A stretch of 64,000 nucleotides of DNA, taken from contig MNWN01000011.1 of assembly GCA_001872545.1 (NCBI GenBank), forward strand, positions 2,089 to 66,088. The letters run 5' to 3'. How positions within the stretch are numbered: position 1 is the first letter of the stretch; each line of letters opens with the position of its first letter. Below the pieces are notes generated by a model that was given only the letters and a program-made list of their open reading frames with translations, did no database searches and was not told the DNA's origin. The stretch comes from Parcubacteria group bacterium CG1_02_58_44. GTDB taxonomy: Bacteria > Patescibacteriota > Patescibacteriia > SG8-24. Shown piece by piece: positions 1 to 64,000 of the stretch. A program made the translations under genes and the position numbers.

Positions 1-325
1 CCTCGTCGCCATCCTTGTCCGAGTCCCGGTCAAAGTAGATATCGGTCAGCTCCCTTTCGATCTCGTCGCTGTCGACGGACGACATCTCTTTGACTGTTTC
101 CGTCGGCAGGACGGCGGACTCGTCGGCGACCTTCGGGACCGTCTCTTCCGATATTACGATCGGCGTTTCCGGCTTAGTCTCGGGCATGACGGAGTCGGTC
201 GACGGTTTGACGGCTGATTTTTTGGAGGGCCTCACGTTCGATTCGGTCGTCTTTTTCCGGCGTGGCCTTCGCGGCTTCGCAGGTGTTTTCGGTTTTGGGT
301 CTTTTTCCTCCTTCTTTCTGGGCAT
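1..325 (-). CDS. Partial CDS running off the window edge; hypothetical protein with a Lys/Pro-rich basic N-terminus followed by an acidic region
   Basis: Reverse-strand reading from an ATG at 323-325 gives MPRKKEEKDPKPKTPAKPRRPRRKK...IERELTDIYFDRDSDKDGDE with no stop before position 1. It is absent from the ORF track because it is incomplete. No recognisable family. Confidence 0.35.
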   Translation of the reverse strand, partial: MPRKKEEKDPKPKTPAKPRRPRRKKTTESNVRPSKKSAVKPSTDSVMPETKPETPIVISEETVPKVADESAVLPTETVKEMSSVDSDEIERELTDIYFDRDSDKDGDE

Positions 326-335
326 AGTTGAAAAG

Positions 336-2942
336 CTAGCGGATCGGCATCTCTCCCATGACGCCGAAGAAAAGGTCGTGGGTCAGCGTTTCCTCGGCGA
401 CCTCGCGGCCGCGTTCGTCGGTCTCATGGTCGGGCGATGACCAAACCGTGGAAAAGCCGCGCGGCAGGTCAACCGTAGAGACCAGTTCGGCCGGTACGGC
501 TCCGGACTGCTTCTGGACCAGCAACGAGTAGTTGAGTCGTCGGCTTTCGCTGCCGTTGGTCAGACTGGCGTAGAGCGAGGAGATCAGGTTGCCTTGCGGA
601 CCCTGAAGTTCGACGGTGCCCGGAGGAAGCTGATAGGTGAGCGTGAACTCGCTGGTCTGGCCCGGATCTGTCTGCACCCAGTTGCCGAAGACGGTCTTGC
701 CGTTTTCGGTCGATGTCCGCGTACCCGAGCGTCGGTCCAGCAGTTCCTCATCTTGAGCGCGAGCCAGGACCGGATCCTGGACGTAGTCCGGATCGGGAAG
801 CTTGAACAGCTTGGGATCCGGAGCCTCGAATCCTTCAGCCTCGACTAGCGTACTGCCTAGCGGTACGTAGACGCGCAGGTAGTCGACGTTGCGCACTCCG
901 GTGAAGTCATCGCCCCTGAGTCCATTGTGGGTTCGGCTGACGGTCAGCGTGACCAGCACCGATCCGTCGGCCAGTACCTTGGCGTCATGCCTGATCCGTT
1001 CGGTCATGACCGCATCGGTCTTCTGTCCGGCGATGTTGGAGTGGATCACCTGCAGGTAGTCGCCGGGGGAGGTCCTGATCTCGCCCGACCAGCCCAGATC
1101 GACCGAACGGTTCTGCATGTCCGGATCGCTGAACCACATCTGGATCTCACGGTCGGTCAGCGAGTCGCTAACCGCCTCGGCCAGCGGCAGGTAGTCGTCA
1201 CGTTCGGCGTTCATGACCCGTTCGAGGATGATGGGCGCCAGATCGGAGATGATCTGCTTCGGTCGGTTTTCCTCTCGGTCATAGTCGATCTCGACTTCGC
1301 GCTGCGTTTCGGTCATGAAGTTGTCGGACGACAGTGTGACTTCGTATTTCGGCATTTCGACCGGACCGACCACGGACAGCAGCCGTTCCATCACGCTGGC
1401 GTTGATCGCGATCACTCCGTCCACGGTCGGGCCGCCGCTCTTCTCGTAGAACCAGGCCAGACGTTGGGCCGAGGTGGGGAAGTCGGGCGACCAGTTAGCG
1501 TCCTGAAACTGCCAATGCGGGTTGATGAGACGCAACGGGCGTGGAGCGATCAGTTTTTCGGTAAGAGACCCCTGCAGGTCATACGATCCGCCGCCCGGTA
1601 TCTCGAGATTTGTCACCTTGCCTTGGCTTACGTCGAGCAGGGCGAAACTGCCGATGAAGCCGCCGGTCGGCCTCAGTTCGGAGTCGTTCTGGAAGACCAG
1701 CAGGTAGCGTCGCGGCTGCTCCGAGCCGACCAGCAGGGCCAGGAAGCCGGCCATGTGGGTGAGCTGGTCCATGCCGCCGACGAGCCGCGGCAGTTCTGAC
1801 TTGGCCTGATCTAGCGTGTCGCGGTATTCGACCGGAAGCGATTCCGGGGACATCAGGGCTACGGCCTCGTTGGCGCGTATTAGATGGGGCATGGCCCGAG
1901 AGAGCTGTATCTCGAGTCCTCGCAGTTTCTCCGACGGCGAAACGTCAGACTTCAGTACGTCGAGTCCCGAGGCCAGCTTTCTGCCGCCGGCCGACAGCTG
2001 ATCGCCGACCACGAGCATCAGTCCGGCCGTCGAGACGTCGCTCGACGGAATCACCGATCCGGCGGCGGTCAGTATGGATGACAGGATGCCGAGTCGGCTT
2101 TTTATCTGTACGAAATGCTCCTCTGCCTGACGGAAGGCCGCTTGGACCCCATCGAAGTCGCTGGTTTGGGCGGCGGTCTGTGCTAATTTCAGACTCTCCA
2201 TGGCCTGCAGTCCTTGGGCCACAGCGTCGGTCCTGATCAGGCTCAGTGAGCCGAACGATCTGTAGATGCCGAGCGGCAGCAGTACGGCCAAGGACAGCGA
2301 AGCAATGGCCCAGACTGGCTTCAGGCGCAGACGGGGTAGGGCCAATCCGGTCGGCAGCAGACTGCCTAGGTTCGGCTTGGGCAGGCGGACGACCGGTAAG
2401 GTCGGTAGTTTCAGCTTGGTCGCAGGTCTGACTATCGGTCCGGCGACGGCGATCGGCGGCATCTCGGCAGCCGGACTCTTGGCCGGAATGGGGAGCAGAG
2501 AAAGTAGAGGCTGCAATGTCAGCCGATAGATGAGCACCACTACGGTTTGCAGCAGGGCCAGGACGGTCAGCTCGGCCATCGGGTGTCCTTCGAAGAAGTT
2601 TCGGATAGTGAGAGTCACCGCATGGACCAACGTCAGGGCCTCCTTCGGCGGCAGGTCGCGCCAGCCTCGGGGCCGGATCGAGACTGACCGATGACGCATC
2701 TCCTTCAGGTAGATCCGTTCGTCGAGCATCATCTGCCATCTGTACGGCAGGCGGCGTTTGGTCTGGGCCGGCTTGATCTTTTCTGGTTGTGGGGCCGGAT
2801 GAGTCTCAATCGACGGCGGTTTGAGGTCTATGACGAACGGAGAAAAGCGGCGCTCCCTTTCGGGTCGTCGTATCTCCTCCGTCCGCGACAGTTCCTGGAC
2901 TGCGGCGTCGGTGTCGTCAGGCTGTCTGTTGATGTCGTTCAT
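336..2942 (-). CDS. DUF4012 domain-containing membrane protein, a family often linked to cell-wall glycopolymer loci
   Basis: 868 aa ORF with an N-terminal TM segment. The central region LLVFQNDSELRPTGGFIGSFALLD...INPHWQFQDANWSPDF matches the conserved ELRPTGGFIGS core of DUF4012 proteins. It sits next to glycosyltransferases. Confidence 0.75.
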   Translation of the reverse strand: MNDINRQPDDTDAAVQELSRTEEIRRPERERRFSPFVIDLKPPSIETHPAPQPEKIKPAQTKRRLPYRWQMMLDERIYLKEMRHRSVSIRPRGWRDLPPKEALTLVHAVTLTIRNFFEGHPMAELTVLALLQTVVVLIYRLTLQPLLSLLPIPAKSPAAEMPPIAVAGPIVRPATKLKLPTLPVVRLPKPNLGSLLPTGLALPRLRLKPVWAIASLSLAVLLPLGIYRSFGSLSLIRTDAVAQGLQAMESLKLAQTAAQTSDFDGVQAAFRQAEEHFVQIKSRLGILSSILTAAGSVIPSSDVSTAGLMLVVGDQLSAGGRKLASGLDVLKSDVSPSEKLRGLEIQLSRAMPHLIRANEAVALMSPESLPVEYRDTLDQAKSELPRLVGGMDQLTHMAGFLALLVGSEQPRRYLLVFQNDSELRPTGGFIGSFALLDVSQGKVTNLEIPGGGSYDLQGSLTEKLIAPRPLRLINPHWQFQDANWSPDFPTSAQRLAWFYEKSGGPTVDGVIAINASVMERLLSVVGPVEMPKYEVTLSSDNFMTETQREVEIDYDREENRPKQIISDLAPIILERVMNAERDDYLPLAEAVSDSLTDREIQMWFSDPDMQNRSVDLGWSGEIRTSPGDYLQVIHSNIAGQKTDAVMTERIRHDAKVLADGSVLVTLTVSRTHNGLRGDDFTGVRNVDYLRVYVPLGSTLVEAEGFEAPDPKLFKLPDPDYVQDPVLARAQDEELLDRRSGTRTSTENGKTVFGNWVQTDPGQTSEFTLTYQLPPGTVELQGPQGNLISSLYASLTNGSESRRLNYSLLVQKQSGAVPAELVSTVDLPRGFSTVWSSPDHETDERGREVAEETLTHDLFFGVMGEMPIR

Positions 2943-4086
2943 CGTTCTTTTGTAGGTTCTGTTCGTAGACGGTCAGCGTGCGGGCGGCCGTATCGCGCCA
3001 GCTGTAGCAGGCACACTGGATTCTTCCGGCCTCGATCAGTTTGGTTCGCAGTCCTTCGTCGTCGGCCAATTGTGACATGGCCGCGGCCATCGATTCGATG
3101 TCCTCCGGGTCGAAGTAGAGCGCAGCCTGGCCCAGCGTCTCCGGCAGGCACGATCGGTTCGAGGAGACGACCGGCAGTCCGTAGCTCATCGCCTCGAGCG
3201 GTGGGATGCCGAATCCCTCGCACAGCGACGGGAAGACGTAGAACGACGCGTTGCGATACAGGTCGGCCAGTTCCTCGTCGCTGGCCCGTCCGAAGAACGT
3301 CACCCCCAGGCCGAGTCGTTCGCGAGTCATCTCCTTCTGCAGTCGTTCGTAGAAGTAGTCGTTGGCTCCGACCAGCACCAGTCCGAAGTCCTCGTGGCCC
3401 TGTCGGCGGAAACGGTCGAATCCCTTGACCAAACGTTCCAGGTTCTTGTGCGGATAGGCACTGCCGACGTAGAGGGCATAGGGTTTTTTTGGTCCGACGG
3501 ACGTCTCGGCAGGTTGGTTTTCTTTTTGGTTTTCGCTGAACTTTTCTGAGCAGGCGCAGCCGGTTACGACGATCGACTTGTTTTTTGTCTTCGGAAAGAG
3601 TCGCTCGATCTCCTTTTTGGTCGTTTCGGAAACGGTCAGGATGGTCTTAGCCCGTCGGAGAGCGCTGGCCATGACCAGTCGGTAGGCTAGGTACTTCAGT
3701 CGGTAGGTCAGTGGGTTGAGAGTCGTCGAACGGACGGTCGGAAAGTGGAGCAGAATCAGGTCATGCACAGTCGTGACGAACGGCCGGCGGTACAGCAGGG
3801 GCACGTTGAAGTGGGGGAAGTGCATCAGGTCCAGGCGGAAGCGGCGCAGAAACAGCGGATAGAGGACCTGTTCATGCAGAGAGTAGCAGCGGTATTCGGC
3901 CAGCTCCTTGCGGAAGTTCGGCGCCGTCGGCCGGTAGTCGTCGAAGTTTTCCCGGCGCAGGAAAATGACGTATTCGTTCCGGTCGTCAATCCGTTCGAGG
4001 TGAGCGATCAGCTCGCTGACGTAGCGCCCCAGGCCCTTGCCGATTGTGCCGTAGAAACGGGCGTCGATGCCGATCTTCATGATCAT
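2917..4086 (-). CDS. Glycosyltransferase, GT-B fold (group 1/GT4 family)
   Basis: MKIGIDARFYG N-terminus. The C-terminal EGFGIPPLEAMSYGLPVVSS matches the GT4 E-x7-E region. The likely true start is the MKIG Met at about 4080. Confidence 0.85.
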   Translation of the reverse strand: MIMKIGIDARFYGTIGKGLGRYVSELIAHLERIDDRNEYVIFLRRENFDDYRPTAPNFRKELAEYRCYSLHEQVLYPLFLRRFRLDLMHFPHFNVPLLYRRPFVTTVHDLILLHFPTVRSTTLNPLTYRLKYLAYRLVMASALRRAKTILTVSETTKKEIERLFPKTKNKSIVVTGCACSEKFSENQKENQPAETSVGPKKPYALYVGSAYPHKNLERLVKGFDRFRRQGHEDFGLVLVGANDYFYERLQKEMTRERLGLGVTFFGRASDEELADLYRNASFYVFPSLCEGFGIPPLEAMSYGLPVVSSNRSCLPETLGQAALYFDPEDIESMAAAMSQLADDEGLRTKLIEAGRIQCACYSWRDTAARTLTVYEQNLQKNDERHQQTA

Positions 4087-4289
4087 CTTCAGCTAGTTCC
4101 GGATGCCTAAGGGCATCGTCGTGCCGGATCCGAATGCAATACGCATATTATAGCAGAAGGTGTGTCGGGATTTAAGGGTAGTTCGATTCGTGCAGTCACG
4201 TAAGTTTGTTGCGACCTTGTCGCCGCTCCCAGATTGGGTATGCTGACCTTAGATGGGTGCGTAACTCGGCGTAAATAAACCCAACAGTT

Positions 4290-4868
4290 ATGCAGAATGA
4301 AGAGCTCTATCGAAAATATCTTTCTGGGCGTCATTGGGATAGTCATTTTACCGCTTACGCCCAGGGATTCGCCGACTTTCTGCTCTCGAACGGTTTTGCG
4401 GGCCGTCTGGTCGATCTTGGCTGCGGCAGCGGTCGAGATGTGGTCGTCTTTCGCAGTCGGGGGATCGAAGTCTTGGGCGTTGATCTCTCCGCAGAGGAGA
4501 TTGCGACGGCCAGGTCAGGGTATCCGAATTGCCAGTTTGAGGTTGGTGATGCCGAACAATTGAATTTTGACGACTGTAGCATCGGAGCCCTTTTCATGAT
4601 CAACGTGGTGCACTACTTGGATAAGCATCGAGCCCTTGAGGAGGCTTGTCGCGTGCTCAAGCCCGGCGGTTTCTTCCTGATTCATTTCAACACCATGATA
4701 GCGGACCAGGACGGTAGGGTTGACTACGCGCAGGACGAGTCGGAGATTCTTAAGCTGACCAGGAATTTTGAGGTCGTTAGGAAGAATTCGCTCGTACGGG
4801 TGGATTCGCGTCCGATTGTTCATACGCATGCGATTCTCGAGCTGATTCTGAAAAGGCCGTTAGGTTAA
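4290..4868 (+). CDS. Class I SAM-dependent methyltransferase
   Basis: 192 aa ORF with motif I LVDLGCGSGRDVVVF and a downstream acidic-loop motif VLKPGGFFLI. Confidence 0.8.
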   Translation: MQNEELYRKYLSGRHWDSHFTAYAQGFADFLLSNGFAGRLVDLGCGSGRDVVVFRSRGIEVLGVDLSAEEIATARSGYPNCQFEVGDAEQLNFDDCSIGALFMINVVHYLDKHRALEEACRVLKPGGFFLIHFNTMIADQDGRVDYAQDESEILKLTRNFEVVRKNSLVRVDSRPIVHTHAILELILKRPLG

Positions 4869-4887
4869 TCTGAATGGCGATAACAAG

Positions 4888-4917
4888 AAAAGCCGCCTTG
4901 AGAGGGGCGGTCTTTTT
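4888..4917 (+). terminator. Rho-independent terminator-like hairpin followed by a T tract
   Basis: aaagccgcc ttgagagg ggcggtctttttc lies immediately 3' of the methyltransferase gene. Confidence 0.5.
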
Positions 4918-5026
4918 CGACCGTCTTTTGTCTCTGATCGGAATCGGCTTGATTGTTTTTGCCCCCCCGATAAACTTCTTTTGAAGTGATTAACTTCCGC
5001 TAACTGATCAGTTTTTAACTGAAATT

Positions 5027-5479
5027 ATGAGTGAATCAAGGGGTACGCCAATCGAGGGAGTGAATGGATGGACAGAGGAGGAAACTGAAGCTCACAACAA
5101 AGAGGAAGTCGAACGAAATTGGGGAGAAATTTCCAGTCGTTGGGCAAATTTTATGAAGGAAAGAGGAGAGGGAGAGAAGGGGGCGACGAACGAAGATTGG
5201 GACCAGCTGCGTGAGGATTTGCTGTCCGCACTAAAGGTAGATGGGTGGAACAGGGGGAAGGGAAATGGCAAAAGATATGACAGGGAGTTGGATATGAACT
5301 TAAGTAGTGAAGAAGTGAAAACGATTACCTTCTTGCAGTTGCCGTCATATTTTGATGGACTGGACAGTTACGATCGGGAACAATGGATGGAAGGTGATGT
5401 GCCGACTCCATGTCCGGAATTGAAGCGAATCGTCTTGTCTAAGGGTCCTGACGGTAAGTGGATTGAGGTTGGTGAGTGA
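5027..5479 (+). CDS. Hypothetical protein (150 aa) in a low-GC islet
   Basis: Complete ORF rich in Glu/Lys/Trp. Local GC is visibly lower than the flanks. No recognisable motif. Confidence 0.5.
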   Translation: MSESRGTPIEGVNGWTEEETEAHNKEEVERNWGEISSRWANFMKERGEGEKGATNEDWDQLREDLLSALKVDGWNRGKGNGKRYDRELDMNLSSEEVKTITFLQLPSYFDGLDSYDREQWMEGDVPTPCPELKRIVLSKGPDGKWIEVGE

Positions 5480-5525
5480 TTGGTGTTTTGAACAGACGTT
5501 TCGAGTGCCGTAATTAGGAAAAATA

Positions 5526-5554
5526 AAAAGACCGCCCTGATGGGCGGTCTTTTG
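5526..5554. terminator. Bidirectional terminator hairpin between convergent genes
   Basis: aaaagaccgccc tgat gggcggtctttt is a palindromic GC stem flanked by an A tract and a T tract. It lies between the 3' ends of 5027..5479(+) and 5566..6690(-). Confidence 0.55.
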
Positions 5555-5565
5555 CCTGTTCGAAT

Positions 5566-6690
5566 TCAAGGTTTGATTTCGGCGAAGATGCGTTCCAGTC
5601 GGTCGGCACTGCGGTCCCAAGTGAACCGGCCGGCTCGGGTCGGTCCGGCCAGGCGGAGATGCCTTTCGAGACCGGTATCGTTCAGGGCGGCACCGATGGC
5701 CCAGGCGATCTCTTCGGTTCGGTCGGGATTGACCAGCAGCCCGGCGTCGCCGACCACCTCGGGCAGGGAGGTCGTGCTGCTGGCGATGACCGGCGTGCCG
5801 CAGGCCAGCGCTTCGAGCGCCGGCATGCCGAAACCTTCGTAGAAAGACGGGTAGACGAAGGCTGATGCGGCCGAATAGAGCGCCGGCTTGTCGTCCTCGT
5901 CGACGTAGCCCAGAAATTTGATCCGGTCTCGCTTGCGGGCCATTCCGACGGCCCTGAAGATTCGCTCATGCAGCCAGCCACGTCCGCCGGTCAGTATCAG
6001 TTCGGTCTCGCCCGTGTCGGCCAGGTCGAAGGCCCGGATGATTCCGGTTACGTTCTTGCGCTGCTCCAGCGTGGCCAGAAACAGGACGAACCGTTCGGGC
6101 AAGCCGTATTTCTTTCGCGTGCCGGCGGTCTCGACGGCGGCAAGCGGACGATATAGATTGGTGTCCACGCCGGGGCTGACCACGCGTATTCGGTCAGCGT
6201 CTAGGCCGAACGTCTCGGTCAGGTCCTCCTTGGTGTGTTCCGAGACCGCGATCACCAACATCGCCCGGTTCAGCATGCGCCGGAGTCCGGCCAGCCGGTT
6301 GCGCAGCAGGTGCTTGCGGGAGAAGAACTCCGGATGCCGGACGAAGGACAGGTCATGGACCGTCAATGCGTATGGACGGCGGGTCGCCAGGAAGTTCAGG
6401 TCCGGCAGGTAGGCCAAGTCGAACTCGCCGACCATCTCCTCCAGTCTGGGTCGGCCGGCCAGGGAGACGGATAGGTTTATCAGACGGTTAGGCCGGCGGA
6501 AGAAGTGATGGGTGATCGAGCCGTTCGGCGGCGGAACGTCGGTCGGAAACGGCAGTCTCGAGGAATTGCAAAAGAGGGCGTATTCGTGCGCCCCCCCTTC
6601 CGCCAAGCGCCGCATCAGGTGCAGCGTGTAGAGCGGCACTCCGGTCCTCTGCGGATCTAGGAGTGGCCGGATGTCGACCGCAATTCTCAT
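5566..6690 (-). CDS. Glycosyltransferase, GT-B fold (group 1)
   Basis: [23 protein letters not shown]-terminus and C-terminal [20 protein letters not shown]. Confidence 0.85.
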
Positions 6691-6693
6691 GGC

Positions 6694-7860
6694 CTAGTTC
6701 GTTATCTTCAGACCCGGCTCGACTCTAAGCAGCCGGTCGGGCGACTTCATCAGGAAATCCTCCTCGTTCCTGAGGTGCTCCTGATAGGCGTCGCGGACGA
6801 AGTCCTTGATTCGTCTCTTGAAGACGCTCGTGTTGAACTGCTCGGCGTGTCGGCGGATTTTCTGCGGATCGAATTTTTCCGGCTCGAACCTGATCACGCA
6901 GTTGGCCAGCTCCTCCCAGCTCTGGTCCTCCAGGAAAGTTCCGGTCATTCCATCGACGACCGTCTCGAGCGCCCCGCCGCGCCGATAGGCGATGACCGGG
7001 CGGCCGGCGGCCATGGACTCGACTGGCGTGATGCCGAAGTCCTCGTCCTGCGGATGGAGGTAGGCGATGGCCCGGGCATACAGCTCCGCCTTCTGCCGTT
7101 CGTTGACCTTGCCGACGAAATCGACGTTCGGTCTGGCCATCCGGCGCAGCGCCGAGAAGGACGGTCCCTCGCCGAAGATCTTGAGCGGAATGCCGAGCTT
7201 GTTGAACGCCCTGATCACGACGTCGAACCTCTTGTAGGCCACCAGCCGACCGCCGGCCAGGTAGTAGTCGTCGATCCGCGGGGAGATGGAGTAGTTATGA
7301 GTGTCGACCGGCGGATGTATGACGGTGCTGTCGCGTCGGTAGTACTTGGCGATTCGGTGGCGGACGGCCTGTGAGTTGGCCACGAAGCGGTCGACCCGGT
7401 CGGCGGCGTTGCGGTCCCAGGAGCGGATGCTCGACAGCAGCAGCGGCATTATCGACCTGACCGGACGCGGCAGCCCGATCTCGTTGACGTAGGTATGGGT
7501 GTCGGACCAGAGGTAGCGGGTCGGCGTGTGGCAGTAGCTGACGTGCAGCGTCTCCGGCTTGGTGATGACGCCCTTGGCGAAGGCTGACGTGCTCGACAGC
7601 ACCAGGTCGAAGTCGTTGAGGTTATGCCCTTCGGTCGCCGCCGGCATGAGCGGCATGAGCCACCTGAAGTGCCGTCTGGAGAAGGGGATCCGCTGCAGGA
7701 AAGATGTCCTTATGTCGCCGCGGAAGGTTTTCCCGAAGCGTTTCTCGTCGTGCAGCAGCGCGAAGATCGGTGCCTTGGGCCAGACCTCGTGAAAGGTCTT
7801 GAAGACGCGTTCGGCGCCGCCGTCTTGGATCAGGTAATCGTGGACTAGGGCGATTTTCAT
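6694..7860 (-). CDS. Glycosyltransferase, GT-B fold (group 1)
   Basis: MKIALVHDYLIQDGGAERV N-terminus and EDFGITPVESMAAGRPVIAYRRGG. A 4 bp gap separates it from the upstream GT, suggesting an operon. Confidence 0.85.
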   Translation of the reverse strand: MKIALVHDYLIQDGGAERVFKTFHEVWPKAPIFALLHDEKRFGKTFRGDIRTSFLQRIPFSRRHFRWLMPLMPAATEGHNLNDFDLVLSSTSAFAKGVITKPETLHVSYCHTPTRYLWSDTHTYVNEIGLPRPVRSIMPLLLSSIRSWDRNAADRVDRFVANSQAVRHRIAKYYRRDSTVIHPPVDTHNYSISPRIDDYYLAGGRLVAYKRFDVVIRAFNKLGIPLKIFGEGPSFSALRRMARPNVDFVGKVNERQKAELYARAIAYLHPQDEDFGITPVESMAAGRPVIAYRRGGALETVVDGMTGTFLEDQSWEELANCVIRFEPEKFDPQKIRRHAEQFNTSVFKRRIKDFVRDAYQEHLRNEEDFLMKSPDRLLRVEPGLKITN

Positions 7861-7934
7861 GTGGTAGGTCGGTCAGTCAGGCTCTCATGATCAGCATCGC
7901 TGGTCTTTTTTCTTTGCGCATTGTCTCTCGACGG

Positions 7935-9350
7935 TCAGGCGGTCGGCGGACGGGTCAGGATCACGATCGGCGTCTTGATCAGGATCGACAGGTCAAGCCA
8001 AGGTGACCAATTCTCGATGTAGTAGGTGTCGAGATGGATCTCGTCTTCGAACGACAGGTCGCATCTTCCGGAGACCTGCGCCAGGCCGGTGATTCCGGGC
8101 TTTATGGTAAAGACGCGTCGGTGATGTTCCTTGTACTTTTCGACCTCCTCCGGCAGGTGTGGCCGAGGACCGACGAGCGACATGTCGCCCTTCAACACCA
8201 GGAACAGTTCGGGCAGCTCGTCGATCGAGTACTTGCGGATGAAGCGGCCAACTCGGGTGACACGCGGGTCGTCCTTGATCTTGACCAGCGGTCCGTCCTT
8301 GCGGGTGTTCAGTTTGGCCAGTTCGTCGTAGCGCAGAAAATGCTGGTCGCGTTTCATTGACCTGAACTTCAGGTAGGTAAATGGACGTCCTCCCTCACCG
8401 ATGCGTTTGACCGTCAGCCCGTCGGGCAGCTTCGAGAAGAAGACCGTTCCCCTAGAATCGATTTTGATGGCGACAGACGTGACGACCAGGATAGGGGACA
8501 CCAGGACGATAAGCAGGGTCGAGACGATAATATCGAAGATTCGCTTGAAGATGCGACCCCAACCGTCGAGTCGGGTGCTGCGGATCTCGACCACAGGCAA
8601 TCCGGCGATGTCGCCGATTTCCACGCCCCGGACCTGCGTCGCCAACAGGTCGGCGGTGTACTTGAAGGCCAGCTGGCGCGAGCGGGCGAAGGCCAGTATG
8701 CGCGACAGTTCGTCTCGGTCGGTTCCGGCGCCGATGACGATGATCTCGTCCAGCTGTCCTGTCTTGGCCAGCCGGTCGAGCTTGGACTTGGCGGCGCCGT
8801 CGAAGCGGTCGCATCGGCTGACCACGGAGAAGCCGAGGACCGGAAAGCGGCTGAAGGTCTCGGCCAGCTTGTCGGCCGAGCGCCGATCGTCGTTGACGAT
8901 GGCCACCCGATGCGTGCCGATGCCGTACTTGAGCAGCAGCCGCTGGAGCAGACGGACGAAGATTCGGCCGCAGCCGACGAACAGTACGGCGAAGAACCAG
9001 ACTGCCAGCACGATGAAACGCGACTCGAATAGCTCGCGACGGAAGAAGATCAGGGCAATGGAGGTCATGATCGCCGTCGAGGACGACAGGAAGATGCGGG
9101 TCAGCTCGATTCGCAGGCGGCGCGGACCGGAGACGTTGTATAGTCCGGCGAAGGTGAAGAACAGGACGAAGACCGCGGCCAGTCCGGCCGACAGCAGCAG
9201 GTAGTCGCTGAACGACATGGTCAGGACTACCGGGCGGAAGTCGGTCAGCCAGCCGAAGCGCAGGTTGTAGGCCGTGATTCCGGCCGCCAGCACCAGCAGG
9301 AAGTCGAACGGCACCAGGGCTGCAGTGAAGGCCAATTCTGTCCTTTTCAT
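7935..9350 (-). CDS. Polyprenyl (undecaprenyl)-phosphate sugar phosphotransferase, the priming glycosyltransferase of the WbaP/CpsE bacterial sugar transferase family
   Basis: N-terminal TM helices. The C-terminal domain [60 protein letters not shown]...[21 protein letters not shown] matches the Bac_transf family signature. Confidence 0.85.
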
Positions 9351-9595
9351 AGCTAAATATTCTTGATTTACGACGACTTCATTCTATCGGGGAATTCGGC
9401 TTGAGGCAACCGAAGTTTCGGCGTTACTCTTGATTGGTAGTGGCCTGCTTTGTCACCCGCAACTCCGCGGGATCGTAGTGTGGTGGATGTTGCCAGAACT
9501 TTTGCTGCCGCTATCTAGCCACTATACTTCCCCGAAGTGCCGTCGCAACCGTCGGGAGCGTCGAATGACTAACTAAGTAAACTCGACAGACGAAA

Positions 9596-9620
9596 GCACC
9601 GCACGATAATCGTGCGGTGC
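9596..9620 (-). terminator. Hairpin (terminator-like) downstream of the lipoprotein gene on the minus strand
   Basis: gcaccgcacg ataat cgtgcggtgc is a perfect 10 bp stem. On the minus strand it is followed by TTTCGTCTG. Confidence 0.4.
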
Positions 9621-9645
9621 AAAGGTCCGGCGGTGCGGACGGCGA

Positions 9646-10254
9646 TTACGGCTGCTCAGCCGGGAGAAGGTAAGCCTCGTAGAGATAGCTTACCGTACCC
9701 TCGGCCAGTTCGAGCTGCCGCTGCAGCAGGATCTCCCGTTGGGCCGGCATCTGGGCGGCCGGACCGCCGGGCCAAAGCGGATGGTCGTGCCGCACCTGTT
9801 CGGCGCAGAACAGCCGGTCGATTTGGGTCCCGTTGGTCCGTCTGTCCACGATCAGACCGACGGAGACATTCACTGTCCGCAGCGCACACTGAACTGCGTC
9901 GGTCAGGTCATCGGCCGTCTCCCGGACCGCCTGCGCCTCGTCTTGGCTCTGGATCTGCCCCACGTTCTGCCGCTGCACGAGCAGTAGGTTCCGGCCCACC
10001 TCCGCCGCCAACAGTATGGCGTCAACGTCGGCCAGTATGCCTGATGTCCGCGGCAGACCGACTGCGGCCAGATGTGCCCGAGTCGCCCGAGTGGAATCGA
10101 GACTCCGCACGGTCAGGTCGACCCGCCTGTCCAAGTAGTCATATGCATCGTTGCGCTCGTACAGGAGCGCATTCCGGTTATGGCTGTCGTTGCAGCCACT
10201 CAAAACAACAACCAGTACTACAGCCGCGATAGCGGCCTTCAGAAAACTTCCCAT
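9646..10254 (-). CDS. Hypothetical lipoprotein
   Basis: The N-terminus MGSFLKAAIAAVVLVVVLSGCNDSH has a signal peptide plus an LSGC lipobox. Preferred over the overlapping + strand ORF 9612..10232. Confidence 0.55.
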   Translation of the reverse strand: MGSFLKAAIAAVVLVVVLSGCNDSHNRNALLYERNDAYDYLDRRVDLTVRSLDSTRATRAHLAAVGLPRTSGILADVDAILLAAEVGRNLLLVQRQNVGQIQSQDEAQAVRETADDLTDAVQCALRTVNVSVGLIVDRRTNGTQIDRLFCAEQVRHDHPLWPGGPAAQMPAQREILLQRQLELAEGTVSYLYEAYLLPAEQP

Positions 10255-10444
10255 TTCCTCCTCCTTTCGGCCTCCTCACGGCCGATACAAGAGCTGTAAG
10301 TTAAACACTGCATACAGCCCTAACTCTGTCCTGTGATAAATGACCACAGGAACGATGAAAAATAGCATAAATCACGCTATTTGTCAAGCGTGAGGCTTGA
10401 CTCGTGCGGTCTTTTCGGCTACATTTGTTTGGTCCCGCAAGGGG

Positions 10445-10916
10445 CATCATGGCCGACCGGACGGTCGTCCTTGCCGCAAAAACAGGGCAGGGAAGGAAAG
10501 TCCGGACACCCCTCGAGCGGCAACGCCGAGGAAGCAGGTAGTCGCTAACGACGACCGGGAATAAGGTTTGACGGGCATTTCTCCTAGGAAACTGGAGAAG
10601 TCTCTGTCGGCCCCAAGCCTAGGGAAAGTGAAACAGAAAACACACCGCCCGAACCCGAGCGCAAGCGGAGGTGAGGCCTCGAGCGGAACCGAAAGGTTTC
10701 CTCGAGCCGGGTAAGGTTGAAAACGTGGGGTAAGGGCCCACGCGGGACAGCCGCGCGAGCGGCGCCGTGGAAAACCCTGCCTGGTGCAAGAGCAAGTTTG
10801 GTAGCTCGCTAGAGGCCGTCGGCAACGACGGTCCCAGATAGATGGCCGTCCGTTGTCCGGGATGCGTTCACGCGTGTCGGGCGACGACAGAATCCGGCTT
10901 ACAGGTCGACCATGAA
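10445..10916 (+). ncRNA. rnpB: RNase P RNA (bacterial type), larger than usual
   Basis: Conserved blocks are present: GGGAAGGAAAGTCCGGAC (P4 5' strand), GGGTAAGGTTGAAAACGTGGGGTAAGGGCCCACGCGGG (P10-P12 region) and ACAGAATCCGGCTTACAGG (P4 3' strand). Terminal complementary arms CATGGCCGACC...GGTCGACCATG form P1. The track ORFs overlapping this region are therefore spurious. Confidence 0.8.
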
Positions 10917-11099
10917 CCATCGAAAAATCCGCCTTTCCGGGCGGTTTTTCGTTTCTTGTACCTCTCACCCATTTTCCATTTTAGGACAGATAACCGTCTT
11001 TCCAGACGAGGTTTTTCCTTGACAGTTACTTCCCTCCTCCTCTTTCTGTTAAGATTTAAATTGAACCCATCAATTAATTTATCTCTAATTTAGAGAGAT

Positions 11100-11705
11100 A
11101 TGTCGGAAAAGCAAGAAAGGCCACCCTTGGATCCAGAAGCCGAAGGGCAAAATCGGATTGAGCACGCGATCAAGACTGCTAGTGGCATAGCAGACGAGAT
11201 TTTAGAAAACGCAAAAACAAGAGGAATTCAAGATTGGAAGAGAGAAGAAATTGAGAGAAGACCAACGAATCGGGACGAAATGTTTAGTCTGGAACCGTAT
11301 CTTACCATGGTCTTGGTAGAGAGGCTCTCGAGCGAGATTGCCGAAAGGTTCGGAAAAGAAGAATTCTGCGATCTGGCAAGATGGTTGGCACAGAATGAGA
11401 TGGACGGCGTTCTCGTCGAGAATGTAGAGAACATAAGATCAGGAAAAGATGTGGATGAAAATCTCCAATTTTTGGAGGATGCTCGTGCCTTTTCCGCAAA
11501 AAGGCAATTTGATCTTAAAGGCGGGGAATACTACAGCGGTGATGGTTATACTCGAGATCAAATACTTGTTGCAGTCAAGGCGGCGGTCGGAAGATTGGAA
11601 AAGGCTACAGTCATTCAACAAATAGCAAGTCGCTGTCTTACGAATGGCAGCGCCGTCCGTACTGGAGCGACTAGGAAAATTTTGGACATGTTCCTCGCCG
11701 TTTAA
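11100..11705 (+). CDS. Hypothetical protein (201 aa) in a low-GC region
   Basis: Complete ORF with no recognisable motif. Followed by a terminator hairpin. Confidence 0.5.
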   Translation: MSEKQERPPLDPEAEGQNRIEHAIKTASGIADEILENAKTRGIQDWKREEIERRPTNRDEMFSLEPYLTMVLVERLSSEIAERFGKEEFCDLARWLAQNEMDGVLVENVENIRSGKDVDENLQFLEDARAFSAKRQFDLKGGEYYSGDGYTRDQILVAVKAAVGRLEKATVIQQIASRCLTNGSAVRTGATRKILDMFLAV

Positions 11706-11746
11706 GGATCCAAATCGGAAGGAGGCAAGCGAGTTTAGTTCACCAG

Positions 11747-11775
11747 CCCCCATTGATCATGGGGGTTTTGGTTTT
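11747..11775 (+). terminator. Rho-independent terminator
   Basis: ccccc attgatcat ggggg followed by ttttggtttt. Confidence 0.55.
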
Positions 11776-11895
11776 GAGGCAAGTTTTTCGTTGTGAAGCC
11801 TAAACCCCGGGCGTGAGCCCGAGGTGTGTCGCTTAACTGACTAAGATAATCAAAAACCGTCAGAGTCTGATCTGGCGGTTTTTGGATATGGCGTT

Positions 11896-12966
11896 TTACC
11901 TGATACCGATCGTTCGGCGCACCTCTTCCATAGTTTTCCGTGCCGTCTCTCGGGCCCGTTCGGCACCAGCAGCGAAGATCTTCAGTACCCGGTCCGGGTA
12001 GGCCTCCAGCTCGCGTTTGCGTTCGCGGAAGTCGGCGAACCGTTCGGCGATCCGTTCGGCCAACAGCGGCTTGAGTTCGCCGTAGCGGATCGGCTGGCTG
12101 TCGACGAACCGTTGGGCCTCACCCTCATGTCCGAAAAGCCGCAATAGCCCTATTAGGTTCCAAACTCCGGCCTGTCCGCGCAACGTCTCCTCGTCCAGGC
12201 CTCGTTCCTCCAGCGGTTTGGTCAGCAGTTCGTCGAGCTCGGCCTCCGTCAGCGTCAGCCTGCCCTCGGTCTCGCTCACCGCTCCCTTGATTTTCTTCAG
12301 TATGACGTCAGGCTCGTCGGAGAGGGCAATATACGATTTTTCGCCCAGCGACTTGGACATTTTCTTGAGCGGATCGGTCAGCGATCGCAGCTTGGGGGTG
12401 TCGGTCAGGTACGGTTCAGGCTCGGGGAAGTAGTCGACTCCGTACTTGCGGTTGTAGAAGCGTGCGACATCGCGGGTCAGCTCGACGTGTTGGACCTGAT
12501 CGCGTCCGACCGGTACGGCCTCGCCGTGATGGATCAGGATATCCGCTGCCTGCAGCACCGGATAGTCTAGCAGTCCCATATTGACGTTCCTGTCCTGCTG
12601 GCCGGACTTGTCCTTGAACTGCGTCATGCGCTCGAGGAAGGACAGCGGAGTGAGGGTGTTGAAGATCCAGCACAGCTCGGTGTGCTCCGGAATGTCCGAC
12701 TGACGGAAGAGAGTGCATTTTTCCGGGTCCAGTCCGGCGGCCAGCAGTTCGGTCATGATTTCCAGTACCTGCCGCCGCTTGTCCTGAGGGTCATAGTCGC
12801 CGGACAGCGAGTGGTAGTCGGCCACAAAGATCGAGCATTCGTAGTTCGGATCGTCCTGAAGCCGGACCCAGTTCTTGAGCGCACCGACCCAGTTGCCGAG
12901 GTGGACCTGACCCGAGGGTTGAATGCCGGAAATGAGGGTTTTTCGCCTATTGTTGCTTATTGTCAT
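11896..12966 (-). CDS. trpS: Tryptophan--tRNA ligase
   Basis: Class I aaRS signatures are present: GIQPSGQVHLGNWVG (HIGH-type motif) and KMSKS. Length is 356 aa. Confidence 0.9.
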   Translation of the reverse strand: MTISNNRRKTLISGIQPSGQVHLGNWVGALKNWVRLQDDPNYECSIFVADYHSLSGDYDPQDKRRQVLEIMTELLAAGLDPEKCTLFRQSDIPEHTELCWIFNTLTPLSFLERMTQFKDKSGQQDRNVNMGLLDYPVLQAADILIHHGEAVPVGRDQVQHVELTRDVARFYNRKYGVDYFPEPEPYLTDTPKLRSLTDPLKKMSKSLGEKSYIALSDEPDVILKKIKGAVSETEGRLTLTEAELDELLTKPLEERGLDEETLRGQAGVWNLIGLLRLFGHEGEAQRFVDSQPIRYGELKPLLAERIAERFADFRERKRELEAYPDRVLKIFAAGAERARETARKTMEEVRRTIGIR

Positions 12967-13224
12967 ATGCGGGAAGTATAGGTTGAGGTAGCCGAAATGA
13001 CAAAAGACTGGCGGAAACGGTTCCGTCAGTCTTTCATTCAGGTGACCGCTGATTCGGAGCGATGGCAGTGCGCTATCGCGTCGGTGTCTTCTTCAGTCTA
13101 GGTCTTGATCAGTTAGTGTGAACGTACCTAACGACCGATCATCCGACATCTTGCAGCGAGACGAAAACGTCTTTAAAAACGCCAGGAAATACGCTAGCCT
13201 GATTACCGAATCCACCTTAACCAT

Positions 13225-14526
13225 ATGGACATGTCAGAACAAAGATTTCGGCGGAGTCTATCCGACAGTGAGGACATTGATCTTGAGCTGCAGGGAGACG
13301 TGGAGCCTATCGTCGGTTTGGATCCTAAAGCAAAAGAAGCGGATCACCGTCCCGACCTTTCGGAACGACGTGTCGTAGCCGAAACCGTGATGGAGGTCGA
13401 TCCGCTCGGTAAGGCCCTGACCGGCCGAACTCCGGAGCGGCTGGAGGATGAGACCGGCATACCGAAAGAGGAACTGTTCCCTGACGGCAAGGATGTGGTC
13501 TATATCGGCGATCCTTGGCAGAGGATGGGAACAGAGCGGGACAATCCGCACACGTTCATCGTGGACTACGAGTTCGGGGAGACGGCCGAATTTATCGACA
13601 ACCCTGAAGCCTTTCTTGATCGAATGTTGCCCGCCGTCAGTGGAGACAGTGCCGACGACGGGGAGCTGGCCCTGCCTGTCGGAAACTCTTGTCGCCAGCA
13701 CGGAGAATATCAGCTGGCCGGCGAGAAAGAGGATCTGACGAGCCGGCAGAAGAAATGGCTGGAACAGTTCCTGGAGTTGATCAAAAAGGCCAATGACCTC
13801 ACCAGGAAACTGGACAGGAAAAAATTTGAAGATTTCGGACCGGTTGCCGACGCTTGGGGAGAGGCCCGATTTTTCATCGAAACGACCTATAAGCAGGAGA
13901 TGGCCGACACAGAAGAAAGCTTGCCGTCTTTTGTCGGAGACCCGAGACGTGAATACGACCCCCTGTCCGAGTTTCGGAAACAGGCTTGGTATGACTGTGT
14001 CTATGCGGAACGCGGCTTTAGGGACATTCCTGACTGGCTGACTAAGGTCGAACCGAGACTGAAGGAACGCCGCATCGAACTGGAGACGGCCGGCAAGGAC
14101 GAGGAGGAAATCGAAAAGACGCTCAAGACGGCCCGTAAGATACTCATCGACCACCTCCGACTGCGTCGGAAGCCCGAGGAGGCGAACGTCATCCAAGCTG
14201 TCTTTCCGGAACTGCCGTTCAGGGACGGGTCGTTCGACCGTCTGGTCGCCTCATGGTCGATCTCTGCGCATGTCTTCTCACATCTCGATCGGACCGGATT
14301 CAACGCCTGCTGGCAGGAAATCAGACGAGTACTGAAGGATGAAGGGAAAGCTTACATCTTCCCGCTCGACTACGAACAGATAGACGAAGAGGAATTTTTT
14401 GCTTCACTGAGGGAATTTGCCGAAAAAACCGGATTGAAATGGAAGGTGCTGGATGATCGAGGCCAGCCCGTTGACGGTGAACATCTGGCCGAAACGCTCC
14501 TATTGGAGAAAAACGTGTCCATTTGA
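13225..14526 (+). CDS. Hypothetical protein with a possible SAM-methyltransferase-like C-terminal region
   Basis: 433 aa ORF. The C-terminal FPELPFRDGSFDRLVASWSISAHVFSHLD resembles methyltransferase motif II/III. The N-terminal half is unrecognisable. Confidence 0.5.
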   Translation: MDMSEQRFRRSLSDSEDIDLELQGDVEPIVGLDPKAKEADHRPDLSERRVVAETVMEVDPLGKALTGRTPERLEDETGIPKEELFPDGKDVVYIGDPWQRMGTERDNPHTFIVDYEFGETAEFIDNPEAFLDRMLPAVSGDSADDGELALPVGNSCRQHGEYQLAGEKEDLTSRQKKWLEQFLELIKKANDLTRKLDRKKFEDFGPVADAWGEARFFIETTYKQEMADTEESLPSFVGDPRREYDPLSEFRKQAWYDCVYAERGFRDIPDWLTKVEPRLKERRIELETAGKDEEEIEKTLKTARKILIDHLRLRRKPEEANVIQAVFPELPFRDGSFDRLVASWSISAHVFSHLDRTGFNACWQEIRRVLKDEGKAYIFPLDYEQIDEEEFFASLREFAEKTGLKWKVLDDRGQPVDGEHLAETLLLEKNVSI

Positions 14527-14865
14527 TGGGCAGTTGGAATCAGGTGAGAAGAACGGACTGTGAGCACTCGTCGATTCGTGCCGCAGACTGACTTTCCTGC
14601 ACGACATCCTAGACTGTTTCCATCGTCCGTAGACCAAAGCCGGCCGCCTTGTATGGGCGACCGGCTTTAGTTCCGTCCCGTCACTGACGGAAGTTTCATG
14701 GGACCACCTTTAGACTCTCAAAGGCAACTTACCTTTGGTCTTTTTAAGTTTTCTGAGTGGAACAATCAACAGGGTAATAACCAACACGACGAAGATAATT
14801 TCCATCGCTGATGGAATGGGCGTTAAATTTCCACCCACCAAAGCCTTGACTTCATACATGCAACA

Positions 14866-16194
14866 TCAAGATTGTGGACCCATGAAATCCGTGACCGCCC
14901 GGTCCAAGATCACGTCCGTCGGCCTAAACTTGCGCAATAGGACGATCCCTTTCAGCGTCATGCAGCGACTCAGGGCGACGTACATCTGACCATGTGCGAA
15001 GGCACCGTGACCGACGTCGACCAGTACCCGCTCGAAGGTCTTGCCCTGACTCTTGTGGATCGTCACCGCCCAGGCCAGCGTGATCGGATATTGAGTGTAT
15101 GACCCGACCACTTCCTCTTCCAGACTTCCGCCCTGACCGCTTCGGTACTCGAAGACTTCCCAAGTGTGCCGCTCGACCTCAACCTCGTCACCGTTCTCCA
15201 GCTCGACTTCCAGCACCGGCTGACCGGCCTCATCGTCCTGCCTGACTCGACGAATCGTACCCAAACTGCCGTTGACCCAGCGTTTGAGCGGATCGTTGGT
15301 GGTGAACATGATGCGTGCGCCGTCCTTGACCGTAACGGTCGCCTCGGATGGCATGCGCCGACCGCCGATGTCACCGAAGGAAGTCGCCTTGAACCGCCAC
15401 TCCTTCGACTCAAGCTGACTCAGCTCCAAGTCGTTCCTGCGCTGCGCCATCTTATTGGTGGTGGTCAGGTGGACCATGTAGTCATCCTCATTACGGGGAT
15501 CGAAATCCGGATCGTGCCGTTCGTTCCACAGCCTGACGTCATCTTCGGTTACCCTTGCGTTCCTGACGCGGTTGAGCAGCTCTACGAAATCGCGATCCTT
15601 CTGGCGGTAGACCTTCTTCAGCTCGAAAGTCTCGACCGGAAACTGTCGCATCACGTCGGCAGAAAAGAAGTACGGCGAAGGATAGCTGGTGCGGAACATG
15701 TCCAGCTCGTCACGGGTGACTACCGGCGGAAGCTGGAACAGGTCGCCGATCAGAACCATCTGTACGCCGCCGAACGGCAGGTCCGGCCGATCGCGATTCA
15801 GCCGCAGGGCCCGGTCGACGCAATCGAGCAGGTCGGCCCGAACCATGGAGATCTCGTCGATAATGATCGTCTCCAGCTTCTTGAAGAGATCCAGGCTGTC
15901 GGGATGGGCCTTGCGAACCAAACTCTTCTTTATCTCGGGATGAAAGCCAAAAAAGGAATGGATCGTCTGTCCGTGAACGTTGAGTGCGGCCACACCGGTC
16001 GGAGCCAGAACGACATGTCGCTTCCGGGTTTTCTGCCTGAAGTAGGTCAGTAGGGTCGACTTTCCGGTGCCAGCCCGTCCGGTCAAGAAAATGTTGCGGT
16101 CGGTCTCGTTGATCAGCTGCAGGGCAGTTCGAAACTCCTTGTTGATTTTGATGACGGTTTTCTTGCCCATAGATAGATTGATGGCGTTGTTCAA
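14866..16194 (-). CDS. ATP-dependent DNA helicase, Pif1/RecD-like (SF1B, AAA_30 type)
   Basis: Walker A FLTGRAGTGKSTLL, HVVLAPTGVAALNV, the Walker B-like IIIDEISMV and the C-terminal TIHKSQGKTFERVLVD motif typical of Pif1/RecD helicases. Confidence 0.85.
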   Translation of the reverse strand: MNNAINLSMGKKTVIKINKEFRTALQLINETDRNIFLTGRAGTGKSTLLTYFRQKTRKRHVVLAPTGVAALNVHGQTIHSFFGFHPEIKKSLVRKAHPDSLDLFKKLETIIIDEISMVRADLLDCVDRALRLNRDRPDLPFGGVQMVLIGDLFQLPPVVTRDELDMFRTSYPSPYFFSADVMRQFPVETFELKKVYRQKDRDFVELLNRVRNARVTEDDVRLWNERHDPDFDPRNEDDYMVHLTTTNKMAQRRNDLELSQLESKEWRFKATSFGDIGGRRMPSEATVTVKDGARIMFTTNDPLKRWVNGSLGTIRRVRQDDEAGQPVLEVELENGDEVEVERHTWEVFEYRSGQGGSLEEEVVGSYTQYPITLAWAVTIHKSQGKTFERVLVDVGHGAFAHGQMYVALSRCMTLKGIVLLRKFRPTDVILDRAVTDFMGPQS

Positions 16195-16352
16195 GACGCT
16201 AAGTCTAGCTTTCCTGGAAGGAAAACCAAAACCGGCTATCTCTATATAAGGTGACCGGCTGCAGCTTCACCGCGCTTTCGATGAAGTTTGGTGGATTGGT
16301 ACGGCTAGACTCGGAGGCGCGACGGCGCGTTCTTGCGTCGGCGCCACCCAAG

Positions 16353-18311
16353 CTAGACCTCGATCAGCACAGGGAGAACCATCGGCCTGCGTTTGGTCTC
16401 CTTGAACAGGAACGATCCGACCTCGTTGCGGATCTTGCCCTTGATGAACTCCTCGAAGGCCGGAGTCCGGCTGTCCGCGTCCTTGAGTATCTTCTTGACC
16501 TTGATCCGCGCCTTCTCTATAAGCTCCTTGCTTTCGCGCATGTAGATGAATCCGCGCGAGATTATGTCCGGCGAGCTGACCAGCGCTCCGGTCTTCTTGT
16601 CGATCGTGACGATGACCACGAACATGCCCTCGTCGGCCAGCTGTACGCGGTCGCGCAGGACGACCTGCGACACGTCGCCGACGCCGAGTCCGTCGACCAT
16701 GACGTATTCGGTCGAGACCTTCTCGGTGGTCATTCTGATGCCGCCGTTGTCGACCTCAAAGACCTGTCCGTTTTCGGCGACGAAGATGTTTTCGCTGGGT
16801 ATGCCGACTTCCCGCCCCAGCTCCGCATGCGCCTCGAGCATGAAGCGGTTGCCGTGGATCGGAATAAGGTACTTGGGCATGGTCAGGCGCATCATCAGCT
16901 TCAGGTCCTCCTGCTTGGCGTGTCCGCCGGCATGGACGTCGAGGTTGTCGTAGTGGTAGACCTTGGCGCCCTGCTTGACCAGCGTGTCCTTGAGCGACTG
17001 GACGGTCCGTTCGTTGCCCGGAATGACCGAGGACGAGAAGACCACGCCGTCGCCCTTGCGCAGCGAGACGGTCCGATGTTCGCCGTTGGCCACCCGCATG
17101 AGCACGGCGTTGCGTTCGCCCTGGGCTCCGGTGCAGATGACCAGTGCCTTGTGGTCGGGGAGGCGCAGGAAGTCGCGGGCCTCGATGATGGTGCTGGGCT
17201 TGAACTTCATGTAGCCCATCTCCTTGGCGATCTCGACGTTGTTGCTCATCGAGCGCCCTTCGATCAGCACTCGGCGGTCGTACTTTTCGGCCAGTTCGAT
17301 GATCTGCCCCACTCGCGTCAGCAGCGACGAGAACGTCCCGATGATCAGGCGTCCCGGATGCTCGCGGATGATGCGTTCCATCTCCTTGCCGACCTGGCTC
17401 TCGGAGATCTGGTGGCCCGGACTGGTGGCGTTGGTCGAGTCCGACAGGAGCGCCAGCGCGCCGCTCAGTCCGAACGCGGCGATGTGGGTCAGGTCGATCG
17501 GATCGTCGTTTACCGGCGTGTAGTCGAACTTGAAGTCGCCGGTGCAGAGGATGGTTCCGTAGGGCGTGTGCAGCGCCGCGCCGAAGGCATCGGAGATGTT
17601 GTGGTTGACGTGGAACGGCTCGAAGACGAAGTGCCGACCGAGCTGGATCTTCTTCTCTGAGGTGACCAGCTGGATCTTCAGCTTGCTGACCGTACCGAAT
17701 TCCTCCTGCCGTTTCTTGAGAATTCCCGCGGTGAGCGGGGCAGTGAAGATCGTCGGGTAGCCGAGGCGTCCGATGGTCAGGGGAATTCCGCCGATGTGGT
17801 CCATGTGTCCGTGCGTCACGATGACGCCGCGGATGTTCTTCTCCTTGCCTTTCAGCGAGGAGATGTCCGGGATGATGTAGTCGATGCCCGGCATGCCCTC
17901 CTCCGGGAACATCAGCCCGATGTCGAGGATGATGATGTCGTCGCCGCACTCGAAGACGGTGCAGTTGCGGCCGATCTCCTCGAGTCCGCCCAAGGCGTAG
18001 ATCCTGAGCTTGGGGGTGCCGGCCGGAGCGTGCGTCTGATGCGCTATTTCGCGGCTAAGCGGCCCGACTCCGGGTTTTTTGGACTGAGGTCCGTCGGCTA
18101 CGGCGGATGGGATGACATGCTGCTGCTGCGGTCCGCGGCGTCCGGACGGGTATCCCGACGACGGTGGTCGGCGGCGTCTCTGGTCGTGACCCGAGCGGCG
18201 CTGGCCTTGGTTTGATCCGGCTTGGCCGGATGTCTTTTCTTTAGGTGTCATAGTTTTTGTCGGTTCTGCATTGGATGGGGACAGCAAAGGAGCAAGCGTC
18301 CGTCGCCGCAT
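16353..18311 (-). CDS. rnj: Ribonuclease J with about 100 aa N-terminal basic low-complexity extension
   Basis: The metallo-beta-lactamase motif VTHGHMDHIGGIP, beta-CASP and RNase J C-terminal regions are all present. The N-terminus is Arg/Gly/Pro/Gln-rich. Confidence 0.9.
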   Translation of the reverse strand: MRRRTLAPLLSPSNAEPTKTMTPKEKTSGQAGSNQGQRRSGHDQRRRRPPSSGYPSGRRGPQQQHVIPSAVADGPQSKKPGVGPLSREIAHQTHAPAGTPKLRIYALGGLEEIGRNCTVFECGDDIIILDIGLMFPEEGMPGIDYIIPDISSLKGKEKNIRGVIVTHGHMDHIGGIPLTIGRLGYPTIFTAPLTAGILKKRQEEFGTVSKLKIQLVTSEKKIQLGRHFVFEPFHVNHNISDAFGAALHTPYGTILCTGDFKFDYTPVNDDPIDLTHIAAFGLSGALALLSDSTNATSPGHQISESQVGKEMERIIREHPGRLIIGTFSSLLTRVGQIIELAEKYDRRVLIEGRSMSNNVEIAKEMGYMKFKPSTIIEARDFLRLPDHKALVICTGAQGERNAVLMRVANGEHRTVSLRKGDGVVFSSSVIPGNERTVQSLKDTLVKQGAKVYHYDNLDVHAGGHAKQEDLKLMMRLTMPKYLIPIHGNRFMLEAHAELGREVGIPSENIFVAENGQVFEVDNGGIRMTTEKVSTEYVMVDGLGVGDVSQVVLRDRVQLADEGMFVVIVTIDKKTGALVSSPDIISRGFIYMRESKELIEKARIKVKKILKDADSRTPAFEEFIKGKIRNEVGSFLFKETKRRPMVLPVLIEV

Positions 18312-18465
18312 CGTTTCCGATTCGAAAGATATCGTTGATTAGGTTAGTCGGCGAAGATGTCGCCATGCCACCGACGGAAAGTTCCGACGGCAGTTTACCT
18401 TTCGGCAGAATTGAGCAGGGGGCAGGAGGTGGAGGCTATCCGCTATTCAACTGTTCCGAAAATGA

Positions 18466-18545
18466 TCTCAGTCTGTCCTGCCGCTCCTGATGGACCCATA
18501 ACTGATGAGTCCGTCGGGAGTGGTGCCGTGGGTGGGATCGTCTCC
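18466..18545. repeat. Direct repeat copy 1, about 72 bp, containing a degenerate copy of the tRNA-Leu 3' end
   Basis: tctgtcctgccgctcctgatggacccataactgatgagtccgtcgggagtggtgccgtgggtgggat is nearly identical (1 mismatch) to 18678-18750. Confidence 0.7.
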
Positions 18546-18677
18546 TTGCCCGCCCGAACGGCGGGCTTCGTCACCTGGGCGGCGCCGGACCCTGCACCAG
18601 TTCGGGTCCGTCGGCACTCGCGCGCTCGCGTCTGGACGGACGCTCGCCGCTCGCTGCCGTCTGTTCAAATCCCTTCG

Positions 18678-18750
18678 ATTTTGGTCTGTCCTGCCGCTCC
18701 TGATGGACCCATAACTGATGAGTCCGTCGGGAGTGGTGCCGCGGGTGGGA
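18678..18750. repeat. Direct repeat copy 2, overlapping the 3' end of tRNA-Leu
   Basis: The same 72 bp sequence as copy 1. The last 17 nt are the complement of the tRNA-Leu 3' acceptor/T-arm end. Confidence 0.7.
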
Positions 18751-18820
18751 TTTGAACCCACACGGAGTTGCCCCCACTAGCTCCTGAAGCTAGCGTGTCT
18801 GCCAGTTTCACCACCGCGGC
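18734..18820 (-). tRNA. tRNA-Leu (anticodon CAG), class II with a long variable arm and genomically encoded CCA
   Basis: Reverse complement is GCCGCGGTGGTGAAACTGGCAGACACGCTAGCTTCAGGAGCTAGTGGGGGCAACTCCGTGTGGGTTCAAATCCCACCCGCGGCACCA. It has a 7 bp acceptor stem, the anticodon loop TTCAGGA, a 15 nt variable arm and a GTGGG/CCCAC T stem. Confidence 0.85.
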
Positions 18821-18835
18821 ATTACGTTCGCTGTT

Positions 18836-20683
18836 TTATCTCCAGACTTTTTTTGTCTTTACGTACCAGTCGGCTACACCAGTGAACCTGTCAGCCGGCG
18901 TGAAGACGACTGTCGGTTCGATGCCCTTCACTCGCCTGTCGACTGCATAGGTGTAGTTTGGACTGTAGAGGAAAATGGCCGGCAGGTCTTCGATCAGCAG
19001 GTCCTGAAAGTCCTGGTAGAGGGACTCTCTCTCTTCACTGTCGGTCGTGGCACGGGCCTTTTCCAGCAGCTGGTCGGCCCGTCGGTTCGAGTACCGCGAC
19101 AGGTTGAGTCCGCCGTTATCGATCTGAGAAGAGTGCCAGAAGGGAAACGGGTCGGGGTCCTGGCCGAGGATCTCTCCGTAGAGCAGGACGCTGTAGTCGC
19201 GCGGACGAAGCTTGTCCTGCTGGATTCGCGAGACCGGAACCAGCTCGATTGCTACCTGGACTCCGATGCCTTCCCACATCCGTTTGACGGTTTCGGCGAC
19301 GGAGACGTTCTCCTGAGAGTCGACTGTAGTCAAGGTTATGGACAGCGGAGTGTCGATCTTGTCGCCGTCGGCACCTGGCAGCATCTTGCTGCGGACGTTG
19401 CCGTCCCCGAGCTTCCAGCCCTCGTCGTCGAGCAGCTTGCCGGCCGCCGTCAGATCTTGGGAGTAGCGTTTGATCTCGGAGTGGAATCCGACGAATCCAG
19501 GCAGAATCGGTCCATGGACCGGCACCCCGTCGAACCCCAGAGTTTCGCTGAGCACCAGATCCTTGTCGATGGCCAAGGCCAGTGACTGCCGGACAGCCTT
19601 GCTTTTCAGTACCGGATTCTTGTCCTGGTTGAAGAAGATCGCCGTGTACTGGGGCAGTCGGAAGGTGTAGGTCATTATTGAACCGATCTCATTGACCGAC
19701 TCGCGATATTCTAGTGGCAAGAAGCTGATTCCGTCAACCTTACGTTCGGTGAGGGCATCGGCGGCCTGGTCGAAATTTGGGTAGAAGACGAAGGTCATTT
19801 CCGCCAGATGCGGCTTTTGGCCGTAGAATTCGTTGTTTTTCGAGAGGGTGTATGACCGAATCGCCCCTTTCTTGTCTTTGGTCAGGCTCTTGAAACGGAA
19901 AGGACCGGTGCCGATCGGCTTGACGTTCAGTTCGGCTCGGGTGGCGTTCTCCGGTATGACTTCCTGCCAGAGGTGAATCGGCATGATGCCGACCGTCAGC
20001 AGCGACAGGAACGGCGCAAACGGCTCCTTGAGACGGAAGATGACCGTACGTTCGTCGGGGGTTTCTATCTCCACGTTGCGAAATTGGGCGATCAGCGGGC
20101 TGTTGAAGGCCGGATCCTTGATGAAGTTGAAGGTGGCGGCGACGTCCGACGCTCCGAACGGAGCCCCGTCATGCCAGGTGACGCCGTCGCGCAGGACGAA
20201 GGAATAGGTCTTTCCGTCGTCGGCAGTCTCGAACGATTCGGCCAAGTCCGGTACCAGGTTGCCTTCGCTGTCCGTGCGAACCAGTCCGGAGAAGACCAAT
20301 TTGGAGATGTCCAAGTCGACGTCGTTGGAGGAGGCCAGTATGGGATTGATGAAGCGCGGTCCGCCCACTGAAGCCTCGGTGTACTGTCCGCCGTCGGCTG
20401 CTGTGTTCGTCATGTGGGAAGAGACGAACCTAACGCCGATTGCGCCTACGGCCAGGATGACCGCAATAGTCAGGATACCGACCAAGGTCTTTTCCTTGGG
20501 AGAGAGGAAACGAGAGAGATACTTGAGCTGACCGGAGGACGGAAGTTTTTTGCCGGAAAGCCTCAAGACGAGCCGTCGGTCGAGGCTCGAATCGTTGCGG
20601 GCCACACCGGCAGCCAACAGTTTTTTGATCTTCAGCCGTCCGCGACTAACGAGTTCGCGAAGACGGGCAATTGTGGAGTCCAC
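18836..20683 (-). CDS. ABC transporter substrate-binding protein, family 5 (OppA/DppA-like peptide or nickel binding), with an N-terminal membrane anchor
   Basis: The body QYTEASVGGPRFINPILASSNDVDLDISKLVFSGLVRTD... is typical of SBP_bac_5. The track ORF runs to 21031, but its first ~90 codons overlap secG in another frame. The true start is probably an internal GTG/TTG upstream of the TM segment LVGILTIAVILAVGAIGV. The start coordinate is approximate. Confidence 0.7.
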   Translation of the reverse strand: MDSTIARLRELVSRGRLKIKKLLAAGVARNDSSLDRRLVLRLSGKKLPSSGQLKYLSRFLSPKEKTLVGILTIAVILAVGAIGVRFVSSHMTNTAADGGQYTEASVGGPRFINPILASSNDVDLDISKLVFSGLVRTDSEGNLVPDLAESFETADDGKTYSFVLRDGVTWHDGAPFGASDVAATFNFIKDPAFNSPLIAQFRNVEIETPDERTVIFRLKEPFAPFLSLLTVGIMPIHLWQEVIPENATRAELNVKPIGTGPFRFKSLTKDKKGAIRSYTLSKNNEFYGQKPHLAEMTFVFYPNFDQAADALTERKVDGISFLPLEYRESVNEIGSIMTYTFRLPQYTAIFFNQDKNPVLKSKAVRQSLALAIDKDLVLSETLGFDGVPVHGPILPGFVGFHSEIKRYSQDLTAAGKLLDDEGWKLGDGNVRSKMLPGADGDKIDTPLSITLTTVDSQENVSVAETVKRMWEGIGVQVAIELVPVSRIQQDKLRPRDYSVLLYGEILGQDPDPFPFWHSSQIDNGGLNLSRYSNRRADQLLEKARATTDSEERESLYQDFQDLLIEDLPAIFLYSPNYTYAVDRRVKGIEPTVVFTPADRFTGVADWYVKTKKVWR

Positions 20684-20757
20684 AGTGGATGTACCTGCGA
20701 TTATAGGACGGACGTTGACCCTACCAGGAGGGGTCCGATCCAGAAGATACGCACGGT

Positions 20758-20982
20758 TTAGGCTTGCGGAACGAGAACGTTCGCCAAAGCCAGCGCGAAG
20801 AACAGGCTGGCGAACACGATAGTTGACCGGAAGAGAATCTTCTCCAGTCCGCGTTTGGTTCGATAGACGTTGCCGTCGCCGCCGAAGGTGGCACCTAAGC
20901 CCGTCCCGCGGGCCTGCAGCAGTATGCCGGTCACTAAGATGACGGAAACTACGATTTGGGCGATGTTTAATGCTAATTTCAT
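20758..20982 (-). CDS. secG: Preprotein translocase subunit SecG
   Basis: MKLALNIAQIVVSVILVTGILLQARGTGLGATFGG has the SecG signature Gly-rich loop between two TM helices. The start is the ATG at 20980-20982 rather than the longer track ORF. Confidence 0.8.
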   Translation of the reverse strand: MKLALNIAQIVVSVILVTGILLQARGTGLGATFGGDGNVYRTKRGLEKILFRSTIVFASLFFALALANVLVPQA

Positions 20983-21188
20983 ACCATTTTGTCTCGTCCG
21001 CGCTTGTCGGACGATCATACAGATCAATCACGAAACTGAAGTTAGGTTATCAAATCGGACTTGACGTGTCAATGTCAGGCGACCTCAGCCGGTGAACAAA
21101 AAATGTCTTCATTTCGGTTTTTTGCTTTCGAGTTCGGGATTACGGACGGGCCATTATCCCCACAGTCAGTCAGGTTTCCAGCTCGGAG

Positions 21189-21968
21189 TTGCGCTATACT
21201 GCTAAAGGTATGGAAACGCGAAACGGTTTGACGAGCCGCGGTCAAGTCATCGGCAGGGGACTGGTCGTCTTAGGATGGACAGTTTTCTTGCTGGCACTGA
21301 CTCTCGTTTTGATTTTGGGAGTGAAGGCCTTCGGCTACTATCGGCAGATACGTTCTGGGGATCTGGTCGAGTTGCCGCAGTACGGGAACCGCCTGTCGGT
21401 CGGGAGCGATGGCGGAAACAGCCAAACGGTCGCCCTGAAGGAGATTGAGGACCTGCTGAATTCGGCGGATGGACCGGCGATCGGCCCGTCGATCGACGGC
21501 GCATTCGCGACCGTGGTGATGTTCGGGGATTTCGAGTGCCCCTTCTCCAGGGATTCGTCGACCGTATTCCGTCGGCTGTCGGTGCGCTACGGGGATCAAG
21601 TCAGGTTCGTCTACTTGGACTTTCCGTTGAGTTCGATCCATCCGTTCGCCGCGCTGTCGGCCGAGGCGGCCGAGTGCGCCGGTGAGCAGCTGCGCTATTG
21701 GGAGTACTTCGATCGGCTTTACGGCAATTCCTCGACGCTCAGTCAGGCCGTCCTGCTGCAGTACGCCCGGGAGACCGGGCTCGACAGTGAGCAGTTCGAG
21801 CGTTGCCTGGACAGCGGACGTTTCGCCGAGAAGGTCGAGGCCGACCGTTCCCTGGCCGAACGTCTGGGATTGAAGGGTACTCCATCGTTTTTCATAAACG
21901 GTCGTCGGATCGAGGGCGCCATACCGGAGCAGGACCTCGACCGACTCTTACAGAAAATGATCAATTGA
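21189..21968 (+). CDS. DsbA-family thiol:disulfide oxidoreductase with an N-terminal membrane anchor
   Basis: A TM segment is followed by a thioredoxin fold with the active-site context VVMFGDFECPFSRDS (a CxxS/C-type motif) and a DsbA-like helical insertion. Confidence 0.7.
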   Translation: MRYTAKGMETRNGLTSRGQVIGRGLVVLGWTVFLLALTLVLILGVKAFGYYRQIRSGDLVELPQYGNRLSVGSDGGNSQTVALKEIEDLLNSADGPAIGPSIDGAFATVVMFGDFECPFSRDSSTVFRRLSVRYGDQVRFVYLDFPLSSIHPFAALSAEAAECAGEQLRYWEYFDRLYGNSSTLSQAVLLQYARETGLDSEQFERCLDSGRFAEKVEADRSLAERLGLKGTPSFFINGRRIEGAIPEQDLDRLLQKMIN

Positions 21969-21973
21969 GACAT

Positions 21974-23944
21974 ATGGTTCGTTTACAGGCCAATCGCGGG
22001 TGGATATCCATGATCTCGTCCGGTCTGGCGGGACTGCTGGTCGGACTTAACCTGTCGGTCCTGGTGCTGTTTTCTCTGGTTCCGACGGCTCAAGCCACAA
22101 GCAGCCTGACCTGTAACGGGAGCTACGGCTGCTTCACCAGTACGGCCTGCACGCTTTCGCATGGCGATTTCGTGGCCTGTCCCGACAGATGCGACACTGA
22201 GGGGCGAAGCGGTCGCGGTTACTGCTATTCGCGTCCCGAACGGGTCACGTTGGCAGTCAGGATCGGGAGCCTGACCCTAGTCGATGACCTGGCGCAATAC
22301 ATAGAGAACCTCTACCGGGTCGCCATTGGGATCGCGGCGATACTTTCCGCGGCCATGCTTATGATCGGCGGCCTGCAGTGGTTGACGTCCGGAGGTTCGG
22401 ATCAGGCCGGCAAGGCACGGGAGAGGATCATGAATAGTGTGATCGGATTATTATTGACAATTTTTGCCTACATTATTTTGAACACCATCAATCCAGCTCT
22501 GGTTCATATGCAGATGCCGCGTTTACCCATGGTTCGACAGGAACTTTTTGTTCGTTGTGAGTTGTTTAAAATGCGAGCTGCCTGCGGACAACCGTTCGGG
22601 ATTATAGAGATGGAAAATGCGGATCCTAGTGCCGGTGAGACCGAAAGATATGAAGTCACGTCCGACCTCAATCATCCGGACCTGTTGACCGAGTGCGTCG
22701 GGGGGAGCTGCGCCGAGGCCGGACTGGATGACGGCTCGTACACCTGTCAGAGGCAGTCTGGATCGACGACTCCGGCCCCTGCCGTTCCGGCCGGCGGTAC
22801 GGTTAACGCTGGTGTGGGGACTGGCGGTTCTCCGGCCGAAGGGGCAGTCACGACCGGCAACGGAACGGGAGGCGCATCAGTCGGTGCGGGTTATCAGTGC
22901 CTACCCTGCACGGTGGCGGATCAGATCTGTCAGGGGCTCGGACCAAGCAACAGTTGCTGCGGCGGGTACTGCGGTGCGACTGCGAACACGGCTGATGCGG
23001 CCAATGCTCGAGTTCAAGCTGGGACTGTAGTTGAACAGACAAGAGAGGTTGTTGGAGCTACCTTATCTGGAACTTGTGGTAATGGAATGGACGGGACTAG
23101 ATGTGGTTCAAGTGATGAATGCCGTGGTGGCAAGTGTGTTAATGCAGCGTTGTATTGGCAGGGATTGTCTACATTAGCCAATACGGCTGGAGAGTCGGCT
23201 GCGAATGTCTGGCATATAGTAACTGATCCTACCGGTATTTTAGATAGATTTATTGGTGGTGTTAGACAGGCTGGTCGAGCTGTTACTAACTCAACTGCAC
23301 TAGCAGATGCTTGGACTGGCGGTATTTGTTCGAGTGGAGCAGTTGGTGCGCCATGTAATACCGACATTGATTGTGGTTCTGGTATGGTTTGTTTGGATGA
23401 CTATGGAGTCCATGTCTGTTCGCGACCGATAGTCGGCGGGTATTGTTCTGAAAATCGTCACTGTGGTAGCAATCAATGCATCGCTGAATTGGGGGCATGT
23501 ATGGGTTCTGCCGGTACCGGCTTCGGCTGTGACGATGATGCGACCTGCGTTCAAAGGTATGGTGAGGGTTACGAATGCCGTGACGGCATAGCTGAAGGAC
23601 CTATCTGTACCAGCGGTGAGGACGGAAGTCTGTGTATTGACAATTCGCAATGCGACAGTCACCATTGCTATACCAGTGCAATCATGGATGCAGGAGAAGA
23701 TGTTGGTCTCTGCGTTTCTGGCGAAGACGGCAGCGGGTGCGACGCCGCCGACGACTGCAATAGCGGGGTCTGCTACAACAGCGACGGCTACGGTCAGGTC
23801 TGTGTCGGTCCGAGTACCGAGTCCGGTTCGCCCTGTATTCCCGGTCAGAGCGAAAGGCAGTGTGCCGGTGACCTGATTTGCAACGAGACCAGCCGTACCT
23901 GCGTCCGTCGCGCCTCGAATTCGGCCGGATCCGGCACTCATTAG
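21974..23944 (+). CDS. Secreted Cys-rich protein with a VirB2/TrbC-type pilin-like module (two TM helices) and C-terminal disulfide-rich repeats
   Basis: Start taken at the internal Met [22 protein letters not shown] (signal/TM). The segment [56 protein letters not shown] is homologous to the N-terminal modules of the 44884 and 47162 proteins. The C-terminal half consists of C-x(3-6)-C-x(3-6)-C repeats. Confidence 0.65.
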
Positions 23945-23965
23945 GTGCAGCAAGCCCTTTCGACG

Positions 23966-23992
23966 AAAGACCGCGCCAGCCGCGGTTTTTTG
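23966..23992 (+). terminator. Rho-independent terminator-like hairpin followed by T6
   Basis: gaccgcg ccagc cgcggtttttt lies just 3' of the 21974..23944 gene. This supports uvrA starting downstream at 24136. Confidence 0.45.
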
Positions 23993-24135
23993 GTCGGACG
24001 GACCGCCGTTCGTCGGATGTCGAAAGCATCCGGCACAGTGGACTCTTGTCAGAAAAAGGACGGTGTACTAAACTGTCCGTTGACTTATATTTCGATATTA
24101 GCGGACCGCATCCTGCGCGTGCGGCAATCAGGCAG

Positions 24136-27120
<2,985 letters not shown>

Positions 27121-27146
27121 CGGGGTTTCCCATTCCCCAGATAGAC

Positions 27147-27176
27147 AAAAAAAGAGACCGAGAGGTCTCTTTTTTG
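27147..27176. terminator. Bidirectional terminator hairpin
   Basis: aaaaaaagagacc gaga ggtctctttttttg lies directly after the uvrA stop. Confidence 0.55.
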
Positions 27177-27216
27177 ATTGTGTAAGTTCGTTCGGGTTCG
27201 GGAGGGACGACAGTCG

Positions 27217-27879
27217 CTAGCGGTTCCGCCTTGCTCGAATCGCTCGTCCGACGTCAACAACGAGGTTGAACAGCGGGAAAACGATCGGTCGTCGACCGAG
27301 AATCCGCCAAGTCTCGAGCAGGTCCGCCTCACTGCATACCGAAAGGTGTATGCAGAGGAGTTCGAGTTCCCGCTGGTGTGCCAGTAGGATGCCTACTGCC
27401 CGTCGCCAGCCGACGGTCAGTGTCTCGTCGTCCTTATTGCTGGGAACGGATATCCTGTCGGCAGGCAACTCTTCAGTCAATGGCCGGTCGGTCCAGGGAC
27501 TGTCTCCATGACAGTTGAGAACTCTCAGTTCATCGGCCTTGGCTACGGCTTTAGTTAGATCAATGAAGGAATTTTCGTTCCAACCGAAGACAAGTTGCTC
27601 GATGGCCAGTCCGCCCAACTCGACGGCCATTTCGTCCCAGAGCGAGACCGGTCCCGGGGCCGGATTCTTGAGTAAGGAAAGTCGTCCATCGGGACGGGTC
27701 TGGACGAGACTGATGCCGATTGGCAACAGTGTGGGCGAGTGCCAGGCCACAAGTAGGTGTCCGGCCGCACGTACGACTTCTCGTCTAAAGTCCTCTAGTC
27801 TTTCCAGTCTTATCAAAAGACACCTCCTCGTCGTCATTGACGACGACACTATAAGAGCATTTTCCGGATTCAAAGTCAA
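27217..27879 (-). CDS. Hypothetical protein (220 aa). The call is uncertain because several overlapping ORFs exist on both strands
   Basis: It is the longest ORF in the 27.1-27.9 kb gap and has no recognisable motif. High GC inflates spurious ORFs, so confidence is low. Confidence 0.3.
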   Translation of the reverse strand: MTLNPENALIVSSSMTTRRCLLIRLERLEDFRREVVRAAGHLLVAWHSPTLLPIGISLVQTRPDGRLSLLKNPAPGPVSLWDEMAVELGGLAIEQLVFGWNENSFIDLTKAVAKADELRVLNCHGDSPWTDRPLTEELPADRISVPSNKDDETLTVGWRRAVGILLAHQRELELLCIHLSVCSEADLLETWRILGRRPIVFPLFNLVVDVGRAIRARRNR

Positions 27880-28100
27880 GATGCCCGGTACTTTTTTGCC
27901 GGGAATGAAGTGACCTATAGTCTATATTTTTGTCTTCAGTTTCGGGTCTGAATTGAATTCCGCTTTTGATCCACTTTTAAGGTCGTTTAAGCCAAAAAAA
28001 CGGCTTGCCTTAGCTCGGAATATTGACAAAATGGCTAGGTTATGGTAATAATGTACCCTTAATCAGGGATTCAAATAACAGCTTAGTCAGGCAACCTAAT

Positions 28101-29843
28101 ATGAAAAGGAATATCGTCTTCGCGGCCATTGCGGCCGTGATCGTGTCCGTAGTGCTGTCGACCGTTCCGGCGTGGGCGTTCAGCAAGTTTATTAACGTTC
28201 CGTCGGACAAGATCGGCGGCAGCTGGTCGATCGACGAGCTGACCCGTGACCACGACGGTCGGACCGTCGAGTCCTTCAAGGTGGACCGTGACCTGGTGGT
28301 CTGGACAGAGCGTGACGATGTCCGATCCATCCGGTACCTGTGGGGCTGGAACGGCATTTCGGCGTCCTTGCTGGCGACGATGCCCTTTTCCGACTGGCAG
28401 GGTTCTGATTTCTATTCTGCCGTCGAGGGCAACTACGACGTCGCTGACGGTACAGCCGTCTGGACCATGTACGACGGGTCCGACTCTGAGATCTATGCCT
28501 TCCGTGACGGTCACGTGAGCAGGATCACCGACAACGGTTTCAGCGACCTGCATCCGATCACCTCGGGCGGCCGCATCGCCTGGACCGGCGACCTCGGTTC
28601 GGTCACCAAACTGATGGTCATGGAGACCGACGGCAGCGTCCGAACGGTCGATCAGTACCACGTTCTCGACTACGCCTTTTCCGAATCCAACCTGTATTGG
28701 ATGAACATGAAGGTCGGGGAGACCGTGCAGCGCGTGATGGTCGACGGCGGGGACGTGTCCCGGTCCGTGGGCTACGGCGAGGTTCGTCCGTTCGACTTTC
28801 CGTTCTTCGTCGCCGACGGCAACGGCGGAGTCGCCTGGCGACGTATGGAGACCGCCGGTAATGTCGAGGTCAACGTATTCTACGTGTCAGACGGCGTGCG
28901 GACGAGCGAGGTTCTGCGCCGTGAGCGTTGGGCCAACGACATCCGGCTCGAGGACACCTACAGCGGTTCCGTACTGGTCAACTCGTCCGACGTTCGCACC
29001 AAGAACATCGACGACGTGACCCTACTCCAGGCCAGCGGCGCCCAGCAGTCCGTGATTCAGGTCAAGACCTCCATGGCCAAGGCCAGGTTCTCCGACGGCG
29101 GTGCCTACGTCAGGCATGTCCTGCCGGAGACTTCCAGTCCGCTTCTGGTCCGCCATGGCGACGGGTTCGAGACTTGGATCTCCGATACCCGGATTGAGCG
29201 CGACCTGTTCGACGCTGGAGACAGCACTGTCGCCGGTGCCATGCATGATCATGGCGGTGTAGTGCTCTACGACACCGACACCCGCGAAGTGACCGAGATC
29301 AACCGTGACATCAAGGCCCGGCAGATCGTCACCAACGGCGACACCGTCGTTTGGCTCGAAGGCGCTTCCGGCAGCTCGATCCTGATGGCGGCCCGTCCGT
29401 CCATCTTGGTCGGCAACTCGGCCGGAGCCAAGACGGTCGCCGGAAGGCTGGTCAAGTCGCCAGTCGACTCGGCCGTCTATCTGGCCACTCCGGACGGGGA
29501 GAGGTTTATCTTCCCGACTGAGGGCGAGTTCTACAGCTGGTACGGCAATTTCGACTCGCTGACCGAGCTGTCGGTCCAGGAGATGTCGTCCCTGTCGCTG
29601 GCCGGTGCGGTTCTCTATCCGGTCGGTGCCCTGGTCAAGTCCCCGTCCTCGCCTAAGGTCTATGCGGTCGGCGGTGACGGCAGGCTGAACTGGCTGGCCG
29701 ACGCGAACATCGTCTCCACCTACTACGGCTCCTCCTGGAATCGGCTGGTGAGAGACATGCCCGAGTCCTTCCTGGCCGCTTACCGTTCTGGCCGCAATGT
29801 GGCCAGTACCGGGGAGTACTACATGATCGCCGCGACCAAGTAG
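28101..29843 (+). CDS. Secreted hypothetical protein (about 580 aa) with a signal peptide
   Basis: Start taken at MKRNIVFAAIAAVIVSVVLSTVPAWAFS, a signal peptide. The body is rich in Trp/Gly/Asp/Thr repeats suggestive of a beta-rich extracellular fold. No family was recognised. Confidence 0.6.
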   Translation: MKRNIVFAAIAAVIVSVVLSTVPAWAFSKFINVPSDKIGGSWSIDELTRDHDGRTVESFKVDRDLVVWTERDDVRSIRYLWGWNGISASLLATMPFSDWQGSDFYSAVEGNYDVADGTAVWTMYDGSDSEIYAFRDGHVSRITDNGFSDLHPITSGGRIAWTGDLGSVTKLMVMETDGSVRTVDQYHVLDYAFSESNLYWMNMKVGETVQRVMVDGGDVSRSVGYGEVRPFDFPFFVADGNGGVAWRRMETAGNVEVNVFYVSDGVRTSEVLRRERWANDIRLEDTYSGSVLVNSSDVRTKNIDDVTLLQASGAQQSVIQVKTSMAKARFSDGGAYVRHVLPETSSPLLVRHGDGFETWISDTRIERDLFDAGDSTVAGAMHDHGGVVLYDTDTREVTEINRDIKARQIVTNGDTVVWLEGASGSSILMAARPSILVGNSAGAKTVAGRLVKSPVDSAVYLATPDGERFIFPTEGEFYSWYGNFDSLTELSVQEMSSLSLAGAVLYPVGALVKSPSSPKVYAVGGDGRLNWLADANIVSTYYGSSWNRLVRDMPESFLAAYRSGRNVASTGEYYMIAATK

Positions 29844-29899
29844 TCCGGCGCGTTACGTGGATCGCCAGCAGGACCTGCCTCTCTGGTAAGTACCAACCT

Positions 29900-30040
29900 G
29901 TCGTCCCGGGCGGAGATCCGGGGTCCAGAAATAACGAACATCCGTCCGAGAAATCGGGCGGATGTTTTGTGTCATTCCGACCTTGAGTCGGGATCCAGGA
30001 TCCGATCCTTTCTGCTTCTGGGTCCCGGATCTCCGCCCGG
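29900..30040. repeat. Inverted-repeat element (MITE-like) between the secreted-protein gene and rplS
   Basis: tcgtcccgggcggagatccggggtccag (29903-29930) and its inverted partner gggtcccggatctccgcccgggacga (30011-30037) flank about 80 bp. Both track ORFs here read GSPPGTT out of the repeat arms. Confidence 0.55.
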
Positions 30041-30164
30041 GACGACAATACTCTATGTTATCTGTCATCTCGAAACCGCCTTCTTAAATATGTCATCCCG
30101 GAATTGCGAATGCAGTGAGCAATATCCGGGATCCACGATCCGTCCGGTACGACATCACTTTTGA

Positions 30165-30205
30165 AAAATCAACAAACCAAAACCCCGGACCTGAGCCCGG
30201 GGTTC
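30165..30205 (-). terminator. Rho-independent terminator of rplS
   Basis: On the minus strand: AACCCCGG GCTCAGGT CCGGGGTT followed by TTGGTTTGTTGATTTTT. Confidence 0.5.
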
Positions 30206-30234
30206 ATCTTTTGTAGTAGGTCCGTTCGCGGACA

Positions 30235-30783
30235 TTACTTCTTGTCGACCGGAACCTCCTTGAGGCGCTTCTTGTACTTGCCGCGCAGGAAGTAGAGCTT
30301 GGAGCGGCGGACGCGGACCTGCTTGACCACTTCGATCTTCTCGATCGTCGGCATGGCCAGCGGGAAAATGCGTTCGACGCCAAATCCCTTCGAAACCTTG
30401 CGTACCGTAATGGTGGCGCTGATCCGGTCATGACCCTTTTTGCCGATCACCAGTCCCTCGAAGATCTGGATGCGCTCGCGTTCGTCGCCGCGCGGAGTGA
30501 CGTCCTTAATCTTGAGGTGAACTCGGACCGTCATTCCGGGGACTATCTTCTGGGCCGACTCCTCCAGCTTGATTTCCTCGGCTACAGTCTCTTCGGCCGG
30601 GGCTTCTTCGCCTTCAGCAGGAGCTTCATCCTCGATTTCAGTCGGCATTTCCTTGGTTGCAGTATCCTCAACCGGGGTCTCTTCGCCTTCGGCTTGCGGC
30701 TGCACTTCGGTTTCGACCGGAGTCTCCTCGACCGGCGTCGTCTCAGTCGTTTCTTCGGTAGTCTTGTTGTCTTCTTCGGCCAT
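30235..30783 (-). CDS. rplS: 50S ribosomal protein L19 with about 75-100 aa acidic N-terminal extension
   Basis: The C-terminal part [85 protein letters not shown] matches L19. The N-terminus [27 protein letters not shown]... is Glu/Thr/Pro-rich. Start chosen at the internal ATG (30781-30783). Confidence 0.85.
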
Positions 30784-30953
30784 ATTTAGCTCAGTTGACG
30801 TATTTTTTGGGTCGATAACATCCGATTTTAGGCGGAATGTTTTCAGAACGAACCTAGCATACACGTAGGCTCGACTCAAGTCAAGCGGTCTTGGGTCAAA
30901 AAAGGAGCGTCATTTGGCTTCCTTTTTTGCATAACCGAGGCAAAAGTCGCGAT

Positions 30954-31964
30954 TCAGCCGGTGTCTTCGTCTGGACTGACCGAAGCCGTCCGGTTGGTCA
31001 GCCTTTCAGAGGTCTCACCACGTTTTCTTAATACGGTCAGGAAGGTCTCTAACTCCTGAGGCAGAGGTACGCTGAACTCCAGCCTTCGTCCATCCTTGGG
31101 GTGGCGGATGGCCAGGCGGCGGGCGTGCAGGAAGAGCCGGCCAACGGGTAGGGGAGACTTGCTCGGACCGTACAGCTTGTCGCCGGCCACCGGACAGCCG
31201 ATCGCCTTGAGGTGAGTCCTGATCTGATGCGTACGTCCGGTCTCGGTATGGACCGCGAGCAGCGCCGCTCCCGGCAGATATTCCTCGACCGAGTAGTGAG
31301 TAACGGCCGGACGGTCGCCTTCGAGCGGCTGACTGCGTGCGGCCATGCGTCGTTCGCTGGTCGAGCGTCCGATCGGCAGATCGATCGTACCTTCCTCGTT
31401 CGGCGGATTGCCGACGGTCAGCACCGCGTACTCCTTCTCCACGTCGTGGGTCTGAAAGCTCTTCTTGAGCGACTGATAGGCCAGGTCGGTCTTGGCTACG
31501 ACCATCAGTCCGGAAGCGTCCTTGTCGAGCCGATGCATGATGCCGGGGCGTTCGGGACCTTCGCCGATGTCCCTGATCGGCGGATAGTGGGCCAGGAGCG
31601 CGTTCGCCAAGGTGTCCTGCTCGTTGCGGACCGTCGCGTGGACCAGCAGGCCGGACGGCTTGTTGACCACGATCAGGTCGTCGTCTTCGTAGACGATCTC
31701 CAGACTGATGTCCGGCCGGGGCAGCAGCACGAACGGCGCGTCGCTGGCCGCCAGTGCGTCGTCGGAGAAGGTGATCAGGTCGCCAATGCGCAGCGCCTCA
31801 TGCGGTGACTTGGCCGGGCGTCCGTTCAGCTGGACCAGATTCCGCTTGATTACCTTCTGCACCGCGGAGCGTGAGATCGATCCGTCTCTCTCGGCCAGAA
31901 AGACATCAAGTCTCTTGCCGACGTCCTTTTCCTCGATTGTGATTTGGGTTTCCATAGCGAGCAT
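30954..31964 (-). CDS. rluD: RluA-family 23S rRNA pseudouridine synthase (RluD-like) with an N-terminal S4 domain
   Basis: IVYEDDDLIVVNKPSGLLVH and the catalytic motif HRLDKDASGLMVVAK. An S4-like N-terminus is present. Confidence 0.88.
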   Translation of the reverse strand: MLAMETQITIEEKDVGKRLDVFLAERDGSISRSAVQKVIKRNLVQLNGRPAKSPHEALRIGDLITFSDDALAASDAPFVLLPRPDISLEIVYEDDDLIVVNKPSGLLVHATVRNEQDTLANALLAHYPPIRDIGEGPERPGIMHRLDKDASGLMVVAKTDLAYQSLKKSFQTHDVEKEYAVLTVGNPPNEEGTIDLPIGRSTSERRMAARSQPLEGDRPAVTHYSVEEYLPGAALLAVHTETGRTHQIRTHLKAIGCPVAGDKLYGPSKSPLPVGRLFLHARRLAIRHPKDGRRLEFSVPLPQELETFLTVLRKRGETSERLTNRTASVSPDEDTG

Positions 31965-32158
31965 TTTTTCCGAAGTCCGAAATGGCAGGCCGATCCTCGG
32001 ATCGGTGGCGTCGGCCTTCCTTATCTTAGTTCGATGAACACTGATCCTATTCAGCCATGGAACATCAGTCAGCGGCCTAAGTCAAGGGTTGAGATGATCC
32101 GTCCGTATCGGAACTAGGTTGAAACGCCTCGCAGTTTTTGCTAAGGTGAGGCGGCCAA

Positions 32159-32234
32159 CGGCCCGTAGCTCAGTGGTTAGAGCGCCGCCCTTATAAGGCG
32201 GATGTCGGCGGTTCAAATCCGCCCGGGCCGACCA
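32159..32234 (+). tRNA. tRNA-Ile with genomic anticodon TAT (UAU), CCA encoded
   Basis: CGGCCCG TA GCTC AGTGGTTA GAGC G CCGCC CTTATAA GGCGG ATGTC GGCGG TTCAAAT CCGCC CGGGCCG A CCA gives a perfect cloverleaf. The anticodon loop has U33 and A37 with the anticodon UAU. Confidence 0.8.
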
Positions 32235-32484
32235 TTCTAGCCGAAAATTTGTTTTTTGAACGATGTTTTGTTTTCGTCAGTGTGTTCTCCAAGAAGGACT
32301 TGAAGGGTTGAGCCGTGAGCCGGCGAACGGCGAGAGGGGCGGCAAAAGCCGTCCGGGCTCAGAACATTTCAGTTTTTTGATCGAGGCCCTGCCGAGAAAC
32401 ACCTGTCCGGACAGAAACAAGCCCGTCTCAGTATGAGCGTTCGGTGTGCAGCCGCCCCGGTACCCGAGTCGGAGCGAGGGGAAG

Positions 32485-32503
32485 TCCGCCCGGGCCGACC
32501 ATT
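32485..32503 (+). repeat. Duplicated copy of the tRNA-Ile 3' end (tccgcccgggccgaccatt), about 270 bp downstream of the tRNA
   Basis: Exact 19 nt match to 32216-32234 plus 2 nt beyond the tRNA. Confidence 0.55.
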
Positions 32504-32881
32504 TAGAATCGTAGGTTTCGTTTTCAGTTCGCCATGAAAAAATGCGTCTCACGGCGCATTTTTGCGTTTTAATGGCTTGTTATCCCGGCATCAAAAACAT
32601 GTCATCCCGGCCCCCTAACCAATGTCATCCCGGGCCGAGACCCGGGATCCAGTGCCGTCTTGTCTTACCTTGGTCCCCACCTCCGCTAAAGCTACGGCGG
32701 GCAAGCCGGGTCAGGCCCGGAACGACAACAAAGAAGTCCGAGACTGTTAGAGAGAGGTATATGGGTGGCAATGACAAAGGCACTGTCTTTTTCGGCAAAT
32801 TCAAACCCCGGGCCTTGGCCAGAGGAGTGTCATTATTCTATAAGCTCCCCAGCGAAGCTGGGGTGTACGTTCGTAAAATAA

Positions 32882-32905
32882 ACCACCGGACCTTAGTCCG
32901 GTGGT
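32882..32905 (-). terminator. Terminator-like hairpin downstream of rel on the minus strand
   Basis: accaccggac ctta gtccggtggt is followed on the minus strand by TTTATTTTACG. Confidence 0.4.
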
Positions 32906-32912
32906 CGGTTAC

Positions 32913-34553
32913 CTACCTGTTCTTCTTTTGCGTTGCGCGCTGTTCGGCCCTTTCCCTTTTTCCTTCCCTCTCCTCGCCGAAGTTCTTTATCCAGCGCATA
33001 AGGCGTGACTTGGCGCCGCTCCTTATGTGGGAGCGGGCAGTCGAGGTCTTGATGAATGACAGCCAGTCCGGATTCGGGCTGGTTCGGTCCTTGTCGACGA
33101 TTATCTCGCAGCAGTCGCCGGAGAACAGGCGCGTCTCCAGGCTGACGATGTGGTCGTTGACGCGGGCGCCGACACAGGTATTTCCTATCTGCGAATGAAT
33201 GGCATAGGCGAAATCGACAGGTGTCGCACCTTCGGGCAGGTCGATGACGTCACCTTTCGGGGTGAAGACGAAGATTCGGTCCTGGAATACGTCGATCTTC
33301 AGGGTTTCCAGGGACTCCAGGAATTCCGTTCCGGTCTTGGTGTCCAGATTCTGCTTGGCCAGGTCCTTGACCCATTTCATCTGTTTCCGCACTTCGGCTG
33401 AAGCCTTGCCGGCCTCGTCGTACTGCCAATGGGCGGCAATGCCGCGTTCGGCCTCCTCGTGCATCCGTCTGGTGCGGATCTGGAACTCGACGATCTCTCC
33501 GCCCTCGCAGAAGACGGTCGTATGCAGCGACTGGTAGCCGTTCGGTTTGGGCTGGGAGATGTAGTCCTTGATGCGCCCCTTGAGCGGCTTCCAGGTCTGG
33601 TGGATGATCCCCAGTACCGCATAGCAGTCGCTCAGCCTGGGCACTATGATGCGCAGGGCGATGATGTCGTGAATTTGGATGATGTCGCGCTCATGCTTCA
33701 GCAGCTTTCGATAGAGGCTGTACTTGTGCTTGACGCGGCCTTCTATTGCCTCGAAGTTTATCTCGTTGCGCTTCAGTTCCGTATCGAGCAGCGTTTTGAC
33801 CTTTTCGACGTAGCCTTTCTTGACCTTGATCGCACGGTCGACCAGGTGGGTGACCCATTCGTATTCCTTCGGCATCGAATGCTTGAAGGACAGGTCCTCC
33901 AGTTTGGCCCGCATCTTGTTGATGCCCAGACGGTTGGCGATCGGAGCGTAGATCTCGAGCGACTCCTGTGCGATGCGTATCTGCTTGGCCGGCGGCAGGG
34001 CCGATAGGGTACTCAGGTTGTTGATCCGGTCGGCGAACTTTATCAGGATGACGCGAATGTCCGAGGCCATGGCCACGAACATCTTGCGTAGGTTCTCGAC
34101 GTAGCGGTCGATGCCGCGGTACTTTATCTTGCCGAGCTTGGTTATTCCGGCGACCATCGACGAGATGTCGTCGCCGAAGTTCTTGCGGATGTCCTCGATC
34201 GTCACTGGCGTGTCCTCCGGCACGTCATGCAGTAGTCCTGCGATGATGATCGATATAGGGACCTTCATTTCCGCCAGCAGCTCGGCCGTGGCCAGCGGAT
34301 GGACAATATATGGTTCGCCTGACTTCCTCTTCTGTCCCTGATGGGCATCGTTGGCGAAATCGAAAGCCAGACGCACCAGGTCAAGGTCCGCCTCGGGCTC
34401 GTACTTTCTGATCTTTTCCAGCAGTCCGTCGACGTTCGGTTTGGCCATACGTTCGGTTAGCTGATCGACTTTGCACGATATCATCTTAATCCAATCAAGT
34501 AAAGATTGGTAAGCGCGGCTTTTTTGGACCTGAAAACGGATGACTTTCGTCAT
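32913..34553 (-). CDS. rel: Bifunctional (p)ppGpp synthetase/hydrolase, RelA/SpoT family (HD + synthetase + TGS domains, apparently no ACT domain)
   Basis: The HD motif HPLATAELLAEMKVPISIIIAGLLHDVPEDT, the synthetase motif RIKDYISQPKPNGYQSLHTTV and the TGS-like GDVIDLPEGATPVDFAYAIHSQIGNTCVGARVN. At 546 aa it is shorter than canonical Rel. The start may be an internal Met. Confidence 0.85.
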   Translation of the reverse strand: MTKVIRFQVQKSRAYQSLLDWIKMISCKVDQLTERMAKPNVDGLLEKIRKYEPEADLDLVRLAFDFANDAHQGQKRKSGEPYIVHPLATAELLAEMKVPISIIIAGLLHDVPEDTPVTIEDIRKNFGDDISSMVAGITKLGKIKYRGIDRYVENLRKMFVAMASDIRVILIKFADRINNLSTLSALPPAKQIRIAQESLEIYAPIANRLGINKMRAKLEDLSFKHSMPKEYEWVTHLVDRAIKVKKGYVEKVKTLLDTELKRNEINFEAIEGRVKHKYSLYRKLLKHERDIIQIHDIIALRIIVPRLSDCYAVLGIIHQTWKPLKGRIKDYISQPKPNGYQSLHTTVFCEGGEIVEFQIRTRRMHEEAERGIAAHWQYDEAGKASAEVRKQMKWVKDLAKQNLDTKTGTEFLESLETLKIDVFQDRIFVFTPKGDVIDLPEGATPVDFAYAIHSQIGNTCVGARVNDHIVSLETRLFSGDCCEIIVDKDRTSPNPDWLSFIKTSTARSHIRSGAKSRLMRWIKNFGEEREGKRERAEQRATQKKNR

Positions 34554-34579
34554 CCGTTTCGTCGTTCATGTTCGGTCGG

Positions 34580-36826
34580 TCATTCCGACTGGGAGGTGTT
34601 TTGGACGTATCCGCAGCCTTCGCCCGAGCATTTGGCCTCGTCCTTCTTGGCCATGACCATCAGCTGCTTGCACTTCGGGCAGGTGTCACCGGTCGGTCGA
34701 CTCCACAACGCGAAGTCGCATTTCGGATAGCCGGAGCAGGCATAGAATGTCTTGCCTTTGCGAGTTTTCTTTTCTACGATCTCTCCTTCGCCGCATTGAG
34801 GGCAATTGACGCCGACCTTCTTCTGGATCGACTTGATGGTCTTGCATTTCGGATAGCCGGAACAGCTGAGGAACGGTCCGAACCGTCCGCGCTTGACGAT
34901 CATGGGCGAACCGCAGGCCTCGCATTTCTGGTCGGTCTCCGGAACGGCCTCGGCGGTCGCATCGCCGTCCGCACCATCGACGGCCTTGGTGTTGCGGCAT
35001 TCCGGGAAGCCGGTGCAGGCCATGAACTTTCCGTAGCGGCCCATCTTGATGACCATCGGCTTGCCGCAATGCTCGCACTTCTCGTCAGTGCTTTCCTCGG
35101 CCACGTCCTTCTTGTTGACCTCCTTCTCCTTCACCTTCAGGTTTTCCTCGAAGGGGAGGTAGAAGTCGCGGATGACCGGCACCCAGTCCTTGCGGCCGGC
35201 GGCGACATCGTCGAGATCGTCTTCCATCTTGGCGGTAAACTGGAGATCCACGACGTTCGGAAAGTGCTGGACCAGCAGGTCGTTGACCAACGTGGCCAGG
35301 TCGGTTGGCTTGAGCTTGCGGCCGTCCTTCTCGACGTATCCGCGGTCGACCACCGTGCTGATGGTCGGAGCGTAGGTCGACGGTCGTCCGATGCCGTTTT
35401 CCTCCAACGTCTTGACCAGCGAGGCCTCTGTATAGCGCGGCGGCGGCTCGGTGAAATGCTGTTTAAGTTCGATCTTTTCGGCCTGCAGTCCGTCACCCTC
35501 GTTCAGCTCTGGCAGCAGGTTTTCTTTGGTTTCGGATTGATAGACTTCCAGATATCCCTTCTTGACCAGTATTGAGCCGGTGGCCCGGAAGTCGTATGTC
35601 GGACGTTCTTGTTCGGTCGCTTCGGCGTCCACGGTGACGGTGTCGATTTCGGCGTCGACCATCTGCGAGGCCATGGCCCGGCGCCAGATCAGGTCGTAGA
35701 GCTTGGCCTGGTGCGAGTCGAGGTACTTGGAGACGATTTCGGGATGGAGCGACGCACCGGTCGGCCTGATGGCTTCATGCGCTTCCTGTGCACCTTTTGA
35801 CTTGTTCTCGTAGCGGCGCGGTCCGTTCGGCAGGTATTCGTTCCCCAGATTCTTGGCCAGCCAGTCGCGGGATTCGCCCACGAAGTCGTCGGACAGGTTG
35901 ACCGAGTCGGTACGCATGTAGGTGATCAGGCCGGTCGAGCCGTCGTCGCCGAGCTCGATTCCCTCGTAGAGCTGCTGGGCGATGACCATGGTCTGCTTGG
36001 AGGAGAAGCCGAATCGGTTGTTGGCGTCCTGCTGGAGCGTCGACGTGGTGAACGGCGGCAACGGCTTCTTCTTGACCGTCTTCTTTTCCACGGACTTGAC
36101 CGTCCAGGCGGAACCGTCCAAGTCGTTCAGTACCTTCTGTGCGGCGCCCTCGTCGGCCAGCGCGAACTTGTCGAGTGTCTTTCCGTCACGCTGGTGCAGC
36201 TTGGCCACGAACGATTCGGTACCGTCCTGGTGGTGCAGCGTCGCCTCGACCGACCAGTATTCCTGCGGCTTGAACTCTCCGATCTCGCGCTCGCGTTCGA
36301 CGATCAGTCGGACGACCACCGACTGGACGCGTCCGGCAGAGAGTCCGCGGGCTACCTTGCGCCACAGGAAGGGGGACAGCTTGTATCCGACCAGCCGATC
36401 CAGGACGCGGCGGGCCTGCTGCGCGTCGACCAGGTGATTGTCGATGTCGCGCGGATTTTCCAGGGCCTTCTTGATGGCCGTACCGGTGATCTCGTGGAAG
36501 GTGATGCGCTTGGTCCGTTTCGGGTCGATATCCAGCATCTCCTTGAGGTGCCAGGAGATCGCCTCCCCCTCGCGGTCCTCGTCCGATGCGAAGTAGACGA
36601 TCTCGGCGTCCTTGACCGCCTTCTTTAGCTCGGATGCCACCTTACGCGACTTGGTCGGAATGACGTACTTGGGGGCGAAGTCGTTTTCCGTGTCCACGCC
36701 CAGGTCGTTTTTGGGCAGGTCGCGGACATGGCCGAAGGAGGACATGACCTTGTAGCCGCGTCCCAGGAACTTCGTGATCGTCTTGGCCTTGGTCGGCGAT
36801 TCGACTATTATCAGGTTCTTTTTCAT
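34580..36826 (-). CDS. topA: DNA topoisomerase I with three C-terminal C4 zinc ribbons
   Basis: MKKNLIIVESPTKAKTITKFLG (TOPRIM), the catalytic Tyr region, and C-terminal CEHCGKPM...CTGFPEC, CEACGSPM...CSGYPKC and CPQCGEGE...CSGYPKC zinc fingers. Confidence 0.92.
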   Translation of the reverse strand: MKKNLIIVESPTKAKTITKFLGRGYKVMSSFGHVRDLPKNDLGVDTENDFAPKYVIPTKSRKVASELKKAVKDAEIVYFASDEDREGEAISWHLKEMLDIDPKRTKRITFHEITGTAIKKALENPRDIDNHLVDAQQARRVLDRLVGYKLSPFLWRKVARGLSAGRVQSVVVRLIVEREREIGEFKPQEYWSVEATLHHQDGTESFVAKLHQRDGKTLDKFALADEGAAQKVLNDLDGSAWTVKSVEKKTVKKKPLPPFTTSTLQQDANNRFGFSSKQTMVIAQQLYEGIELGDDGSTGLITYMRTDSVNLSDDFVGESRDWLAKNLGNEYLPNGPRRYENKSKGAQEAHEAIRPTGASLHPEIVSKYLDSHQAKLYDLIWRRAMASQMVDAEIDTVTVDAEATEQERPTYDFRATGSILVKKGYLEVYQSETKENLLPELNEGDGLQAEKIELKQHFTEPPPRYTEASLVKTLEENGIGRPSTYAPTISTVVDRGYVEKDGRKLKPTDLATLVNDLLVQHFPNVVDLQFTAKMEDDLDDVAAGRKDWVPVIRDFYLPFEENLKVKEKEVNKKDVAEESTDEKCEHCGKPMVIKMGRYGKFMACTGFPECRNTKAVDGADGDATAEAVPETDQKCEACGSPMIVKRGRFGPFLSCSGYPKCKTIKSIQKKVGVNCPQCGEGEIVEKKTRKGKTFYACSGYPKCDFALWSRPTGDTCPKCKQLMVMAKKDEAKCSGEGCGYVQNTSQSE

Positions 36827-36919
36827 AGCGACGGTTTCGTTCGAGAGTGAGGGGCCTTCTATATTTTAAGGCCTGCATCTGACGTTAGGCTTTAGGGTAA
36901 CGGTCGTTCGCTCGGAATG

Positions 36920-37849
36920 TCAATTGGCGCCGAACCTGTCGCCGGTGCGGCTGATCAGTCCGGCGATCTCGAGTTCGGACAATGCCACCAGGACCTGTCC
37001 GACGTCAAGTCCCGACCGTTCGGCCAGCTCATCCGGCGAGATCGATTCCAGGCGGACGATGTCGAGCAGCGTGCCGGCTCGGCCGTTCGGTGGGGGCGTC
37101 TGGACGGTCGGAATCTCGTCGATGTCCAGCACCTTGAGCAGTCCCTCCGGTTCGAGCAGGGGATGAGCTCCTTGGGAGATCAGCCAATTGGTGCCACGGC
37201 TGGTCTCCGTGGTTACCGGTCCGGGCACGGCGAAGACTTCCAGTCCGAAATCCAGGGCGAACTTGGCGGTGATCAGCGCTCCGGACTTGATTGGCGCCTC
37301 GATGACGACCGTAGCGAGAGTCAGTCCGGCCACGATTCGGTTGCGCACCGGAAAGTGGTACGGCTGTGGTTGGGTGCCGCAGGGGTACTCGGAGGCCAGT
37401 GCGCCGCCGGAAGAGACGATGCGTTCGGCCAGCCGGCTGTTGGTGCGCGGGGTGACCGATTCGCTGTCCACGCCCGAACCCAGGATGCCTACCGTCAGGC
37501 CGCCGGCCTCCAGCGTCGCCAGATGCACTGCCGCATCGGTGCCGAGCGCCAGTCCGCTGACGATGCCGATGCCGTGCCGCACCCAGGTCGGCACGAACCG
37601 CCTGATCACCGCCTCGCCATAGTTCGTCATTCGCCTCGTGCCGACTACCGCTACGAGAGGCTGTCGGGTCAGAGCCTCGGTCCGTCCGCGCACGAATAGA
37701 CGTTCCGGACAGCCGAAGAGGGGTCGAAGTCGGGGAGGGAAACCGTCGTCCGTTCGCTTGATTTCTTTGGTCCCGTTCATAACGGGGCCGACCGTAGCGT
37801 CCGGTGTTTCGGCTGTCAAATTTTGGACCGAAGTCCGTCTCCTAGGCAA
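36920..37849 (-). CDS. dprA: DNA-processing protein A (DprA/Smf)
   Basis: Rossmann-like domain with GLALGTDAAVHLATLEAGGLTVGILGSGVD and FALDFGLEVFAVPGPV. The C-terminal winged-helix-like tail is present. The dprA-topA adjacency is typical. Confidence 0.85.
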   Translation of the reverse strand: MPRRRTSVQNLTAETPDATVGPVMNGTKEIKRTDDGFPPRLRPLFGCPERLFVRGRTEALTRQPLVAVVGTRRMTNYGEAVIRRFVPTWVRHGIGIVSGLALGTDAAVHLATLEAGGLTVGILGSGVDSESVTPRTNSRLAERIVSSGGALASEYPCGTQPQPYHFPVRNRIVAGLTLATVVIEAPIKSGALITAKFALDFGLEVFAVPGPVTTETSRGTNWLISQGAHPLLEPEGLLKVLDIDEIPTVQTPPPNGRAGTLLDIVRLESISPDELAERSGLDVGQVLVALSELEIAGLISRTGDRFGAN

Positions 37850-37888
37850 ACAAAAAACGTCGGACCTAGCGGCCCGGCGTCCTTTTTT

Positions 37889-38461
37889 CTAGTTGAACTC
37901 GTTCATGGCCTTGTCCAGACCGTCACTCAGTATCGCCTCCAGTGCGTCTGCGGCCCTCTCCAGGACATCGTTCAGGTCCGACTCTTCTGTCGCGCCGAAT
38001 CTCTCCAGTACGAACCTTTCGGCCGGGATCTTGTACATCTGGACGTTGCCGATGCCCAAGCGCAGGCGCGGCACCTCTTCGGTGGACAGCGCTTCGACGA
38101 TGGACTTGAGTCCGTTGTGCCCGCCGGCCGATCCCTCACGGCGCAGACGCAGCGTGCCGAACGGCAGGGAGAAGTCGTCGAGCACGACGACAGTTTCCGT
38201 CACCTCGACCTTCCAGAAGTTAGCCGCCTCACGCACCGCACGCCCGGACTCGTTCATGAAGGTTTGGGGTAGGACCAGGACCACTTTTTCCTTTCCGACC
38301 CGTCCCTCGGAGACCAGTGATTGGAACTTTTCCTTCCAGTCATCGAACCGGTCGGCATGCCGCCGGCGAAAGGCCTGAAGCGCCATGAATCCGGCATTGT
38401 GACGGGTGCGCTCGTACTTATCTCCGGGGTTGCCGAGTCCGACGATCAATCTCATATCCAA
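37889..38461 (-). CDS. pth: Peptidyl-tRNA hydrolase
   Basis: MRLIVGLGNPGDKYERTRHNAGFMAL is the canonical Pth N-terminus. Confidence 0.9.
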   Translation of the reverse strand: MDMRLIVGLGNPGDKYERTRHNAGFMALQAFRRRHADRFDDWKEKFQSLVSEGRVGKEKVVLVLPQTFMNESGRAVREAANFWKVEVTETVVVLDDFSLPFGTLRLRREGSAGGHNGLKSIVEALSTEEVPRLRLGIGNVQMYKIPAERFVLERFGATEESDLNDVLERAADALEAILSDGLDKAMNEFN

Positions 38462-38464
38462 CGG

Positions 38465-39847
38465 TTACCTTTTCGACTTGGAGCGTATCTCACGGGATAC
38501 GACCGCGATCGGCGTGCCGGCGAAGCCGAACTCCTCCCGCAACCGGTTTTCGATGAAGTTCAGGAAGCTCGGGTGCATGTTTTCTTTCTTTTTGGAGATC
38601 ACCAGGAACGTCGGCGGCTTGGTTCCGATCTGGATCATGCCGTAGACCTTCGGCCGGTTGCTGTCCTTCTTCGATCCAAGGATCGCGTGATGCTTCTTCT
38701 TTAGCATCTCGACGAAGGTATCGAGTTCAGCCTGCGGTATCTCTCGACTTCGCTGTCTGGCGATTTCGAGCGCAAGGCCGATCAGCTTGCCGACCCGGTC
38801 TCCGGTCTTGGCGGAGATGTAGGCTACCGGCGCGAACTTGTAGAACGGCAGTTCCGTGGCCACGTACTTTCGGTACTCGTCGGCCGTTCCGAGCTGGCCC
38901 TCCGGCGCCAGGTCCCACTTGTTGACCACGATCAGCACGCCGACGTTCTTTCGTTCGATCAGTCCGGCCAGCTTGCGTTCCTGCGCGTCGATTCCCTCGG
39001 TGGCGTCGATCATCAGGAAGGTGACGTCGGCCTCGACCATCTCGTTGATGCTCATGCTGACGCCGACACGCTCCAGTCCGGGTTGGACCTTGGCCTTCTT
39101 GCGGATGCCGACCGTGTCGACCAGCAGGATGTGGCGTTCGGTGCCGTCCAGTTCGGTGTAGGTGAGCATGGTGTCCTGAGGTTCCCTGGTGGTGTGAGGC
39201 ACTTCACTGACGATGACCCTTTCCTCGCCCGCCAGCGCGTTCAGCAGCGAGGACTTGCCTACGTTGGGACGTCCGATCAGGGCGATGCGCACTTCCGGTT
39301 CCGGCAGCGGCCGGCTGGTCAGCCCCTGACCGGTCATGTATCCCAGAATTTCCTCCAGCAGGTCGCCGACGCCCGATCCGTTGATGGCCGAGACTGCCCT
39401 AGGCGCACCTAGACCGAGCTTGAGCCAGGCGTCGCCCTTGGCCTTCGAACGCATCCTCGGATTGTCGGCCTTGTTGACGATGAGCAGGACTTTCTTGTCG
39501 GACTTGCGGAGATATTTGGCCAGCGCGACGTCCTGCGGCATCGGGCCGTCATTGGCGTCGGTCAGCATGACGATCAGGTCGGACTTGCTCATGCCGGACT
39601 TCGCCTGCCGGAGCAGCTGCGCTTCGGTGGCCGCCTTCGACGTCAGGTCCAGTCCGGCCGTGTCGATGACCGTCAGTATCTCCTCGCGCCAGTGGCAGTG
39701 GCCGAAGTTGATGTCCTGCGTGGTGCCGGCGACCGATGAGGTGATCGCCTTCCGTTTCTCGATGAGGCGATTGAAAAGGGTGGACTTGCCGACGTTGGCC
39801 CGTCCCACAAGGGCGATGACTGGCGTGAGTTTCGGTTGCTGGTTCAT
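38465..39847 (-). CDS. der: Ribosome biogenesis GTPase Der (EngA), tandem GTPase domains + KH-like
   Basis: Two P-loops, IALVGRANVGKSTLFN and IALIGRPNVGKSSLLN, plus NKADN and NKWD G4 motifs. Confidence 0.9.
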   Translation of the reverse strand: MNQQPKLTPVIALVGRANVGKSTLFNRLIEKRKAITSSVAGTTQDINFGHCHWREEILTVIDTAGLDLTSKAATEAQLLRQAKSGMSKSDLIVMLTDANDGPMPQDVALAKYLRKSDKKVLLIVNKADNPRMRSKAKGDAWLKLGLGAPRAVSAINGSGVGDLLEEILGYMTGQGLTSRPLPEPEVRIALIGRPNVGKSSLLNALAGEERVIVSEVPHTTREPQDTMLTYTELDGTERHILLVDTVGIRKKAKVQPGLERVGVSMSINEMVEADVTFLMIDATEGIDAQERKLAGLIERKNVGVLIVVNKWDLAPEGQLGTADEYRKYVATELPFYKFAPVAYISAKTGDRVGKLIGLALEIARQRSREIPQAELDTFVEMLKKKHHAILGSKKDSNRPKVYGMIQIGTKPPTFLVISKKKENMHPSFLNFIENRLREEFGFAGTPIAVVSREIRSKSKR

Positions 39848-39851
39848 GTTT

Positions 39852-41318
39852 TCAGTCTTGTCCGAGGATGATCAGGTAGTCGGTGTCGGTGTCGGTGTCG
39901 GTGTCGACCGTAGCCAAGACTTCACGACTGGGTTTCCTGATGTCGACGTTCGGAATTATCTTTCGCAGCCGTTCGGCGTTCGCCGAGTTTCCGTTCTTCA
40001 GGTCGTAGACGACCGTTCGGGCGTAGTCGAACGAATCGGCGTTGCCGATCCTGACTACACGGAAGCCGTATTTCTTCAGTTCGACGGCCGTATCGCGAGC
40101 CCCTCCTGTCTCTCCGTTGCCGTTTCTGATTTCGACACCCGCCGCGTCGCCTACTTCTTGGCCGTCATCCAATGAGGTCATAAGCTCTTCCTGGCTCGGC
40201 GGCTCGGCCAGCTCGAATAGATTGGAGGCGACGTTTCGCAGCTCGTTCCAGTCGTTGTTCTTGGGCAGTAGGACATAGGCCCCGCCGACCACGCTGTCCA
40301 CCAGGACCGACTCGGGACGGTTGTCCAGCACTTCATGCTTGATGTTCTCGCGGTCGATGTCCTGCGCCAGTCGGGCCAAACGAAGGATTTCGCCCACATC
40401 GAGGTTAGTCGTCACGTTGGCCTGCAGCGCCGAGAGGGTGTTGGCCACGGCGGAGGGGCTGCTCAGCGTTTTGTAGGACATCATCTTGTCCTTGAGCGCC
40501 GTCAGGACCTTCTGTTGCCTCTTCGATCGGGCAAAGTCGCTGCCCTCGCCGTTGTTGCCGTGACGTGAACGTGCGAAACGCAGTGCCGTCTCGCCGTCCA
40601 GATGCTGCCAGCCCTGCTGGAACGACACTTTCTGCAGCCCGTGGCTGTAGGTCGGATAGCTGCCGTCGGTAAAGGTTCGCTCGACATAGACGTCGATGCC
40701 GCCCACGGCATCGATCACCGACCGGAAGCCGTCGAAGTCTATGCGCACATAGTACGGAATGTCAATTCCCAGCAGCCCTTCGGCGGTGGTCCTGATCAGG
40801 TCTCCGCCGTGTCCGGGATCCTGCGCTTCGCCGTAGGCGTTGACTGAGTTGATCTTTTTCCAGCCGTAGTCCTGTATCGGCACCAGCAGGTCACGGGGAA
40901 TGGACAGCATCGCCACTTGGCCGTCGGACGGTCGTATGCTGGCCACGATCAGCGTGTCGGTGAGATTCGGTCCGTCGTGTCCCTCTCCTCCCATGCCGAT
41001 CAGCAGTAAGTTGATGCGGTCGTCGGCTTCTCCCGTAAGCTTGCGGTCCGGACTGCTGATCAGATGGCGAACTCCGCCCAGGAACGGCAGCTGCCCGAGT
41101 CCTCCCAGGGCATACGAGGCGGCTTCCGACCCAGAGACTCGGCCCAGCAGGAAGGCCAGAACGAAAACCATGGCCACAGTGACCGGAGATATAAAAAATC
41201 TGACCGGTTTTGTGCCGGCTCGTCTGAACGGTGTCGATGCGTCTTTGCCTTTGAGGAGGTTGACTGTCGGTAGGTTAACCATTTTTTTGCCTTGATGCCG
41301 ATATCCGTCAGTGGCCAT
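39852..41318 (-). CDS. LytR-CpsA-Psr (LCP) family cell-envelope glycopolymer ligase with an N-terminal TM segment and a LytR_C domain
   Basis: INLLLIGMGGEGHDGPNLTDTLIVASIRPSDGQVAMLSIPRDL is the LCP core. The C-terminus ends in a (DT)n repeat encoded by a (gtcggt)n microsatellite. Confidence 0.85.
   Translation of the reverse strand: MATDGYRHQGKKMVNLPTVNLLKGKDASTPFRRAGTKPVRFFISPVTVAMVFVLAFLLGRVSGSEAASYALGGLGQLPFLGGVRHLISSPDRKLTGEADDRINLLLIGMGGEGHDGPNLTDTLIVASIRPSDGQVAMLSIPRDLLVPIQDYGWKKINSVNAYGEAQDPGHGGDLIRTTAEGLLGIDIPYYVRIDFDGFRSVIDAVGGIDVYVERTFTDGSYPTYSHGLQKVSFQQGWQHLDGETALRFARSRHGNNGEGSDFARSKRQQKVLTALKDKMMSYKTLSSPSAVANTLSALQANVTTNLDVGEILRLARLAQDIDRENIKHEVLDNRPESVLVDSVVGGAYVLLPKNNDWNELRNVASNLFELAEPPSQEELMTSLDDGQEVGDAAGVEIRNGNGETGGARDTAVELKKYGFRVVRIGNADSFDYARTVVYDLKNGNSANAERLRKIIPNVDIRKPSREVLATVDTDTDTDTDYLIILGQD
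39879..39906. repeat. Hexanucleotide tandem repeat (gtcggt) of about 4.7 units inside the 3' end of the LCP gene
   Basis: gtcggtgtcggtgtcggtgtcggtgtcg on the + strand encodes TVDTDTDTDTDY near the LCP C-terminus on the - strand. Confidence 0.8.
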
Positions 41319-41658
41319 TGATTTGCTTCCCTTTTATGGTCTGACTTCATGACCATGACGATGGACTCCAAAACCGCTTTGGCAAGTGTAGAACGAAGAG
41401 GGAATCTAGTCGAGGGATGAAAGCGTACCGACAGGTCGCAGACCAGCCCCGGTTCGATTATTTGCAAAAACGTCAATCCATGCTATATTGGCCTTGCTTT
41501 GCCCGCTTATTTGGGCAAAAAGCGTCTCCGGGAGCCTGTTTGAGATCTGTCTTCCTTCCGAAAAAGTCTGGATTCCGTTTCTGGCGAAAACGTCGAAGGC
41601 CGACGGTTTGCGAATCGGTTTCGAAGGTAAGATTTTAGACAGGCTCTATATTATAGAT

Positions 41659-41735
41659 GGACGATTAGCTCAGCTGGTTAGAGCGCTGTCCTCACACGAC
41701 AGAGGTCGGTGGTTCGAACCCACCATCGTCCACCA
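41659..41735 (+). tRNA. tRNA-Val (anticodon CAC), CCA encoded
   Basis: GGACGAT TA GCTC AGCTGGTTA GAGC G CTGTC CTCACAC GACAG AGGTC GGTGG TTCGAAC CCACC ATCGTCC A CCA. Confidence 0.9.
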
Positions 41736-41820
41736 TCCAAAATATAAAGTTTTATCCTCGGCCACCGAGGAGTCGAAGGGGACGGTCTGGACTCGTGGCA
41801 GTAGCGAATTCTTCAAACAT

Positions 41821-42480
41821 ATGCAGGATCCGAATAGCGTCGAGATAGACGGTCTCCACGACAGCGGGGATGCGGACGGCAAGAAACCTGTCAGTTCACT
41901 GAAGAGATTTTTTGGTTTTGTCGGGGAGCTGCTGCATGTCGTAGTCATTTCCTTAGCCATCATACTTCCGATTCGCTACTTTCTGATTCAGCCCTTTTAC
42001 GTCAAGGGAGCTTCGATGGAGCCGAACTTTTACGATCACGAATACCTCATCATCGACGAGATCAGCTATCGGCTCCGTGAACCGCAGCGCGGTGACATCG
42101 TCGTCTTCAGGTATCCGGACGATCCGAGCCAGTTTTTCATCAAGCGCATCGTAGCCCTGCCGGGGGAGCGCATCGTCATTTCCGGCGGCGGCCTGTGCAT
42201 CCTCGATCAGGATCATCCGGAGGGGTTTCTGCTAGACGAGAGCGACTATATCGGTTCCACCTTCACTTCCGGCGACAAGGATCTGACCCTCGCCGACGGC
42301 GAGTATTATCTCATGGGGGACAATCGGGCCGCGAGCATGGACTCTAGGACGTTCGGTGCGGTTCCGAGACAGCTGATGATCGGAAAGGTCATGCTCAGAG
42401 GTTGGCCGCCGGACAGAATGACGATCTTTTCCGGGGTTACATATCATGAGGATGCGACCGGAGGAGAGACTTCGAACTGA
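41821..42480 (+). CDS. lepB: Signal peptidase I
   Basis: A TM segment is followed by the catalytic Ser region YVKGASMEPNF and the Lys box GDIVVFRYP...FIKRIVALPGE, plus the C-terminal GDNRAASMDSR box. The track ORF begins upstream and reads through the tRNA-Val. Start chosen at the first ATG after the tRNA. Confidence 0.8.
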   Translation: MQDPNSVEIDGLHDSGDADGKKPVSSLKRFFGFVGELLHVVVISLAIILPIRYFLIQPFYVKGASMEPNFYDHEYLIIDEISYRLREPQRGDIVVFRYPDDPSQFFIKRIVALPGERIVISGGGLCILDQDHPEGFLLDESDYIGSTFTSGDKDLTLADGEYYLMGDNRAASMDSRTFGAVPRQLMIGKVMLRGWPPDRMTIFSGVTYHEDATGGETSN

Positions 42481-42549
42481 TTCGTTTTTGGAAGGAACGG
42501 ATAAGTCGAGGGCAACAGCATCGGAATAAAGCTGATTTATTTTTTCATT

Positions 42550-43962
42550 ATGGTCTTCAAGAAAAAAATCGTGACAGTCGGCAAGTCGGTCACCGTCAGG
42601 AAACCGACAGAGAAGAGATCATCGTCGAAGGCCGTATTCAGGAACAGCAACACAGCGGTACCTCCTCCAGAGGAGAAGCCGGTGATAAGAACCAAGGGAG
42701 TGCCTCAGACATTGCGCGGCATGAAGGACATTCTGCCGGCGGAGCAGAAGTTTTGGCGGCAGGTCAGGCACACCGCCGAGGATCTGGCCGAGGCCTACGG
42801 ATTTGAGCGGATAGAGACTCCGATCCTGGAGAGTACCCCTCTTTTCGTGCGTTCGGTCGGCGTCCAGACCGATGTGGTCGAAAAGGAGATGTTCTCGTTC
42901 GTCGACCGTGGCGGCGACAACGTGACGCTTCGGCCCGAAGGGACCGCATCGGTCGTCCGGTCCTACATCAATCACGGAATGTTCAGTTTGCCGCAGCCCG
43001 TCAAGCTCTACTACATCGGTCCGATGTTTCGGTACGAGCGCCCGCAGCATGGGAGGTATCGTCAGCACACCCAGTTTGGAGTGGAGGTCTTCGGCGACGA
43101 GAATCCGGTGCTCGATGCCGAGATCATGCTGCTCGCATATCTCTTCTATAGAGGTATCGGAGTCAGTTCGGTGGTTCATGTCAACAGTCTCGGCTGTTCC
43201 GACTGTCGTCCCAGGTATCGGGAAGAGCTGGTCGCCTATTACCGGTCCAGGCGATCGCAGCTTTGTGAGGATTGCAAGCGGCGAATCTCCAAGAACCCGT
43301 TCAGGCTGCTGGACTGCAAGGAGGATGGCTGCAGTGCCCTGAAGGAGGAGGCTCCGCAGATTCTCGACTCGCTCGATGATGCCTGCAAGGAGCATCTGAT
43401 GAAGGTCCTGGAATACCTTGATGACCTGCAGGTTCCGTACGTGCTGGATCCGCACTTGGTGCGCGGTTTCGACTACTACACCAGGACAGTCTTCGAGCTG
43501 CTGCCGGAAGAGGGGGACACCAAGACGGCCTTGGGCGGCGGAGGTCGCTATGACGGACTGGTAGAGCTGCTCGGCGGACGGCCTACGCCAGCCTGCGGTT
43601 TCGGCATCGGACTGGAGCGGGCCATTCTACAGATGAAAGTCCAGGAGATTGAGCCGTCTCAGAACGACACCCCCGATGTCTTTCTGGCTCAGTTGGGCGA
43701 CAATGCCCGTCGTAAGGCCTTCGTCCTGTTTGAGGAATTGAGGGTCGCCGGCATCAGGCTGGCCGGCAATTTCACCAAGGGGTCGCTCAAGGTCCAGCTT
43801 GAGATCGCCAATCGACTGGGGGCCCGCTACACGGTAATCCTCGGCCAGCAGGAAGTCATCGACGGAACTATCCTTGTTCGGGACATGGAGTCCGGTATGC
43901 AGGAGATAGTCGACGGCAAGAAGGCCGTAAGTGAGCTGAAGAAGAAGATAGGTCGAGGCTAA
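42550..43962 (+). CDS. hisS: Histidine--tRNA ligase with about 50 aa basic N-terminal extension
   Basis: Class II motifs, including MFRYERPQHGRYRQHTQFGVEVFG (the HisS motif 2 region) and the anticodon-binding domain at the C-terminus. Confidence 0.9.
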   Translation: MVFKKKIVTVGKSVTVRKPTEKRSSSKAVFRNSNTAVPPPEEKPVIRTKGVPQTLRGMKDILPAEQKFWRQVRHTAEDLAEAYGFERIETPILESTPLFVRSVGVQTDVVEKEMFSFVDRGGDNVTLRPEGTASVVRSYINHGMFSLPQPVKLYYIGPMFRYERPQHGRYRQHTQFGVEVFGDENPVLDAEIMLLAYLFYRGIGVSSVVHVNSLGCSDCRPRYREELVAYYRSRRSQLCEDCKRRISKNPFRLLDCKEDGCSALKEEAPQILDSLDDACKEHLMKVLEYLDDLQVPYVLDPHLVRGFDYYTRTVFELLPEEGDTKTALGGGGRYDGLVELLGGRPTPACGFGIGLERAILQMKVQEIEPSQNDTPDVFLAQLGDNARRKAFVLFEELRVAGIRLAGNFTKGSLKVQLEIANRLGARYTVILGQQEVIDGTILVRDMESGMQEIVDGKKAVSELKKKIGRG

Positions 43963-44072
43963 AGCGTCCTCAATGCCCCAGTTTGACGCGAATGGTCGTT
44001 TGATGTAGCCTTTTCCCGGCAAGGAGGCGCGATTTACAGACATCCTTAATCAGAAAGGGGGGTGAGTTTTTC

Positions 44073-44324
44073 GTGATTGAAGTCAAACGCAAAAAAGGGG
44101 AGAGCTTCGAGAGCTTGCTGCGCAGGTTCGGTCATTGCATGCAGGACAGCGGTCGGATGATACAGGCCCGAAAGATTAGGTTTCATACCGATCTGCCGAA
44201 CAAGAACGCAACCAAGGCCACGGCCCTGAGAAGGACCGAACTGCGCGAGAAGCGCGAGTATCTCATCAGAAGCGGTCAGGCCACCGAAGAGGATTTTCGC
44301 CGCCGCTCCAAACGTCGCCGTTGA
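44073..44324 (+). CDS. rpsU: 30S ribosomal protein S21
   Basis: MIEVKRKKGESFESLLRRFGH...RRRSKRRR matches S21. GTG start with an upstream aaagggggg Shine-Dalgarno. Confidence 0.85.
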   Translation: MIEVKRKKGESFESLLRRFGHCMQDSGRMIQARKIRFHTDLPNKNATKATALRRTELREKREYLIRSGQATEEDFRRRSKRRR

Positions 44325-44375
44325 CGGCATTTCGACGTTTTTGGGATTCCCCATAATTATTTTATCGCCAAACCG

Positions 44376-44831
44376 ATGGACACCCGTGAACGAATGGACA
44401 AGGATTTCACCGGTGCGGTCAAGGCACGTGATGCATTCGCAGTCTCAGCGCTGCGAATGCTTCGTGCTGCACTGAAGAACGCCGAGATAGAGAAGATGTC
44501 CGCTCTTGTTGAGGACGACGTCGTCGACGTCATCTCCAGGGAGATCAAGAAGGTCAGGGATTCGCTCGAGTCGTTCGAATCCGCCGGCCGTACTGATCTG
44601 GCGGACAAGGCTCGACAGGAGATCGAGATCATCTCTCGGTATCAGCCGACCCAACTGACCGATGACGAGATCAGGTCCGTAATAAAGAAAGTTATTGCGG
44701 ATCTTTCTGGCAATGGAACGATGAACTTCGGACAGGTCATGTCCGGCGTGACCAAGGAGACCAAAGGGCACGCTTCGGGCACCAGAGTCAGTCAGCTGGT
44801 TAAGGATGAGTTATCCAGTACCGCTCCGTAG
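44376..44831 (+). CDS. GatB/YqeY domain-containing protein
   Basis: DFTGAVKARDAFAVSALRMLRAALKNAEIEK ... VIADLSGNGTMNFGQVMSGVTKETKGHASGTRVSQLVKDEL is typical of YqeY. The rpsU-yqeY adjacency is conserved. Confidence 0.8.
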   Translation: MDTRERMDKDFTGAVKARDAFAVSALRMLRAALKNAEIEKMSALVEDDVVDVISREIKKVRDSLESFESAGRTDLADKARQEIEIISRYQPTQLTDDEIRSVIKKVIADLSGNGTMNFGQVMSGVTKETKGHASGTRVSQLVKDELSSTAP

Positions 44832-44883
44832 CTTTTTTGTATATACTTGAAAAGTTAATTGAGTTTCACATAGCCTTCTTTCC

Positions 44884-47130
44884 ATGCTTGGAAGGTATGG
44901 GTACCGCAACCGGCCCAAGGTAGGGTCTTGGTTGCATATTCGAAACGCCAGCAGAACCTTGGTTTTGGTGGCTTTTGTTTTACTCGTTTTATTTTTGCCG
45001 GAAATTGTGTCGGCTCAGCTCACCACCGGTGACGTCGGGTTGGACTTCGCCACCGCGACCGGCTTGGCCACTACAGACATCAGGGTCTTCGTCGGACGGG
45101 TGATCAACGCCTTTTTTGCCCTGCTCGGATTCATCGCCGTTCTGCTTTACGTCTACGCCGGATATCTGTGGATGACATCAACAGGCGATGCGGCCAAGGT
45201 CGACCAGGCCAAGAAGGTCATCACCAACACGACCATAGGGCTGGTCATCATGATCATGGCCTACTCGATTACGGCCTTCATTATCCAAGCCCTCACCGGA
45301 CATTCGATCGTTCCCGGTGTGGGTGACGGGGACAGCCGACGCGATAGGGGAGACATGCCCATCGGCGACCGAACCTATGAGCTCGGTAACGGAATCATCG
45401 AATACCACTATCCGGAAGTCGGACAGGTCGACGTTCCGCGCAACACGAACATATCGATAACCTTCAAGCGGCCGTTGGTCCTGTCGACCGTTTTCCGCAA
45501 CTATGATGACGCCGGAACCTACGGAACTGAAGACGATACGGTCGGCGGCGTTGCGGTGCCGGAAGTCCTTCAGCTCAATACCGACAATTTCAAGATCATC
45601 GCCGTCGCCGACTTGGGAGGGACGGACGGTGCCAGTCCGGACGAGCGGTTCAGTACTAGGTATCCGGACAGCGGAGCGCTGGTCGATCCGCCGCCTACGG
45701 TTCGGGTTACGGCCGTAAGGGTAGTTTTTGATCCGTTGGAGGGTCAGACCATCACCATCTCTCCGGCGCTTCCGATCGGCAGCCCCACCACTGATATCGC
45801 CTATCGCGTGGCCCTCAAGGGAGGCGACAACGGCATCAAGGTCTGGTGGCCTGGCGTAACGGAAGGTGCAGAACTCGTTCAGAAGAACGCCTTCAGTTCG
45901 ATGAATGCGGACGGCGGCTACTACTGGCCGTTTACGACCGGAACTATGCTTGACCTGACGCCGCCGCACATAACGTGGGTAGAGCCGACGCCGGTTATCG
46001 ATCCGGGCCGCCCAGAAAACGTAGCAGCTCGCAATCAGCTGCTGCAGATCTACTTCAACGAGGCGGTCGATCCGACCACGGTGAGCGGCATCATCGGTGA
46101 GGGCGGCGGATTCACCAATATAGAGGTAAGGGCTCGCTGCCTGCCGGACACCGACTGCGACTTTAACGATGGAGTGGATTTCACTTCCGTTTCGGGCAAG
46201 ATCTTCATAGGCAATCGCTACAGGACGGCCGAGTTCGTGCCTAGCGAACCTTGCGATGGCGTTACCGAGAACACCTGCGGCAACCAGGTTTTTTGCCTAC
46301 CGCGCAACGTCGAAATTCGTGTCCGTGCCCTAGCTGCGACGTTGAGCTCGGAACCGCCGAAGGCTTCACGTCCGGACGGCGTGTTGGACATGGTCGGCAA
46401 CTCGTTCGACGGCAACGGCAATGGTACGGCCGAGGGTCCGGAGAGCGCGGAGCGTCGGACTGACTTCAATCGTAACAGTCCGCCCGCTGCACTAGCGGGA
46501 ATCAACGATACGGCCCGGTGGACTTACCATGTCGGTGAGAGGATCGACCTCGTGCCGCCGACGATCATGGACATCGACCCCAAGAGCCCGCCGCCGATCG
46601 ATCGGGCCCATCCGGAGGGGCCGTCGAAGGTTCCGACTGATCTGCCGATAACAGTTCTGTGGGACAAGACCATGAGTGTCATGTCGATGCGGACCGGTGC
46701 GTACGACGAGGACGAGAATGCCTTCTCCGACGACCGGACGACTATTTCCCTACGTTCCAAGGAACTGGCCAAGGAAAGCCTGGATCAGGACTGTTCCGAT
46801 CCGGATGTGGCCTGTCCGTACGTCTCGTTGGATCCACCGTACTTCTTTATAGATCTGGGTGAAGGTCCGGAGGAGATCGGTGGTATCAAGAGGACCAGAA
46901 TGATGATCACACATCGTATCTTCTTCACGGCCAACGACATGGGCTACACCATGGAAGAAACGGCTTCGTGGCCCGAACGCTTGCCAGTCTATCAGCCGGT
47001 CATCGGAGCTCAGATACAGGACACGCTTCAGAACTGCTTTTTCCCAAGTGTCGGATGGAATTGTGATATGGGCGACAACAACTCTTGCTGCAATCGGGTC
47101 GGTCAGGAGGACTATTTCTGTCCGCTTTAG
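44884..47130 (+). CDS. Large secreted protein (748 aa) with an N-terminal signal peptide, a VirB2/TrbC-type pilin-like module (two TM helices), SbsA/Ig-like domains and a Cys-rich C-terminus
   Basis: SAQLTTGDVGLDFATATGLATTDIRVFVGRVINAFFALLGFIAVLLYVYAGYLWMTSTGDAAKVDQAKKVITNTTIGLVIMIMAYSITAFIIQAL is highly similar to the N-terminus of the adjacent giant protein. Downstream are Ig-like stretches (NTNISITFKRPL, LQIYFNEAVDPTTV, LPITVLWDKTMSV). Confidence 0.7.
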   Translation: MLGRYGYRNRPKVGSWLHIRNASRTLVLVAFVLLVLFLPEIVSAQLTTGDVGLDFATATGLATTDIRVFVGRVINAFFALLGFIAVLLYVYAGYLWMTSTGDAAKVDQAKKVITNTTIGLVIMIMAYSITAFIIQALTGHSIVPGVGDGDSRRDRGDMPIGDRTYELGNGIIEYHYPEVGQVDVPRNTNISITFKRPLVLSTVFRNYDDAGTYGTEDDTVGGVAVPEVLQLNTDNFKIIAVADLGGTDGASPDERFSTRYPDSGALVDPPPTVRVTAVRVVFDPLEGQTITISPALPIGSPTTDIAYRVALKGGDNGIKVWWPGVTEGAELVQKNAFSSMNADGGYYWPFTTGTMLDLTPPHITWVEPTPVIDPGRPENVAARNQLLQIYFNEAVDPTTVSGIIGEGGGFTNIEVRARCLPDTDCDFNDGVDFTSVSGKIFIGNRYRTAEFVPSEPCDGVTENTCGNQVFCLPRNVEIRVRALAATLSSEPPKASRPDGVLDMVGNSFDGNGNGTAEGPESAERRTDFNRNSPPAALAGINDTARWTYHVGERIDLVPPTIMDIDPKSPPPIDRAHPEGPSKVPTDLPITVLWDKTMSVMSMRTGAYDEDENAFSDDRTTISLRSKELAKESLDQDCSDPDVACPYVSLDPPYFFIDLGEGPEEIGGIKRTRMMITHRIFFTANDMGYTMEETASWPERLPVYQPVIGAQIQDTLQNCFFPSVGWNCDMGDNNSCCNRVGQEDYFCPL

Positions 47131-47161
47131 CCGCTTCCTTTTTTAGATCTAAGAACAGGTC

Positions 47162-50100
47162 ATGCGCATAGACCGAAAAAAATTGGTAACTGCCGCGGTG
47201 GTGGTCTTTGGTGTGGCCCTGCTCGTATTTCCGGTTTTGGCGCAGACCGATTTGGGTTTGGATTACGCAACGTCGACCGGTCTTGGTACGACCGACATCC
47301 GGACAATCATCGGCAACATCGTCAACTACTTCCTTGGGCTGTTGGGCATCATAGCCGTACTGCTGATCCTCTACGGCGGCTTTAAGTGGATGACGTCGCA
47401 GGGCAACGAGGAACAGGTCGCCGATGCGAAGAAGATCATCGTCTCCAGTGTCATCGGTTTGGCTATCATCCTGTCCGCTTTTGCCATCGCGCAATTTATT
47501 CTAAGAGCGATAATCTCTGGCACCGGATTCGAAGGTGATGTAGGGCCAGGAGGCGGACGGTGTCCGCCTGGAGAGGTCTGCGGCATACCTGGAGCCGGCT
47601 CCGGCGGGTTTAAAGTCTCCGGCGTGGTGCCGGCCGGCAACGGTCCGGGAGGTTCCGGCTGGCCCAAGAACTACGCCATTACCGTTGCCTTTAGCCATGA
47701 AGTCGCGGCGGCAACCGTTAACGGAACTTCCTTTGTGGTGGAGAGGTGCAATCCGCGGTTGTCTGGCGGTGACCCTGCTCCGTTCAATGAGAGGAATTGC
47801 AATACCGTAGTTTCGGGTACTCGGACAGTTGAGGCTAATCGAATAGTCTTTAGACCCGACGATACGCCTGGAGACTATCCTACCGATTTCGAAGAAGATT
47901 ATTGGTATCGGGTACGGGTACTCGGTGGCGACGTCACCGACGTTCGTGGTCGAATTCTGGTCTGTCCTTTCTTGCCGCCGGGTCCGGACGGTGACATTTC
48001 GTCACCACGTGCGCTGTCGAGCCTGTGCGACCGGGCCATGGCCTTCAACAACCTTCGCGATGTCGAACCTCCGACCGTCAGGATCGACTCTCCTGCTTCC
48101 GCACCAGCCTACTGCCTGGACCGGATTCGCATCCGGGCCAGGGTGGAGGACGACTTCCTTCCGTCAAGGGTCGACTTCATGTTGGATGGGGGTCTGGCTC
48201 ACTTGATGGACGCCGACGACGAGCCCCTGTTTAGCGTTATCAATGCCGCACTGGATAATCCGTTCCTGTCCGATTCGGTCTTCATCGATTCCTCGAGTTT
48301 GGCCGATGGCGAGCACACCCTGTCCGCCGTCGGTTACGACGGCGTGCCCCAGGCCAGTGAGGCGGTCGACAAGAGGTTCAGGATAAATCCGGCCCATTGC
48401 TGTGACAGCGTACTGGATGCCGAGCTGGGTGAGGATGAGATAGATTGCGGTGCGGAGTCCGGCTGTGGTGCATGTCCGGAAGGTTTGTGTACAGAAGATG
48501 CCGATTGCGCGTCGGGTCTCTGCGAATCAGGGCACTGTGTGGCACGTCCGACGATACTCGATGTCTCTCCACTGAGGGCCGGACCCGGGACGCTGGTGAC
48601 GATCAGCGGTCGGTACTTCGGCGGAACCATGGGTCAGGTAGTTTTCTTGGGTGGCGATACGGACGGGGACGGTGAGGAGGCGGGGGATGACGACGACAGG
48701 TCGGCGGCTGCCTGTTCGCCCTGGTCCTGGTCCGACGATGAGGTAGTGGTCGCAGTTCCGGACGGAGCGGTCACCGGACCGCTGCAGCTGATCACCTCAG
48801 CCGGAACTTCGGATCGCACTGACGATGATTTTGAGCCGATGATCGGTGCCTTCTCTGTCAATGACGAGGTTTTCCCCGGAATCTGCTATCTGGAACCGAG
48901 TACAGGATCGGCCGGCGATCGGTTCATCGCCCACGGTGCCGGCTTTGGGGATGCCATGGGTGCCAGCCTGATCAGGATGGGTGGGGTGAGCGCCGACGTG
49001 GCGGCCGGAGGCTGGACGGCCTCGGCCGTTTCCGCCGCCGTTCCGTCCGTGCTGGCCGAGGGTATCTATCAGGTTGGGGTGATGGTCGGCGGACTGGACG
49101 GCATCGCGACTAACCAGCTCAACTTTACCCTGCGACGCCGCGACGAGGACGTCGGACCGCGAATAATCGAGATACTCCCGTCTTCCGGTCCGGTCGGCTC
49201 CTATGTCACCCTGCGCGGCACCGGTTTTGGACGGCGTAAGGGATTGGTCAGGTTTTTTTCTTCGCCGGACGGAGTCGACGGAATCGATTCGGCCATAGCC
49301 GCCGATCCGATCTGCGACGACAACTGGCATGATAACTACATCGTCGTAAAAGTACCGGACAAGTACATTGGCGACCTGGACATCGATCTAATTCGTCATC
49401 GGGTAGAGGTCGAGACGGCCGCTCCGGCTCAAACCAGTAACCGAGTAGACTTTTTGATCGATGGCAGTCCGTTGACGCCAGGAATGTGCTCGATTACGCC
49501 TGACAACGGCAAACCGGGCATACCTGTGATCGTATCGGGCGAGGGTTTCGGGCCGGGTCCGGCCAACGTAGACGCTCCCGGTTTCGCTGGGTTTGACGGC
49601 CGTCAGCCGGAAAGTTCGCTTCGTTTTTACGTTTCTGGGGCGGCGGCTGCTCCTGGTTTGATGGACGGCTTGATTACCAAGCCGTCGACGGCCTATTTGT
49701 GGTCTAGAACATCCGTCCGATCGGCGATCCCCGGCAATCCGGCCGACCGGAGCACTTGGCCGAATTCCGGTCCGGTTTTTGTCGTGGCTCGTAATGTGGC
49801 CACCCGCAATCCGATTCCGTTCAAGATTGGCGACTGCAATGACGATGGGATTTGCGAGGAGGGGACAACCTGCTGTGCCAACGGTTCGTGCCGTGAGTCC
49901 TGCGAACCGGAGGCTCGGAACAGTAAGTTCGGCTGGTACTTCAGTACCGACGTCCTACCTACCTTGCCCGTAGTGATACAGCGATCTTCCTGCAATATGG
50001 TGGCCGGCACCATTCAAAGTCCGACACCACAACACAGGGCGACCGATGCCTGTCGCAATGCTGAGGCGGCTGTGGAGTTTAGTCAGCCGATGAATATCGG

Positions 50101-53100
50101 TTCGCTGGACGATCCTGAGTCGCTGCTCATTGAGGAATGCGGTAGCGGTCGCGATATCGACTGTGCCGACCCACCAGTTGTCGTGCCGATCGCCAGACCG
50201 GTCGGGACTGACCTGACTGCAGACGGCATGACTATTCTTTCCATCCATCCGAGCAGTTTGGTTTATCCGCCGAACGATCTCGATGATGACGAGAACGAGC
50301 CGTTTACCGGTTACTTCAAGATCGGCACTTGGTATCGGGTGACCTTGGTTTCCAAACCGGGCGAAGTCGGCATTTTCGACACGACCGGCCGGTATCTGGA
50401 CGGAGATTATGATCGACGGGCCGGTGGTAATTTCACCTGGACTTTCAGGACAAGGACCGATCCGGCGGCCTGCGCTGCCGACAGCGTCATGGTCCTGCCG
50501 TCACGCTATACGATCACCCATCAGGGCATGCCCCCGGATCCGGACATCGGATTTAGCGCCGCACTGATGAACGGAGCCAACTGCAACAGGCTGCAGTGCG
50601 TCGGCCGTGAAGGCTTTGACCTGAGATGGTCGAGCGATCCGGGTGTATTCATCAGTTTGCTTGGTGCCGGTCCGGTCGCCGGATGTCGACAGCAGGTTAC
50701 AGGTCTGCTCGAGACCCCCGTTGACGCACCGGAAAGACTGACTGTATCCCTGCGGCCGGTCGGTGAGCTGCTGGACCGCAGGAGCACTTCGGCAGTGTCC
50801 GTAGCCTTCGCCGATCCGCGGGTAGTGCGGGTCATGCCGACTGAAGGCTGCACTGAGGCCTGTGTCAACGCGGTGGTCGGCGCGGTTTTCAACATACCGA
50901 TGAGTGCGCGGTCTTTCGCCGGAAACGTCGAACTGCTGCAGTGCCGCAACTCTTCCTGCAACCCACCTTTCGTTCCGATTGAGTTTACGGTCACGTCAGT
51001 CAGGGACGATGGTATCCGTGTGCTTCCGCTCGGCGATCCCGATGCGGTCCTTCAGGTCAGGATAGAGCCGGTTCCTGATGTCGGGGAGATGCCAAGGTTG
51101 ACGCCTGATACCTTCTTTAAGGTCAGAATCAGGGGCGGAGCCGACGGGGTTCTTTCCACGAGTGACATACCGCTCACTGGACTCAACACGCCCGGCTTTT
51201 ACGAATGGAAATTTAAGACTAGGACCGACGGCAGCATCTGCGAGATCTCTCGGGCGGAGATTGTTCCGCCTAACGCCACCTTGCGTTACGTAAGCGAACG
51301 TTTCGGCCTCAGTGTCGGAGCGTACGGACCGGCTGGTGACGAGTGCAGTCCCGACGGTCAGGAGATAAACGCCTGGGGCTATGATTGGGACTGGTCGGTC
51401 GATCCGAATCCCGTCCTGGTCGGTTTCATCAGGGCTAGAGATGTTGGTTCGGAAACCGGAATAGGCATCAGAGTCGACACGAATCCAGCGCCGAGGCGCG
51501 GCTGCGACAGCCAATGTCTGTTGGTCGGCTCGACCGATGTCGTTTCGCAGTGCGGAAACACCGATCCGGCTGATCCTCGTCCGCCTAGGGATCGGGCCGA
51601 GATTGGGGAGGACTGCGACGATGGCGATATCGACGGAGGCGACGGCTGCAGCGCGAACTGCCTGGCCGAAGGTTCTGCCTTCCCGACTTGCGGCAACGGC
51701 CGGTTGGATTCGGGGGAGCTGTGTGAGGCGCTTCCCGATGGGGAAGGGACCTTAGTCTTTCCGTTGGGCTGCAAGGATCCCAATATAAATATTGATGACA
51801 GGCCTGAACTTAACGACATAGGCTGTATTTTCTTGGGGTCTACGGCTGGAGGGTCGGTCTGTGGCGACGGTATTTGGGGTGACGGCGAAGCCTGTGAGGA
51901 CGGAAACCGACGCGATGGCGATGGCTGCAGCGCGGACTGTCTTCATGAAGGGACGTTTTCTATATGTACGGACGCTACGCCGGTGGACGTAAGATGCGTC
52001 AGTCAGTGCGGCAATGCCCATATTGAGCCGGGCGAGGATCCGGACTGTGACTTGGCCGGAGGCGTCGCATTGGGTTGCGATTTGCACTCTTGCACTAAGA
52101 CCGGTTCGGAGTCAGCTCAATGTTTGAATGATCATCTAGATCCGGGGGAGGAGTGTAGAGATGGAAATACTGATAACGGCGACGGCTGCAGCAGCCGCTG
52201 TCTGCTTGAAGGATCGTCGGCCTTCTATCGGGTACCTTCCTTTTGTGGTGACGGGTTTGTCGGACAGGGCGAGCATTCGTACTGTGACGGTGACGAAGTT
52301 GAGCCCGACAGGCTGATTGACAGTCGACAGATTACGGTCGCCGGAGACTACGATTCGACCGCCGGCGCCGCTACGACGAGCGTAGTGCATGCTTCGGTCG
52401 ATCGGCTGCCGGAAGGTTCCAGGGGTAACTCACGCGTGACGCTGACCTGTAACTGCAGCTCACAGGTCAGTCCCGACGGGTACTGTTTGGGACTGCTGGA
52501 CGGAGTGCCGGCCGCCCTGCGGCCGCCGGCCGGTTTGGCCTGCGCCGATTCGGGCTGCTGCGCACCTAGACCTTACGGCAGGCTGACCTATCCGGTTGAG
52601 GGCTCGGTCGGTATCTGCCGCAACACCGCCATACACTTGGAATTCGATCAGCCCATGAACGCCACTTCAATTAGTCAGAATCTATTGATCGGCGTCGACA
52701 GTGGTCCAGACGGCTGTCCGGCGGCTTTGGACGGCGGTCCAGATGAGAGCGGGGTCATTGAAGTACCGCCCTTCCCTCCGCCCCTGCCTGGACCGTTGGC
52801 CGTTGGGCCTGGCGGCCTGCTTCGTCGGGCTTGGTCGGCTGTCGCTGCATTTTTCGGTGACCTGTTCGGCCGGCCGGCTGCAGGTCATGCCCTCGGTATC
52901 CCGCATACCCATTTCTGCTCGATCACTGGAGATGTCACCGTTAGACTGACGGACGAGTCTAGAACCGAGGTCGAGTTTATGCTCGATCACGCCTTGCCTG
53001 CGGGAACCAGAATTAGGGTTAGGGTCCAGCCGGATGCCAGGACGATCGGCGGAGTCAGAATTAATCCGGCCGGACTGACTGCTGAGTTCACCACCGGTGA

Positions 53101-56100
53101 TCTGATCTGCGCCGTCGATCGCGTGATCGTCAGTCCGGAATCGGTCTTGCTGAACAGCGTTCGGGCTCCGGACCGGCCTCTCGTGGCTCGTGGCGTGTCC
53201 GACGACCGCGGCATTCGTGTCGACGGCGATGCCGCTAGTCTGATCGTGCCGACCAGGGAATACTCTTGGTCATGGGAATGGCTGCCGCTCTCTGAGAGGC
53301 TGCCGCATGTCTCTCCGGCCGTACTGAATCCGGTCACTGTCGGAGGGCGGCAGAGCGAGCGAGCGATGGTTCGGGTCAGGGGGCGCGAAACCGGGGACGA
53401 TCCGATCGGATACGTGCCGCAGGACGGTGTTGTAAATGTTTCGGTCAATGCTGTCACCGTCAATCCTGACGGTTCCGTTGCCCGTCTGCCGGTACTCGAC
53501 GGGCTTACCGGTCTGCCCGTACCAGATGAGTTCGTACTCCCTGGTAGTTCAACGGTTACGGTCGCGCTTTGTGACGTCATCTGGCCAAAGGTTCAGACCT
53601 GCGGCGATGATGGGAGGCTGCATCTGCCTTGGGATCCGGACAATCTACTCAATCCGCTCCATGGTGAAGAATGTTCGGCTGGAGTGGAACAGTTCTGGTA
53701 TCCCTTCACGGATCCGGAAACGAAAGCCAGCTTCTACTACTGCCGTGACATCTCGGGAGGCGACGGCGACGATCTTCTGCCGGCCATCGATGAGGATTTC
53801 GTTCTCGTCCACCCGGGCGGCGACATCCTGCACGAGTATCTCTTCACCTTTGCCGGCGCTGGGGCCGGTGATGCTTGGCAGAAAGATGCCGTAGGTTTCC
53901 GGACAATGTACAACCCGAGGCATATCGGCGTGGCCGACTGGTATCGCGACCGCGGTTTCTCCGGTGCGCCGATGCCGTTCAATGTCGACGGATACGACGC
54001 CATGAAGGAAGGTCGGACCGTCTACGTCAATTCCGCGTTTCTGGACGACACCCTGCATCTTTCCACTAACGTCAACGTCTTTTCGTTCAGTGACGGGTCC
54101 GCACCGGAGACGGTCACGGTCTTCAACCAGATAATGAATCGCATCAACTTCAACCGGCAGTCGGGACTCATGGACACTTTCATCTGTCAGGACGACGGCC
54201 GGGCGGTCTTGGACGAGGGCGGAAGCGCTTTGACCTGTTCCATCGATCTCGACTGCACGACAGGCACCTGTGGTGTCCCGAAGTCGAAGCTCGTACGTGA
54301 CGTGCGACGCTGGTCGGACCTTCACACCATGAGGTCTCTTCTCATGGCCAATCGTCCGCTTCCGACATTGGGCGAAGGCACCTTCATACGCTCCAGGACG
54401 TACAGCATCTGGCCGTCATGGGGCGACGTCCTGTCCCTGTCCGTCGGACGAACCATGCCGTCGGATCCCATAAACGCATTGGCATCTTGTTCGAGCGACG
54501 GTTTTGATTCGGAGACCTGCTGGAATTCGGTCAGTCGTGAGTTCAGTTGCGGAAGCCGTTCCAGCATCTATAGGTATCAGATCTTGGCCGGTCAGGCCGA
54601 TCTGTCCGTAGACATGGAGCTGGTCGGTCCGAAATGGAAAGGCACGACCTGCATCGAGATAACGGACAGTGTTGCCTGTGGGGCCATGTCTGGCTGTGTC
54701 TGGACAGGCGCTCCACCGAGCGGTAGCTGCAACTACGAGACCGTCAGGTTCCGTGCCTATGGGATAAACGCCGGTGCCGACATGTGTACCGGAGCGGTTG
54801 AGAGTGAGGAGGCGGGCTGCGGTAACGGCATCATCAATTCCGGTGAGGCCTGCGAACTGGGAGACCTCAGGACTCAGGAAGGAGCAGACGGTATCTGTGT
54901 CGGCGGAACCGTGGAGCAGGCCTGCACGTCGGACTGTCGCGGCTGGGAGGACGTACCCGGAACCTGCCGGATCGGCTACTGCGGCGACGGACGGAGACAG
55001 GGGGCCGAAACCTGCGATGACGGACCGCTCAACGGGACGTACGGGCACTGCAACGGCATCTGCAGAGGTTCGACCTTTTACTGTGGCGATGGTCTGTCCC
55101 ATCCCAGTGAGCTGTGCGATTGCGGCAGCTTGAATGGAAGTTATGCGGTCAACGCGGTTATTGCGCCATCGGGTGGGGTTCGTGCTTGTAGCACTGAAGA
55201 ACCGCGCACTGGGGCTAGTTTCGCTTCCTGTTCCTGGGATTGCCGTGGTCCGGCTCCGCACTGCGGCGACGGCATCATCAACGGCGTCGAGCAGTGCGAT
55301 GGCGGTTCTGAGGAGAGTCGTGGCGTTTGTCGGCGACCGGCTGACGACCCGCTGCATCCGTCGGGAGGCACCTGCACGGCAGACGCCGACTGCAATCTCG
55401 CGGGCGGGGAGCGCTGCGTGACCTGTCTGACTGTCGAACAGAGGTTCCGTCGGGCCTGCAACCCGAATAACGTCACTTCGGCCGATGACGAAAGAGATGG
55501 AGTGCCCAATCAGTCCTGTCACTGGAGTGCCTGGTCGTGTACCGCCCCCGGACGTTGCGGCAACGGCGTGACCGAGACCGGCGAGCAGTGCGACGACGGC
55601 AACGACGAGGATAACGATGCCTGCACCAGCGCCTGCATCAGCAACGTCTGCGGCGACGGATTCGTGAACGCGGCCGGCGGCGAGCTGTGCGACAGCGGCG
55701 GAAGGAACAACACTCCCTGCGTGCCCGAGTACGGGCATACCTGCAACTACTGCACTTCGGCCTGCCGATTGGGTACGGTTTCTGGCGGCTACTGCGGCGA
55801 CGGCCTGCTCCAGAACGCCAGTTCGGAGATACCGGGTCCCGAACAGTGCGACACGCACGGTGTGGTCATCGGTGACGGTTGGGTCTGCGTCAGCACCAGG
55901 CCCAAGGACAGGAGCTTCGGTACGCAGACCGGCTACGGCATCTGCTCGCTGAGCGGATGTGGCTACTCCTGTGCGGACAGAGATTCGGAGCTGTGCCAGA
56001 ATGATGCACTCGATGGCAATTCAGACCTCATACTTCCCGAAAGTTTTGAGGTAAGCATGGCGTCCAGGCCTGAATCCTGCGCCTTTATGGATTACGTTCC

Positions 56101-57238
56101 CTTGCGCATGGCTCCGCCGGTTGGAGGGCGGAGTCCGGGCAGCGAGCCCAGGTCGCTTTTCGAGTTCTGTTTGGATCGGCAGCGTCTGGTCGGCGGCAGT
56201 TCGGGAGAGCCTCCGTTGGCCAGACTGTCTAATAATTGCGATTCGGACGACGACAACGACGGCGTTCCGGACGAATTGGACTGTGGCCCCACAGATCCGT
56301 CGGTCAGGCCGGAGTATCGGATTCCGGGCACCACTCTGGTGGTTCCGGCCGGAGATCAAGAATGCACCGGCGACGGCAACTGCAACGGAGATTTTGGAGA
56401 TCTTCCGCCGTATCTGCATAAGAAGGTTGACATGGTGTTCGTCATCGACGTGACAAGGTCGATGAACAGCATCATCGACTCCCTGATCGACTCCCTGAGT
56501 GATTTCGTCACTAATCTTAGCGGTGCCAGAGGAATAGATCTCCAGTTTGGTTTCGTGACTGTAGGGCAGGCTGAGACTTTAACGCTCAGCATGATGAAGT
56601 CCCATCCGGTTCGTCCCGCCCTAGGGCCGTACATGTTTGCCCAGCTCGACGACATCGGTTCGTTTGGCGACAGCTTGCAGGCAATGAGGGACAATTGCTG
56701 GAGTAATGACGGTCACCATACTGACTTATGCTCTGTCGGCAAATATGAACCCCTTTATGCCGCAGCTTATGCCCTAATGAGACCCGGATCGGTCAGCTGC
56801 GGTCCGGAGGACGGCTGTGACCCGGCATTGGACCAGGTGTTGGATTACGGCATCGCATGGCGGGACGATGCCCAGCCGTATGTGGTGATAGTCGGCGATG
56901 AACCGCCGCCGGTGGGCGCGACATGGAGTGGTGACGATATGACCGGACGGGAGGAAGCTGAGGGGCTCCTGAGGTATATTGATCTTAATCGCGTCGCCGA
57001 TGCGGCCAAGGACTGTACCTTGCCCGGATGCGCTGACGGCGGCTATGTGGAGCTTTTCGTGATCAGTCGGCGGGTCAACAGGGATTACTGGTTGGATGTC
57101 CTGCCTACGACAGAAGACGGTTCGCGTCTGACGGCCGAACAGCGTTACATCAGTTTTGATGACGGCGGCGGGACCAATGGGCTCAACGGCGAGGCCTTGG
57201 TCGCCAGCATATTTCAGTACATCTGCCCTGCTCCCTGA
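47162..57238 (+). CDS. Giant multidomain surface protein (3358 aa): signal peptide + VirB2/TrbC-like pilin module + SbsA/Ig-like + several IPT/TIG-like domains + Myxococcus-type Cys-rich repeats (DUF4215-like) + Asp-rich calcium-binding-type segment + C-terminal von Willebrand factor A domain
   Basis: The N-terminus LAQTDLGLDYATSTGLGTTDIRTIIGNIVNYFLGLLGIIAVLLILYGGFKWMTSQGNEEQVADAKKIIVSSVIGLAIILSAFAIAQFIL. IPT-like PTILDVSPLRAGPGTLVTISGRYFGG, PRIIEILPSSGPVGSYVTLRGTGFG, PGMCSITPDNGKPGIPVIVSGEGFG. Cys repeats GEDCDDGDIDGGDGCSANCLAEG, GEACEDGNRRDGDGCSADCLHEG, GEECRDGNTDNGDGCSSRCLLEG, GEQCDDGNDEDNDACTSAC. The segment CDSDDDNDGVPDELDCGPTDPS. The VWA/MIDAS start VDMVFVIDVTRSMNSIIDSLIDSL. Single uninterrupted ORF of 10,077 nt. 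Confidence 0.8.
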   Translation: MRIDRKKLVTAAVVVFGVALLVFPVLAQTDLGLDYATSTGLGTTDIRTIIGNIVNYFLGLLGIIAVLLILYGGFKWMTSQGNEEQVADAKKIIVSSVIGLAIILSAFAIAQFILRAIISGTGFEGDVGPGGGRCPPGEVCGIPGAGSGGFKVSGVVPAGNGPGGSGWPKNYAITVAFSHEVAAATVNGTSFVVERCNPRLSGGDPAPFNERNCNTVVSGTRTVEANRIVFRPDDTPGDYPTDFEEDYWYRVRVLGGDVTDVRGRILVCPFLPPGPDGDISSPRALSSLCDRAMAFNNLRDVEPPTVRIDSPASAPAYCLDRIRIRARVEDDFLPSRVDFMLDGGLAHLMDADDEPLFSVINAALDNPFLSDSVFIDSSSLADGEHTLSAVGYDGVPQASEAVDKRFRINPAHCCDSVLDAELGEDEIDCGAESGCGACPEGLCTEDADCASGLCESGHCVARPTILDVSPLRAGPGTLVTISGRYFGGTMGQVVFLGGDTDGDGEEAGDDDDRSAAACSPWSWSDDEVVVAVPDGAVTGPLQLITSAGTSDRTDDDFEPMIGAFSVNDEVFPGICYLEPSTGSAGDRFIAHGAGFGDAMGASLIRMGGVSADVAAGGWTASAVSAAVPSVLAEGIYQVGVMVGGLDGIATNQLNFTLRRRDEDVGPRIIEILPSSGPVGSYVTLRGTGFGRRKGLVRFFSSPDGVDGIDSAIAADPICDDNWHDNYIVVKVPDKYIGDLDIDLIRHRVEVETAAPAQTSNRVDFLIDGSPLTPGMCSITPDNGKPGIPVIVSGEGFGPGPANVDAPGFAGFDGRQPESSLRFYVSGAAAAPGLMDGLITKPSTAYLWSRTSVRSAIPGNPADRSTWPNSGPVFVVARNVATRNPIPFKIGDCNDDGICEEGTTCCANGSCRESCEPEARNSKFGWYFSTDVLPTLPVVIQRSSCNMVAGTIQSPTPQHRATDACRNAEAAVEFSQPMNIGSLDDPESLLIEECGSGRDIDCADPPVVVPIARPVGTDLTADGMTILSIHPSSLVYPPNDLDDDENEPFTGYFKIGTWYRVTLVSKPGEVGIFDTTGRYLDGDYDRRAGGNFTWTFRTRTDPAACAADSVMVLPSRYTITHQGMPPDPDIGFSAALMNGANCNRLQCVGREGFDLRWSSDPGVFISLLGAGPVAGCRQQVTGLLETPVDAPERLTVSLRPVGELLDRRSTSAVSVAFADPRVVRVMPTEGCTEACVNAVVGAVFNIPMSARSFAGNVELLQCRNSSCNPPFVPIEFTVTSVRDDGIRVLPLGDPDAVLQVRIEPVPDVGEMPRLTPDTFFKVRIRGGADGVLSTSDIPLTGLNTPGFYEWKFKTRTDGSICEISRAEIVPPNATLRYVSERFGLSVGAYGPAGDECSPDGQEINAWGYDWDWSVDPNPVLVGFIRARDVGSETGIGIRVDTNPAPRRGCDSQCLLVGSTDVVSQCGNTDPADPRPPRDRAEIGEDCDDGDIDGGDGCSANCLAEGSAFPTCGNGRLDSGELCEALPDGEGTLVFPLGCKDPNINIDDRPELNDIGCIFLGSTAGGSVCGDGIWGDGEACEDGNRRDGDGCSADCLHEGTFSICTDATPVDVRCVSQCGNAHIEPGEDPDCDLAGGVALGCDLHSCTKTGSESAQCLNDHLDPGEECRDGNTDNGDGCSSRCLLEGSSAFYRVPSFCGDGFVGQGEHSYCDGDEVEPDRLIDSRQITVAGDYDSTAGAATTSVVHASVDRLPEGSRGNSRVTLTCNCSSQVSPDGYCLGLLDGVPAALRPPAGLACADSGCCAPRPYGRLTYPVEGSVGICRNTAIHLEFDQPMNATSISQNLLIGVDSGPDGCPAALDGGPDESGVIEVPPFPPPLPGPLAVGPGGLLRRAWSAVAAFFGDLFGRPAAGHALGIPHTHFCSITGDVTVRLTDESRTEVEFMLDHALPAGTRIRVRVQPDARTIGGVRINPAGLTAEFTTGDLICAVDRVIVSPESVLLNSVRAPDRPLVARGVSDDRGIRVDGDAASLIVPTREYSWSWEWLPLSERLPHVSPAVLNPVTVGGRQSERAMVRVRGRETGDDPIGYVPQDGVVNVSVNAVTVNPDGSVARLPVLDGLTGLPVPDEFVLPGSSTVTVALCDVIWPKVQTCGDDGRLHLPWDPDNLLNPLHGEECSAGVEQFWYPFTDPETKASFYYCRDISGGDGDDLLPAIDEDFVLVHPGGDILHEYLFTFAGAGAGDAWQKDAVGFRTMYNPRHIGVADWYRDRGFSGAPMPFNVDGYDAMKEGRTVYVNSAFLDDTLHLSTNVNVFSFSDGSAPETVTVFNQIMNRINFNRQSGLMDTFICQDDGRAVLDEGGSALTCSIDLDCTTGTCGVPKSKLVRDVRRWSDLHTMRSLLMANRPLPTLGEGTFIRSRTYSIWPSWGDVLSLSVGRTMPSDPINALASCSSDGFDSETCWNSVSREFSCGSRSSIYRYQILAGQADLSVDMELVGPKWKGTTCIEITDSVACGAMSGCVWTGAPPSGSCNYETVRFRAYGINAGADMCTGAVESEEAGCGNGIINSGEACELGDLRTQEGADGICVGGTVEQACTSDCRGWEDVPGTCRIGYCGDGRRQGAETCDDGPLNGTYGHCNGICRGSTFYCGDGLSHPSELCDCGSLNGSYAVNAVIAPSGGVRACSTEEPRTGASFASCSWDCRGPAPHCGDGIINGVEQCDGGSEESRGVCRRPADDPLHPSGGTCTADADCNLAGGERCVTCLTVEQRFRRACNPNNVTSADDERDGVPNQSCHWSAWSCTAPGRCGNGVTETGEQCDDGNDEDNDACTSACISNVCGDGFVNAAGGELCDSGGRNNTPCVPEYGHTCNYCTSACRLGTVSGGYCGDGLLQNASSEIPGPEQCDTHGVVIGDGWVCVSTRPKDRSFGTQTGYGICSLSGCGYSCADRDSELCQNDALDGNSDLILPESFEVSMASRPESCAFMDYVPLRMAPPVGGRSPGSEPRSLFEFCLDRQRLVGGSSGEPPLARLSNNCDSDDDNDGVPDELDCGPTDPSVRPEYRIPGTTLVVPAGDQECTGDGNCNGDFGDLPPYLHKKVDMVFVIDVTRSMNSIIDSLIDSLSDFVTNLSGARGIDLQFGFVTVGQAETLTLSMMKSHPVRPALGPYMFAQLDDIGSFGDSLQAMRDNCWSNDGHHTDLCSVGKYEPLYAAAYALMRPGSVSCGPEDGCDPALDQVLDYGIAWRDDAQPYVVIVGDEPPPVGATWSGDDMTGREEAEGLLRYIDLNRVADAAKDCTLPGCADGGYVELFVISRRVNRDYWLDVLPTTEDGSRLTAEQRYISFDDGGGTNGLNGEALVASIFQYICPAP

Positions 57239-57244
57239 TTCCTT

Positions 57245-57769
57245 ATGAACAAAAATAATCTTATTTTGATAGTTCTGGGTGCAGCGGCGGTTTTGGCCGT
57301 CGGTATGGCCGTGTTTGCCGTCTTGCGTAATCGGCAGCCGGCCGTGAGTCCACTGGACCGGTTCGACGAACATGGTGCCGTGGAGGTTCCGGTGGGCATC
57401 GACGACGACGGCGGACCGATTGAGGAGACAAGGGCAATCTGCGGCGACGGCATCTGTACTGCGGCCGAGTCCGTAGACATCTGCTGGTCGGATTGCGTCG
57501 ACTACGGTTCGTTCAGCGACATTAGCCTGACGAACCTGTCCGCCGGTCAGGTGGAGATTACCTGGAAGACCTCCAAGCCCATGACTTCGGCCGTAGATTA
57601 CGGCTTCAGCGAAAGCTACGAACTCGGTTCGGTGTCCGATTCCCAGCTGTTGACCGACCACAGACTGTTGACGGTCAGACTGAACGGCAGTGAATTTTTC
57701 TTCAGGCTGCGGGGGACCGACGGGGAGGGCAACGAGGAATCCTTCTCTAGTTTGGGCAACGAAAGATAA
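57245..57769 (+). CDS. Small single-pass membrane protein with a Cys motif ([19 protein letters not shown]) and an FN3-like segment; paralog 1 of 3
   Basis: N-terminal [24 protein letters not shown], then the CGDGxC...CxxDC motif shared with the next two genes and with repeats in the giant protein. Confidence 0.6.
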
Positions 57770-57777
57770 TCGCCCTT

Positions 57778-58590
57778 TTGCAGGGTAACCAGAATCGCAT
57801 TCATATGTTCGAAGAGCAGAACGAGCCGGTAGACATATTTTCGGAAACGGAACCGGCCAAGGACGGCGGCATCAGTCCGTCGGTCGGCAGCCAACCTCCG
57901 GTTATGGGCGGATCGCCGCCGTCTTCCGGAACTTTACCTACACCGGTGTCTGGCATAACTCCCCAGATAGACATCGCCGCATCTAGGGGTCCGTCCAAGA
58001 TCCTGTTCGTCGTAATTTTTCTGCTGCTGGTCGGTGCAGTCGGCGTCGGTATCTGGTATTTCGTTCTTAGTGGCGACGGTGCAGTTCCGGTCGGGAACGA
58101 GCCGGCCGACGTCAATTCGAACGATTCCGGTTCGGCGATAGACGTTCAGATTCCGGAGCCGGAGAATCGATCGCTTTGCGGTAACGGAGTCTGCGATCTG
58201 GATGAGGACAAGTTCTCATGTCCGGCGGACTGTCCGCTGATTTCGCCCGTTTGCGGCGACGGCATCTGTCAGGCCGACGAGGGCAGCTTGGACTGTCCGG
58301 CCGACTGCCAGGCCACTCCCGACGAGCCGGTCATGCCGCCGGAACCGGCGAATCAGCCGCTCGACACGGACGGCGACGGCCTGAGTGACGCCGAGGAGAC
58401 GGCACTCGGCACCAATCCGCAGATGGCCGACACTGACGCCGACGGGCTGACGGACCGGGAGGAACTGCGTCAGTACTCGACCGATCCGACCAGTCCGGAC
58501 TCGGACGGCGACGGCTATATCGACGGCGAGGAGGTGTGGGCCGGTTACGACCCCAACGGCCCAGGCAAGCTGCTTAACTTGCCCCAGTAG
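57778..58590 (+). CDS. Single-pass membrane protein with two CGxGxC..CPADC Cys motifs and Asp-rich TSP3/calcium-binding-like repeats; paralog 2 of 3
   Basis: [128 protein letters not shown]. Confidence 0.6.
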
Positions 58591-58613
58591 CTGAGGGCTA
58601 TTCGATAGGTCCT

Positions 58614-59873
58614 ATGGCAGACGAAAAGAAAATTTCCGACGGTTTGGACAGGCCCTCCGGCACCTTAACGTCTTCGACGTCCGACGCCGACGAGCCGGAG
58701 ATTTTCGTAATGCCGGAGGAATTCTATGGGGCCGCCGTCAAGCCCAAGCCGGAAGCGGCAGTGTCGTCAGCCTCACCTGCGGTTTCGTCGCCTGCAGCCG
58801 TCTCGACCGTCAAGACGGGCAAAGGTTTCACCGTGGCGATCGTCACCTTAGCCGCGATCTTGGTCGTTGCCTTGGGAGTCGCGGTCTATTTCGTGTTTTT
58901 CTCCGGTCCGAAGTCCGTCTGCGGTAACAACCTCTGCGAGTCAGGCGAAACGTTTGCGGCCTGCCCGAACGACTGCGAACCGCCGCCGTCGGTCTGCGGC
59001 GACGGTGACTGTGAGAGTTCCGAGAGCTACCTGTCCTGCCCGTCCGATTGCCGCCAGCCAGATGCCGTCTGCGGGGACAGACAATGCAACGGGGACGAGA
59101 CTGCCGAATCTTGTCCGGAGGACTGCCGGCCGCCGGCTGAGTGCGGCGACGGACGATGCGAAGCCGACCGTGGCGAGAGCTATGATTCCTGCCGGAGCGA
59201 CTGCCAGCCGCCTGAGCCGGTGCCGTCAGTCGATACCGACAGCGACGGTCTGACTGACGTCGAGGAGACGAGTATCTACGGCAGCGACCCCAATGGCACC
59301 AACAGCGACGGCGACAGTTTCGTTGACCTGAACGAGGTGATCAACCTTTTCGATCCGGCCAAGAAGGAACCGGCCCGCCTGATCGACAGTCCCGGAATCT
59401 CCGCCTATCGGAATGAGGATTACGGATTCGAGATTTTCTGCCCTACAGCTTGGGGCAAGAGTGACCTGCCGTCCGAGCAGTCGGTGCGCTTTACTTCGCC
59501 GACCGGCGAGACGGTTAAGGTGACCGTCTTTATCAAGCAGCCGGAGACGACCTTGGACGATTGGTTACGGTCCTCTTCGGTCAGCGGACTGTCGGCAGTC
59601 GGACAGGCCGGCCGGTCTATCAACCGCCATGGCTACGAGCAGGTGACCATGTCGGACCGTCGGACAGTGCTGATTTCGGACGGCACAAATGTAGCCCTGC
59701 TGCGTTACGACCTGGAAGGCCAGCTCGAGGTGCGCTATCGGGTGACGCTGTCCGTCATGGCCAACAGCTTGACTTTCGTGACCAAGCCCTCTCCGTCAGC
59801 CGAGACCTTGTCGGGAACCGGGTCGGTTCTGCCCGTATCTGAATCGTCGGATGCAGAATCGGATCGTCCTTAG
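58614..59873 (+). CDS. Single-pass membrane protein with four CGxxxC..CPxDC Cys motifs, Asp-rich calcium-binding-like repeats and a C-terminal globular domain; paralog 3 of 3
   Basis: TM VAIVTLAAILVVALGVAVYFVFF. CGNNLCESGETFAACPNDCEPPPSVCGDGDCESSESYLSCPSDCRQPDAVCGDRQCNGDETAESCPEDCRPPAECGDGRCEADRGESYDSCRSDCQPP. DTDSDGLTDVEETSIYGSDPNGTNSDGDSFVDLNEV. Confidence 0.6.
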   Translation: MADEKKISDGLDRPSGTLTSSTSDADEPEIFVMPEEFYGAAVKPKPEAAVSSASPAVSSPAAVSTVKTGKGFTVAIVTLAAILVVALGVAVYFVFFSGPKSVCGNNLCESGETFAACPNDCEPPPSVCGDGDCESSESYLSCPSDCRQPDAVCGDRQCNGDETAESCPEDCRPPAECGDGRCEADRGESYDSCRSDCQPPEPVPSVDTDSDGLTDVEETSIYGSDPNGTNSDGDSFVDLNEVINLFDPAKKEPARLIDSPGISAYRNEDYGFEIFCPTAWGKSDLPSEQSVRFTSPTGETVKVTVFIKQPETTLDDWLRSSSVSGLSAVGQAGRSINRHGYEQVTMSDRRTVLISDGTNVALLRYDLEGQLEVRYRVTLSVMANSLTFVTKPSPSAETLSGTGSVLPVSESSDAESDRP

Positions 59874-59925
59874 TTTTTTGGCTGCGGCTGGATAGAGACG
59901 GGAGCGTAGGGTAAGCTGGTGCAGT

Positions 59926-60393
59926 ATGCTGACTATAGACCTGTCCGGACGACCACCGCGGGGGGTGACTGCCGATTCGATGCAGAAATTGACCGTCGCC
60001 GCCTTCAGGATGGCAGGCGGCATCGGGGACGTTCACGTTACGTTTTCGGTAGTCGACGATCGGACCATGATGGGGCTGAATTTCCGGCATCGCGGCGTGA
60101 AGGGGACGACTGACGTGCTGTCTTTTGCCTACGGCACCGACAAGGACGGTTGGCCCGAACCCGACCGAGATGGCAGTCATAAACTTCTAGGCGAGATAGT
60201 CATATCCAGACCGCAAGTGAGCCGTCAGGCCAAGAAGATCGGCAGGACGGTCGCAGACGAGTTTTCGGTTATGGTGGTTCATGGCGTGCTGCATCTGATG
60301 GGTTACGATCACGCCACGAGATGGCAGGAAGACGAGATGTTCGGCCTCCAGCATGAAATTTTGATGTCGCAGAGAATTATTTTCCATCCATGA
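59926..60393 (+). CDS. ybeY: rRNA maturation endoribonuclease YbeY
   Basis: The metal-binding motif HGVLHLMGYDH and UPF0054 architecture. Length is 155 aa. Confidence 0.88.
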   Translation: MLTIDLSGRPPRGVTADSMQKLTVAAFRMAGGIGDVHVTFSVVDDRTMMGLNFRHRGVKGTTDVLSFAYGTDKDGWPEPDRDGSHKLLGEIVISRPQVSRQAKKIGRTVADEFSVMVVHGVLHLMGYDHATRWQEDEMFGLQHEILMSQRIIFHP

Positions 60394-60764
60394 TATTCAG
60401 CTCAAGACAGCTTAGAAGAAGCTTTTCGTTCGCCCTTTCCGGCCTGCGTCGTGTGCTGCATGACGAGCAGAACTTTCGTCTGCAGATGCTCGTCGGTCTT
60501 CTGGTCATTGTCGCCATGTTTTTTTTCGACCTGAGCAGCCTGGAGAGGGCCGTTTTGACGCTTGCGATCGCCTTTATCCTCGTGCTAGAATTGATGAACA
60601 GTATTTTTGAACGGGTTGCCGATCTGCTCAAGCCTAGAGTGCACATGCATGTGCAGGAAGTTAAGGACATCATGGCCGGAACGGTACTGCTGGCCTCCAT
60701 GGCTGCGATTCTGGTGGGACTGCTTATACTATGGCCACACCTGACGAACGAGCTGTTCGGTTAA
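60390..60764 (+). CDS. dgkA: Diacylglycerol kinase/undecaprenol kinase family protein (DgkA)
   Basis: Three TM helices. ERAVLTLAIAFILVLELMNSIFERVADL is the DgkA catalytic-region signature. Overlaps ybeY by 4 bp. Confidence 0.8.
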   Translation: MIFSSRQLRRSFSFALSGLRRVLHDEQNFRLQMLVGLLVIVAMFFFDLSSLERAVLTLAIAFILVLELMNSIFERVADLLKPRVHMHVQEVKDIMAGTVLLASMAAILVGLLILWPHLTNELFG

Positions 60765-60782
60765 GGCACTACGTCGGATACT

Positions 60783-62033
60783 ATGGCGGACGATTCATTG
60801 TTTGCAGGAATAGACATAGGCTCGACTGCGGTCAGGATTGCGGTCGGTCAGAAGATGCCGAACGCTGATAGGGGTCAGGTCCACATAATTGGGGCAGCCG
60901 AAACCGTGTCCGAAGGCATCAATCGCGGCATCATCAACTCGATCGAGGATGCCGTATCTTCTGTTTCGGCCTGCATCGAGAAGGTAGAACGCATGACCGG
61001 AATGCCTTTCGGTTCGGCTTGGGTTTCAGTCTCCGGTCCGCATGTGAGCATGTTGGAAAGCAGGGGAGTCGTGGCCGTCTCCCGTCCGGACGGAGAGATC
61101 AGGGACAAGGATGTCGAACGGGCGGTCGATGCGGCGCAGACCGTGGCGACCCCGGTCAACTATGAGATCATTCACGTCATCCCCAAGTCGTTTGCCGTCG
61201 ACGGTCAGACCGACGTCAGGGATCCGGTCGGAATGTCAGGTATCAGGTTGGAGGTCAATACGCAGATCATTCAGGGCCTGTCGTCACATATCAGGAATCT
61301 TACCAAATGCGTCTATCGTACCGGCGTGAACATAGAGAAGTTAGTGCTCGGTGCGTTGGCCGCATCCGAAGTGGTCGTGACCTCTCGTCAGAAGGAGCTT
61401 GGAGTGGCGGTCGTCAATATCGGTGGCGCATCGACCAATCTGGCGGTCTTTGAGCATGGTGACCTGCTGCACATCGGAATGATCCCTCTCGGTTCGGATC
61501 ACGTGACGGCCGACATTGCCATCGGCCTGCGCACTTCCATCGACACTGCCGAGCGGGTCAAGCTGCAGCACGCATCGGCAACGCCGAAGAGTTTCGGTAA
61601 GGGTGACCTGATCGACCTGAAGGAGATGGGCGTTCAGGACAGTGAGGAGATCTCCCTGCGCTATGTTTCCCAGATCGTTGAGGCTAGGTGCGAGGAACTT
61701 CTGGAGAAGGTCGACAAGGAGCTTAAGACCGTCGGTCGAAGCGGCCTGCTGCCGGCCGGAATCGTACTGACCGGCGGCGGCGCCAAGTTGCCTGGCCTGG
61801 TCGAGTTGGCCAAGGAGAAGCTGCGTTTGCCGGTGTCATTGGGCTTTCCGGTCGGAATGACCAGCATAACCGACCGGGTCAACGACCTGTCTTTCTCGAC
61901 TGCCATTGGGTTGGTGCAGTGGGGCATCAACGATCTGCCGCCGGAAACCAGGCGAGGAGGACTATTGTCTCGCTATCGGCCGATGGACCTGATGTCTAAG
62001 GGAATAAGAAAGCTGTTCGGTCAGACGTCATAG
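60783..62033 (+). CDS. ftsA: Cell division protein FtsA
   Basis: The actin-like ATPase N-terminus FAGIDIGSTAVRIAVGQ, the phosphate-2 region and the C-terminal amphipathic tail. Lies upstream of ftsZ. Confidence 0.9.
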   Translation: MADDSLFAGIDIGSTAVRIAVGQKMPNADRGQVHIIGAAETVSEGINRGIINSIEDAVSSVSACIEKVERMTGMPFGSAWVSVSGPHVSMLESRGVVAVSRPDGEIRDKDVERAVDAAQTVATPVNYEIIHVIPKSFAVDGQTDVRDPVGMSGIRLEVNTQIIQGLSSHIRNLTKCVYRTGVNIEKLVLGALAASEVVVTSRQKELGVAVVNIGGASTNLAVFEHGDLLHIGMIPLGSDHVTADIAIGLRTSIDTAERVKLQHASATPKSFGKGDLIDLKEMGVQDSEEISLRYVSQIVEARCEELLEKVDKELKTVGRSGLLPAGIVLTGGGAKLPGLVELAKEKLRLPVSLGFPVGMTSITDRVNDLSFSTAIGLVQWGINDLPPETRRGGLLSRYRPMDLMSKGIRKLFGQTS

Positions 62034-62277
62034 GTCGACTGCTGACCAGTTGGGTATGGACCGATGCGACAGGCGTCGGTTTTGTTTTTTGTCTGACGAA
62101 AAAGCGGCCGTTCGTCAGTTTGGGTCTGCGAATACCTTTTTTGTTCATTTTTAGTTCAAAATCGCTTGACGACTGGTTCTCTTCTCCCATACTCTTACCC
62201 TGTGTTTTGAGATTCTATGGGGAGGTCTCGTTCGGTGCCGAAGTTCGGGTGCCGGGGCCGCCGTTAATCACAAGTCT

Positions 62278-63555
62278 ATGGCAGAAGTAAAGCCGGCAAT
62301 CGAATCGTTCGCCAAGATAAAGGTGATTGGTGTTGGCGGTTCTGGCGGTTCGGCCATCAACCGGATGATCAGGTCCAAGATCAAGGGCGTCGAGTTCATT
62401 GTCGCCAACACGGACGTCCAGGCCCTGCATAATTCCGTGGCCCCAAAAAAGATCCAGCTTGGCAAGTCCGTGACGCGCGGACTGGGTGCGGGGATGAATC
62501 CGGACATCGGCAAGCAGTCAGCCGAGGAGAACCAGAACGAGATTCGCGAGGCGTTGAACGGTGCCGACATGGTTTTTATAACTTGTGGTTTGGGCGGCGG
62601 AACCGGCAGCGGAGCTTCGCCGACCATCGCCGAGATTGCCCGAGACTGCGGTGCGCTGACTGTGGCCGTGGTGACCAGACCGTTCTCCTTCGAGGGTGTC
62701 CAGAGGAAGAAAATCGCCGAGAGGGCGTTCGACAGCTTGGTCGCCCAGGTCGATACGATCATCGCCATACCGAACGACCGGGTGCTTTCGGTCATCGACA
62801 AGAAGACTTCGCTGGTCGATGCCTTCGAGGCGGTTGACGACGTGCTGCGTCAGGGCGTCCAGAGCATCTCGGAGATCATCACCGTGCCTGGACTGGTCAA
62901 CGTCGACTTCGCCGACGTGAAGGCGATCATGCAGAACACAGGTTCGGCACTGATGGGCATCGGCGTGGCCACCGGCGAGAATCGGGTCATTACCGCCGCC
63001 AAACAGGCCATCTCCAGTCCGCTGCTCGAGATGTCGATCGAGGGGGCCAAGGGCATCCTGTTTACCATTACCGGCGGCGTCGACCTGTCGATGCACGAGT
63101 TCGACGAGGCCTCAAAGGTGATAACCGGCAAGGCCGATCCTGAGGCTAGGGTCATCTTCGGTGCGGTCATAGACGAGAGCCTGAAGGATGAGGTCAAGGT
63201 CTGCGTGATCGCTACCGGCTTCGATGCGGACCGTTCGAGTAAGCTCAAGGGCGACAAGGAAGCGAATCCCTTCTCTTCGGAGAGATTCGGATCGTCCCAG
63301 GAGAAGGCGTCGGAACGGCTGTCCGTCGTCCGCAGGAGCCCGACCGTCGAGAACCTGTCCGAAGAGAAGGAGGATGCGGAGACGTCGACGGAAGGCGTCG
63401 GTTTCGGGGGACCTTCGAACGGATTGGGAGCCTTCGTCAGGCGTCCGGTTCGAGACGCGGAAGATGAAAACGAGACCGGTCGTCAGCCGGCCGTCGCCGT
63501 CGGAGGGGAGGAAGATCTGGAGATTCCGGCCTTCATCAGGCGGAAGATGCCGTAA
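62278..63555 (+). CDS. ftsZ: Cell division GTPase FtsZ
   Basis: IKVIGVGGSGGSAINRMI and the tubulin signature GGGTGSGASPTIAEIAR. The T7 loop NVDFADV. The C-terminal conserved peptide DLEIPAFIRRK. Confidence 0.95.
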   Translation: MAEVKPAIESFAKIKVIGVGGSGGSAINRMIRSKIKGVEFIVANTDVQALHNSVAPKKIQLGKSVTRGLGAGMNPDIGKQSAEENQNEIREALNGADMVFITCGLGGGTGSGASPTIAEIARDCGALTVAVVTRPFSFEGVQRKKIAERAFDSLVAQVDTIIAIPNDRVLSVIDKKTSLVDAFEAVDDVLRQGVQSISEIITVPGLVNVDFADVKAIMQNTGSALMGIGVATGENRVITAAKQAISSPLLEMSIEGAKGILFTITGGVDLSMHEFDEASKVITGKADPEARVIFGAVIDESLKDEVKVCVIATGFDADRSSKLKGDKEANPFSSERFGSSQEKASERLSVVRRSPTVENLSEEKEDAETSTEGVGFGGPSNGLGAFVRRPVRDAEDENETGRQPAVAVGGEEDLEIPAFIRRKMP

Positions 63556-63573
63556 TAAGTAGCCGCCAAGCAG

Positions 63574-64000
63574 ATGAAGTGTCCGGTCTGCTCCAATGAA
63601 GAAACCAAAGTGATCGACTCGCGGGTCTCTTCGGACGGCGTGTCCGTGAGACGTCGGCGCGAGTGCGTCAGGTGCGACTTTCGCTTTTCGACCGTCGAGG
63701 GAGTCGAGCTGCTCGAGCTTTCGGTCGTGAAGGGCGACGGCCGTAGGGAGCCGTACATGCGCGGCAAGCTGGAGTCGGGCCTCAGGAGAGCGCTGGAGAA
63801 ACGGGCCTGCGAGGCAGACGGGTTCCGTTCGCTGTTGGGCCTGATCGAACGCGACATCCAGCGCCTGCGCCGGAGCGAGGTCACGAGCAGTGAGATCGGC
63901 GAGATAGTCATGCAGCACCTGCGGCAGTTCGATTCCGTCGCCTACATCCGGTTCGCTTCGGTCTACAGGTCATTCGAGGACGTGGAGAACTTTCGTGAGG
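63574..64000 (+). CDS. nrdR: Transcriptional repressor NrdR (3' end lies beyond the window)
   Basis: Manual translation gives MKCPVCSNEETKVIDSRVSSDGVSVRRRRECVRCDFRFSTVE, a zinc ribbon, followed by an ATP-cone (KRDGRREPY...VYRSFEDVENF). It is not in the ORF track because it is incomplete. Confidence 0.85.
   Translation, partial: MKCPVCSNEETKVIDSRVSSDGVSVRRRRECVRCDFRFSTVEGVELLELSVVKGDGRREPYMRGKLESGLRRALEKRACEADGFRSLLGLIERDIQRLRRSEVTSSEIGEIVMQHLRQFDSVAYIRFASVYRSFEDVENFRE

What the first reader, a model, noticed from the sequence alone, without database searches (positions are those of the whole stretch)
44884..57238. Tandem paralogs sharing the pilin-like N-terminal module (748-aa and 3358-aa proteins), with a third diverged copy 21 kb upstream
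The N-terminal ~130 aa of the 44884 and 47162 proteins align almost residue for residue. Both have signal peptide ...AQ, then TGLxTTDIRxxxGxxxNxFxxLLGxIAVLLxxYxGxxWMTSxGxxxxVxxAKKxIxxxxIGLxIxxxAxxIxxFI. A third protein (21974-23944) carries the same module, ...[52 protein letters not shown], embedded after a Cys-rich leader. Expansion of one membrane module onto different extracellular payloads suggests a modular family of pilin-anchored surface proteins rather than a conjugative T4SS. No VirB4/VirB6/VirB10/VirD4 genes occur in the window. Whether a cognate secretion or assembly machinery exists elsewhere is unknown.
Basis: partly seen in the sequence, partly recalled or inferred. Interest (0 to 1): 0.65.

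Follow-up and report, generated by a model that had tools for sequence, protein, structure and literature searches.

The report
Pilin-anchored giant surface proteins, conserved cassette
Two neighbouring genes, plus a third 21 kb away, in an uncultured ultra-small bacterium (Patescibacteria, class ABY1) fuse the small membrane "pilin" unit of a type IV secretion system to very large outward-facing protein domains, and the gene pair sits at the same chromosomal spot in at least 80 related species, which makes them good candidates for how these bacteria attach to other cells.

Summary
The 748-aa and 3358-aa proteins share a 119-aa N-terminal module (45% identity, E=1e-27). The 656-aa protein carries a diverged copy (26-31% identity, E=4e-6 to 1e-9). 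There is no fourth copy in the window.

The module is the VirB2/TrbC-type T4SS pilin domain of Patescibacteria (Pfam PF18895, also PF04956 and NCBIfam NF045849). It consists of a cleavable signal peptide and a two-helix membrane hairpin with a short basic loop. Reversed and shuffled controls do not match these profiles.

Its closest relatives are free-standing 115-150-aa pilins that occur in tandem arrays. Here the module is joined by a flexible linker to large cysteine-rich, Ig-like ectodomains.

The pair is a vertically inherited core cassette: SPase I-HisRS-YqeY-[pilin-Ig]-[pilin-giant]-TSP3 proteins-YbeY-DAGK-FtsA. It was found in all 80 species representatives returned, which span 34-70% GC.

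The hairpin is the best-conserved part of the 748-aa family. The two hairpins of one genome resemble each other more than their orthologues do. The last ~450 aa of the giant are lineage-specific.

No T4SS machinery is on the 75-kb contig. A close relative does have VirB4.

The most likely function is pilin-anchored adhesins, possibly displayed on a pilus. This is a new variant of a known kind.

The parts
44884..47130 (+). p748: signal peptide (aa 1-44), VirB2-type pilin hairpin (aa ~45-138, nt 45016-45297), disordered Gly/Asp linker (aa ~141-162), then a beta-rich Ig-like (Big_5) ectodomain ending in conserved cysteines
   Evidence: Pfam gives PF18895 at 26.4 bits (cut-off 26.6) and Big_5. NCBIfam NF045849 scores 27.9 bits, below its cut-off of 40. 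The N-terminus is 45% identical to p3358, E=1e-27. The AF2 model has pLDDT 81.6, with helices 15-36, 66-97 and 103-138, low confidence at 141-162, and beta structure over 163-720. Structure searches return only Ig-like hits. Full-length orthologues number 78 proteins and 80 loci.
47162..57238 (+). p3358: signal peptide (aa 1-27), VirB2-type pilin hairpin (aa ~28-120, nt 47243-47521), Gly-rich linker, Big_5/Big_7/TIG Ig-like domains (aa ~164-740), further Big_5-like domains and DUF4215 Cys-rich repeats (aa ~1560-2830), and a 148-Cys ectodomain
   Evidence: Pfam gives PF18895 at 46.5-49.2 bits, PF04956 TrbC at 28.1-32.4 bits (cut-off 27.9), plus Big_5, Big_7, TIG and DUF4215. NCBIfam NF045849 scores 41.9 bits (cut-off 40). 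The AF2 model of the module shows helices 5-27, 33-38, 46-78 and 83-120. Only three hydrophobic segments exist, all N-terminal. A giant orthologue follows the p748 orthologue in 73 of 80 loci.
55859..57235 (+). Lineage-specific C-terminal ~450 aa of p3358, the end furthest from the hairpin in the sequence; no family assigned
   Evidence: Only 3-13% of 35 complete giant orthologues align here, against 85-100% for aa 1-2400. Against the 80%-identical L007 orthologue this stretch drops to 48-74% identity, compared with 75-92% elsewhere. There are no Pfam, NCBIfam or PDB sequence hits.
21974..23944 (+). p656: signal peptide, ~55-aa Cys-rich N-terminal extension, VirB2-type pilin hairpin (aa 103-172, nt 22280-22489), then a ~470-aa Cys-rich ectodomain (46 Cys in total)
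   Evidence: Pfam PF18895 scores 33.6 bits. BLASTP to the other two modules gives E=1e-9 and 4e-6. The family is large: 15,278 representatives at E<=1e-3, and the best 150 are 86-891 aa (nearly all over 228 aa, one an 86-aa fragment), with the module at variable offsets. The DsbA-p656-UvrA synteny is conserved in L090 and L091.
21189..21968 (+). DsbA-like thioredoxin-fold protein immediately upstream of p656; probable oxidative-folding partner for the Cys-rich ectodomains (inferred)
   Evidence: Pfam hits are Thioredoxin_4 and DSBA. The adjacency is conserved in two relatives at 36-46% identity.
41488..42480 (+). Signal peptidase I, three genes upstream of the cassette. The ORF start is probably over-extended, because tRNA-Val lies at 41659-41735. 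It is a candidate enzyme for cleaving the pilin-type signal peptides (inferred)
   Evidence: Pfam Peptidase_S26, E=9e-44, over aa 147-306. tRNA-Val is found inside the ORF. SPase I lies upstream of the cassette in 58 of 80 loci.
57245..59873 (+). Three tightly spaced co-directional genes (174, 270 and 419 aa) encoding single-pass membrane proteins with CGDGxC...CxxDC motifs and TSP3 calcium-binding repeats; conserved downstream neighbours of the giant
   Evidence: The translations are. Pfam finds TSP3_bac. Among the 80 loci, the o270 homologue follows the giant in 19 and the o419 homologue in 9; in most of the others the 10-kb flank ends inside the giant. The gaps between genes are 6, 8 and 23 bp.

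Best explanation
The three genes encode Sec-exported proteins whose signal peptides look like signal peptidase I substrates. The N-terminal domain is a genuine VirB2/TrbC-family T4SS pilin: two antiparallel membrane helices joined by a short basic loop on the cytoplasmic side. The much larger remainder lies outside the cell. It is joined to the second helix by a flexible linker, and in p656 there is also an N-terminal extension.

The outside part is built from Ig-like Big_5/TIG domains and disulfide-rich repeats. In the giant it ends in a fast-evolving, lineage-specific stretch. These proteins are therefore pilin-anchored surface adhesins of an ABY1-class Patescibacterium.

Shown here: the domain identity, the topology elements, the conserved cassette and its synteny, sequence-specific conservation of the hairpin, within-genome co-variation of the two hairpins, and the variable C-terminal end.

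Inferred: the hairpin does more than anchor. The fusion proteins probably enter the same assembly pathway as the free-standing short pilins of these genomes, either as minor, basal or tip subunits of a T4SS-type pilus or as a hetero-oligomer in the membrane. In solved VirB2 pili both termini point outward, so the ectodomains would be displayed for contact with a host or partner cell.
For: Domain identity. PF18895 scores 46.5-49.2 bits for p3358 and 33.6 for p656. PF04956 and NF045849 are above their curated cut-offs for p3358. Reversed and shuffled controls are negative. The nearest relatives of the p3358 module are 115-150-aa stand-alone pilins, up to 70% identical (P0013; the best full-length ones 64-67%), which sit in tandem arrays of 4-5.

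Topology. There are exactly three N-terminal hydrophobic segments and none elsewhere. AF2 predicts a helical hairpin, a disordered linker and a confident beta-rich ectodomain. The loops read WMTSxG...AKK / ARE.

Geometry. [quoted passage not shown]

Core cassette. Three of three look-ups and 73 of 80 species-representative loci show [pilin-Ig][pilin-giant]. Five of the remaining loci end at the contig edge, and two have a divergent hairpin. YqeY is upstream in 68, HisRS in 61 and SPase I in 58.

The hairpin is not a generic anchor. Mean pairwise identity in the p748 family is 0.53 (TM1), 0.48 (loop) and 0.54 (TM2), against 0.25 for the signal peptide, 0.24 for the linker and 0.31-0.44 for the ectodomain.

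Co-variation. In 2139 of 2701 genome-pair quartets the same-genome pairing of the two modules wins, against 506 for orthology. At a GC difference of 1% or less the counts are still 127 against 51. Synonymous sites are often saturated.

Variable end.

Oxidative folding. A DsbA gene is conserved next to p656.

Machinery. A relative with an 84%-identical p748 is scored VirB4-positive, and 2,417 of 3,035 Patescibacteria assemblies have VirB4 (PMC12102498).
Against: - No T4SS machinery gene lies on the 75-kb contig. The rest of this genome could not be searched.
- One ABY1 MAG with the cassette (CG2_30_45_37) is scored VirB4-negative, although at 619 kb it is a partial genome.
- No VirB2-family pilin with a large fused domain has been characterised, as far as I know. 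An ectodomain of 600-3200 aa on every subunit could not pack into a VirB2-type helical tube, so at most sparse incorporation is plausible (inference).
- Fold searches with the hairpin return only generic helical hairpins. A profile of the module finds nothing among PDB sequences. Homology to solved VirB2 or TraA therefore rests on Pfam and NCBIfam profiles alone.
- The within-genome similarity of the two hairpins could come from episodic gene conversion between tandem genes and need not reflect co-assembly.
- Adhesion itself is inferred from domain types only.
Confidence: 0.7

Rival explanations
1. The hairpin is only an anchor. On this view the pilin hairpin has been exapted purely as a stable two-helix membrane anchor. 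The proteins never leave the membrane or meet a T4SS, and the giant and its partner form a cell-surface coat or fibril layer (S-layer-like) of these wall-poor ultra-small cells.
Against: The hairpin is the most conserved part of the protein and is much more conserved than the equally hydrophobic signal peptide. It keeps the extramembrane motifs of the free pilins, GLxxxDxR and WMT[AS]GG..KV..AKK. The two hairpins of one genome co-vary. Five loci insert a short free pilin between the two genes. The lineage-specific C-terminal end fits partner recognition better than a uniform coat.
Confidence: 0.25
2. These are ordinary major pilins of a conjugative T4SS carried on an integrated mobile element.
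For: The Pfam and NCBIfam names (T4SS pilin, TrbC/VirB2, Mycoplasma ICE pilin-like protein).
Against: The proteins are 748-3358 aa, against about 120 aa for the free pilins. There is no VirB4, VirD4, relaxase or integrase nearby. Gene order with HisRS, YqeY, YbeY and FtsA is the same across 80 species spanning 34-70% GC, which indicates vertical inheritance. Patescibacteria T4SSs mostly lack relaxases (PMC12102498).
Confidence: 0.02
3. The shared N-terminus is a chance or compositional resemblance between signal peptides and TM segments, or the 10-kb ORF is not a real gene.
For: Hydrophobic segments do inflate similarity scores. High-GC DNA also carries long spurious ORFs; the window has many overlapping ORFs of 100 aa or more on both strands.
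Against: Pairwise E=1e-27. The reversed and shuffled controls are negative. The loop and extramembrane motifs are conserved. The giant ORF is conserved collinearly over about 2400 aa in 35 complete orthologues from genomes of 34-70% GC.
Confidence: 0.01

Closest known systems
VirB2-like pilin arrays of Patescibacteria T4SS (PF18895/PF04956; Quinonero-Coronel et al. 2025, PMC12102498; the essential pilin array of Ca. Southlakia epibionticum, Wang et al. 2023, PMC10633639)
   Same: The Pfam domain is the same. The genes are tandem, chromosomal and divergent paralogues: 45% identity here, against a published array average of 25% and maximum of 54%. The phylum is the same, and the close relatives of the module are exactly such short pilins.
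   Different: The published arrays are described as small pilins and are often near virB4. Here each pilin domain carries a 600-3200-aa ectodomain. The pair sits at a fixed housekeeping locus with no T4SS gene within the 75-kb contig. [quoted passage not shown]
VirB2/TraA/TrbC major pilins of Gram-negative conjugative and effector T4SS (T-pilus, F-pilus, RP4)
   Same: An SPase I-type signal peptide, a U-shaped two-helix hairpin and a basic residue in the inter-helix loop. The termini face outward in the filament, so a C-terminal payload is geometrically displayable.
   Different: Those pilins have mature lengths of about 64-120 aa, polymerise as the sole major subunit with phospholipid, and are encoded within the T4SS operon. 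None of these three features holds here. Fold and PDB-sequence searches could not single them out.
Mbov_0395-family pilin-like conjugal transfer protein of Mycoplasma ICEs (NCBIfam NF045849)
   Same: It is a profile match above the curated cut-off for the p3358 module (41.9 against 40 bits). It is a monoderm-type system, which agrees with the reported MPF-FATA ancestry of the Patescibacteria T4SS.
   Different: It is an 80-position small protein carried on a mobile element, with no ectodomain. p748 and p656 score below the cut-off.
Surface adhesins of Gram-positive T4SS and cell walls (for example PrgB and LPXTG/sortase-anchored Ig-domain adhesins)
   Same: Long strings of Ig-like domains that present a variable end, and a proposed role in cell-cell contact.
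   Different: Those are anchored by a C-terminal LPXTG motif and sortase. Here the anchor is an N-terminal pilin hairpin and there is no C-terminal hydrophobic segment.

Membership tests
T4SS_pilin (PF18895) / TrbC-VirB2 (PF04956) pilin superfamily | Profile match at or above the curated score | tested here: met
   p3358 scores 46.5-49.2 bits on PF18895 (cut-off 26.6) and 28.1-32.4 on PF04956 (cut-off 27.9). p656 scores 33.6 on PF18895. p748 scores 26.4, just under the cut-off, but is 45% identical to p3358. Shuffled and reversed controls reach at most 10.3 bits.
T4SS_pilin (PF18895) / TrbC-VirB2 (PF04956) pilin superfamily | Cleavable SPase I-type signal peptide followed by two hydrophobic helices joined by a short basic loop | tested here: met
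   There are three hydrophobic segments per protein. The loops read WMTSTGDAAKVDQAKK, WMTSQGNEEQVADAKK and [16 protein letters not shown]. AF2 models show the hairpins. Cleavage itself was not tested.
T4SS_pilin (PF18895) / TrbC-VirB2 (PF04956) pilin superfamily | Small single-domain protein (about 100-150-aa precursor) | tested here: not met
   The proteins are 748, 3358 and 656 aa. The nearest relatives of the module are 90-217 aa.
T4SS_pilin (PF18895) / TrbC-VirB2 (PF04956) pilin superfamily | Encoded with, or in the same genome as, VirB4 and the other T4SS assembly proteins | tested here: inconclusive
   None is in the window or in the rest of the 74,973-bp contig. The other contigs of GCA_002322515.1 could not be reached. 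The relative RIFOXYC2_FULL_47_19 is scored VirB4 'Yes', and the partial MAG CG2_30_45_37 is scored 'No'.
T4SS_pilin (PF18895) / TrbC-VirB2 (PF04956) pilin superfamily | Fold match to solved VirB2/TraA pilins | tested here: inconclusive
T4SS_pilin (PF18895) / TrbC-VirB2 (PF04956) pilin superfamily | Polymerises into an extracellular pilus | not testable with these tools
   This needs microscopy or biochemistry.
Patescibacteria VirB2 arrays (PMC12102498) | Two to eleven pilin-domain genes in tandem, or separated by one gene, with low mutual identity | tested here: met
   The two genes are 31 bp apart and their modules are 45% identical. Five related loci add a short pilin between them.
Type IV pilus / Tad pilins (class III signal peptide, PilD/TadV-processed) | Short basic leader ending in Gly, followed by a single long hydrophobic N-terminal helix with Glu at +5 | tested here: not met
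   The sequences show classical tripartite signal peptides ending VSA|Q, LAQ|T and AQA|T, followed by a two-helix hairpin. No T4P family was hit.
LPXTG/sortase-anchored adhesins | C-terminal LPXTG motif, hydrophobic segment and basic tail | tested here: not met
   The C-termini are ...DYFCPL and ...FQYICPAP, and there is no hydrophobic segment outside the N-terminal 140 aa.

The most novel reading that the evidence does not exclude
ABY1 Patescibacteria build a T4SS-derived surface organelle in which VirB2-type pilin domains serve as the polymerising or docking unit for giant adhesins. On this reading the two co-evolving hairpins of the conserved cassette, and sometimes a short pilin between them, assemble together with the free pilins. 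The filament or its base would then carry a ~3200-aa stalk whose variable far end recognises the host. That would be a class of pilus-displayed adhesin with no counterpart in characterised T4SSs, and it could be the missing adhesin of the Patescibacteria T4SS.
Probability: 0.25. Interest if true: 0.8.

Novelty: new variant of a known kind. Interest (0 to 1): 0.58.

Why it matters
All cultivated Patescibacteria live attached to other microbes. In the one species tested genetically, the T4SS and its pilin array are essential, yet what the system does and how the cells hold on to a host are unknown. A recent survey reported no T4SS-associated adhesins in the phylum (PMC12102498).

A pilin domain fused to very large, disulfide-rich Ig-domain proteins, fixed at one chromosomal site across a whole class and ending in a fast-evolving stretch, gives named candidates for that attachment function. 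It also offers a simple handle for experiments: tag or delete the ectodomain, swap the hairpin, or look for the proteins on filaments.

It further shows that automatic 'pilin' annotation and counts of 'VirB2 homologues' in these genomes mix small structural pilins with proteins up to about 3,500 aa that probably do something different.

Tried and rejected
1. A homologue search with the full 3358-aa protein failed on time-out. A search with the C-terminal 858 aa was swamped by DUF4215 Cys-repeat proteins of Myxococcota, and no listed protein was longer than about 1,500 aa. The giants themselves could therefore not be retrieved that way. I used genomic loci instead.

2. Fold searches were uninformative. 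The hairpin matches thousands of generic helical hairpins. The p748 ectodomain gives only generic Ig-like hits such as LdtMt2, CopC, alpha-2-macroglobulin MG domains and SbsC.

3. On reading the sequence I suspected a vWA domain at the C-terminus of p3358 (motif VFVIDVTRSM). Pfam, NCBIfam and a PDB sequence search gave no support, so I dropped the assignment.

4. The promoter and terminator scan of 41000-60500 found no more sites than the shuffles did, so no operon boundaries can be drawn from it.

5. I looked for the window's genome in the published VirB4 table. It is not listed, and the stored table is truncated.

6. Recent gene conversion as the sole cause of hairpin co-variation is not supported. 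Third-position identity at shared four-fold codons averages 0.41 and is as low as 0.12-0.21 in loci with 61-73% amino-acid identity. Older conversion events cannot be excluded.

7. GC-driven amino-acid convergence as the cause is rejected, because the signal holds for genome pairs within 1% GC.

8. The figure of 532 tblastn-confirmed stretches is not a count of p748 orthologues. One of the two search patterns lies in the hairpin and also picks up other pilins. Only the 80 returned loci were checked as full-length orthologues.
Full report
**Source and setting**

The window is part of contig DCOV01000002.1 (74,973 bp) of MAG GCA_002322515.1 and has 58% GC. Pfam scans of about 45 ORFs show an ordinary streamlined chromosome. 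They include glycosyltransferases, TrpRS/TyrRS, RNase J, an SBP_bac_5 protein, DsbA, UvrA, L19, RelA/SpoT, topoisomerase I, DprA, EngA, an LCP protein, signal peptidase I, HisRS, YqeY, YbeY, DAGK, FtsA and FtsZ. No VirB4, VirB6, VirB10, VirB11, VirD4, relaxase or integrase is present in the window or in the remaining ~9 kb of the contig. The lineage is GTDB class ABY1 (Uhrbacteria and relatives), judged from named relatives and from the class column of a published genome table.

**Checking the observation**

The three ORFs exist as described.
- p748 against p3358: 45% identity over 119 aa, E=1e-27, confined to the N-terminus.
- p656 against p3358: 31% over 74 aa, E=1e-9. p656 against p748: 26% over 80 aa, E=4e-6.
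- An HMM of the three modules run against the six-frame translation finds no further copy.
- Reversed and window-shuffled versions, which keep composition and hydrophobic runs, do not hit the pilin profiles. The best is 10.3 bits with E=0.76, against 26-49 bits for the real sequences.

**What the module is**

Pfam assigns it to PF18895 (T4SS_pilin): p3358 scores 46.5-49.2 bits, p656 33.6, and p748 26.4 against a cut-off of 26.6. p3358 also passes PF04956 (TrbC/VirB2). NCBIfam NF045849, the pilin-like conjugal transfer protein of Mycoplasma ICEs, matches p3358 above its cut-off.

Each protein has exactly three hydrophobic segments, all within the first ~180 aa: a signal peptide and two helices. 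The signal peptides are SPase I-type (VSA|Q, LAQ|T, AQA|T). The inter-helix loop is short and carries basic residues (AKK, ARE).

AF2 models show the hairpin (helices 46-78 and 83-120 in p3358; 66-97 and 103-138 in p748). A low-confidence linker follows, and in p748 a confident beta-rich ectodomain (pLDDT 81.6, pTM 0.75).

Fold searches cannot tell this hairpin from any other helical hairpin, and a profile of the module finds nothing among PDB sequences. The link to solved VirB2 or TraA therefore rests on the curated profiles only.

**Relatives of the module**

The 120 best database relatives of the p3358 module are all short (90-217 aa) stand-alone PF18895 proteins of Patescibacteria, up to 70% identical. 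Where I looked, they lie in tandem arrays of four or five, with no VirB4 within 10 kb. This matches the published picture. VirB2-like pilins occur in 1,948 VirB4-positive Patescibacteria assemblies, and there are 441 arrays of 2-11 genes with a mean identity of 25% (PMC12102498). The array of Ca. Southlakia is essential (PMC10633639).

**The fusions are conserved families**

Full-length relatives of p748 (600-860 aa, PF18895 plus Big_5) number 78 in the word-indexed search, down to 26% identity.

A scan of one genome per species returned the tool's maximum of 80 loci with full-length orthologues. They come from Uhrbacteria, Falkowbacteria, Komeilibacteria and unnamed or mislabelled MAGs, and include three complete chromosomes.

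In 73 of these 80 loci the orthologue is followed directly by a second ORF with a pilin module. Complete copies of that ORF are 1,550-3,460 aa, most of them 3,000-3,460; one stop-to-stop frame reaches 3,559 aa but runs off the end of its locus. Five of the other loci end at the contig edge. Two (L052, L061) have a divergent hairpin below the HMM threshold and a giant split into two genes. Five loci insert a short pilin (125-171 aa) between the two genes.

Gene order is conserved: Pth-EngA-LCP | SPase I-HisRS-YqeY-[pilin-Ig]-[pilin-giant]-TSP3 protein-o419-YbeY-DAGK-FtsA. YqeY is present in 68, HisRS in 61 and SPase I in 58 of the 80 loci. The loci span 34-70% GC.

p656 is also a family. An exhaustive phmmer search found 15,278 representatives at E<=1e-3. 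Nearly all of the best 150 are 228-891 aa (one is an 86-aa fragment), and the module sits at variable offsets. Its DsbA-p656-UvrA context recurs in two relatives. One of them is the same assembly that also carries the cassette.

All three genes are therefore vertically inherited core genes, not cargo of a mobile T4SS.

**Anatomy of the payloads**

- p748 carries Big_5-type Ig-like domains and conserved C-terminal cysteines.
- p3358 carries Big_5, Big_7, three to four TIG domains, further Big_5-like domains, DUF4215 Cys-rich repeats and 148 cysteines.
- Against 35 complete giant orthologues, aa 1-2400 align in 85-100% of them and aa 2400-2900 in about 68%. The last ~450 aa align in only 3-13%.
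- Even against an 80%-identical orthologue, that final stretch falls to 48-74% identity. It has no family assignment.
- Three tightly spaced downstream genes encode single-pass membrane proteins with Cys motifs and TSP3 repeats.

**Is the hairpin only an anchor?**

Two results argue that it is under sequence-specific constraint.

First, within the p748 family it is the most conserved region, with mean pairwise identity of 0.53, 0.48 and 0.54 for helix 1, the loop and helix 2. The equally hydrophobic signal peptide scores 0.25, the linker 0.24 and the ectodomain 0.31-0.44. The fused and free forms also share the same motifs outside the membrane.

Second, the two hairpins of one genome resemble each other more than they resemble their orthologues. 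Same-locus identity averages 0.55, against 0.47 and 0.49 within each orthologue group. In quartets of two genomes, same-genome pairing wins 2139 times, orthology 506 and the cross pairing 55. For genome pairs within 1% GC the counts are 127, 51 and 4.

Synonymous sites between the two hairpins are often saturated. The pattern therefore reflects either protein-level co-evolution or old gene-conversion events followed by purifying selection. I cannot separate these two.

**Mechanism**

Established knowledge: VirB2-family propilins are inserted by Sec and cleaved by signal peptidase I. They wait in the membrane as hairpins and are extracted by the VirB4-dependent machine. In the T-pilus the chain is U-shaped, with both termini on the outward side. 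A basic loop residue contacts phospholipid in the lumen (bioRxiv 10.1101/2022.09.25.509369).

Applied here, this topology puts the C-terminal payloads, and the N-terminal Cys-rich extension of p656, outside the cell. That agrees with their disulfide-rich Ig-like composition and with the conserved DsbA neighbour.

I commit to pilin-anchored surface adhesins as the function (confidence about 0.7). Within that, I favour the view that the hairpin still engages pilin-type partners, so the proteins could be sparse, basal or tip subunits of a T4SS pilus, or members of a membrane hetero-oligomer. My probability that they are truly displayed on a pilus is about 0.25. A payload of this size on every subunit could not pack into a VirB2-type tube (inference). 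The main rival, about 0.25, is a pure membrane anchor for a surface coat.

**What remains open**

I could not search the other contigs of this genome for VirB4. The nearest relative in the published table (RIFOXYC2_FULL_47_19, whose p748 orthologue is 84% identical) is VirB4-positive. A 619-kb partial MAG with the cassette is scored negative. Overall, 2,417 of 3,035 Patescibacteria assemblies have VirB4.

**Novelty**

The pilin domain and tandem pilin arrays in Patescibacteria are known. NCBI already names some of these 750-aa proteins 'pilin'.

Several things appear in none of the papers I could search:
- the fusion of the domain to giant ectodomains;
- the class-wide fixed cassette;
- the co-varying hairpins;
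- the variable C-terminal end.

One of those papers states that no adhesins were detected. The library lacks most subscription journals, so I claim only that I found no description. I rate this a new variant of a known kind, of moderate to good interest.

Noticed in passing
window 41488-42480 and 41659-41735: tRNA-Val(CAC) lies inside the 330-aa signal peptidase I ORF, which is also the deposited 328-aa gene call. The Peptidase_S26 match starts only at aa 147, and orthologues are 205-219 aa. The real start is therefore probably downstream of the tRNA and the annotated N-terminus is spurious.
   Followed up: partly
window 10449-10917 (+): Bacterial RNase P RNA class A (169.9 bits) lies here. 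The 173-aa ORF on the opposite strand (10447-10968), which has no family hit, is therefore probably not a gene.
   Followed up: partly
window 32159-32234 (+): A tRNA-Ile with anticodon TAT (UAU). From memory, most bacteria read AUA with a lysidine-modified CAU tRNA, so this would be an uncommon decoding solution.
   Followed up: no
L007 (JGI Ga0208246_1000139) compared with window 34000-57000: This relative has identical gene order, and its p748 and giant orthologues are 85% and 80% identical in protein. Its locus is 46.6% GC against 58.8% here, a large shift in base composition between close relatives.
   Followed up: no
L039, L048, L062, L066, L072 (between the two cassette genes): Five species carry an extra free-standing short pilin gene (125-171 aa) between the pilin-Ig gene and the giant. 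This links the cassette to ordinary pilin arrays.
   Followed up: partly
L052 11597-19240 and L061 11493-19216: This is a variant cassette. The second gene has a strongly diverged hairpin (LIYGAVLWRN...) below the HMM threshold. The giant is split into two ORFs of about 1650 and about 890 aa, and the second ORF has its own signal peptide.
   Followed up: partly
L092 11297-20427 (contig DCOV01000002.1 beyond the window's end): NrdR and pyruvate kinase occur twice in opposite orientation (NrdR-PK-PPDK ... PK-HtrA-NrdR) near the contig end. This could be a real inverted duplication or an assembly artefact.
   Followed up: no
window 28023-29843 (+): A 606-aa protein with an N-terminal signal or anchor segment and no Pfam family; another uncharacterised exported protein.
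   Followed up: no
L004-L006: The arrays of 4-5 short free pilins in related Uhrbacteria-like contigs lie directly after one or two SBP_bac_1 solute-binding protein genes, not next to T4SS genes.
   Followed up: no

Follow-up and report, generated by a model that had tools for sequence, protein, structure and literature searches.

What does a pilin module of the conjugative type do at the head of a surface protein of more than 3000 residues? This question is raised by a 10-kb gene that lies in a 64-kb stretch of DNA, here called the window, from the uncultivated, ultrasmall CPR bacterium Candidatus Uhrbacteria. The T4SS of the Patescibacteria, essential in their sole cultivated model, has no components for DNA transfer, and its role has been called 'completely unknown' (PMC11665869; PMC10633639). 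A survey of 3,035 genomes reported VirB2-like pilins to be present and an adhesin not to be found (PMC12102498). A sequence-only reading of the window had proposed that the gene is uninterrupted, that it comes from a small-genome bacterium, and that it encodes an adhesin-like protein tethered by a VirB2/TrbC-type module, with a VWA domain at the far end. We analyzed the gene, its product, its relatives, and its neighbors to see how much of this holds.

The giant gene (47162..57238, + strand) is a single ATG-to-stop reading frame of 3358 codons plus the stop, with zero internal stops, and its product is identical to OIO52508.1, 'hypothetical protein AUJ19_01335'. The longest open reading frame in any other frame over the same stretch has at most 480 aa. 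By simple arithmetic, a random frame at about 58% GC would contain about 3.5% stop codons, and 3358 stop-free codons would arise by chance with a probability of about e^-119. The GC content is even along the gene, and the only tandem repeat at the DNA level is a single 25-nt stretch. Repeat-rich giant genes are easily mis-assembled in metagenome-assembled genomes, from which this gene is known, and we asked whether the single reading frame could stem from chimeric assembly, from an overlooked frameshift, or from a pseudogene in decay. We find such an artefact extremely improbable and reject both chimerism and a missed frameshift because, besides the near absence of DNA tandem repeats, several assemblies hold identical or at least 90% identical full-length copies of 3358 aa, the protein is collinear over ~3000 aa with orthologues that are only 25-65% identical, and ~150 Cys/Gly/Trp positions are unchanged in 15 orthologues. 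The identical protein is recorded from two contigs, one of them in GCA_002322515.1 (NCBI assembly), and its 90% cluster holds four full-length copies (NCBI, JGI, ENA). In Candidatus Uhrbacteria assemblies, the identical copy carries the name 'hypothetical protein' and a variant at least 90% identical the name 'VWFA domain-containing protein' (UniRef). The uninterrupted gene is thus confirmed by its open frame, by identical copies in independent public assemblies, and by its collinear orthologues. The N-terminal sequence quoted in the sequence-only reading is present in the translated frame, and the predicted small-genome source agrees with the CPR affiliation.

The protein opens with a predicted Sec-type signal peptide (aa 1-28; 47162..47245, +), recognized from sequence and hydrophobicity by an MRIDRKK n-region, a hydrophobic core, and the ending ...PVLA|Q, where the -3/-1 rule indicates a likely cut by signal peptidase I. 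It is followed by a VirB2/TrbC-like pilin hairpin (aa 29-121; 47246..47524, +), in which a conserved segment, DLGLDYATSTGLGTTDIR, stands ahead of helix 1 and the loop KWMTSQGNEEQVADAKK links helix 1 to helix 2. Only three hydrophobic segments occur in the whole protein, at aa ~5-33, 46-80, and 86-121. The expected HMM similarity of this region to VirB2/TrbC-type pilins was indeed found: PF18895 (T4SS_pilin) matches aa 43-113 with 46.5 bits (curated cutoff 26.6; E 3.8e-12), and PF04956 (TrbC/VirB2) matches aa 4-113 marginally, its 28.1 bits being 0.2 bits above the cutoff of 27.9, while NF045849 stays just under its cutoff (39 against 40 bits). Moreover, hhalign aligned the module profile with VirB2 of Agrobacterium, Sinorhizobium, and Acetobacter over 55 columns (76% probability, E 2e-5), the register being kept from the mature N-terminus across both helices. 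The signal peptide and two-helix module of the earlier reading are therefore upheld by PF18895, by hhalign, and, barely, by PF04956. When the module profile was compared with all PDB sequences by hmmsearch, it gave no match at E<=10, to a solved pilin or otherwise.

The module shares 55-67% identity with 124-aa stand-alone pilins of Patescibacteria and 50-62% with the modules of the giant's own orthologues; L61, G62, G73, M77, G81, and G99 are invariant in both the giants and the stand-alone pilins. In size, the protein departs from the VirB2/TrbC pilins, which stand alone at ~70-150 aa: it has 3358 aa, of which the module, signal peptide included, makes up the first 121.

Beyond aa 121, hydrophobicity across the whole 3358-aa protein indicates no further membrane segment. 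A Gly-rich linker, recognized by sequence and composition (aa 122-163; 47525..47650, +), leads to a Big_5 (aa 164-264) and a Big_7 (aa 304-389) domain, both Ig-like and detected by Pfam (47651..48328, +), a Cys-rich knot with cysteines invariant in 15 orthologues (aa 410-461; 48389..48544, +), and an IPT/TIG block of three Pfam stretches, the best at aa 577-656 (48545..49741, +). The TIG domain is the only part recognized when the giant-family profile is compared with PDB sequences (CGTase domain D, IPT/TIG protein). Domain searches found the start of a further Big_5-like Ig domain at aa 952-990 (50015..50131, +) and of another at aa 1809-1846 (52586..52699, +). Cys-rich acidic repeats of the myxo_disulf_rpt / DUF4215 type, identified by HMM and motif, form one block at aa ~1464-1720 (51551..52321, +) and a second, with at least 7 copies of CG[DN]G...E.C[DE], at aa ~2506-2960 (54677..56041, +). 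In front of the second block lies a family-specific conserved domain pair (aa 2125-2500; 53534..54661, +), in which a PsbP/Mog1/LpqN-like alpha-beta domain precedes a small domain that weakly resembles the heads of type IV pilins or pseudopilins. According to the orthologue comparison, a TSP3-like Ca-binding motif, CDSDDDNDGVPDELDC (aa 3026-3041; 56237..56284, +), is the final part common to all orthologues, and a variable tip begins after it.

The repeats are well supported, with TIGR02232 (myxo_disulf_rpt) scoring 84.5 bits against a cutoff of 20.8 in 4 stretches, DUF4215 above its cutoff on sub-segments, and 9 CG[DN]G...E.C[DE] units found by regular expression; these myxo-type repeats account for the high cysteine content of the protein (148 Cys). 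The Ig-like domains, TIG domains, and myxo-type Cys repeats that had been proposed for an extracellular region of ~3200 aa are thus recovered (Big_5, Big_7, TIG x3, TIGR02232, DUF4215). An LPXTG motif, a C-terminal hydrophobic segment, and RTX repeats are absent, the C-terminus reading ...IFQYICPAP. A toxin or enzyme cargo was also considered and rejected, as Pfam, NCBIfam, and a fold search gave no catalytic or toxin domain.

The tip (aa ~3088-3358; 56423..57235, +) contains a MIDAS-like DxS/TxS...E...D motif formed by D3096-V-T3098-R-S3100, E3196, and D3246. An alignment of 5 orthologues shows no change at its D, S, E, and D, and either S or T at the middle position. The E at the place where MIDAS has T is presumably the integrin beta type. 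An AF2 model of the tip has low confidence (pLDDT 49.9, pTM 0.60) and an alternating beta/alpha pattern; when this model was searched with Foldseek against the PDB, the top 50 matches were all integrin beta chains (E 2e-7), with a TM score of only 0.44. The VWA HMM gave no significant Pfam match on the tip (E 0.18-0.26, first beta strand only), also when the tip was searched alone or beside the tips of orthologues, and a word-indexed protein search with the C-terminal 319 aa returned nothing at E<=1e-3. The C-terminal domain most likely folds like a VWA / integrin beta I domain and has a putative MIDAS-like metal site, as judged from the motif and the model. The earlier claim of a MIDAS-containing VWA domain thus holds in part: the DVTRS motif, the integrin-beta-like, low-confidence model, and the UniRef name speak for it, and the HMM match is missing. 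Likewise, the domain matches that had been predicted were obtained for T4SS_pilin, TrbC, Big_5, Big_7, TIG, TIGR02232, and DUF4215, the exception being VWA. The tips of the orthologues differ, being VWA-like in some, a C-type lectin in P0137 and P0142, and a CarboxypepD_reg-like domain in P0140; this exchange points to lineage-specific ligand recognition.

To count the family we relied on an exhaustive search of representative clusters, in which the hairpin module has 41,877 representative matches. Among the 149 closest representative clusters, the module heads a protein of at least 200 aa in 78, and 30 of those 78 have at least 2000 aa. Collinear orthologues of the giant, 3000-4080 aa long, are found in at least 25 clusters and come from many other assemblies. 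Two other searches proved less informative. A profile of aa 2125-2500 in a word-indexed search gave at least 6 matches, all shorter proteins, and is unsuitable for counting the family. A contig profile search with an alignment of 15 giants, keyed on the Cys-repeat and TSP3 motifs, retrieved mostly myxobacterial Cys-repeat proteins, the true giant orthologues in it being L001-L003 only. We found no earlier description of pilin-module giants in the searchable literature. The pilin-hairpin giant is a widespread, conserved, and so far undescribed family, not a one-off; the architecture, which the sequence-only reading had called unusual, is not so within the Patescibacteria, given the 78 extended modules, the orthologue clusters, and the synteny in five other genomes.

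In these five genomes (L002, L003, L086, L087, and L090), the gene order is HisRS-YqeY-medium paralogue-giant-TSP3 proteins-YbeY-FtsA-FtsZ, as in the window, with LytR-CpsA-Psr, signal peptidase I (41488..42480), and DAGK as further neighbors in conserved synteny. The medium paralogue (44884..47130, +; 748 aa by ORF, 723 aa at NCBI) has the same pilin module in front of Big_5-like domains and lies 5' of the giant in all five syntenic genomes; it belongs to an orthologue family of its own. Downstream, three genes encoding 174, 270, and 419 aa (57245..59873, +) follow with intergenic gaps of 8-23 nt. The 174-aa protein is Cys-rich and has its anchor at the N-terminus; the 270- and 419-aa proteins have an internal hydrophobic anchor after ~75 residues, CGNGxC...CPxDC mini-repeats, and TSP3 Ca-binding repeats, and their homologues again lie 3' of the giant in L002 and L003. 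A DsbA/thioredoxin-like (MdbA/DsbA-like) gene is found in the same window (21189..21968). Pfam searches on the long ORFs of the window found no VirB4, VirB3, VirB6, or VirD4, and a stand-alone pilin gene is likewise absent from the window; at the syntenic loci L002, L003, L086, and L087 no T4SS machinery genes were seen. Since there is no such machinery near the gene, 'pilin' is used here as a statement of homology and not of a role in a pilus. The housekeeping neighborhood, which is syntenic even where the giants are only 27-65% identical, led us to reject an origin in a mobile element or conjugative island. As a separate observation, the conserved place among housekeeping and division genes could signal a structural role in the envelope rather than adhesion.

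Several known systems resemble parts of this protein. VirB2 (Agrobacterium), TrbC (RP4), and TraA (F) have a signal peptide, two hydrophobic helices, and a short loop, as does the giant's module; however, the similarity is marginal, the loop of the module is 8 residues longer (hhalign with VirB2), and the giant has no VirB machinery alongside. VirB2 and TrbC undergo head-to-tail cyclisation, which the 3200-aa C-terminal extension makes implausible for the giant. Sortase-pilus tip adhesins such as RrgA, GBS104, and SpaC carry a VWA/MIDAS domain, and FimH-type adhesins join a pilin to a lectin domain. The giant follows the logic of these two-domain adhesins, with a pilin-type module and a distal VWA/MIDAS or lectin domain (C-type lectin in orthologues), but their pilin folds are unrelated, they are assembled by sortase or chaperone-usher systems, and their stalk is a polymer of subunits, whereas the stalk of the giant is a single 3000-aa polypeptide. 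The VirB2-like pilins of the Patescibacteria themselves (PF18895) share with the giant the phylum, the signal peptide, the two helices, the KWMT...AKK loop, and the module identity given above; these pilins stand alone at ~120-150 aa and are often found beside virB4, whereas the giant has 3237 residues after helix 2 and housekeeping neighbors. In Southlakia epibionticum they form an essential array, and 383 assemblies contain arrays of 2-11 such genes; the reports describing them make no mention of such fusions (PMC10633639; PMC12102498). Finally, SiiE, LapA-type RTX adhesins, and the giant membrane proteins of Vampirococcus lugosii (PMC6272769; PMC8080830) are, like our protein, thousands of residues long, with tandem Ig-like domains, Ca2+ motifs, and a presumed function in host attachment. 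The giant differs in that it has no T1SS C-terminal signal and no LPXTG, bears an N-terminal VirB2-like hairpin anchor, and contains 148 Cys.

From these features, we consider it fairly probable that the giant is a core, vertically inherited surface fibre, anchored by its pilin hairpin and serving as an adhesin, in Candidatus Uhrbacteria and their relatives among the Patescibacteria. The precursor would be exported by Sec and trimmed of its first ~28 residues by signal peptidase I. The VirB2-like hairpin would stay embedded in the cytoplasmic membrane, its two ends facing out and the KWMTS...AKK loop facing the cytoplasm; the homology to VirB2, together with the lack of a later hydrophobic segment, suggests that the ~3200 downstream residues are extracellular. 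The predicted stalk would string together Ig-like domains, TIG domains, and ~15 Cys-rich acidic repeats, and its length may be on the order of 100 nm. The cysteines, the TSP3 motif, and the MdbA/DsbA-like gene in the window suggest that the stalk is held by ~74 potential disulfides and Ca2+; MdbA-like oxidoreductases are enriched in CPR (bioRxiv 10.1101/335083). At its end, the distal VWA / integrin beta I-like domain, with its putative DxTxS...E...D metal site, may recognize a ligand exposed by a partner cell or a substrate, and the other tips of the orthologues (C-type lectin etc.) would set ligand recognition by lineage. Such a role has parallels: the cultivated Patescibacterium has essential adhesins as well as an essential VirB2-like pilin array (PMC10633639), and in the CPR bacterium Vampirococcus giant membrane proteins are thought to serve host attachment (PMC8080830). 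The hairpin would act at least as a membrane anchor and may be a handle for a VirB2-type assembly system.

How far that handle is used separates the remaining explanations. The module could be a working pilin subunit that is extracted from the membrane by a T4SS-like machine and co-polymerised with stand-alone VirB2-like pilins, placing the giant C-terminal part at the tip or side of a conjugative-type pilus, in a manner similar to the two-domain tip adhesins of other pilus systems. In F-type and VirB2 pili, the C-terminus of the pilin is exposed on the outside, so the geometry would allow a C-terminal fusion. The module is also no further from the stand-alone pilins than from the modules of its orthologues, and it keeps the invariant positions, including an extracellular pre-helix segment that a mere anchor would not need. 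Its nearest stand-alone relatives sit in arrays of 4-5 pilin genes, comparable with the essential T4SS pilin arrays (PMC12102498; PMC10633639), and the survey of Patescibacterial T4SS loci reported no dedicated adhesin (PMC12102498), leaving such a role unfilled. Nevertheless, T4SS genes adjoin the giant in none of six loci, the window is without a stand-alone pilin, a 3200-aa appendage on a 90-aa subunit would permit sparse or terminal incorporation only, and a pilus of this system has so far never been visualised, so we regard incorporation into a pilus as possible but rather unlikely. A broader idea, which we put forward as speculative and unlikely as it stands, is that the Patescibacteria VirB2-like hairpin may be a general sorting or assembly tag, as the class III signal peptide is for type IV pilins. 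By this tag, the essential T4SS-like machine, which has neither relaxase nor coupling protein, would recognize many surface proteins as its substrates, be they pilins of 124 aa or adhesins of 4000 aa. This machine would then be an apparatus for fibre and adhesin display, with the giant and its upstream paralogue as the largest cargo, presented to host cells on a heteropolymeric pilus or at its base.

Alternatively, the giant could build, together with the medium paralogue and the TSP3 proteins, a surface layer or spacer that is cross-linked by Ca2+ and disulfides, linked to the growth and division of the envelope, and equipped with self-associating tips. The strict synteny with LytR-CpsA-Psr, signal peptidase I, YbeY, DAGK, FtsA, and FtsZ, the closely spaced, co-directional, operon-like genes, and the co-conserved membrane-anchored TSP3 Ca-binding proteins 3' of the giant would fit such a layer. 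However, shared function need not follow from synteny in small genomes, and the distal domain varies among orthologues, which is typical of ligand-recognition modules and not of a self-assembling lattice; this makes a structural layer quite improbable. The giant family offers a concrete, testable candidate for partner attachment by ultrasmall bacteria and for the cargo of a pilin-type machinery. It would also widen the concept of the conjugative pilin, so far a small subunit that stands alone, to include a module reused at the N-terminus of other proteins. Should the hairpin serve only as an anchor, the annotation would still be useful, as it describes a core giant surface family of Uhrbacteria now labelled 'hypothetical' or 'DUF4215'. 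Besides the syntenic, adhesin-like family of 3000-4000 aa with its interchangeable VWA or lectin tips, the pilin module also heads many mid-sized surface proteins.

The sequence-only reading had described an uninterrupted 10-kb ORF, and this holds: positions 47162..57238 (+) of the window form a single ORF of 3358 codons from ATG to stop, while the other frames across the same interval contain no ORF longer than 480 aa. At a GC content of ~58%, we calculate the chance of a stop-free run of 3358 codons to be ~e^-119. Apart from one 25-nt repeat, the gene shows no DNA-level repetition that would hint at mis-assembly. Two contigs on record, each 50-200 kb long, encode an identical protein; one belongs to NCBI assembly GCA_002322515.1 (L090 is a locus encoding such an identical protein). 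The 90% cluster of this protein, hereafter the giant, includes four full-length copies of 3358 aa from NCBI, JGI, and ENA. The gene is real, and an artefactual ORF is extremely improbable. The giant is deposited as OIO52508.1, 'hypothetical protein AUJ19_01335 [Parcubacteria group bacterium CG1_02_58_44]', and derives from Candidatus Uhrbacteria in Crystal Geyser-type MAGs; UniRef100_A0A2M7QB34, which shares at least 90% identity with it, bears the name 'VWFA domain-containing protein'.

The only hydrophobic segments of the giant lie at approximately aa 5-33, 46-80, and 86-121, in agreement with the signal peptide and two-helix module proposed earlier. The first corresponds to a Sec-type signal peptide, likely cleaved at PVLA|Q, and the other two to a two-helix hairpin. 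The suggested resemblance to VirB2/TrbC-type pilins was also borne out, as both Pfam models exceed their cutoffs: T4SS_pilin (PF18895) matches aa 43-113 with 46.5 bits (cutoff 26.6) and TrbC/VirB2 (PF04956) matches aa 4-113 with 28.1 bits (cutoff 27.9, a difference of 0.2 bits). The score for the NCBIfam model of the Mbov_0395 pilin-like conjugal protein falls slightly under its cutoff. Using hhalign, we compared a Patescibacterial module profile of 37 sequences with an alignment of annotated VirB2 proteins encoded on Agrobacterium, Sinorhizobium, and Acetobacter plasmids. The match has a probability of 76% over 55 columns. Starting at the mature N-terminus, where GTTDIR pairs with GGTDPA, it stays in register across helix 1, the W-M turn, and the second helix, with a loop between the helices that is 8 residues longer in the Patescibacterial module. 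Because this in-register match is accompanied by no sequence match between the module profile and the solved pilins in the PDB, homology of the module to VirB2 is moderately, not strongly, supported.

No further membrane segment was detected by hydrophobicity beyond aa 1-121. The predicted extracellular region begins with a Gly-rich linker after the module, followed by Big_5 (aa 164-264) and Big_7 (aa 304-389) domains identified by Pfam, a Cys knot, and three TIG stretches; aa 952 and aa 1809 mark the starts of further Big_5-like domains. Next in order come two blocks of Cys-rich acidic repeats, recognized by TIGR02232 (84.5 bits), by DUF4215, and as nine regex units, and then a TSP3-like Ca-binding motif (aa 3026-3041). 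The protein contains 148 cysteines. The Ig-like, IPT/TIG, and myxo-type Cys repeats anticipated from the sequence are thus all present.

The proposed C-terminal VWA domain was more difficult to establish. Pfam matched a VWA in this tip with a non-significant E of 0.18-0.26 over one strand, a second Pfam run on the tip returned nothing, and a word-indexed search with the C-terminal region retrieved no relatives. Nevertheless, five orthologous tips can be aligned, with D3096, S3100, E3196, and D3246 invariant and S or T at position 3098. This DxSxS...E...D pattern is the integrin beta I version of the MIDAS motif. An AF2 model of the tip, of low confidence (pLDDT 49.9, pTM 0.60) and built from a shallow alignment, shows beta/alpha alternation, and all of its top 50 Foldseek matches in the PDB are integrin beta chains (E 2e-7, TM ~0.44). 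Given the conserved motif, the integrin-type matches of the model, and the UniRef name, the tip is probably a VWA or integrin I-like domain.

The sequence-only reading considered this architecture unusual, which is contradicted by its distribution. An exhaustive phmmer search with aa 1-133 of the giant against 1.84 billion representatives yielded 41,877 matches at E<=1e-3 and 8,510 at E<=1e-10. Among the best 149 of the 41,877, 22 are stand-alone pilins (<200 aa) and 49 carry two or more tandem modules; a single N-terminal module is found in proteins of 200-499 aa (6 matches), 500-1999 aa (42), and >=2000 aa (30). The nearest stand-alone pilins (57-65% identity) are encoded elsewhere, in arrays of 4-5 pilin genes. 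The tandem proteins (P0121-P0127, P0132, and others, all outside the window) contain 2-17 modules per polypeptide, with 17 module stretches in the 1775 aa of P0125; they could be true 'polypilins' or pilin-gene arrays read through owing to an incorrect genetic code or a faulty gene call.

By BLAST, the long matches include collinear orthologues spanning aa 1 to ~3075 of the giant: P0128 has 65.5% identity over its entire length, and no fewer than 25 other clusters are 25-47% identical. A 15-sequence alignment of the family contains ~150 invariant Cys, Gly, and Trp positions. The CDPDDDNDGVPD motif is common to the orthologues, and the distal tip beyond it is modular. The window protein shares a VWA-like tip with P0128, P0203, P0141, and P0185 (weakly with P0163), P0137 and P0142 carry a C-type lectin that passes the Pfam cutoff, and P0140, P0143, P0150, and P0175 have CarboxypepD_reg-like and other domains.

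Public databases already contain the giant and its family, but the names are uninformative, e.g. 'DUF4215 domain-containing protein', 'IPT/TIG domain-containing protein', 'cysteine-rich repeat protein', or 'Ig-like domain-containing protein [Candidatus Uhrbacteria bacterium]'. In Southlakia epibionticum, an essential VirB2-like pilin array lies inside a T4SS locus (PMC10633639). A survey of Patescibacteria reported VirB2-like pilins in 1,948 assemblies, in arrays of 2-11 genes, and stated that adhesins were not detected (PMC12102498). Patescibacteria are reviewed as having the sole monoderm T4SSs with pilins (PMC12857230), and the role of these systems has been termed completely unknown (PMC11665869). 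Giant membrane proteins were noted in Vampirococcus (CPR), with no mention of a pilin module (PMC8080830). We found no description of pilin-module giants in the limited literature collection searched, and a conserved syntenic family of giant adhesin-like proteins fused to a conjugative-pilin-type module appears to be undescribed.

The window is a chromosomal housekeeping stretch with genes for glycosyltransferases, a TrpRS/TyrRS-type synthetase, RNase J, UvrA, TopA, RelA/SpoT, Der, LytR, signal peptidase I, HisRS, YqeY, YbeY, DAGK, FtsA, and FtsZ; no VirB4, VirB6, or VirD4 genes were found within it. A stand-alone-pilin profile run against its six-frame translation identified exactly three module-bearing genes: the giant, a medium protein at 44884..47130 (+), and a third at ~21974..23944 (+). 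The medium protein (748 aa by ORF, 723 aa in NCBI) ends 31 nt before the giant, and combines the module with Big_5-like domains. Its orthologues form a family of their own, 600-860 aa long at 40-45% identity, and its gene lies ahead of the giant in all syntenic genomes inspected. The order Der-LytR-SPase I-HisRS-YqeY-medium-giant-TSP3 proteins-YbeY-DAGK-FtsA-FtsZ is shared by the window, the P0163 locus on an 856-kb contig (L086), and the P0128 locus (L087), and, starting at SPase I, by two further loci (L002 and L003), with giants just 27-65% identical to that of the window. This housekeeping synteny around diverged giants, together with the medium orthologue family, indicates that the medium protein and the giant form a core cassette passed on vertically, not a mobile T4SS island.

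The giant is probably a hairpin-anchored adhesin, a function that we infer. The hairpin would anchor it in the cytoplasmic membrane, leaving the C-terminal 3200 residues on the outer side, disulfides and Ca2+ would stabilize the stalk, and the tip might bind a ligand via its metal site. A purely structural role in the envelope seems improbable. The module could instead be a working pilin carrying the giant into a VirB2-type filament, as it retains the invariant residues of stand-alone pilins, extracellular pre-helix segment included, and is equally similar to them and to the modules of the orthologues; however, no T4SS genes lie near the giant, and we regard such incorporation as rather unlikely.

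The third module gene lies directly 3' of a DsbA/MdbA-like (thioredoxin-like) oxidoreductase gene (21189..21968); the module of its product (T4SS_pilin at aa 160-229 of the ORF) comes after a signal peptide and a segment rich in Cys, with ~480 aa of Cys-rich repeats behind it. Three small genes downstream of the giant (57245..59873, +) encode proteins of 174, 270, and 419 aa. The 174-aa protein is Cys-rich with an N-terminal anchor; the other two, with relatives in L002 and L003, have a hydrophobic anchor after ~75 residues, CGNGxCE...CPxDC mini-motifs, and TSP3 Ca-binding repeats, and the 419-aa protein has a weak PsbP-like C-terminus. Signal peptidase I (Peptidase_S26; 41488..42480, +) is encoded three genes upstream of the pair in all loci inspected, and this position makes it a plausible candidate for processing both signal peptides. 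In L086 (GCA_004297205.1), bAvd and reverse-transcriptase (RVT_1) genes, hallmarks of a diversity-generating retroelement, lie slightly upstream of the cassette, between LytR and signal peptidase I (3992-5325); the window has no counterpart. L002 (CAZORP010000008.1) and L003 (CAYNRK010000007.1) belong to MAGs labelled 'uncultured Gammaproteobacteria bacterium', labels that look wrong, as the cassette in both is of the Patescibacteria type and their syntenic housekeeping genes share 50-57% identity with those in the Uhrbacteria window.

Follow-up and report, generated by a model that had tools for sequence, protein, structure and literature searches.

Conserved order of a giant pilin-module protein gene and two TSP3-bearing membrane protein genes in Patescibacteria

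Three small genes, called here g1, g2, and g3, lie immediately downstream of the gene for a giant surface protein in a 64-kb stretch of DNA from an uncultivated, ultrasmall member of the Patescibacteria (64,000 nucleotides, all of it analyzed and referred to below as the window). The locus raises the question of what joins such small membrane proteins to a giant neighbor: a common cysteine motif, as a sequence-only reading had proposed, a conserved gene order, or nothing beyond adjacency.

Layout of the locus and its proteins

44884..47130, +: opens the locus; 748-aa protein, VirB2-like pilin module at its N terminus (Pfam T4SS_pilin, E=7.6e-6; Big_5)
47162..57238, +: giant 3358-aa surface protein (Pfam and NCBIfam domain matches)
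57245..57769, +: g1, 174 aa, lineage-specific (ORF; 3 homologs)
57260-57325, +: g1 N-terminal signal-anchor helix (hydrophobic, residues 6-27)
57440-57496, +: g1 single cysteine box (Cys-spacing pattern)
57512-57745, +: g1 beta-rich C-terminal domain, possibly FN3/Pur_ac_phosph_N-like (weak matches)
57805..58590, +: g2, 261 aa (start corrected to ATG 57805)
57805-57846, +: g2 conserved, predicted cytoplasmic N-terminal peptide, MF(D/E)..EP.DIF (ortholog conservation)
58000-58068, +: g2 transmembrane (TM) helix (hydrophobic, residues 66-88)
58177-58233 and 58252-58308, +: g2 cysteine boxes, two (Cys-spacing pattern)
58363-58398, 58429-58464, and 58498-58533, +: g2 TSP3 repeats, three (TSP3_bac, E=8e-18)
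58543-58587, +: g2 conserved C terminus (ortholog conservation)
58614..59873, +: g3, 419 aa (ORF)
58692-58736, +: g3 conserved, predicted cytoplasmic peptide EPEIFVMPEEFYGAA, family form EPVIHVIPE.FYG (ortholog conservation)
58827-58901, +: g3 TM helix (hydrophobic, residues 72-96)
58920-58976, 58995-59051, 59070-59126, and 59142-59204, +: g3 cysteine boxes, four (Cys-spacing pattern)
59232-59267 and 59301-59336, +: g3 TSP3-type calcium loops, two (invariant in 59 orthologs and relatives)
59388-59783, +: g3 PsbP/Mog1-like C-terminal domain (fold membership)
59926-60393, +: ybeY (Pfam YbeY)
60390-60764, +: dgkA (Pfam DAGK_prokar)
60783-62033, +: ftsA (translation and Pfam annotation of orthologous loci)
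62278-63555, +: ftsZ (translation and Pfam annotation of orthologous loci)

The three co-oriented ORFs and the 3358-aa gene before them (47162-57238) are as the sequence-only reading had placed them, and the four genes from ybeY to ftsZ are probably context rather than part of the system. Intergenic gaps had been given as 6 to 23 bp, which holds for giant-g1 (6 bp) and g2-g3 (23 bp); since g2 starts at ATG 57805, a site chosen because the corrected N terminus is conserved in ∼50 orthologs, the g1-g2 gap is 35 bp. In a scan of the window, the first terminator-like hairpin lies 3' of ftsA, with none between the giant gene, g1, g2, and g3; promoter and terminator counts in that scan equaled the shuffle expectation and are uninformative.

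The giant protein carries a signal peptide followed by a VirB2/TrbC-like two-helix module (47252-47512), with Pfam matches to T4SS_pilin (3.8e-12), TrbC (2.4e-6), and the Ig-like families Big_5 (1.3e-16) and TIG (7.7e-14). Tested against PF18895 and PF04956, the pilin module scored 46.5 bits in the giant and 26.4 bits in the 748-aa protein (cut-off, 26.6) and is absent from g1, g2, and g3. In L008, a related locus, the gene before the giant one is of a similar kind, with a pilin module and a 702-aa product. The cysteine-rich acidic repeats of the giant protein belong to TIGR02232 (myxo_disulf_rpt; ∼51551-55800, seven stretches, 3.1e-24, 84.5 bits, NCBIfam). A weak motif at 56426-56464 suggested a vWA domain at the C terminus, a candidate that we do not regard as established because three VWA models gave only E values of 0.2 to 0.35; a PDB sequence search with the C terminus returned no useful match. 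Window ORFs scanned against Pfam included no match to a VirB4/VirD4-type ATPase, and the window has no T4SS channel gene.

Each of g1, g2, and g3 has one strongly hydrophobic helix, in keeping with the single-pass membrane proteins first proposed. The anchor is N-terminal only in g1, however; g2 and g3 precede it with predicted cytoplasmic tails of ∼65 to 72 aa, which carry the conserved peptides. The 15 residues flanking the g3 helix contain on average 3.66 Lys+Arg before it versus 1.44 after it, and the g2 helix shows a neutral charge bias (1.69 versus 1.57). All three proteins are most likely bitopic, with the N terminus in the cytoplasm and the C terminus outside. Likewise, the proposed paralogy applies to g2 and g3 (32% identity over ∼200 aa, E=3e-24) but not to g1, which has in common with them only a helix and one box.

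The Asp-rich, calcium-type repeats that had been noted are genuine. In g2, three repeats match Pfam TSP3_bac (PF18884) with an E value of 8e-18 and 64.4 bits (cut-off, 25). The g3 match, at 18.8 bits, falls below the same cut-off, which the orthologs in loci L071 (32.3 bits) and L010 (37.9 bits) pass; the acidic residues of both g3 calcium loops are invariant in 59 orthologs and relatives. The suggested EF-hand character was not borne out: the g2 matches to EF-hand_5 and EF-hand_6 (16.5 to 18.6 bits) lie below cut-offs of ∼25 and correspond to the loop of one TSP3 repeat. The TSP3 repeats support the prediction that g2 and g3 bind calcium.

Members of the g2 family, with ∼50 full-length orthologs sharing N- and C-terminal motifs and bearing 0 to 4 boxes, run in the order MF(D/E)..EP.DIF peptide, TM helix, variable linker, and TSP3 repeats. 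The g3 family has the same plan, starting with EPVIHVIPE.FYG and ending with the PsbP/Mog1-like domain, and members of either family have two to four TSP3 repeats. Relatives of g3 are present in at least 224 species-level genomes. The C-terminal domain of g3 belongs to the PsbP/Mog1-like superfamily of α-β-α sandwich folds (Pfam PF01789 clan), at a sequence identity of only 8 to 18% to PsbP/Mog1/DcrB/LpqN-type domains; a PDB sequence search with g3 gave no useful match. PsbP proper was rejected as an assignment, with an identity to PsbP of 13 to 18% and no photosynthesis genes in the window, and because the Patescibacteria host is nonphotosynthetic, the domain is not a photosystem II subunit. 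Elsewhere this fold serves extracytoplasmic protein or ligand binding, and we know of no description of a protein that joins a PsbP-like domain with a TM anchor and TSP3 repeats.

Gene g1 proved not to be a conserved member of the set: it is lineage-specific, with only 3 homologs among 5.8 billion proteins, and its sequence matches that of a protein from Candidatus Uhrbacteria bacterium CG_4_10_14_0_8_um_filter_58_… at 100% identity. Its C terminus gave a weak match to PF16656 (13.7 bits, E=0.095; cut-off, 30) and a BLASTP match (E=0.003) to the PF16656-positive, Pur_ac_phosph_N-like domain of a related locus, L006; an AF2 model from the 3-sequence alignment (pLDDT 44, only predicted β-strands) was unusable. 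Here g1 fills the hypervariable slot that separates the giant gene from g2; in other genomes the place is taken by different proteins with short anchors, mostly bearing TSP3 repeats.

Conservation of gene order

The conserved feature of the locus is the gene order itself: the giant gene with its VirB2-like pilin module, g2, and g3. We scanned related loci on the basis of 34 closer sequences rather than the 59-sequence alignment. Among 65 species-level loci of Uhrbacteria/Magasanikbacteria type with enough upstream sequence (at least 6 kb before the g3 relative), 64 have a giant homolog upstream in the same orientation, so the proposed linkage of the set to the giant gene is strong. The order giant-g2-g3 also recurs in all eight loci fetched by protein identity, and none of 87 loci has lost g2 or g3.

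Synteny spans the whole region, with hisS-yqeY upstream and ybeY-dgkA-ftsA-ftsZ-nrdR-pyk downstream; ybeY-dgkA-ftsA-ftsZ stand in this order in 68 of 72 related loci. Adjacency of the giant gene, g2, and g3 is therefore weak evidence when taken alone, and the downstream context is broken in two loci only. In L071, giant-g2-g3 is kept although the genes downstream are mreC-PBP2-greA. In L010 it is kept as well; there clpP, secD, secF, and others precede ftsA, and ftsA-ftsZ lie ∼7 kb downstream.

The sequence-only reading had judged the gene set not to be a described system. Our literature searches agree, having found no published description, and a survey of Patescibacteria T4SS treats VirB2-like pilins but not this gene set (PMC12102498).

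The four-cysteine box

The motif that first drew attention to these genes is a box of four cysteines, C-x4-C-x8-C-x3-C, and a pattern scan bears out the 1, 2, and 4 copies counted in g1, g2, and g3. Its details had to be amended. The box measures 19 to 21 aa, with a period of 24 to 25 aa, rather than ∼22 aa; it ends in CPxDC as described except in g1, where the ending is CWSDC. The regular expression first written for it, run literally, gave zero matches because the Glu stands 3 residues after the second Cys and not 4 to 7, and patterns on Cys spacing were used instead. The exact spacing occurs six times in the window, whereas 100 shuffles gave it 0.15 times on average and never more than once, and a six-frame scan of the whole 64 kb confined the box to g1, g2, and g3. 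In the 19-aa unit, the four Cys, Glu10, and Asp18 do not vary, and Asp/Asn3 is conserved.

The giant protein, which had been thought to contain the same box, has none by the general four-Cys pattern; its CGDG units are TIGR02232 repeats with a different Cys spacing. Box and TIGR02232/DUF4215 repeats are alike in their CG[DN]G.....E start, acidic extracellular character, and tandem use in stalks. They differ in length, ∼31 to 38 aa for TIGR02232/DUF4215 versus 19 aa, about half, for the box, and in Cys pattern (CG.G-x(6-8)-C-DDGN-x(3-5)-GDGC-x3-C was the form tested). In an hhalign comparison with the giant's repeat, only the first 14 columns aligned; the same analysis yielded 398 unique box units. 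TIGR02232/DUF4215 had no match in g1, g2, or g3 at E up to 1, nor in the 4-box stalk or proteins of 10 to 16 boxes at E up to 10.

Beyond this locus, at least 2,279 clusters (50% identity) of unrelated proteins contain the box, trypsin-like peptidases and DUF11 proteins among them. There it forms arrays, with as many as 16 copies, that separate a catalytic or adhesive domain from an anchor. Even for proteins with 10 to 16 copies, scanning the box against Pfam and NCBIfam with E values up to 10 returned nothing. In a Pfam scan of 90 box-bearing proteins, no family spanned the box, and the families most often found alongside it were Trypsin (8/90) and Somatomedin_B (6/90). A PDB sequence search with a 14-box protein gave no useful match, and literature searches on the motif (CGDG, CGNG, CPxDC, and others) yielded irrelevant papers only.

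Within the orthologous loci, boxes are missing from g2 and g3 in ∼90% of the related species examined, with gene order kept, and box number varies from 0 to 4 while TSP3 repeats and terminal motifs stay constant. In other orthologs the box position is occupied by Pro/Glu-rich linkers or by TIGR02232 repeats. One protein, P0045, combines TIGR02232 repeats and one box at the same stalk position, and in another, P0100, the two repeat types alternate. We conclude that the box is a promiscuous, widespread spacer module and neither defines the system nor ties the genes to the giant.

The g2 and g3 families have no Cys before the helix and 1.8 (g2) and 3.4 (g3) Cys per 100 aa after it, in line with the topology given above. 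Each box most likely forms two disulfides, making a rigid stalk. Two observations count on the other side: anoxic groundwater is the habitat of many of these organisms, and Pfam scans of the window ORFs found no match to a Dsb-like gene.

Possible functions and comparison with known systems

Taken together, the domains are all of known kinds, and their combination is new. A partial precedent is the outer-membrane-exchange adhesin pair of Myxococcus xanthus, in which TraA, a surface receptor with a Cys-rich "presentation stalk," works 1:1 with the TSP3-bearing TraB (PMC12045341). In both cases the gene for a large receptor-like protein with a Cys-repeat stalk adjoins that for an envelope-anchoring TSP3 partner (PMC12045341, PMC3325183). 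There is no homology, however: TraA is built of PA14, TIGR04201 repeats, and MYXO-CTERM, and TraB is an outer-membrane β-barrel with an OmpA domain, whereas the present locus belongs to a monoderm-type CPR bacterium and combines a VirB2-like anchor, TIGR02232 repeats, and bitopic inner-membrane partners. Neither the giant protein nor g1, g2, or g3 matched PA14, TIGR04201, MYXO-CTERM, or OmpA in Pfam and NCBIfam scans. A common repeat family for TraA and the giant was rejected (TIGR04201 versus TIGR02232), and since the repeats differ, the analogy is one of architecture only.

TSP3 envelope proteins (PF18884; OmpA-like, CglD, MtsD) share the DxDxDGxxDxxE calcium loops of g2 and g3. Unlike them, g2 and g3 lack an OmpA domain, a vWA domain, and a lipoprotein signal, and their architectures match no model; the only NCBIfam matches of g2 are weak and partial, to CglD and MtsD via the TSP3 repeats (30 versus an equivalog threshold of 400 bits). 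The PF18895/PF04956 module of both upstream genes recalls the VirB2-like pilins that the survey found to be widespread in Patescibacteria, tandem arrays included (PMC12102498). Those pilins are small and lie mostly near virB4, whereas at this locus the module forms fusions with ectodomains of ∼650 and ∼3250 aa and no T4SS ATPase is nearby, and g2 and g3 are not mentioned in the survey (PMC12102498).

The reading we favor, at about even confidence, is that g2 and g3 act as calcium-dependent anchor or adaptor subunits of a giant-based surface apparatus, probably for host contact, with the boxes as stalks. The two proteins would sit in the membrane beside the giant's two-helix module and form with it the base of the apparatus. 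In this sublineage, four-Cys boxes would serve as the spacer of g2 and g3, a disulfide-stiffened stalk. We infer a physical interaction of g2 and g3 with the giant protein and a role in adhesion. Weighing against this reading are the synteny of the region as a whole, the neutral charge bias at the g2 helix, and the absence of T4SS ATPase, T4SS channel, and Dsb-like genes from the window.

The locus can be read in other ways. The three proteins may be independent, generic envelope or matrix components whose place beside the giant gene was simply inherited in a region slow to rearrange. This is possible but doubtful: the whole neighborhood is indeed syntenic, including the unrelated housekeeping genes ybeY, dgkA, ftsA, ftsZ, nrdR, and pyk, and TSP3 repeats and Cys boxes are promiscuous, occurring in hundreds to thousands of other architectures, yet giant-g2-g3 survives in both loci with replaced or displaced downstream genes, g2 and g3 persist next to a hypervariable slot, and the genes follow each other at tight co-oriented gaps with no terminator-like site between them. 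It is less probable, and we think unlikely, that g2 and g3 are envelope scaffolds docking on FtsA/FtsZ or MreC/PBP2 through their cytoplasmic peptides, with the giant as a bystander. Both families do have strongly conserved short peptides, and division or shape genes lie downstream in every context (ftsA-ftsZ in the 68 of 72 loci and in L010, mreC-PBP2 in L071), but these are three distinct contexts only, ybeY and dgkA, which have nothing to do with division, stand in between every time, the peptides are unlike the C-terminal peptide of the window's FtsZ (..LEIPAFIRRKMP), and Pfam and NCBIfam scans gave no homology of g2 or g3 to a known divisome component.

Two further readings center on the box. 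Its invariant Cys and acidic residues could make it a knuckle for Zn, Fe, or another thiophilic metal, used in sequestering or sensing metals at the surface; extracytoplasmic thiols may stay reduced in the many anoxic source habitats, and giant proteins of related loci have weak Cu-binding_MopE matches. We hold this to be improbable, as the spacing matches no Pfam family, metal-binding or otherwise, with E values up to 10, and the arrays of 10 to 16 copies stand between enzymes and anchors; boxes are moreover dispensable in most orthologs and swapped for Pro-rich linkers, a better fit to a spacer. The original proposal, that paralogous accessory or chaperone proteins recognize the giant through a common CGDG...C box, is highly improbable and largely refuted by the distribution data. 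The first ∼10 to 14 box residues (vCG[DN]G....E) do resemble the start of TIGR02232 (hhalign probability, 54%), and the two repeat types share proteins in P0100 and P0045, but the giant has no true box, most orthologous loci keep the gene order without boxes in g2 or g3, the box is spread over unrelated clusters, and g1 is not conserved. Nothing supports a chaperone role: the predicted location of the C-terminal domains is extracytoplasmic, and with the ectodomains outside the cell, a cytoplasmic chaperone is excluded.

A bolder extension of the preferred apparatus reading, quite improbable as a whole, is that the giant, g2, g3, and a variable subunit make up an undescribed calcium-dependent attachment organelle, its peptides coupled to an intracellular partner, maybe the division or elongation machinery, and the box a new, widespread extracellular repeat family. 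If this were true, the cell would coordinate its division in space with host contact. For annotation, the box is a common four-Cys repeat with no matching Pfam-A or NCBIfam model in the scans run, a gap in current coverage, and the conspicuous motif is corrected from the signature of the system to an interchangeable stalk. What is known of host contact in CPR/Patescibacteria comes largely from the cultivated Saccharibacteria. The locus, which pairs giant surface proteins that incorporate a VirB2-like module with two dedicated, TSP3-bearing membrane partners, predicts calcium dependence and offers two short cytoplasmic peptides as bait; it defines, in the core genome of a large uncultivated clade, a conserved candidate attachment machinery.

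Genes around the giant ORF

The giant gene lies between a second pilin-module gene and three small genes, g1, g2, and g3, whose products each have a single transmembrane (TM) helix. All three are co-oriented 3′ of the giant ORF, and ybeY, dgkA, ftsA, and ftsZ follow g3.

44884-47130, + strand, 748-aa protein preceding the giant gene
47162-57238, + strand, giant ORF, 3358 aa
57245-57769, + strand, g1, 174 aa
57778-58590, + strand, g2 ORF as first called (start later moved to the ATG at 57805)
58614-59873, + strand, g3, 419 aa

The revised g2 start, which gives 261 aa, was adopted because ~50 g2 orthologues begin MF[DE]..EP.DIF. At the N terminus of both the giant and the 748-aa protein is a VirB2/TrbC-like "T4SS_pilin" module, and Ig-like domains of the Big_5 and TIG types come after it; the cysteine-rich acidic repeat TIGR02232 occupies seven stretches of the giant protein. 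No T4SS ATPase gene was found within the 64-kb window, and the housekeeping genes form an ordinary Patescibacteria set.

A 713-aa T4SS_pilin-module protein (21803-23944, + strand; E = 4.6e-8) is encoded next to uvrA, 21 kb ahead of the locus, which brings the large VirB2-like-module fusions of this genome to at least three. Giant residues 3089-3101 (56426-56464), VDMVFVIDVTRSM, resemble the start of a vWA domain, with its first strand and a DxTxS MIDAS motif; the assignment is unproven, since three VWA Pfam models match only at E values of 0.2 to 0.35. ARAGORN called a tRNA-Ile with anticodon UAU ("tat") at 32159-32234 (+ strand). In most bacteria, AUA is read by a CAU tRNA carrying lysidine, so an alternative AUA-decoding strategy may operate in this CPR lineage. 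As called mechanically, the signal peptidase I ORF (Peptidase_S26; 41488-42480, + strand) has a TTG start upstream of a tRNA-Val (41659-41735) and reads through it; the true lepB start lies downstream of the tRNA, because the Pfam match begins only at residue 147. A bacterial class A RNase P RNA (10449-10917, + strand; 169.9 bits) has sizeable insertions, as it spans 469 nt versus a 367-position model; the opposite-strand ORF overlying it (10447-10968) was rejected as spurious.

Architecture of the g2 and g3 families

The sequence-only reading had called the three genes paralogous. This holds for g2 and g3 (32% identity, E = 3e-24, spanning the TM helix, stalk, and TSP3 region), but not for g1, which shares only a helix and one box, the four-cysteine unit described below. 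The Asp-rich, calcium-type repeats proposed for two of the genes were borne out by Pfam TSP3_bac, with three in g2 (E = 8e-18) and, in g3, one above detection and one below. The C terminus of g1 is β-rich, with a weak resemblance to FN3/Pur_ac_phosph_N; only three g1 homologues were found among 5.8 billion proteins, and g1 is 100% identical to a protein from a Candidatus Uhrbacteria MAG of the "CG_4_10_14_0_8_um_filter_58" series.

Members of the g2 family consist of an N-terminal peptide, [QK][KN]EP[EV]DIFA[ED], the TM helix, a variable linker with 0 to 4 boxes, two or three TSP3 repeats, and a C terminus reading GY[ND]PNGPGKL..P. In the g3 family, the peptide [DE]EPVIHVIPE.FYGAA and the TM helix precede a variable linker, a pair of TSP3-type loops with acidic residues that do not vary across 59 sequences, and a C-terminal globular domain. 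Comparisons of this domain scored 9.3 with PsbP, 8.9 with Tsi3, 8.6 with Mog1, and 8.4 and 7.9 with mycobacterial Apa and LpqN; in isolation, it passes the Pfam PsbP gathering score (24.3 versus 23.5 bits).

We infer from sequence that both families are oriented N-in/C-out. Lys plus Arg averages 3.7 before the helix and 1.4 after it in the g3 family, the charge bias in the g2 family is neutral, and Cys is absent before the helix and frequent after it in both. The cytoplasmic peptides, at g2 residues 1-14 (57805-57846) and g3 residues 27-41 (58692-58736), are strongly conserved in ~50 and ~40 orthologues, respectively, and both start E-P-V. They look like candidate docking motifs for some cytoplasmic partner.

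Distribution of the four-cysteine box

The box (C-x4-C-x8-C-x3-C) occurs one, two, and four times in g1, g2, and g3, exactly as first read, when a spacing-based pattern is used, and nowhere else in the window in all six frames; the original regular expression fails, having the wrong spacing before Glu. Exact spacing gave six matches in the window, versus 0.15 expected from shuffles. Boxes are 19 aa long (21 in the last g3 copy) with a period of 24 to 25 aa, and 369 units from many proteins gave the consensus C-G-[DN]-G-x-C-x3-E-[TSND]-x2-[ST]-C-P-x-D-C; the g1 copy terminates CWSDC. The same box had also been reported inside the giant protein, which was not confirmed: no C-x4-C...C-x3-C unit is present there, and the CGDG units it does contain belong to TIGR02232. 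When the profiles of box and TIGR02232 were compared, the first 14 columns alone aligned, at a probability of 54%.

When 1.84 billion cluster representatives were searched exhaustively by phmmer, with the 99-aa g3 stalk as query, 2,279 proteins matched at E ≤ 1e-3 and 665 at E ≤ 1e-10. In the g3 homologue search, matches beyond the orthologue group were restricted to the box region; these proteins carry up to 16 tandem boxes in unrelated architectures, including trypsin-like peptidases, DUF11 and CarboxypepD_reg proteins, and GDSL lipases. Pfam-A and NCBIfam models gave no match to the box at E values up to 10, even in proteins with 10 to 16 copies; among 90 box proteins scanned with Pfam, no family covered it, and no PDB sequence matched.

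Members of the g2 and g3 families carry between 0 and 4 boxes. In the species-representative genomes, boxes are present in only 7 of ~84 g3 orthologues and in 3 g2 orthologues; the boxless ones have Pro/Glu-rich linkers instead. One g3 orthologue (P0045) carries TIGR02232 repeats and one box in the stalk position, and in another protein from the g3 homologue search (P0100), box and TIGR02232 repeat strictly alternate with a 54-aa period, which suggests that the two types are related or functionally interchangeable. A further site was listed alongside this mixing (locus L006, 10001-11353). Because its copy number varies and Pro/Glu-rich linkers or TIGR02232 repeats replace it, we regard the box as an interchangeable stalk module. 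The box, which prompted the whole finding, is its least specific part: a promiscuous, dispensable spacer.

Conservation of the locus and a putative surface apparatus

In all eight loci fetched by protein identity (g3 identities from 79% down to ~25%), a giant-family large protein is followed by 0 to 4 small genes, g2, and g3; the pilin module is visible in six, and in the other two the gene runs off the locus or contig. With one genome scanned per species, 224 genomes had a g3 relative, those named being Uhrbacteria, Magasanikbacteria, and "Patescibacteria/Parcubacteria group." The window's proteins were compared by tblastn with 87 non-duplicate loci, 65 of which extend at least 6 kb upstream; a same-strand giant homologue was present in that upstream part in 64 of these 65, and in the lone exception, L065, it holds ORFs of 1256 and 650 aa. 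Where the giant N terminus fell inside the locus, it matched the pilin module (8 loci; L071 confirmed by Pfam). The interval separating the giant gene from g2, where g1 sits, is hypervariable, with 0 to 3 genes, mainly for short-anchored TSP3-repeat proteins.

Gene calling splits the giant gene of the closest relative (GCA_003518215.1; L001 7607-8643) into products of 3002 and 344 aa; tblastn with the window's giant protein continues across both, and the break is a frameshift, an assembly error, or a genuine split. Many TPA_asm MAGs among L017 to L087, titled "uncultured Gammaproteobacteria bacterium," carry the full giant-g2-g3-ybeY-dgkA-ftsA-ftsZ locus, each on a ~1-Mb contig or chromosome; because their CPR synteny is the same, these MAGs are almost certainly Patescibacteria under a wrong label.

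The evidence best supports a model in which g2 and g3 serve as membrane-anchored, calcium-binding subunits of a surface apparatus centred on the giant protein and its VirB2-like anchor. The TM helices and cytoplasmic peptides of both would link it to membrane and cytoplasm, rigidity or binding that depends on calcium would come from the TSP3 loops, the PsbP-like head would give g3 a surface for binding a protein or ligand, and the boxes, in this sublineage, would act as a stiff spacer. The presence of four invariant Cys in each box, within an extracytoplasmic segment, suggests that two disulfides form per unit; alternatively, boxes may bind metal. The first idea, that g1 to g3 are box-mediated partners or chaperones of the giant protein, is largely refuted by the distribution data.

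Two rivals concern position. The families could adjoin the giant gene through inherited synteny alone, or be tied through their cytoplasmic peptides to downstream division or shape genes. The ybeY-dgkA-ftsA-ftsZ order follows in 68 of 72 loci, and giant-g2-g3 is kept in two with a broken downstream context: L071, with mreC, a 166-aa ORF, PBP2, greA, and a class II aminoacyl-tRNA synthetase (tRNA-synt_2 family), and L010, where clpP, secD, secF, a Wzy_C protein, and prepilin peptidase are inserted ahead of ftsA-ftsZ. In every context seen, the trio lies just upstream of division or shape genes (ftsA-ftsZ, window 60783-63555; mreC-PBP2, L071 11809-15071), an unexplained regularity that may be coincidence.

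The closest functional precedent for the proposed apparatus is Myxococcus TraA/TraB, which is alike in architecture without homology. The receptor TraA is carried on a cysteine-rich "presentation stalk" and pairs 1:1 with TraB, which has TSP3 repeats and anchors the complex (PMC12045341); the TraA repeats belong to TIGR04201, a different family from the giant's TIGR02232 (PMC3325183). VirB2-like pilins and pilin arrays are widespread in Patescibacteria, and the survey reporting them describes no giant fusions with conserved TSP3 and PsbP-like partners (PMC12102498). Literature searches found no published account of the gene set or of the box. Every constituent domain is of a known kind; the apparent novelty lies in the two partner families and their cytoplasmic peptides, in the fixed association of both families with giant proteins bearing a pilin module, and in a box that no Pfam or NCBIfam model matches. 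We rate giant-g2-g3 as belonging among multiprotein surface adhesin systems that combine Cys-rich stalks with TSP3-bearing partners. The box marks an annotation gap, and the locus is a useful lead on CPR host contact.
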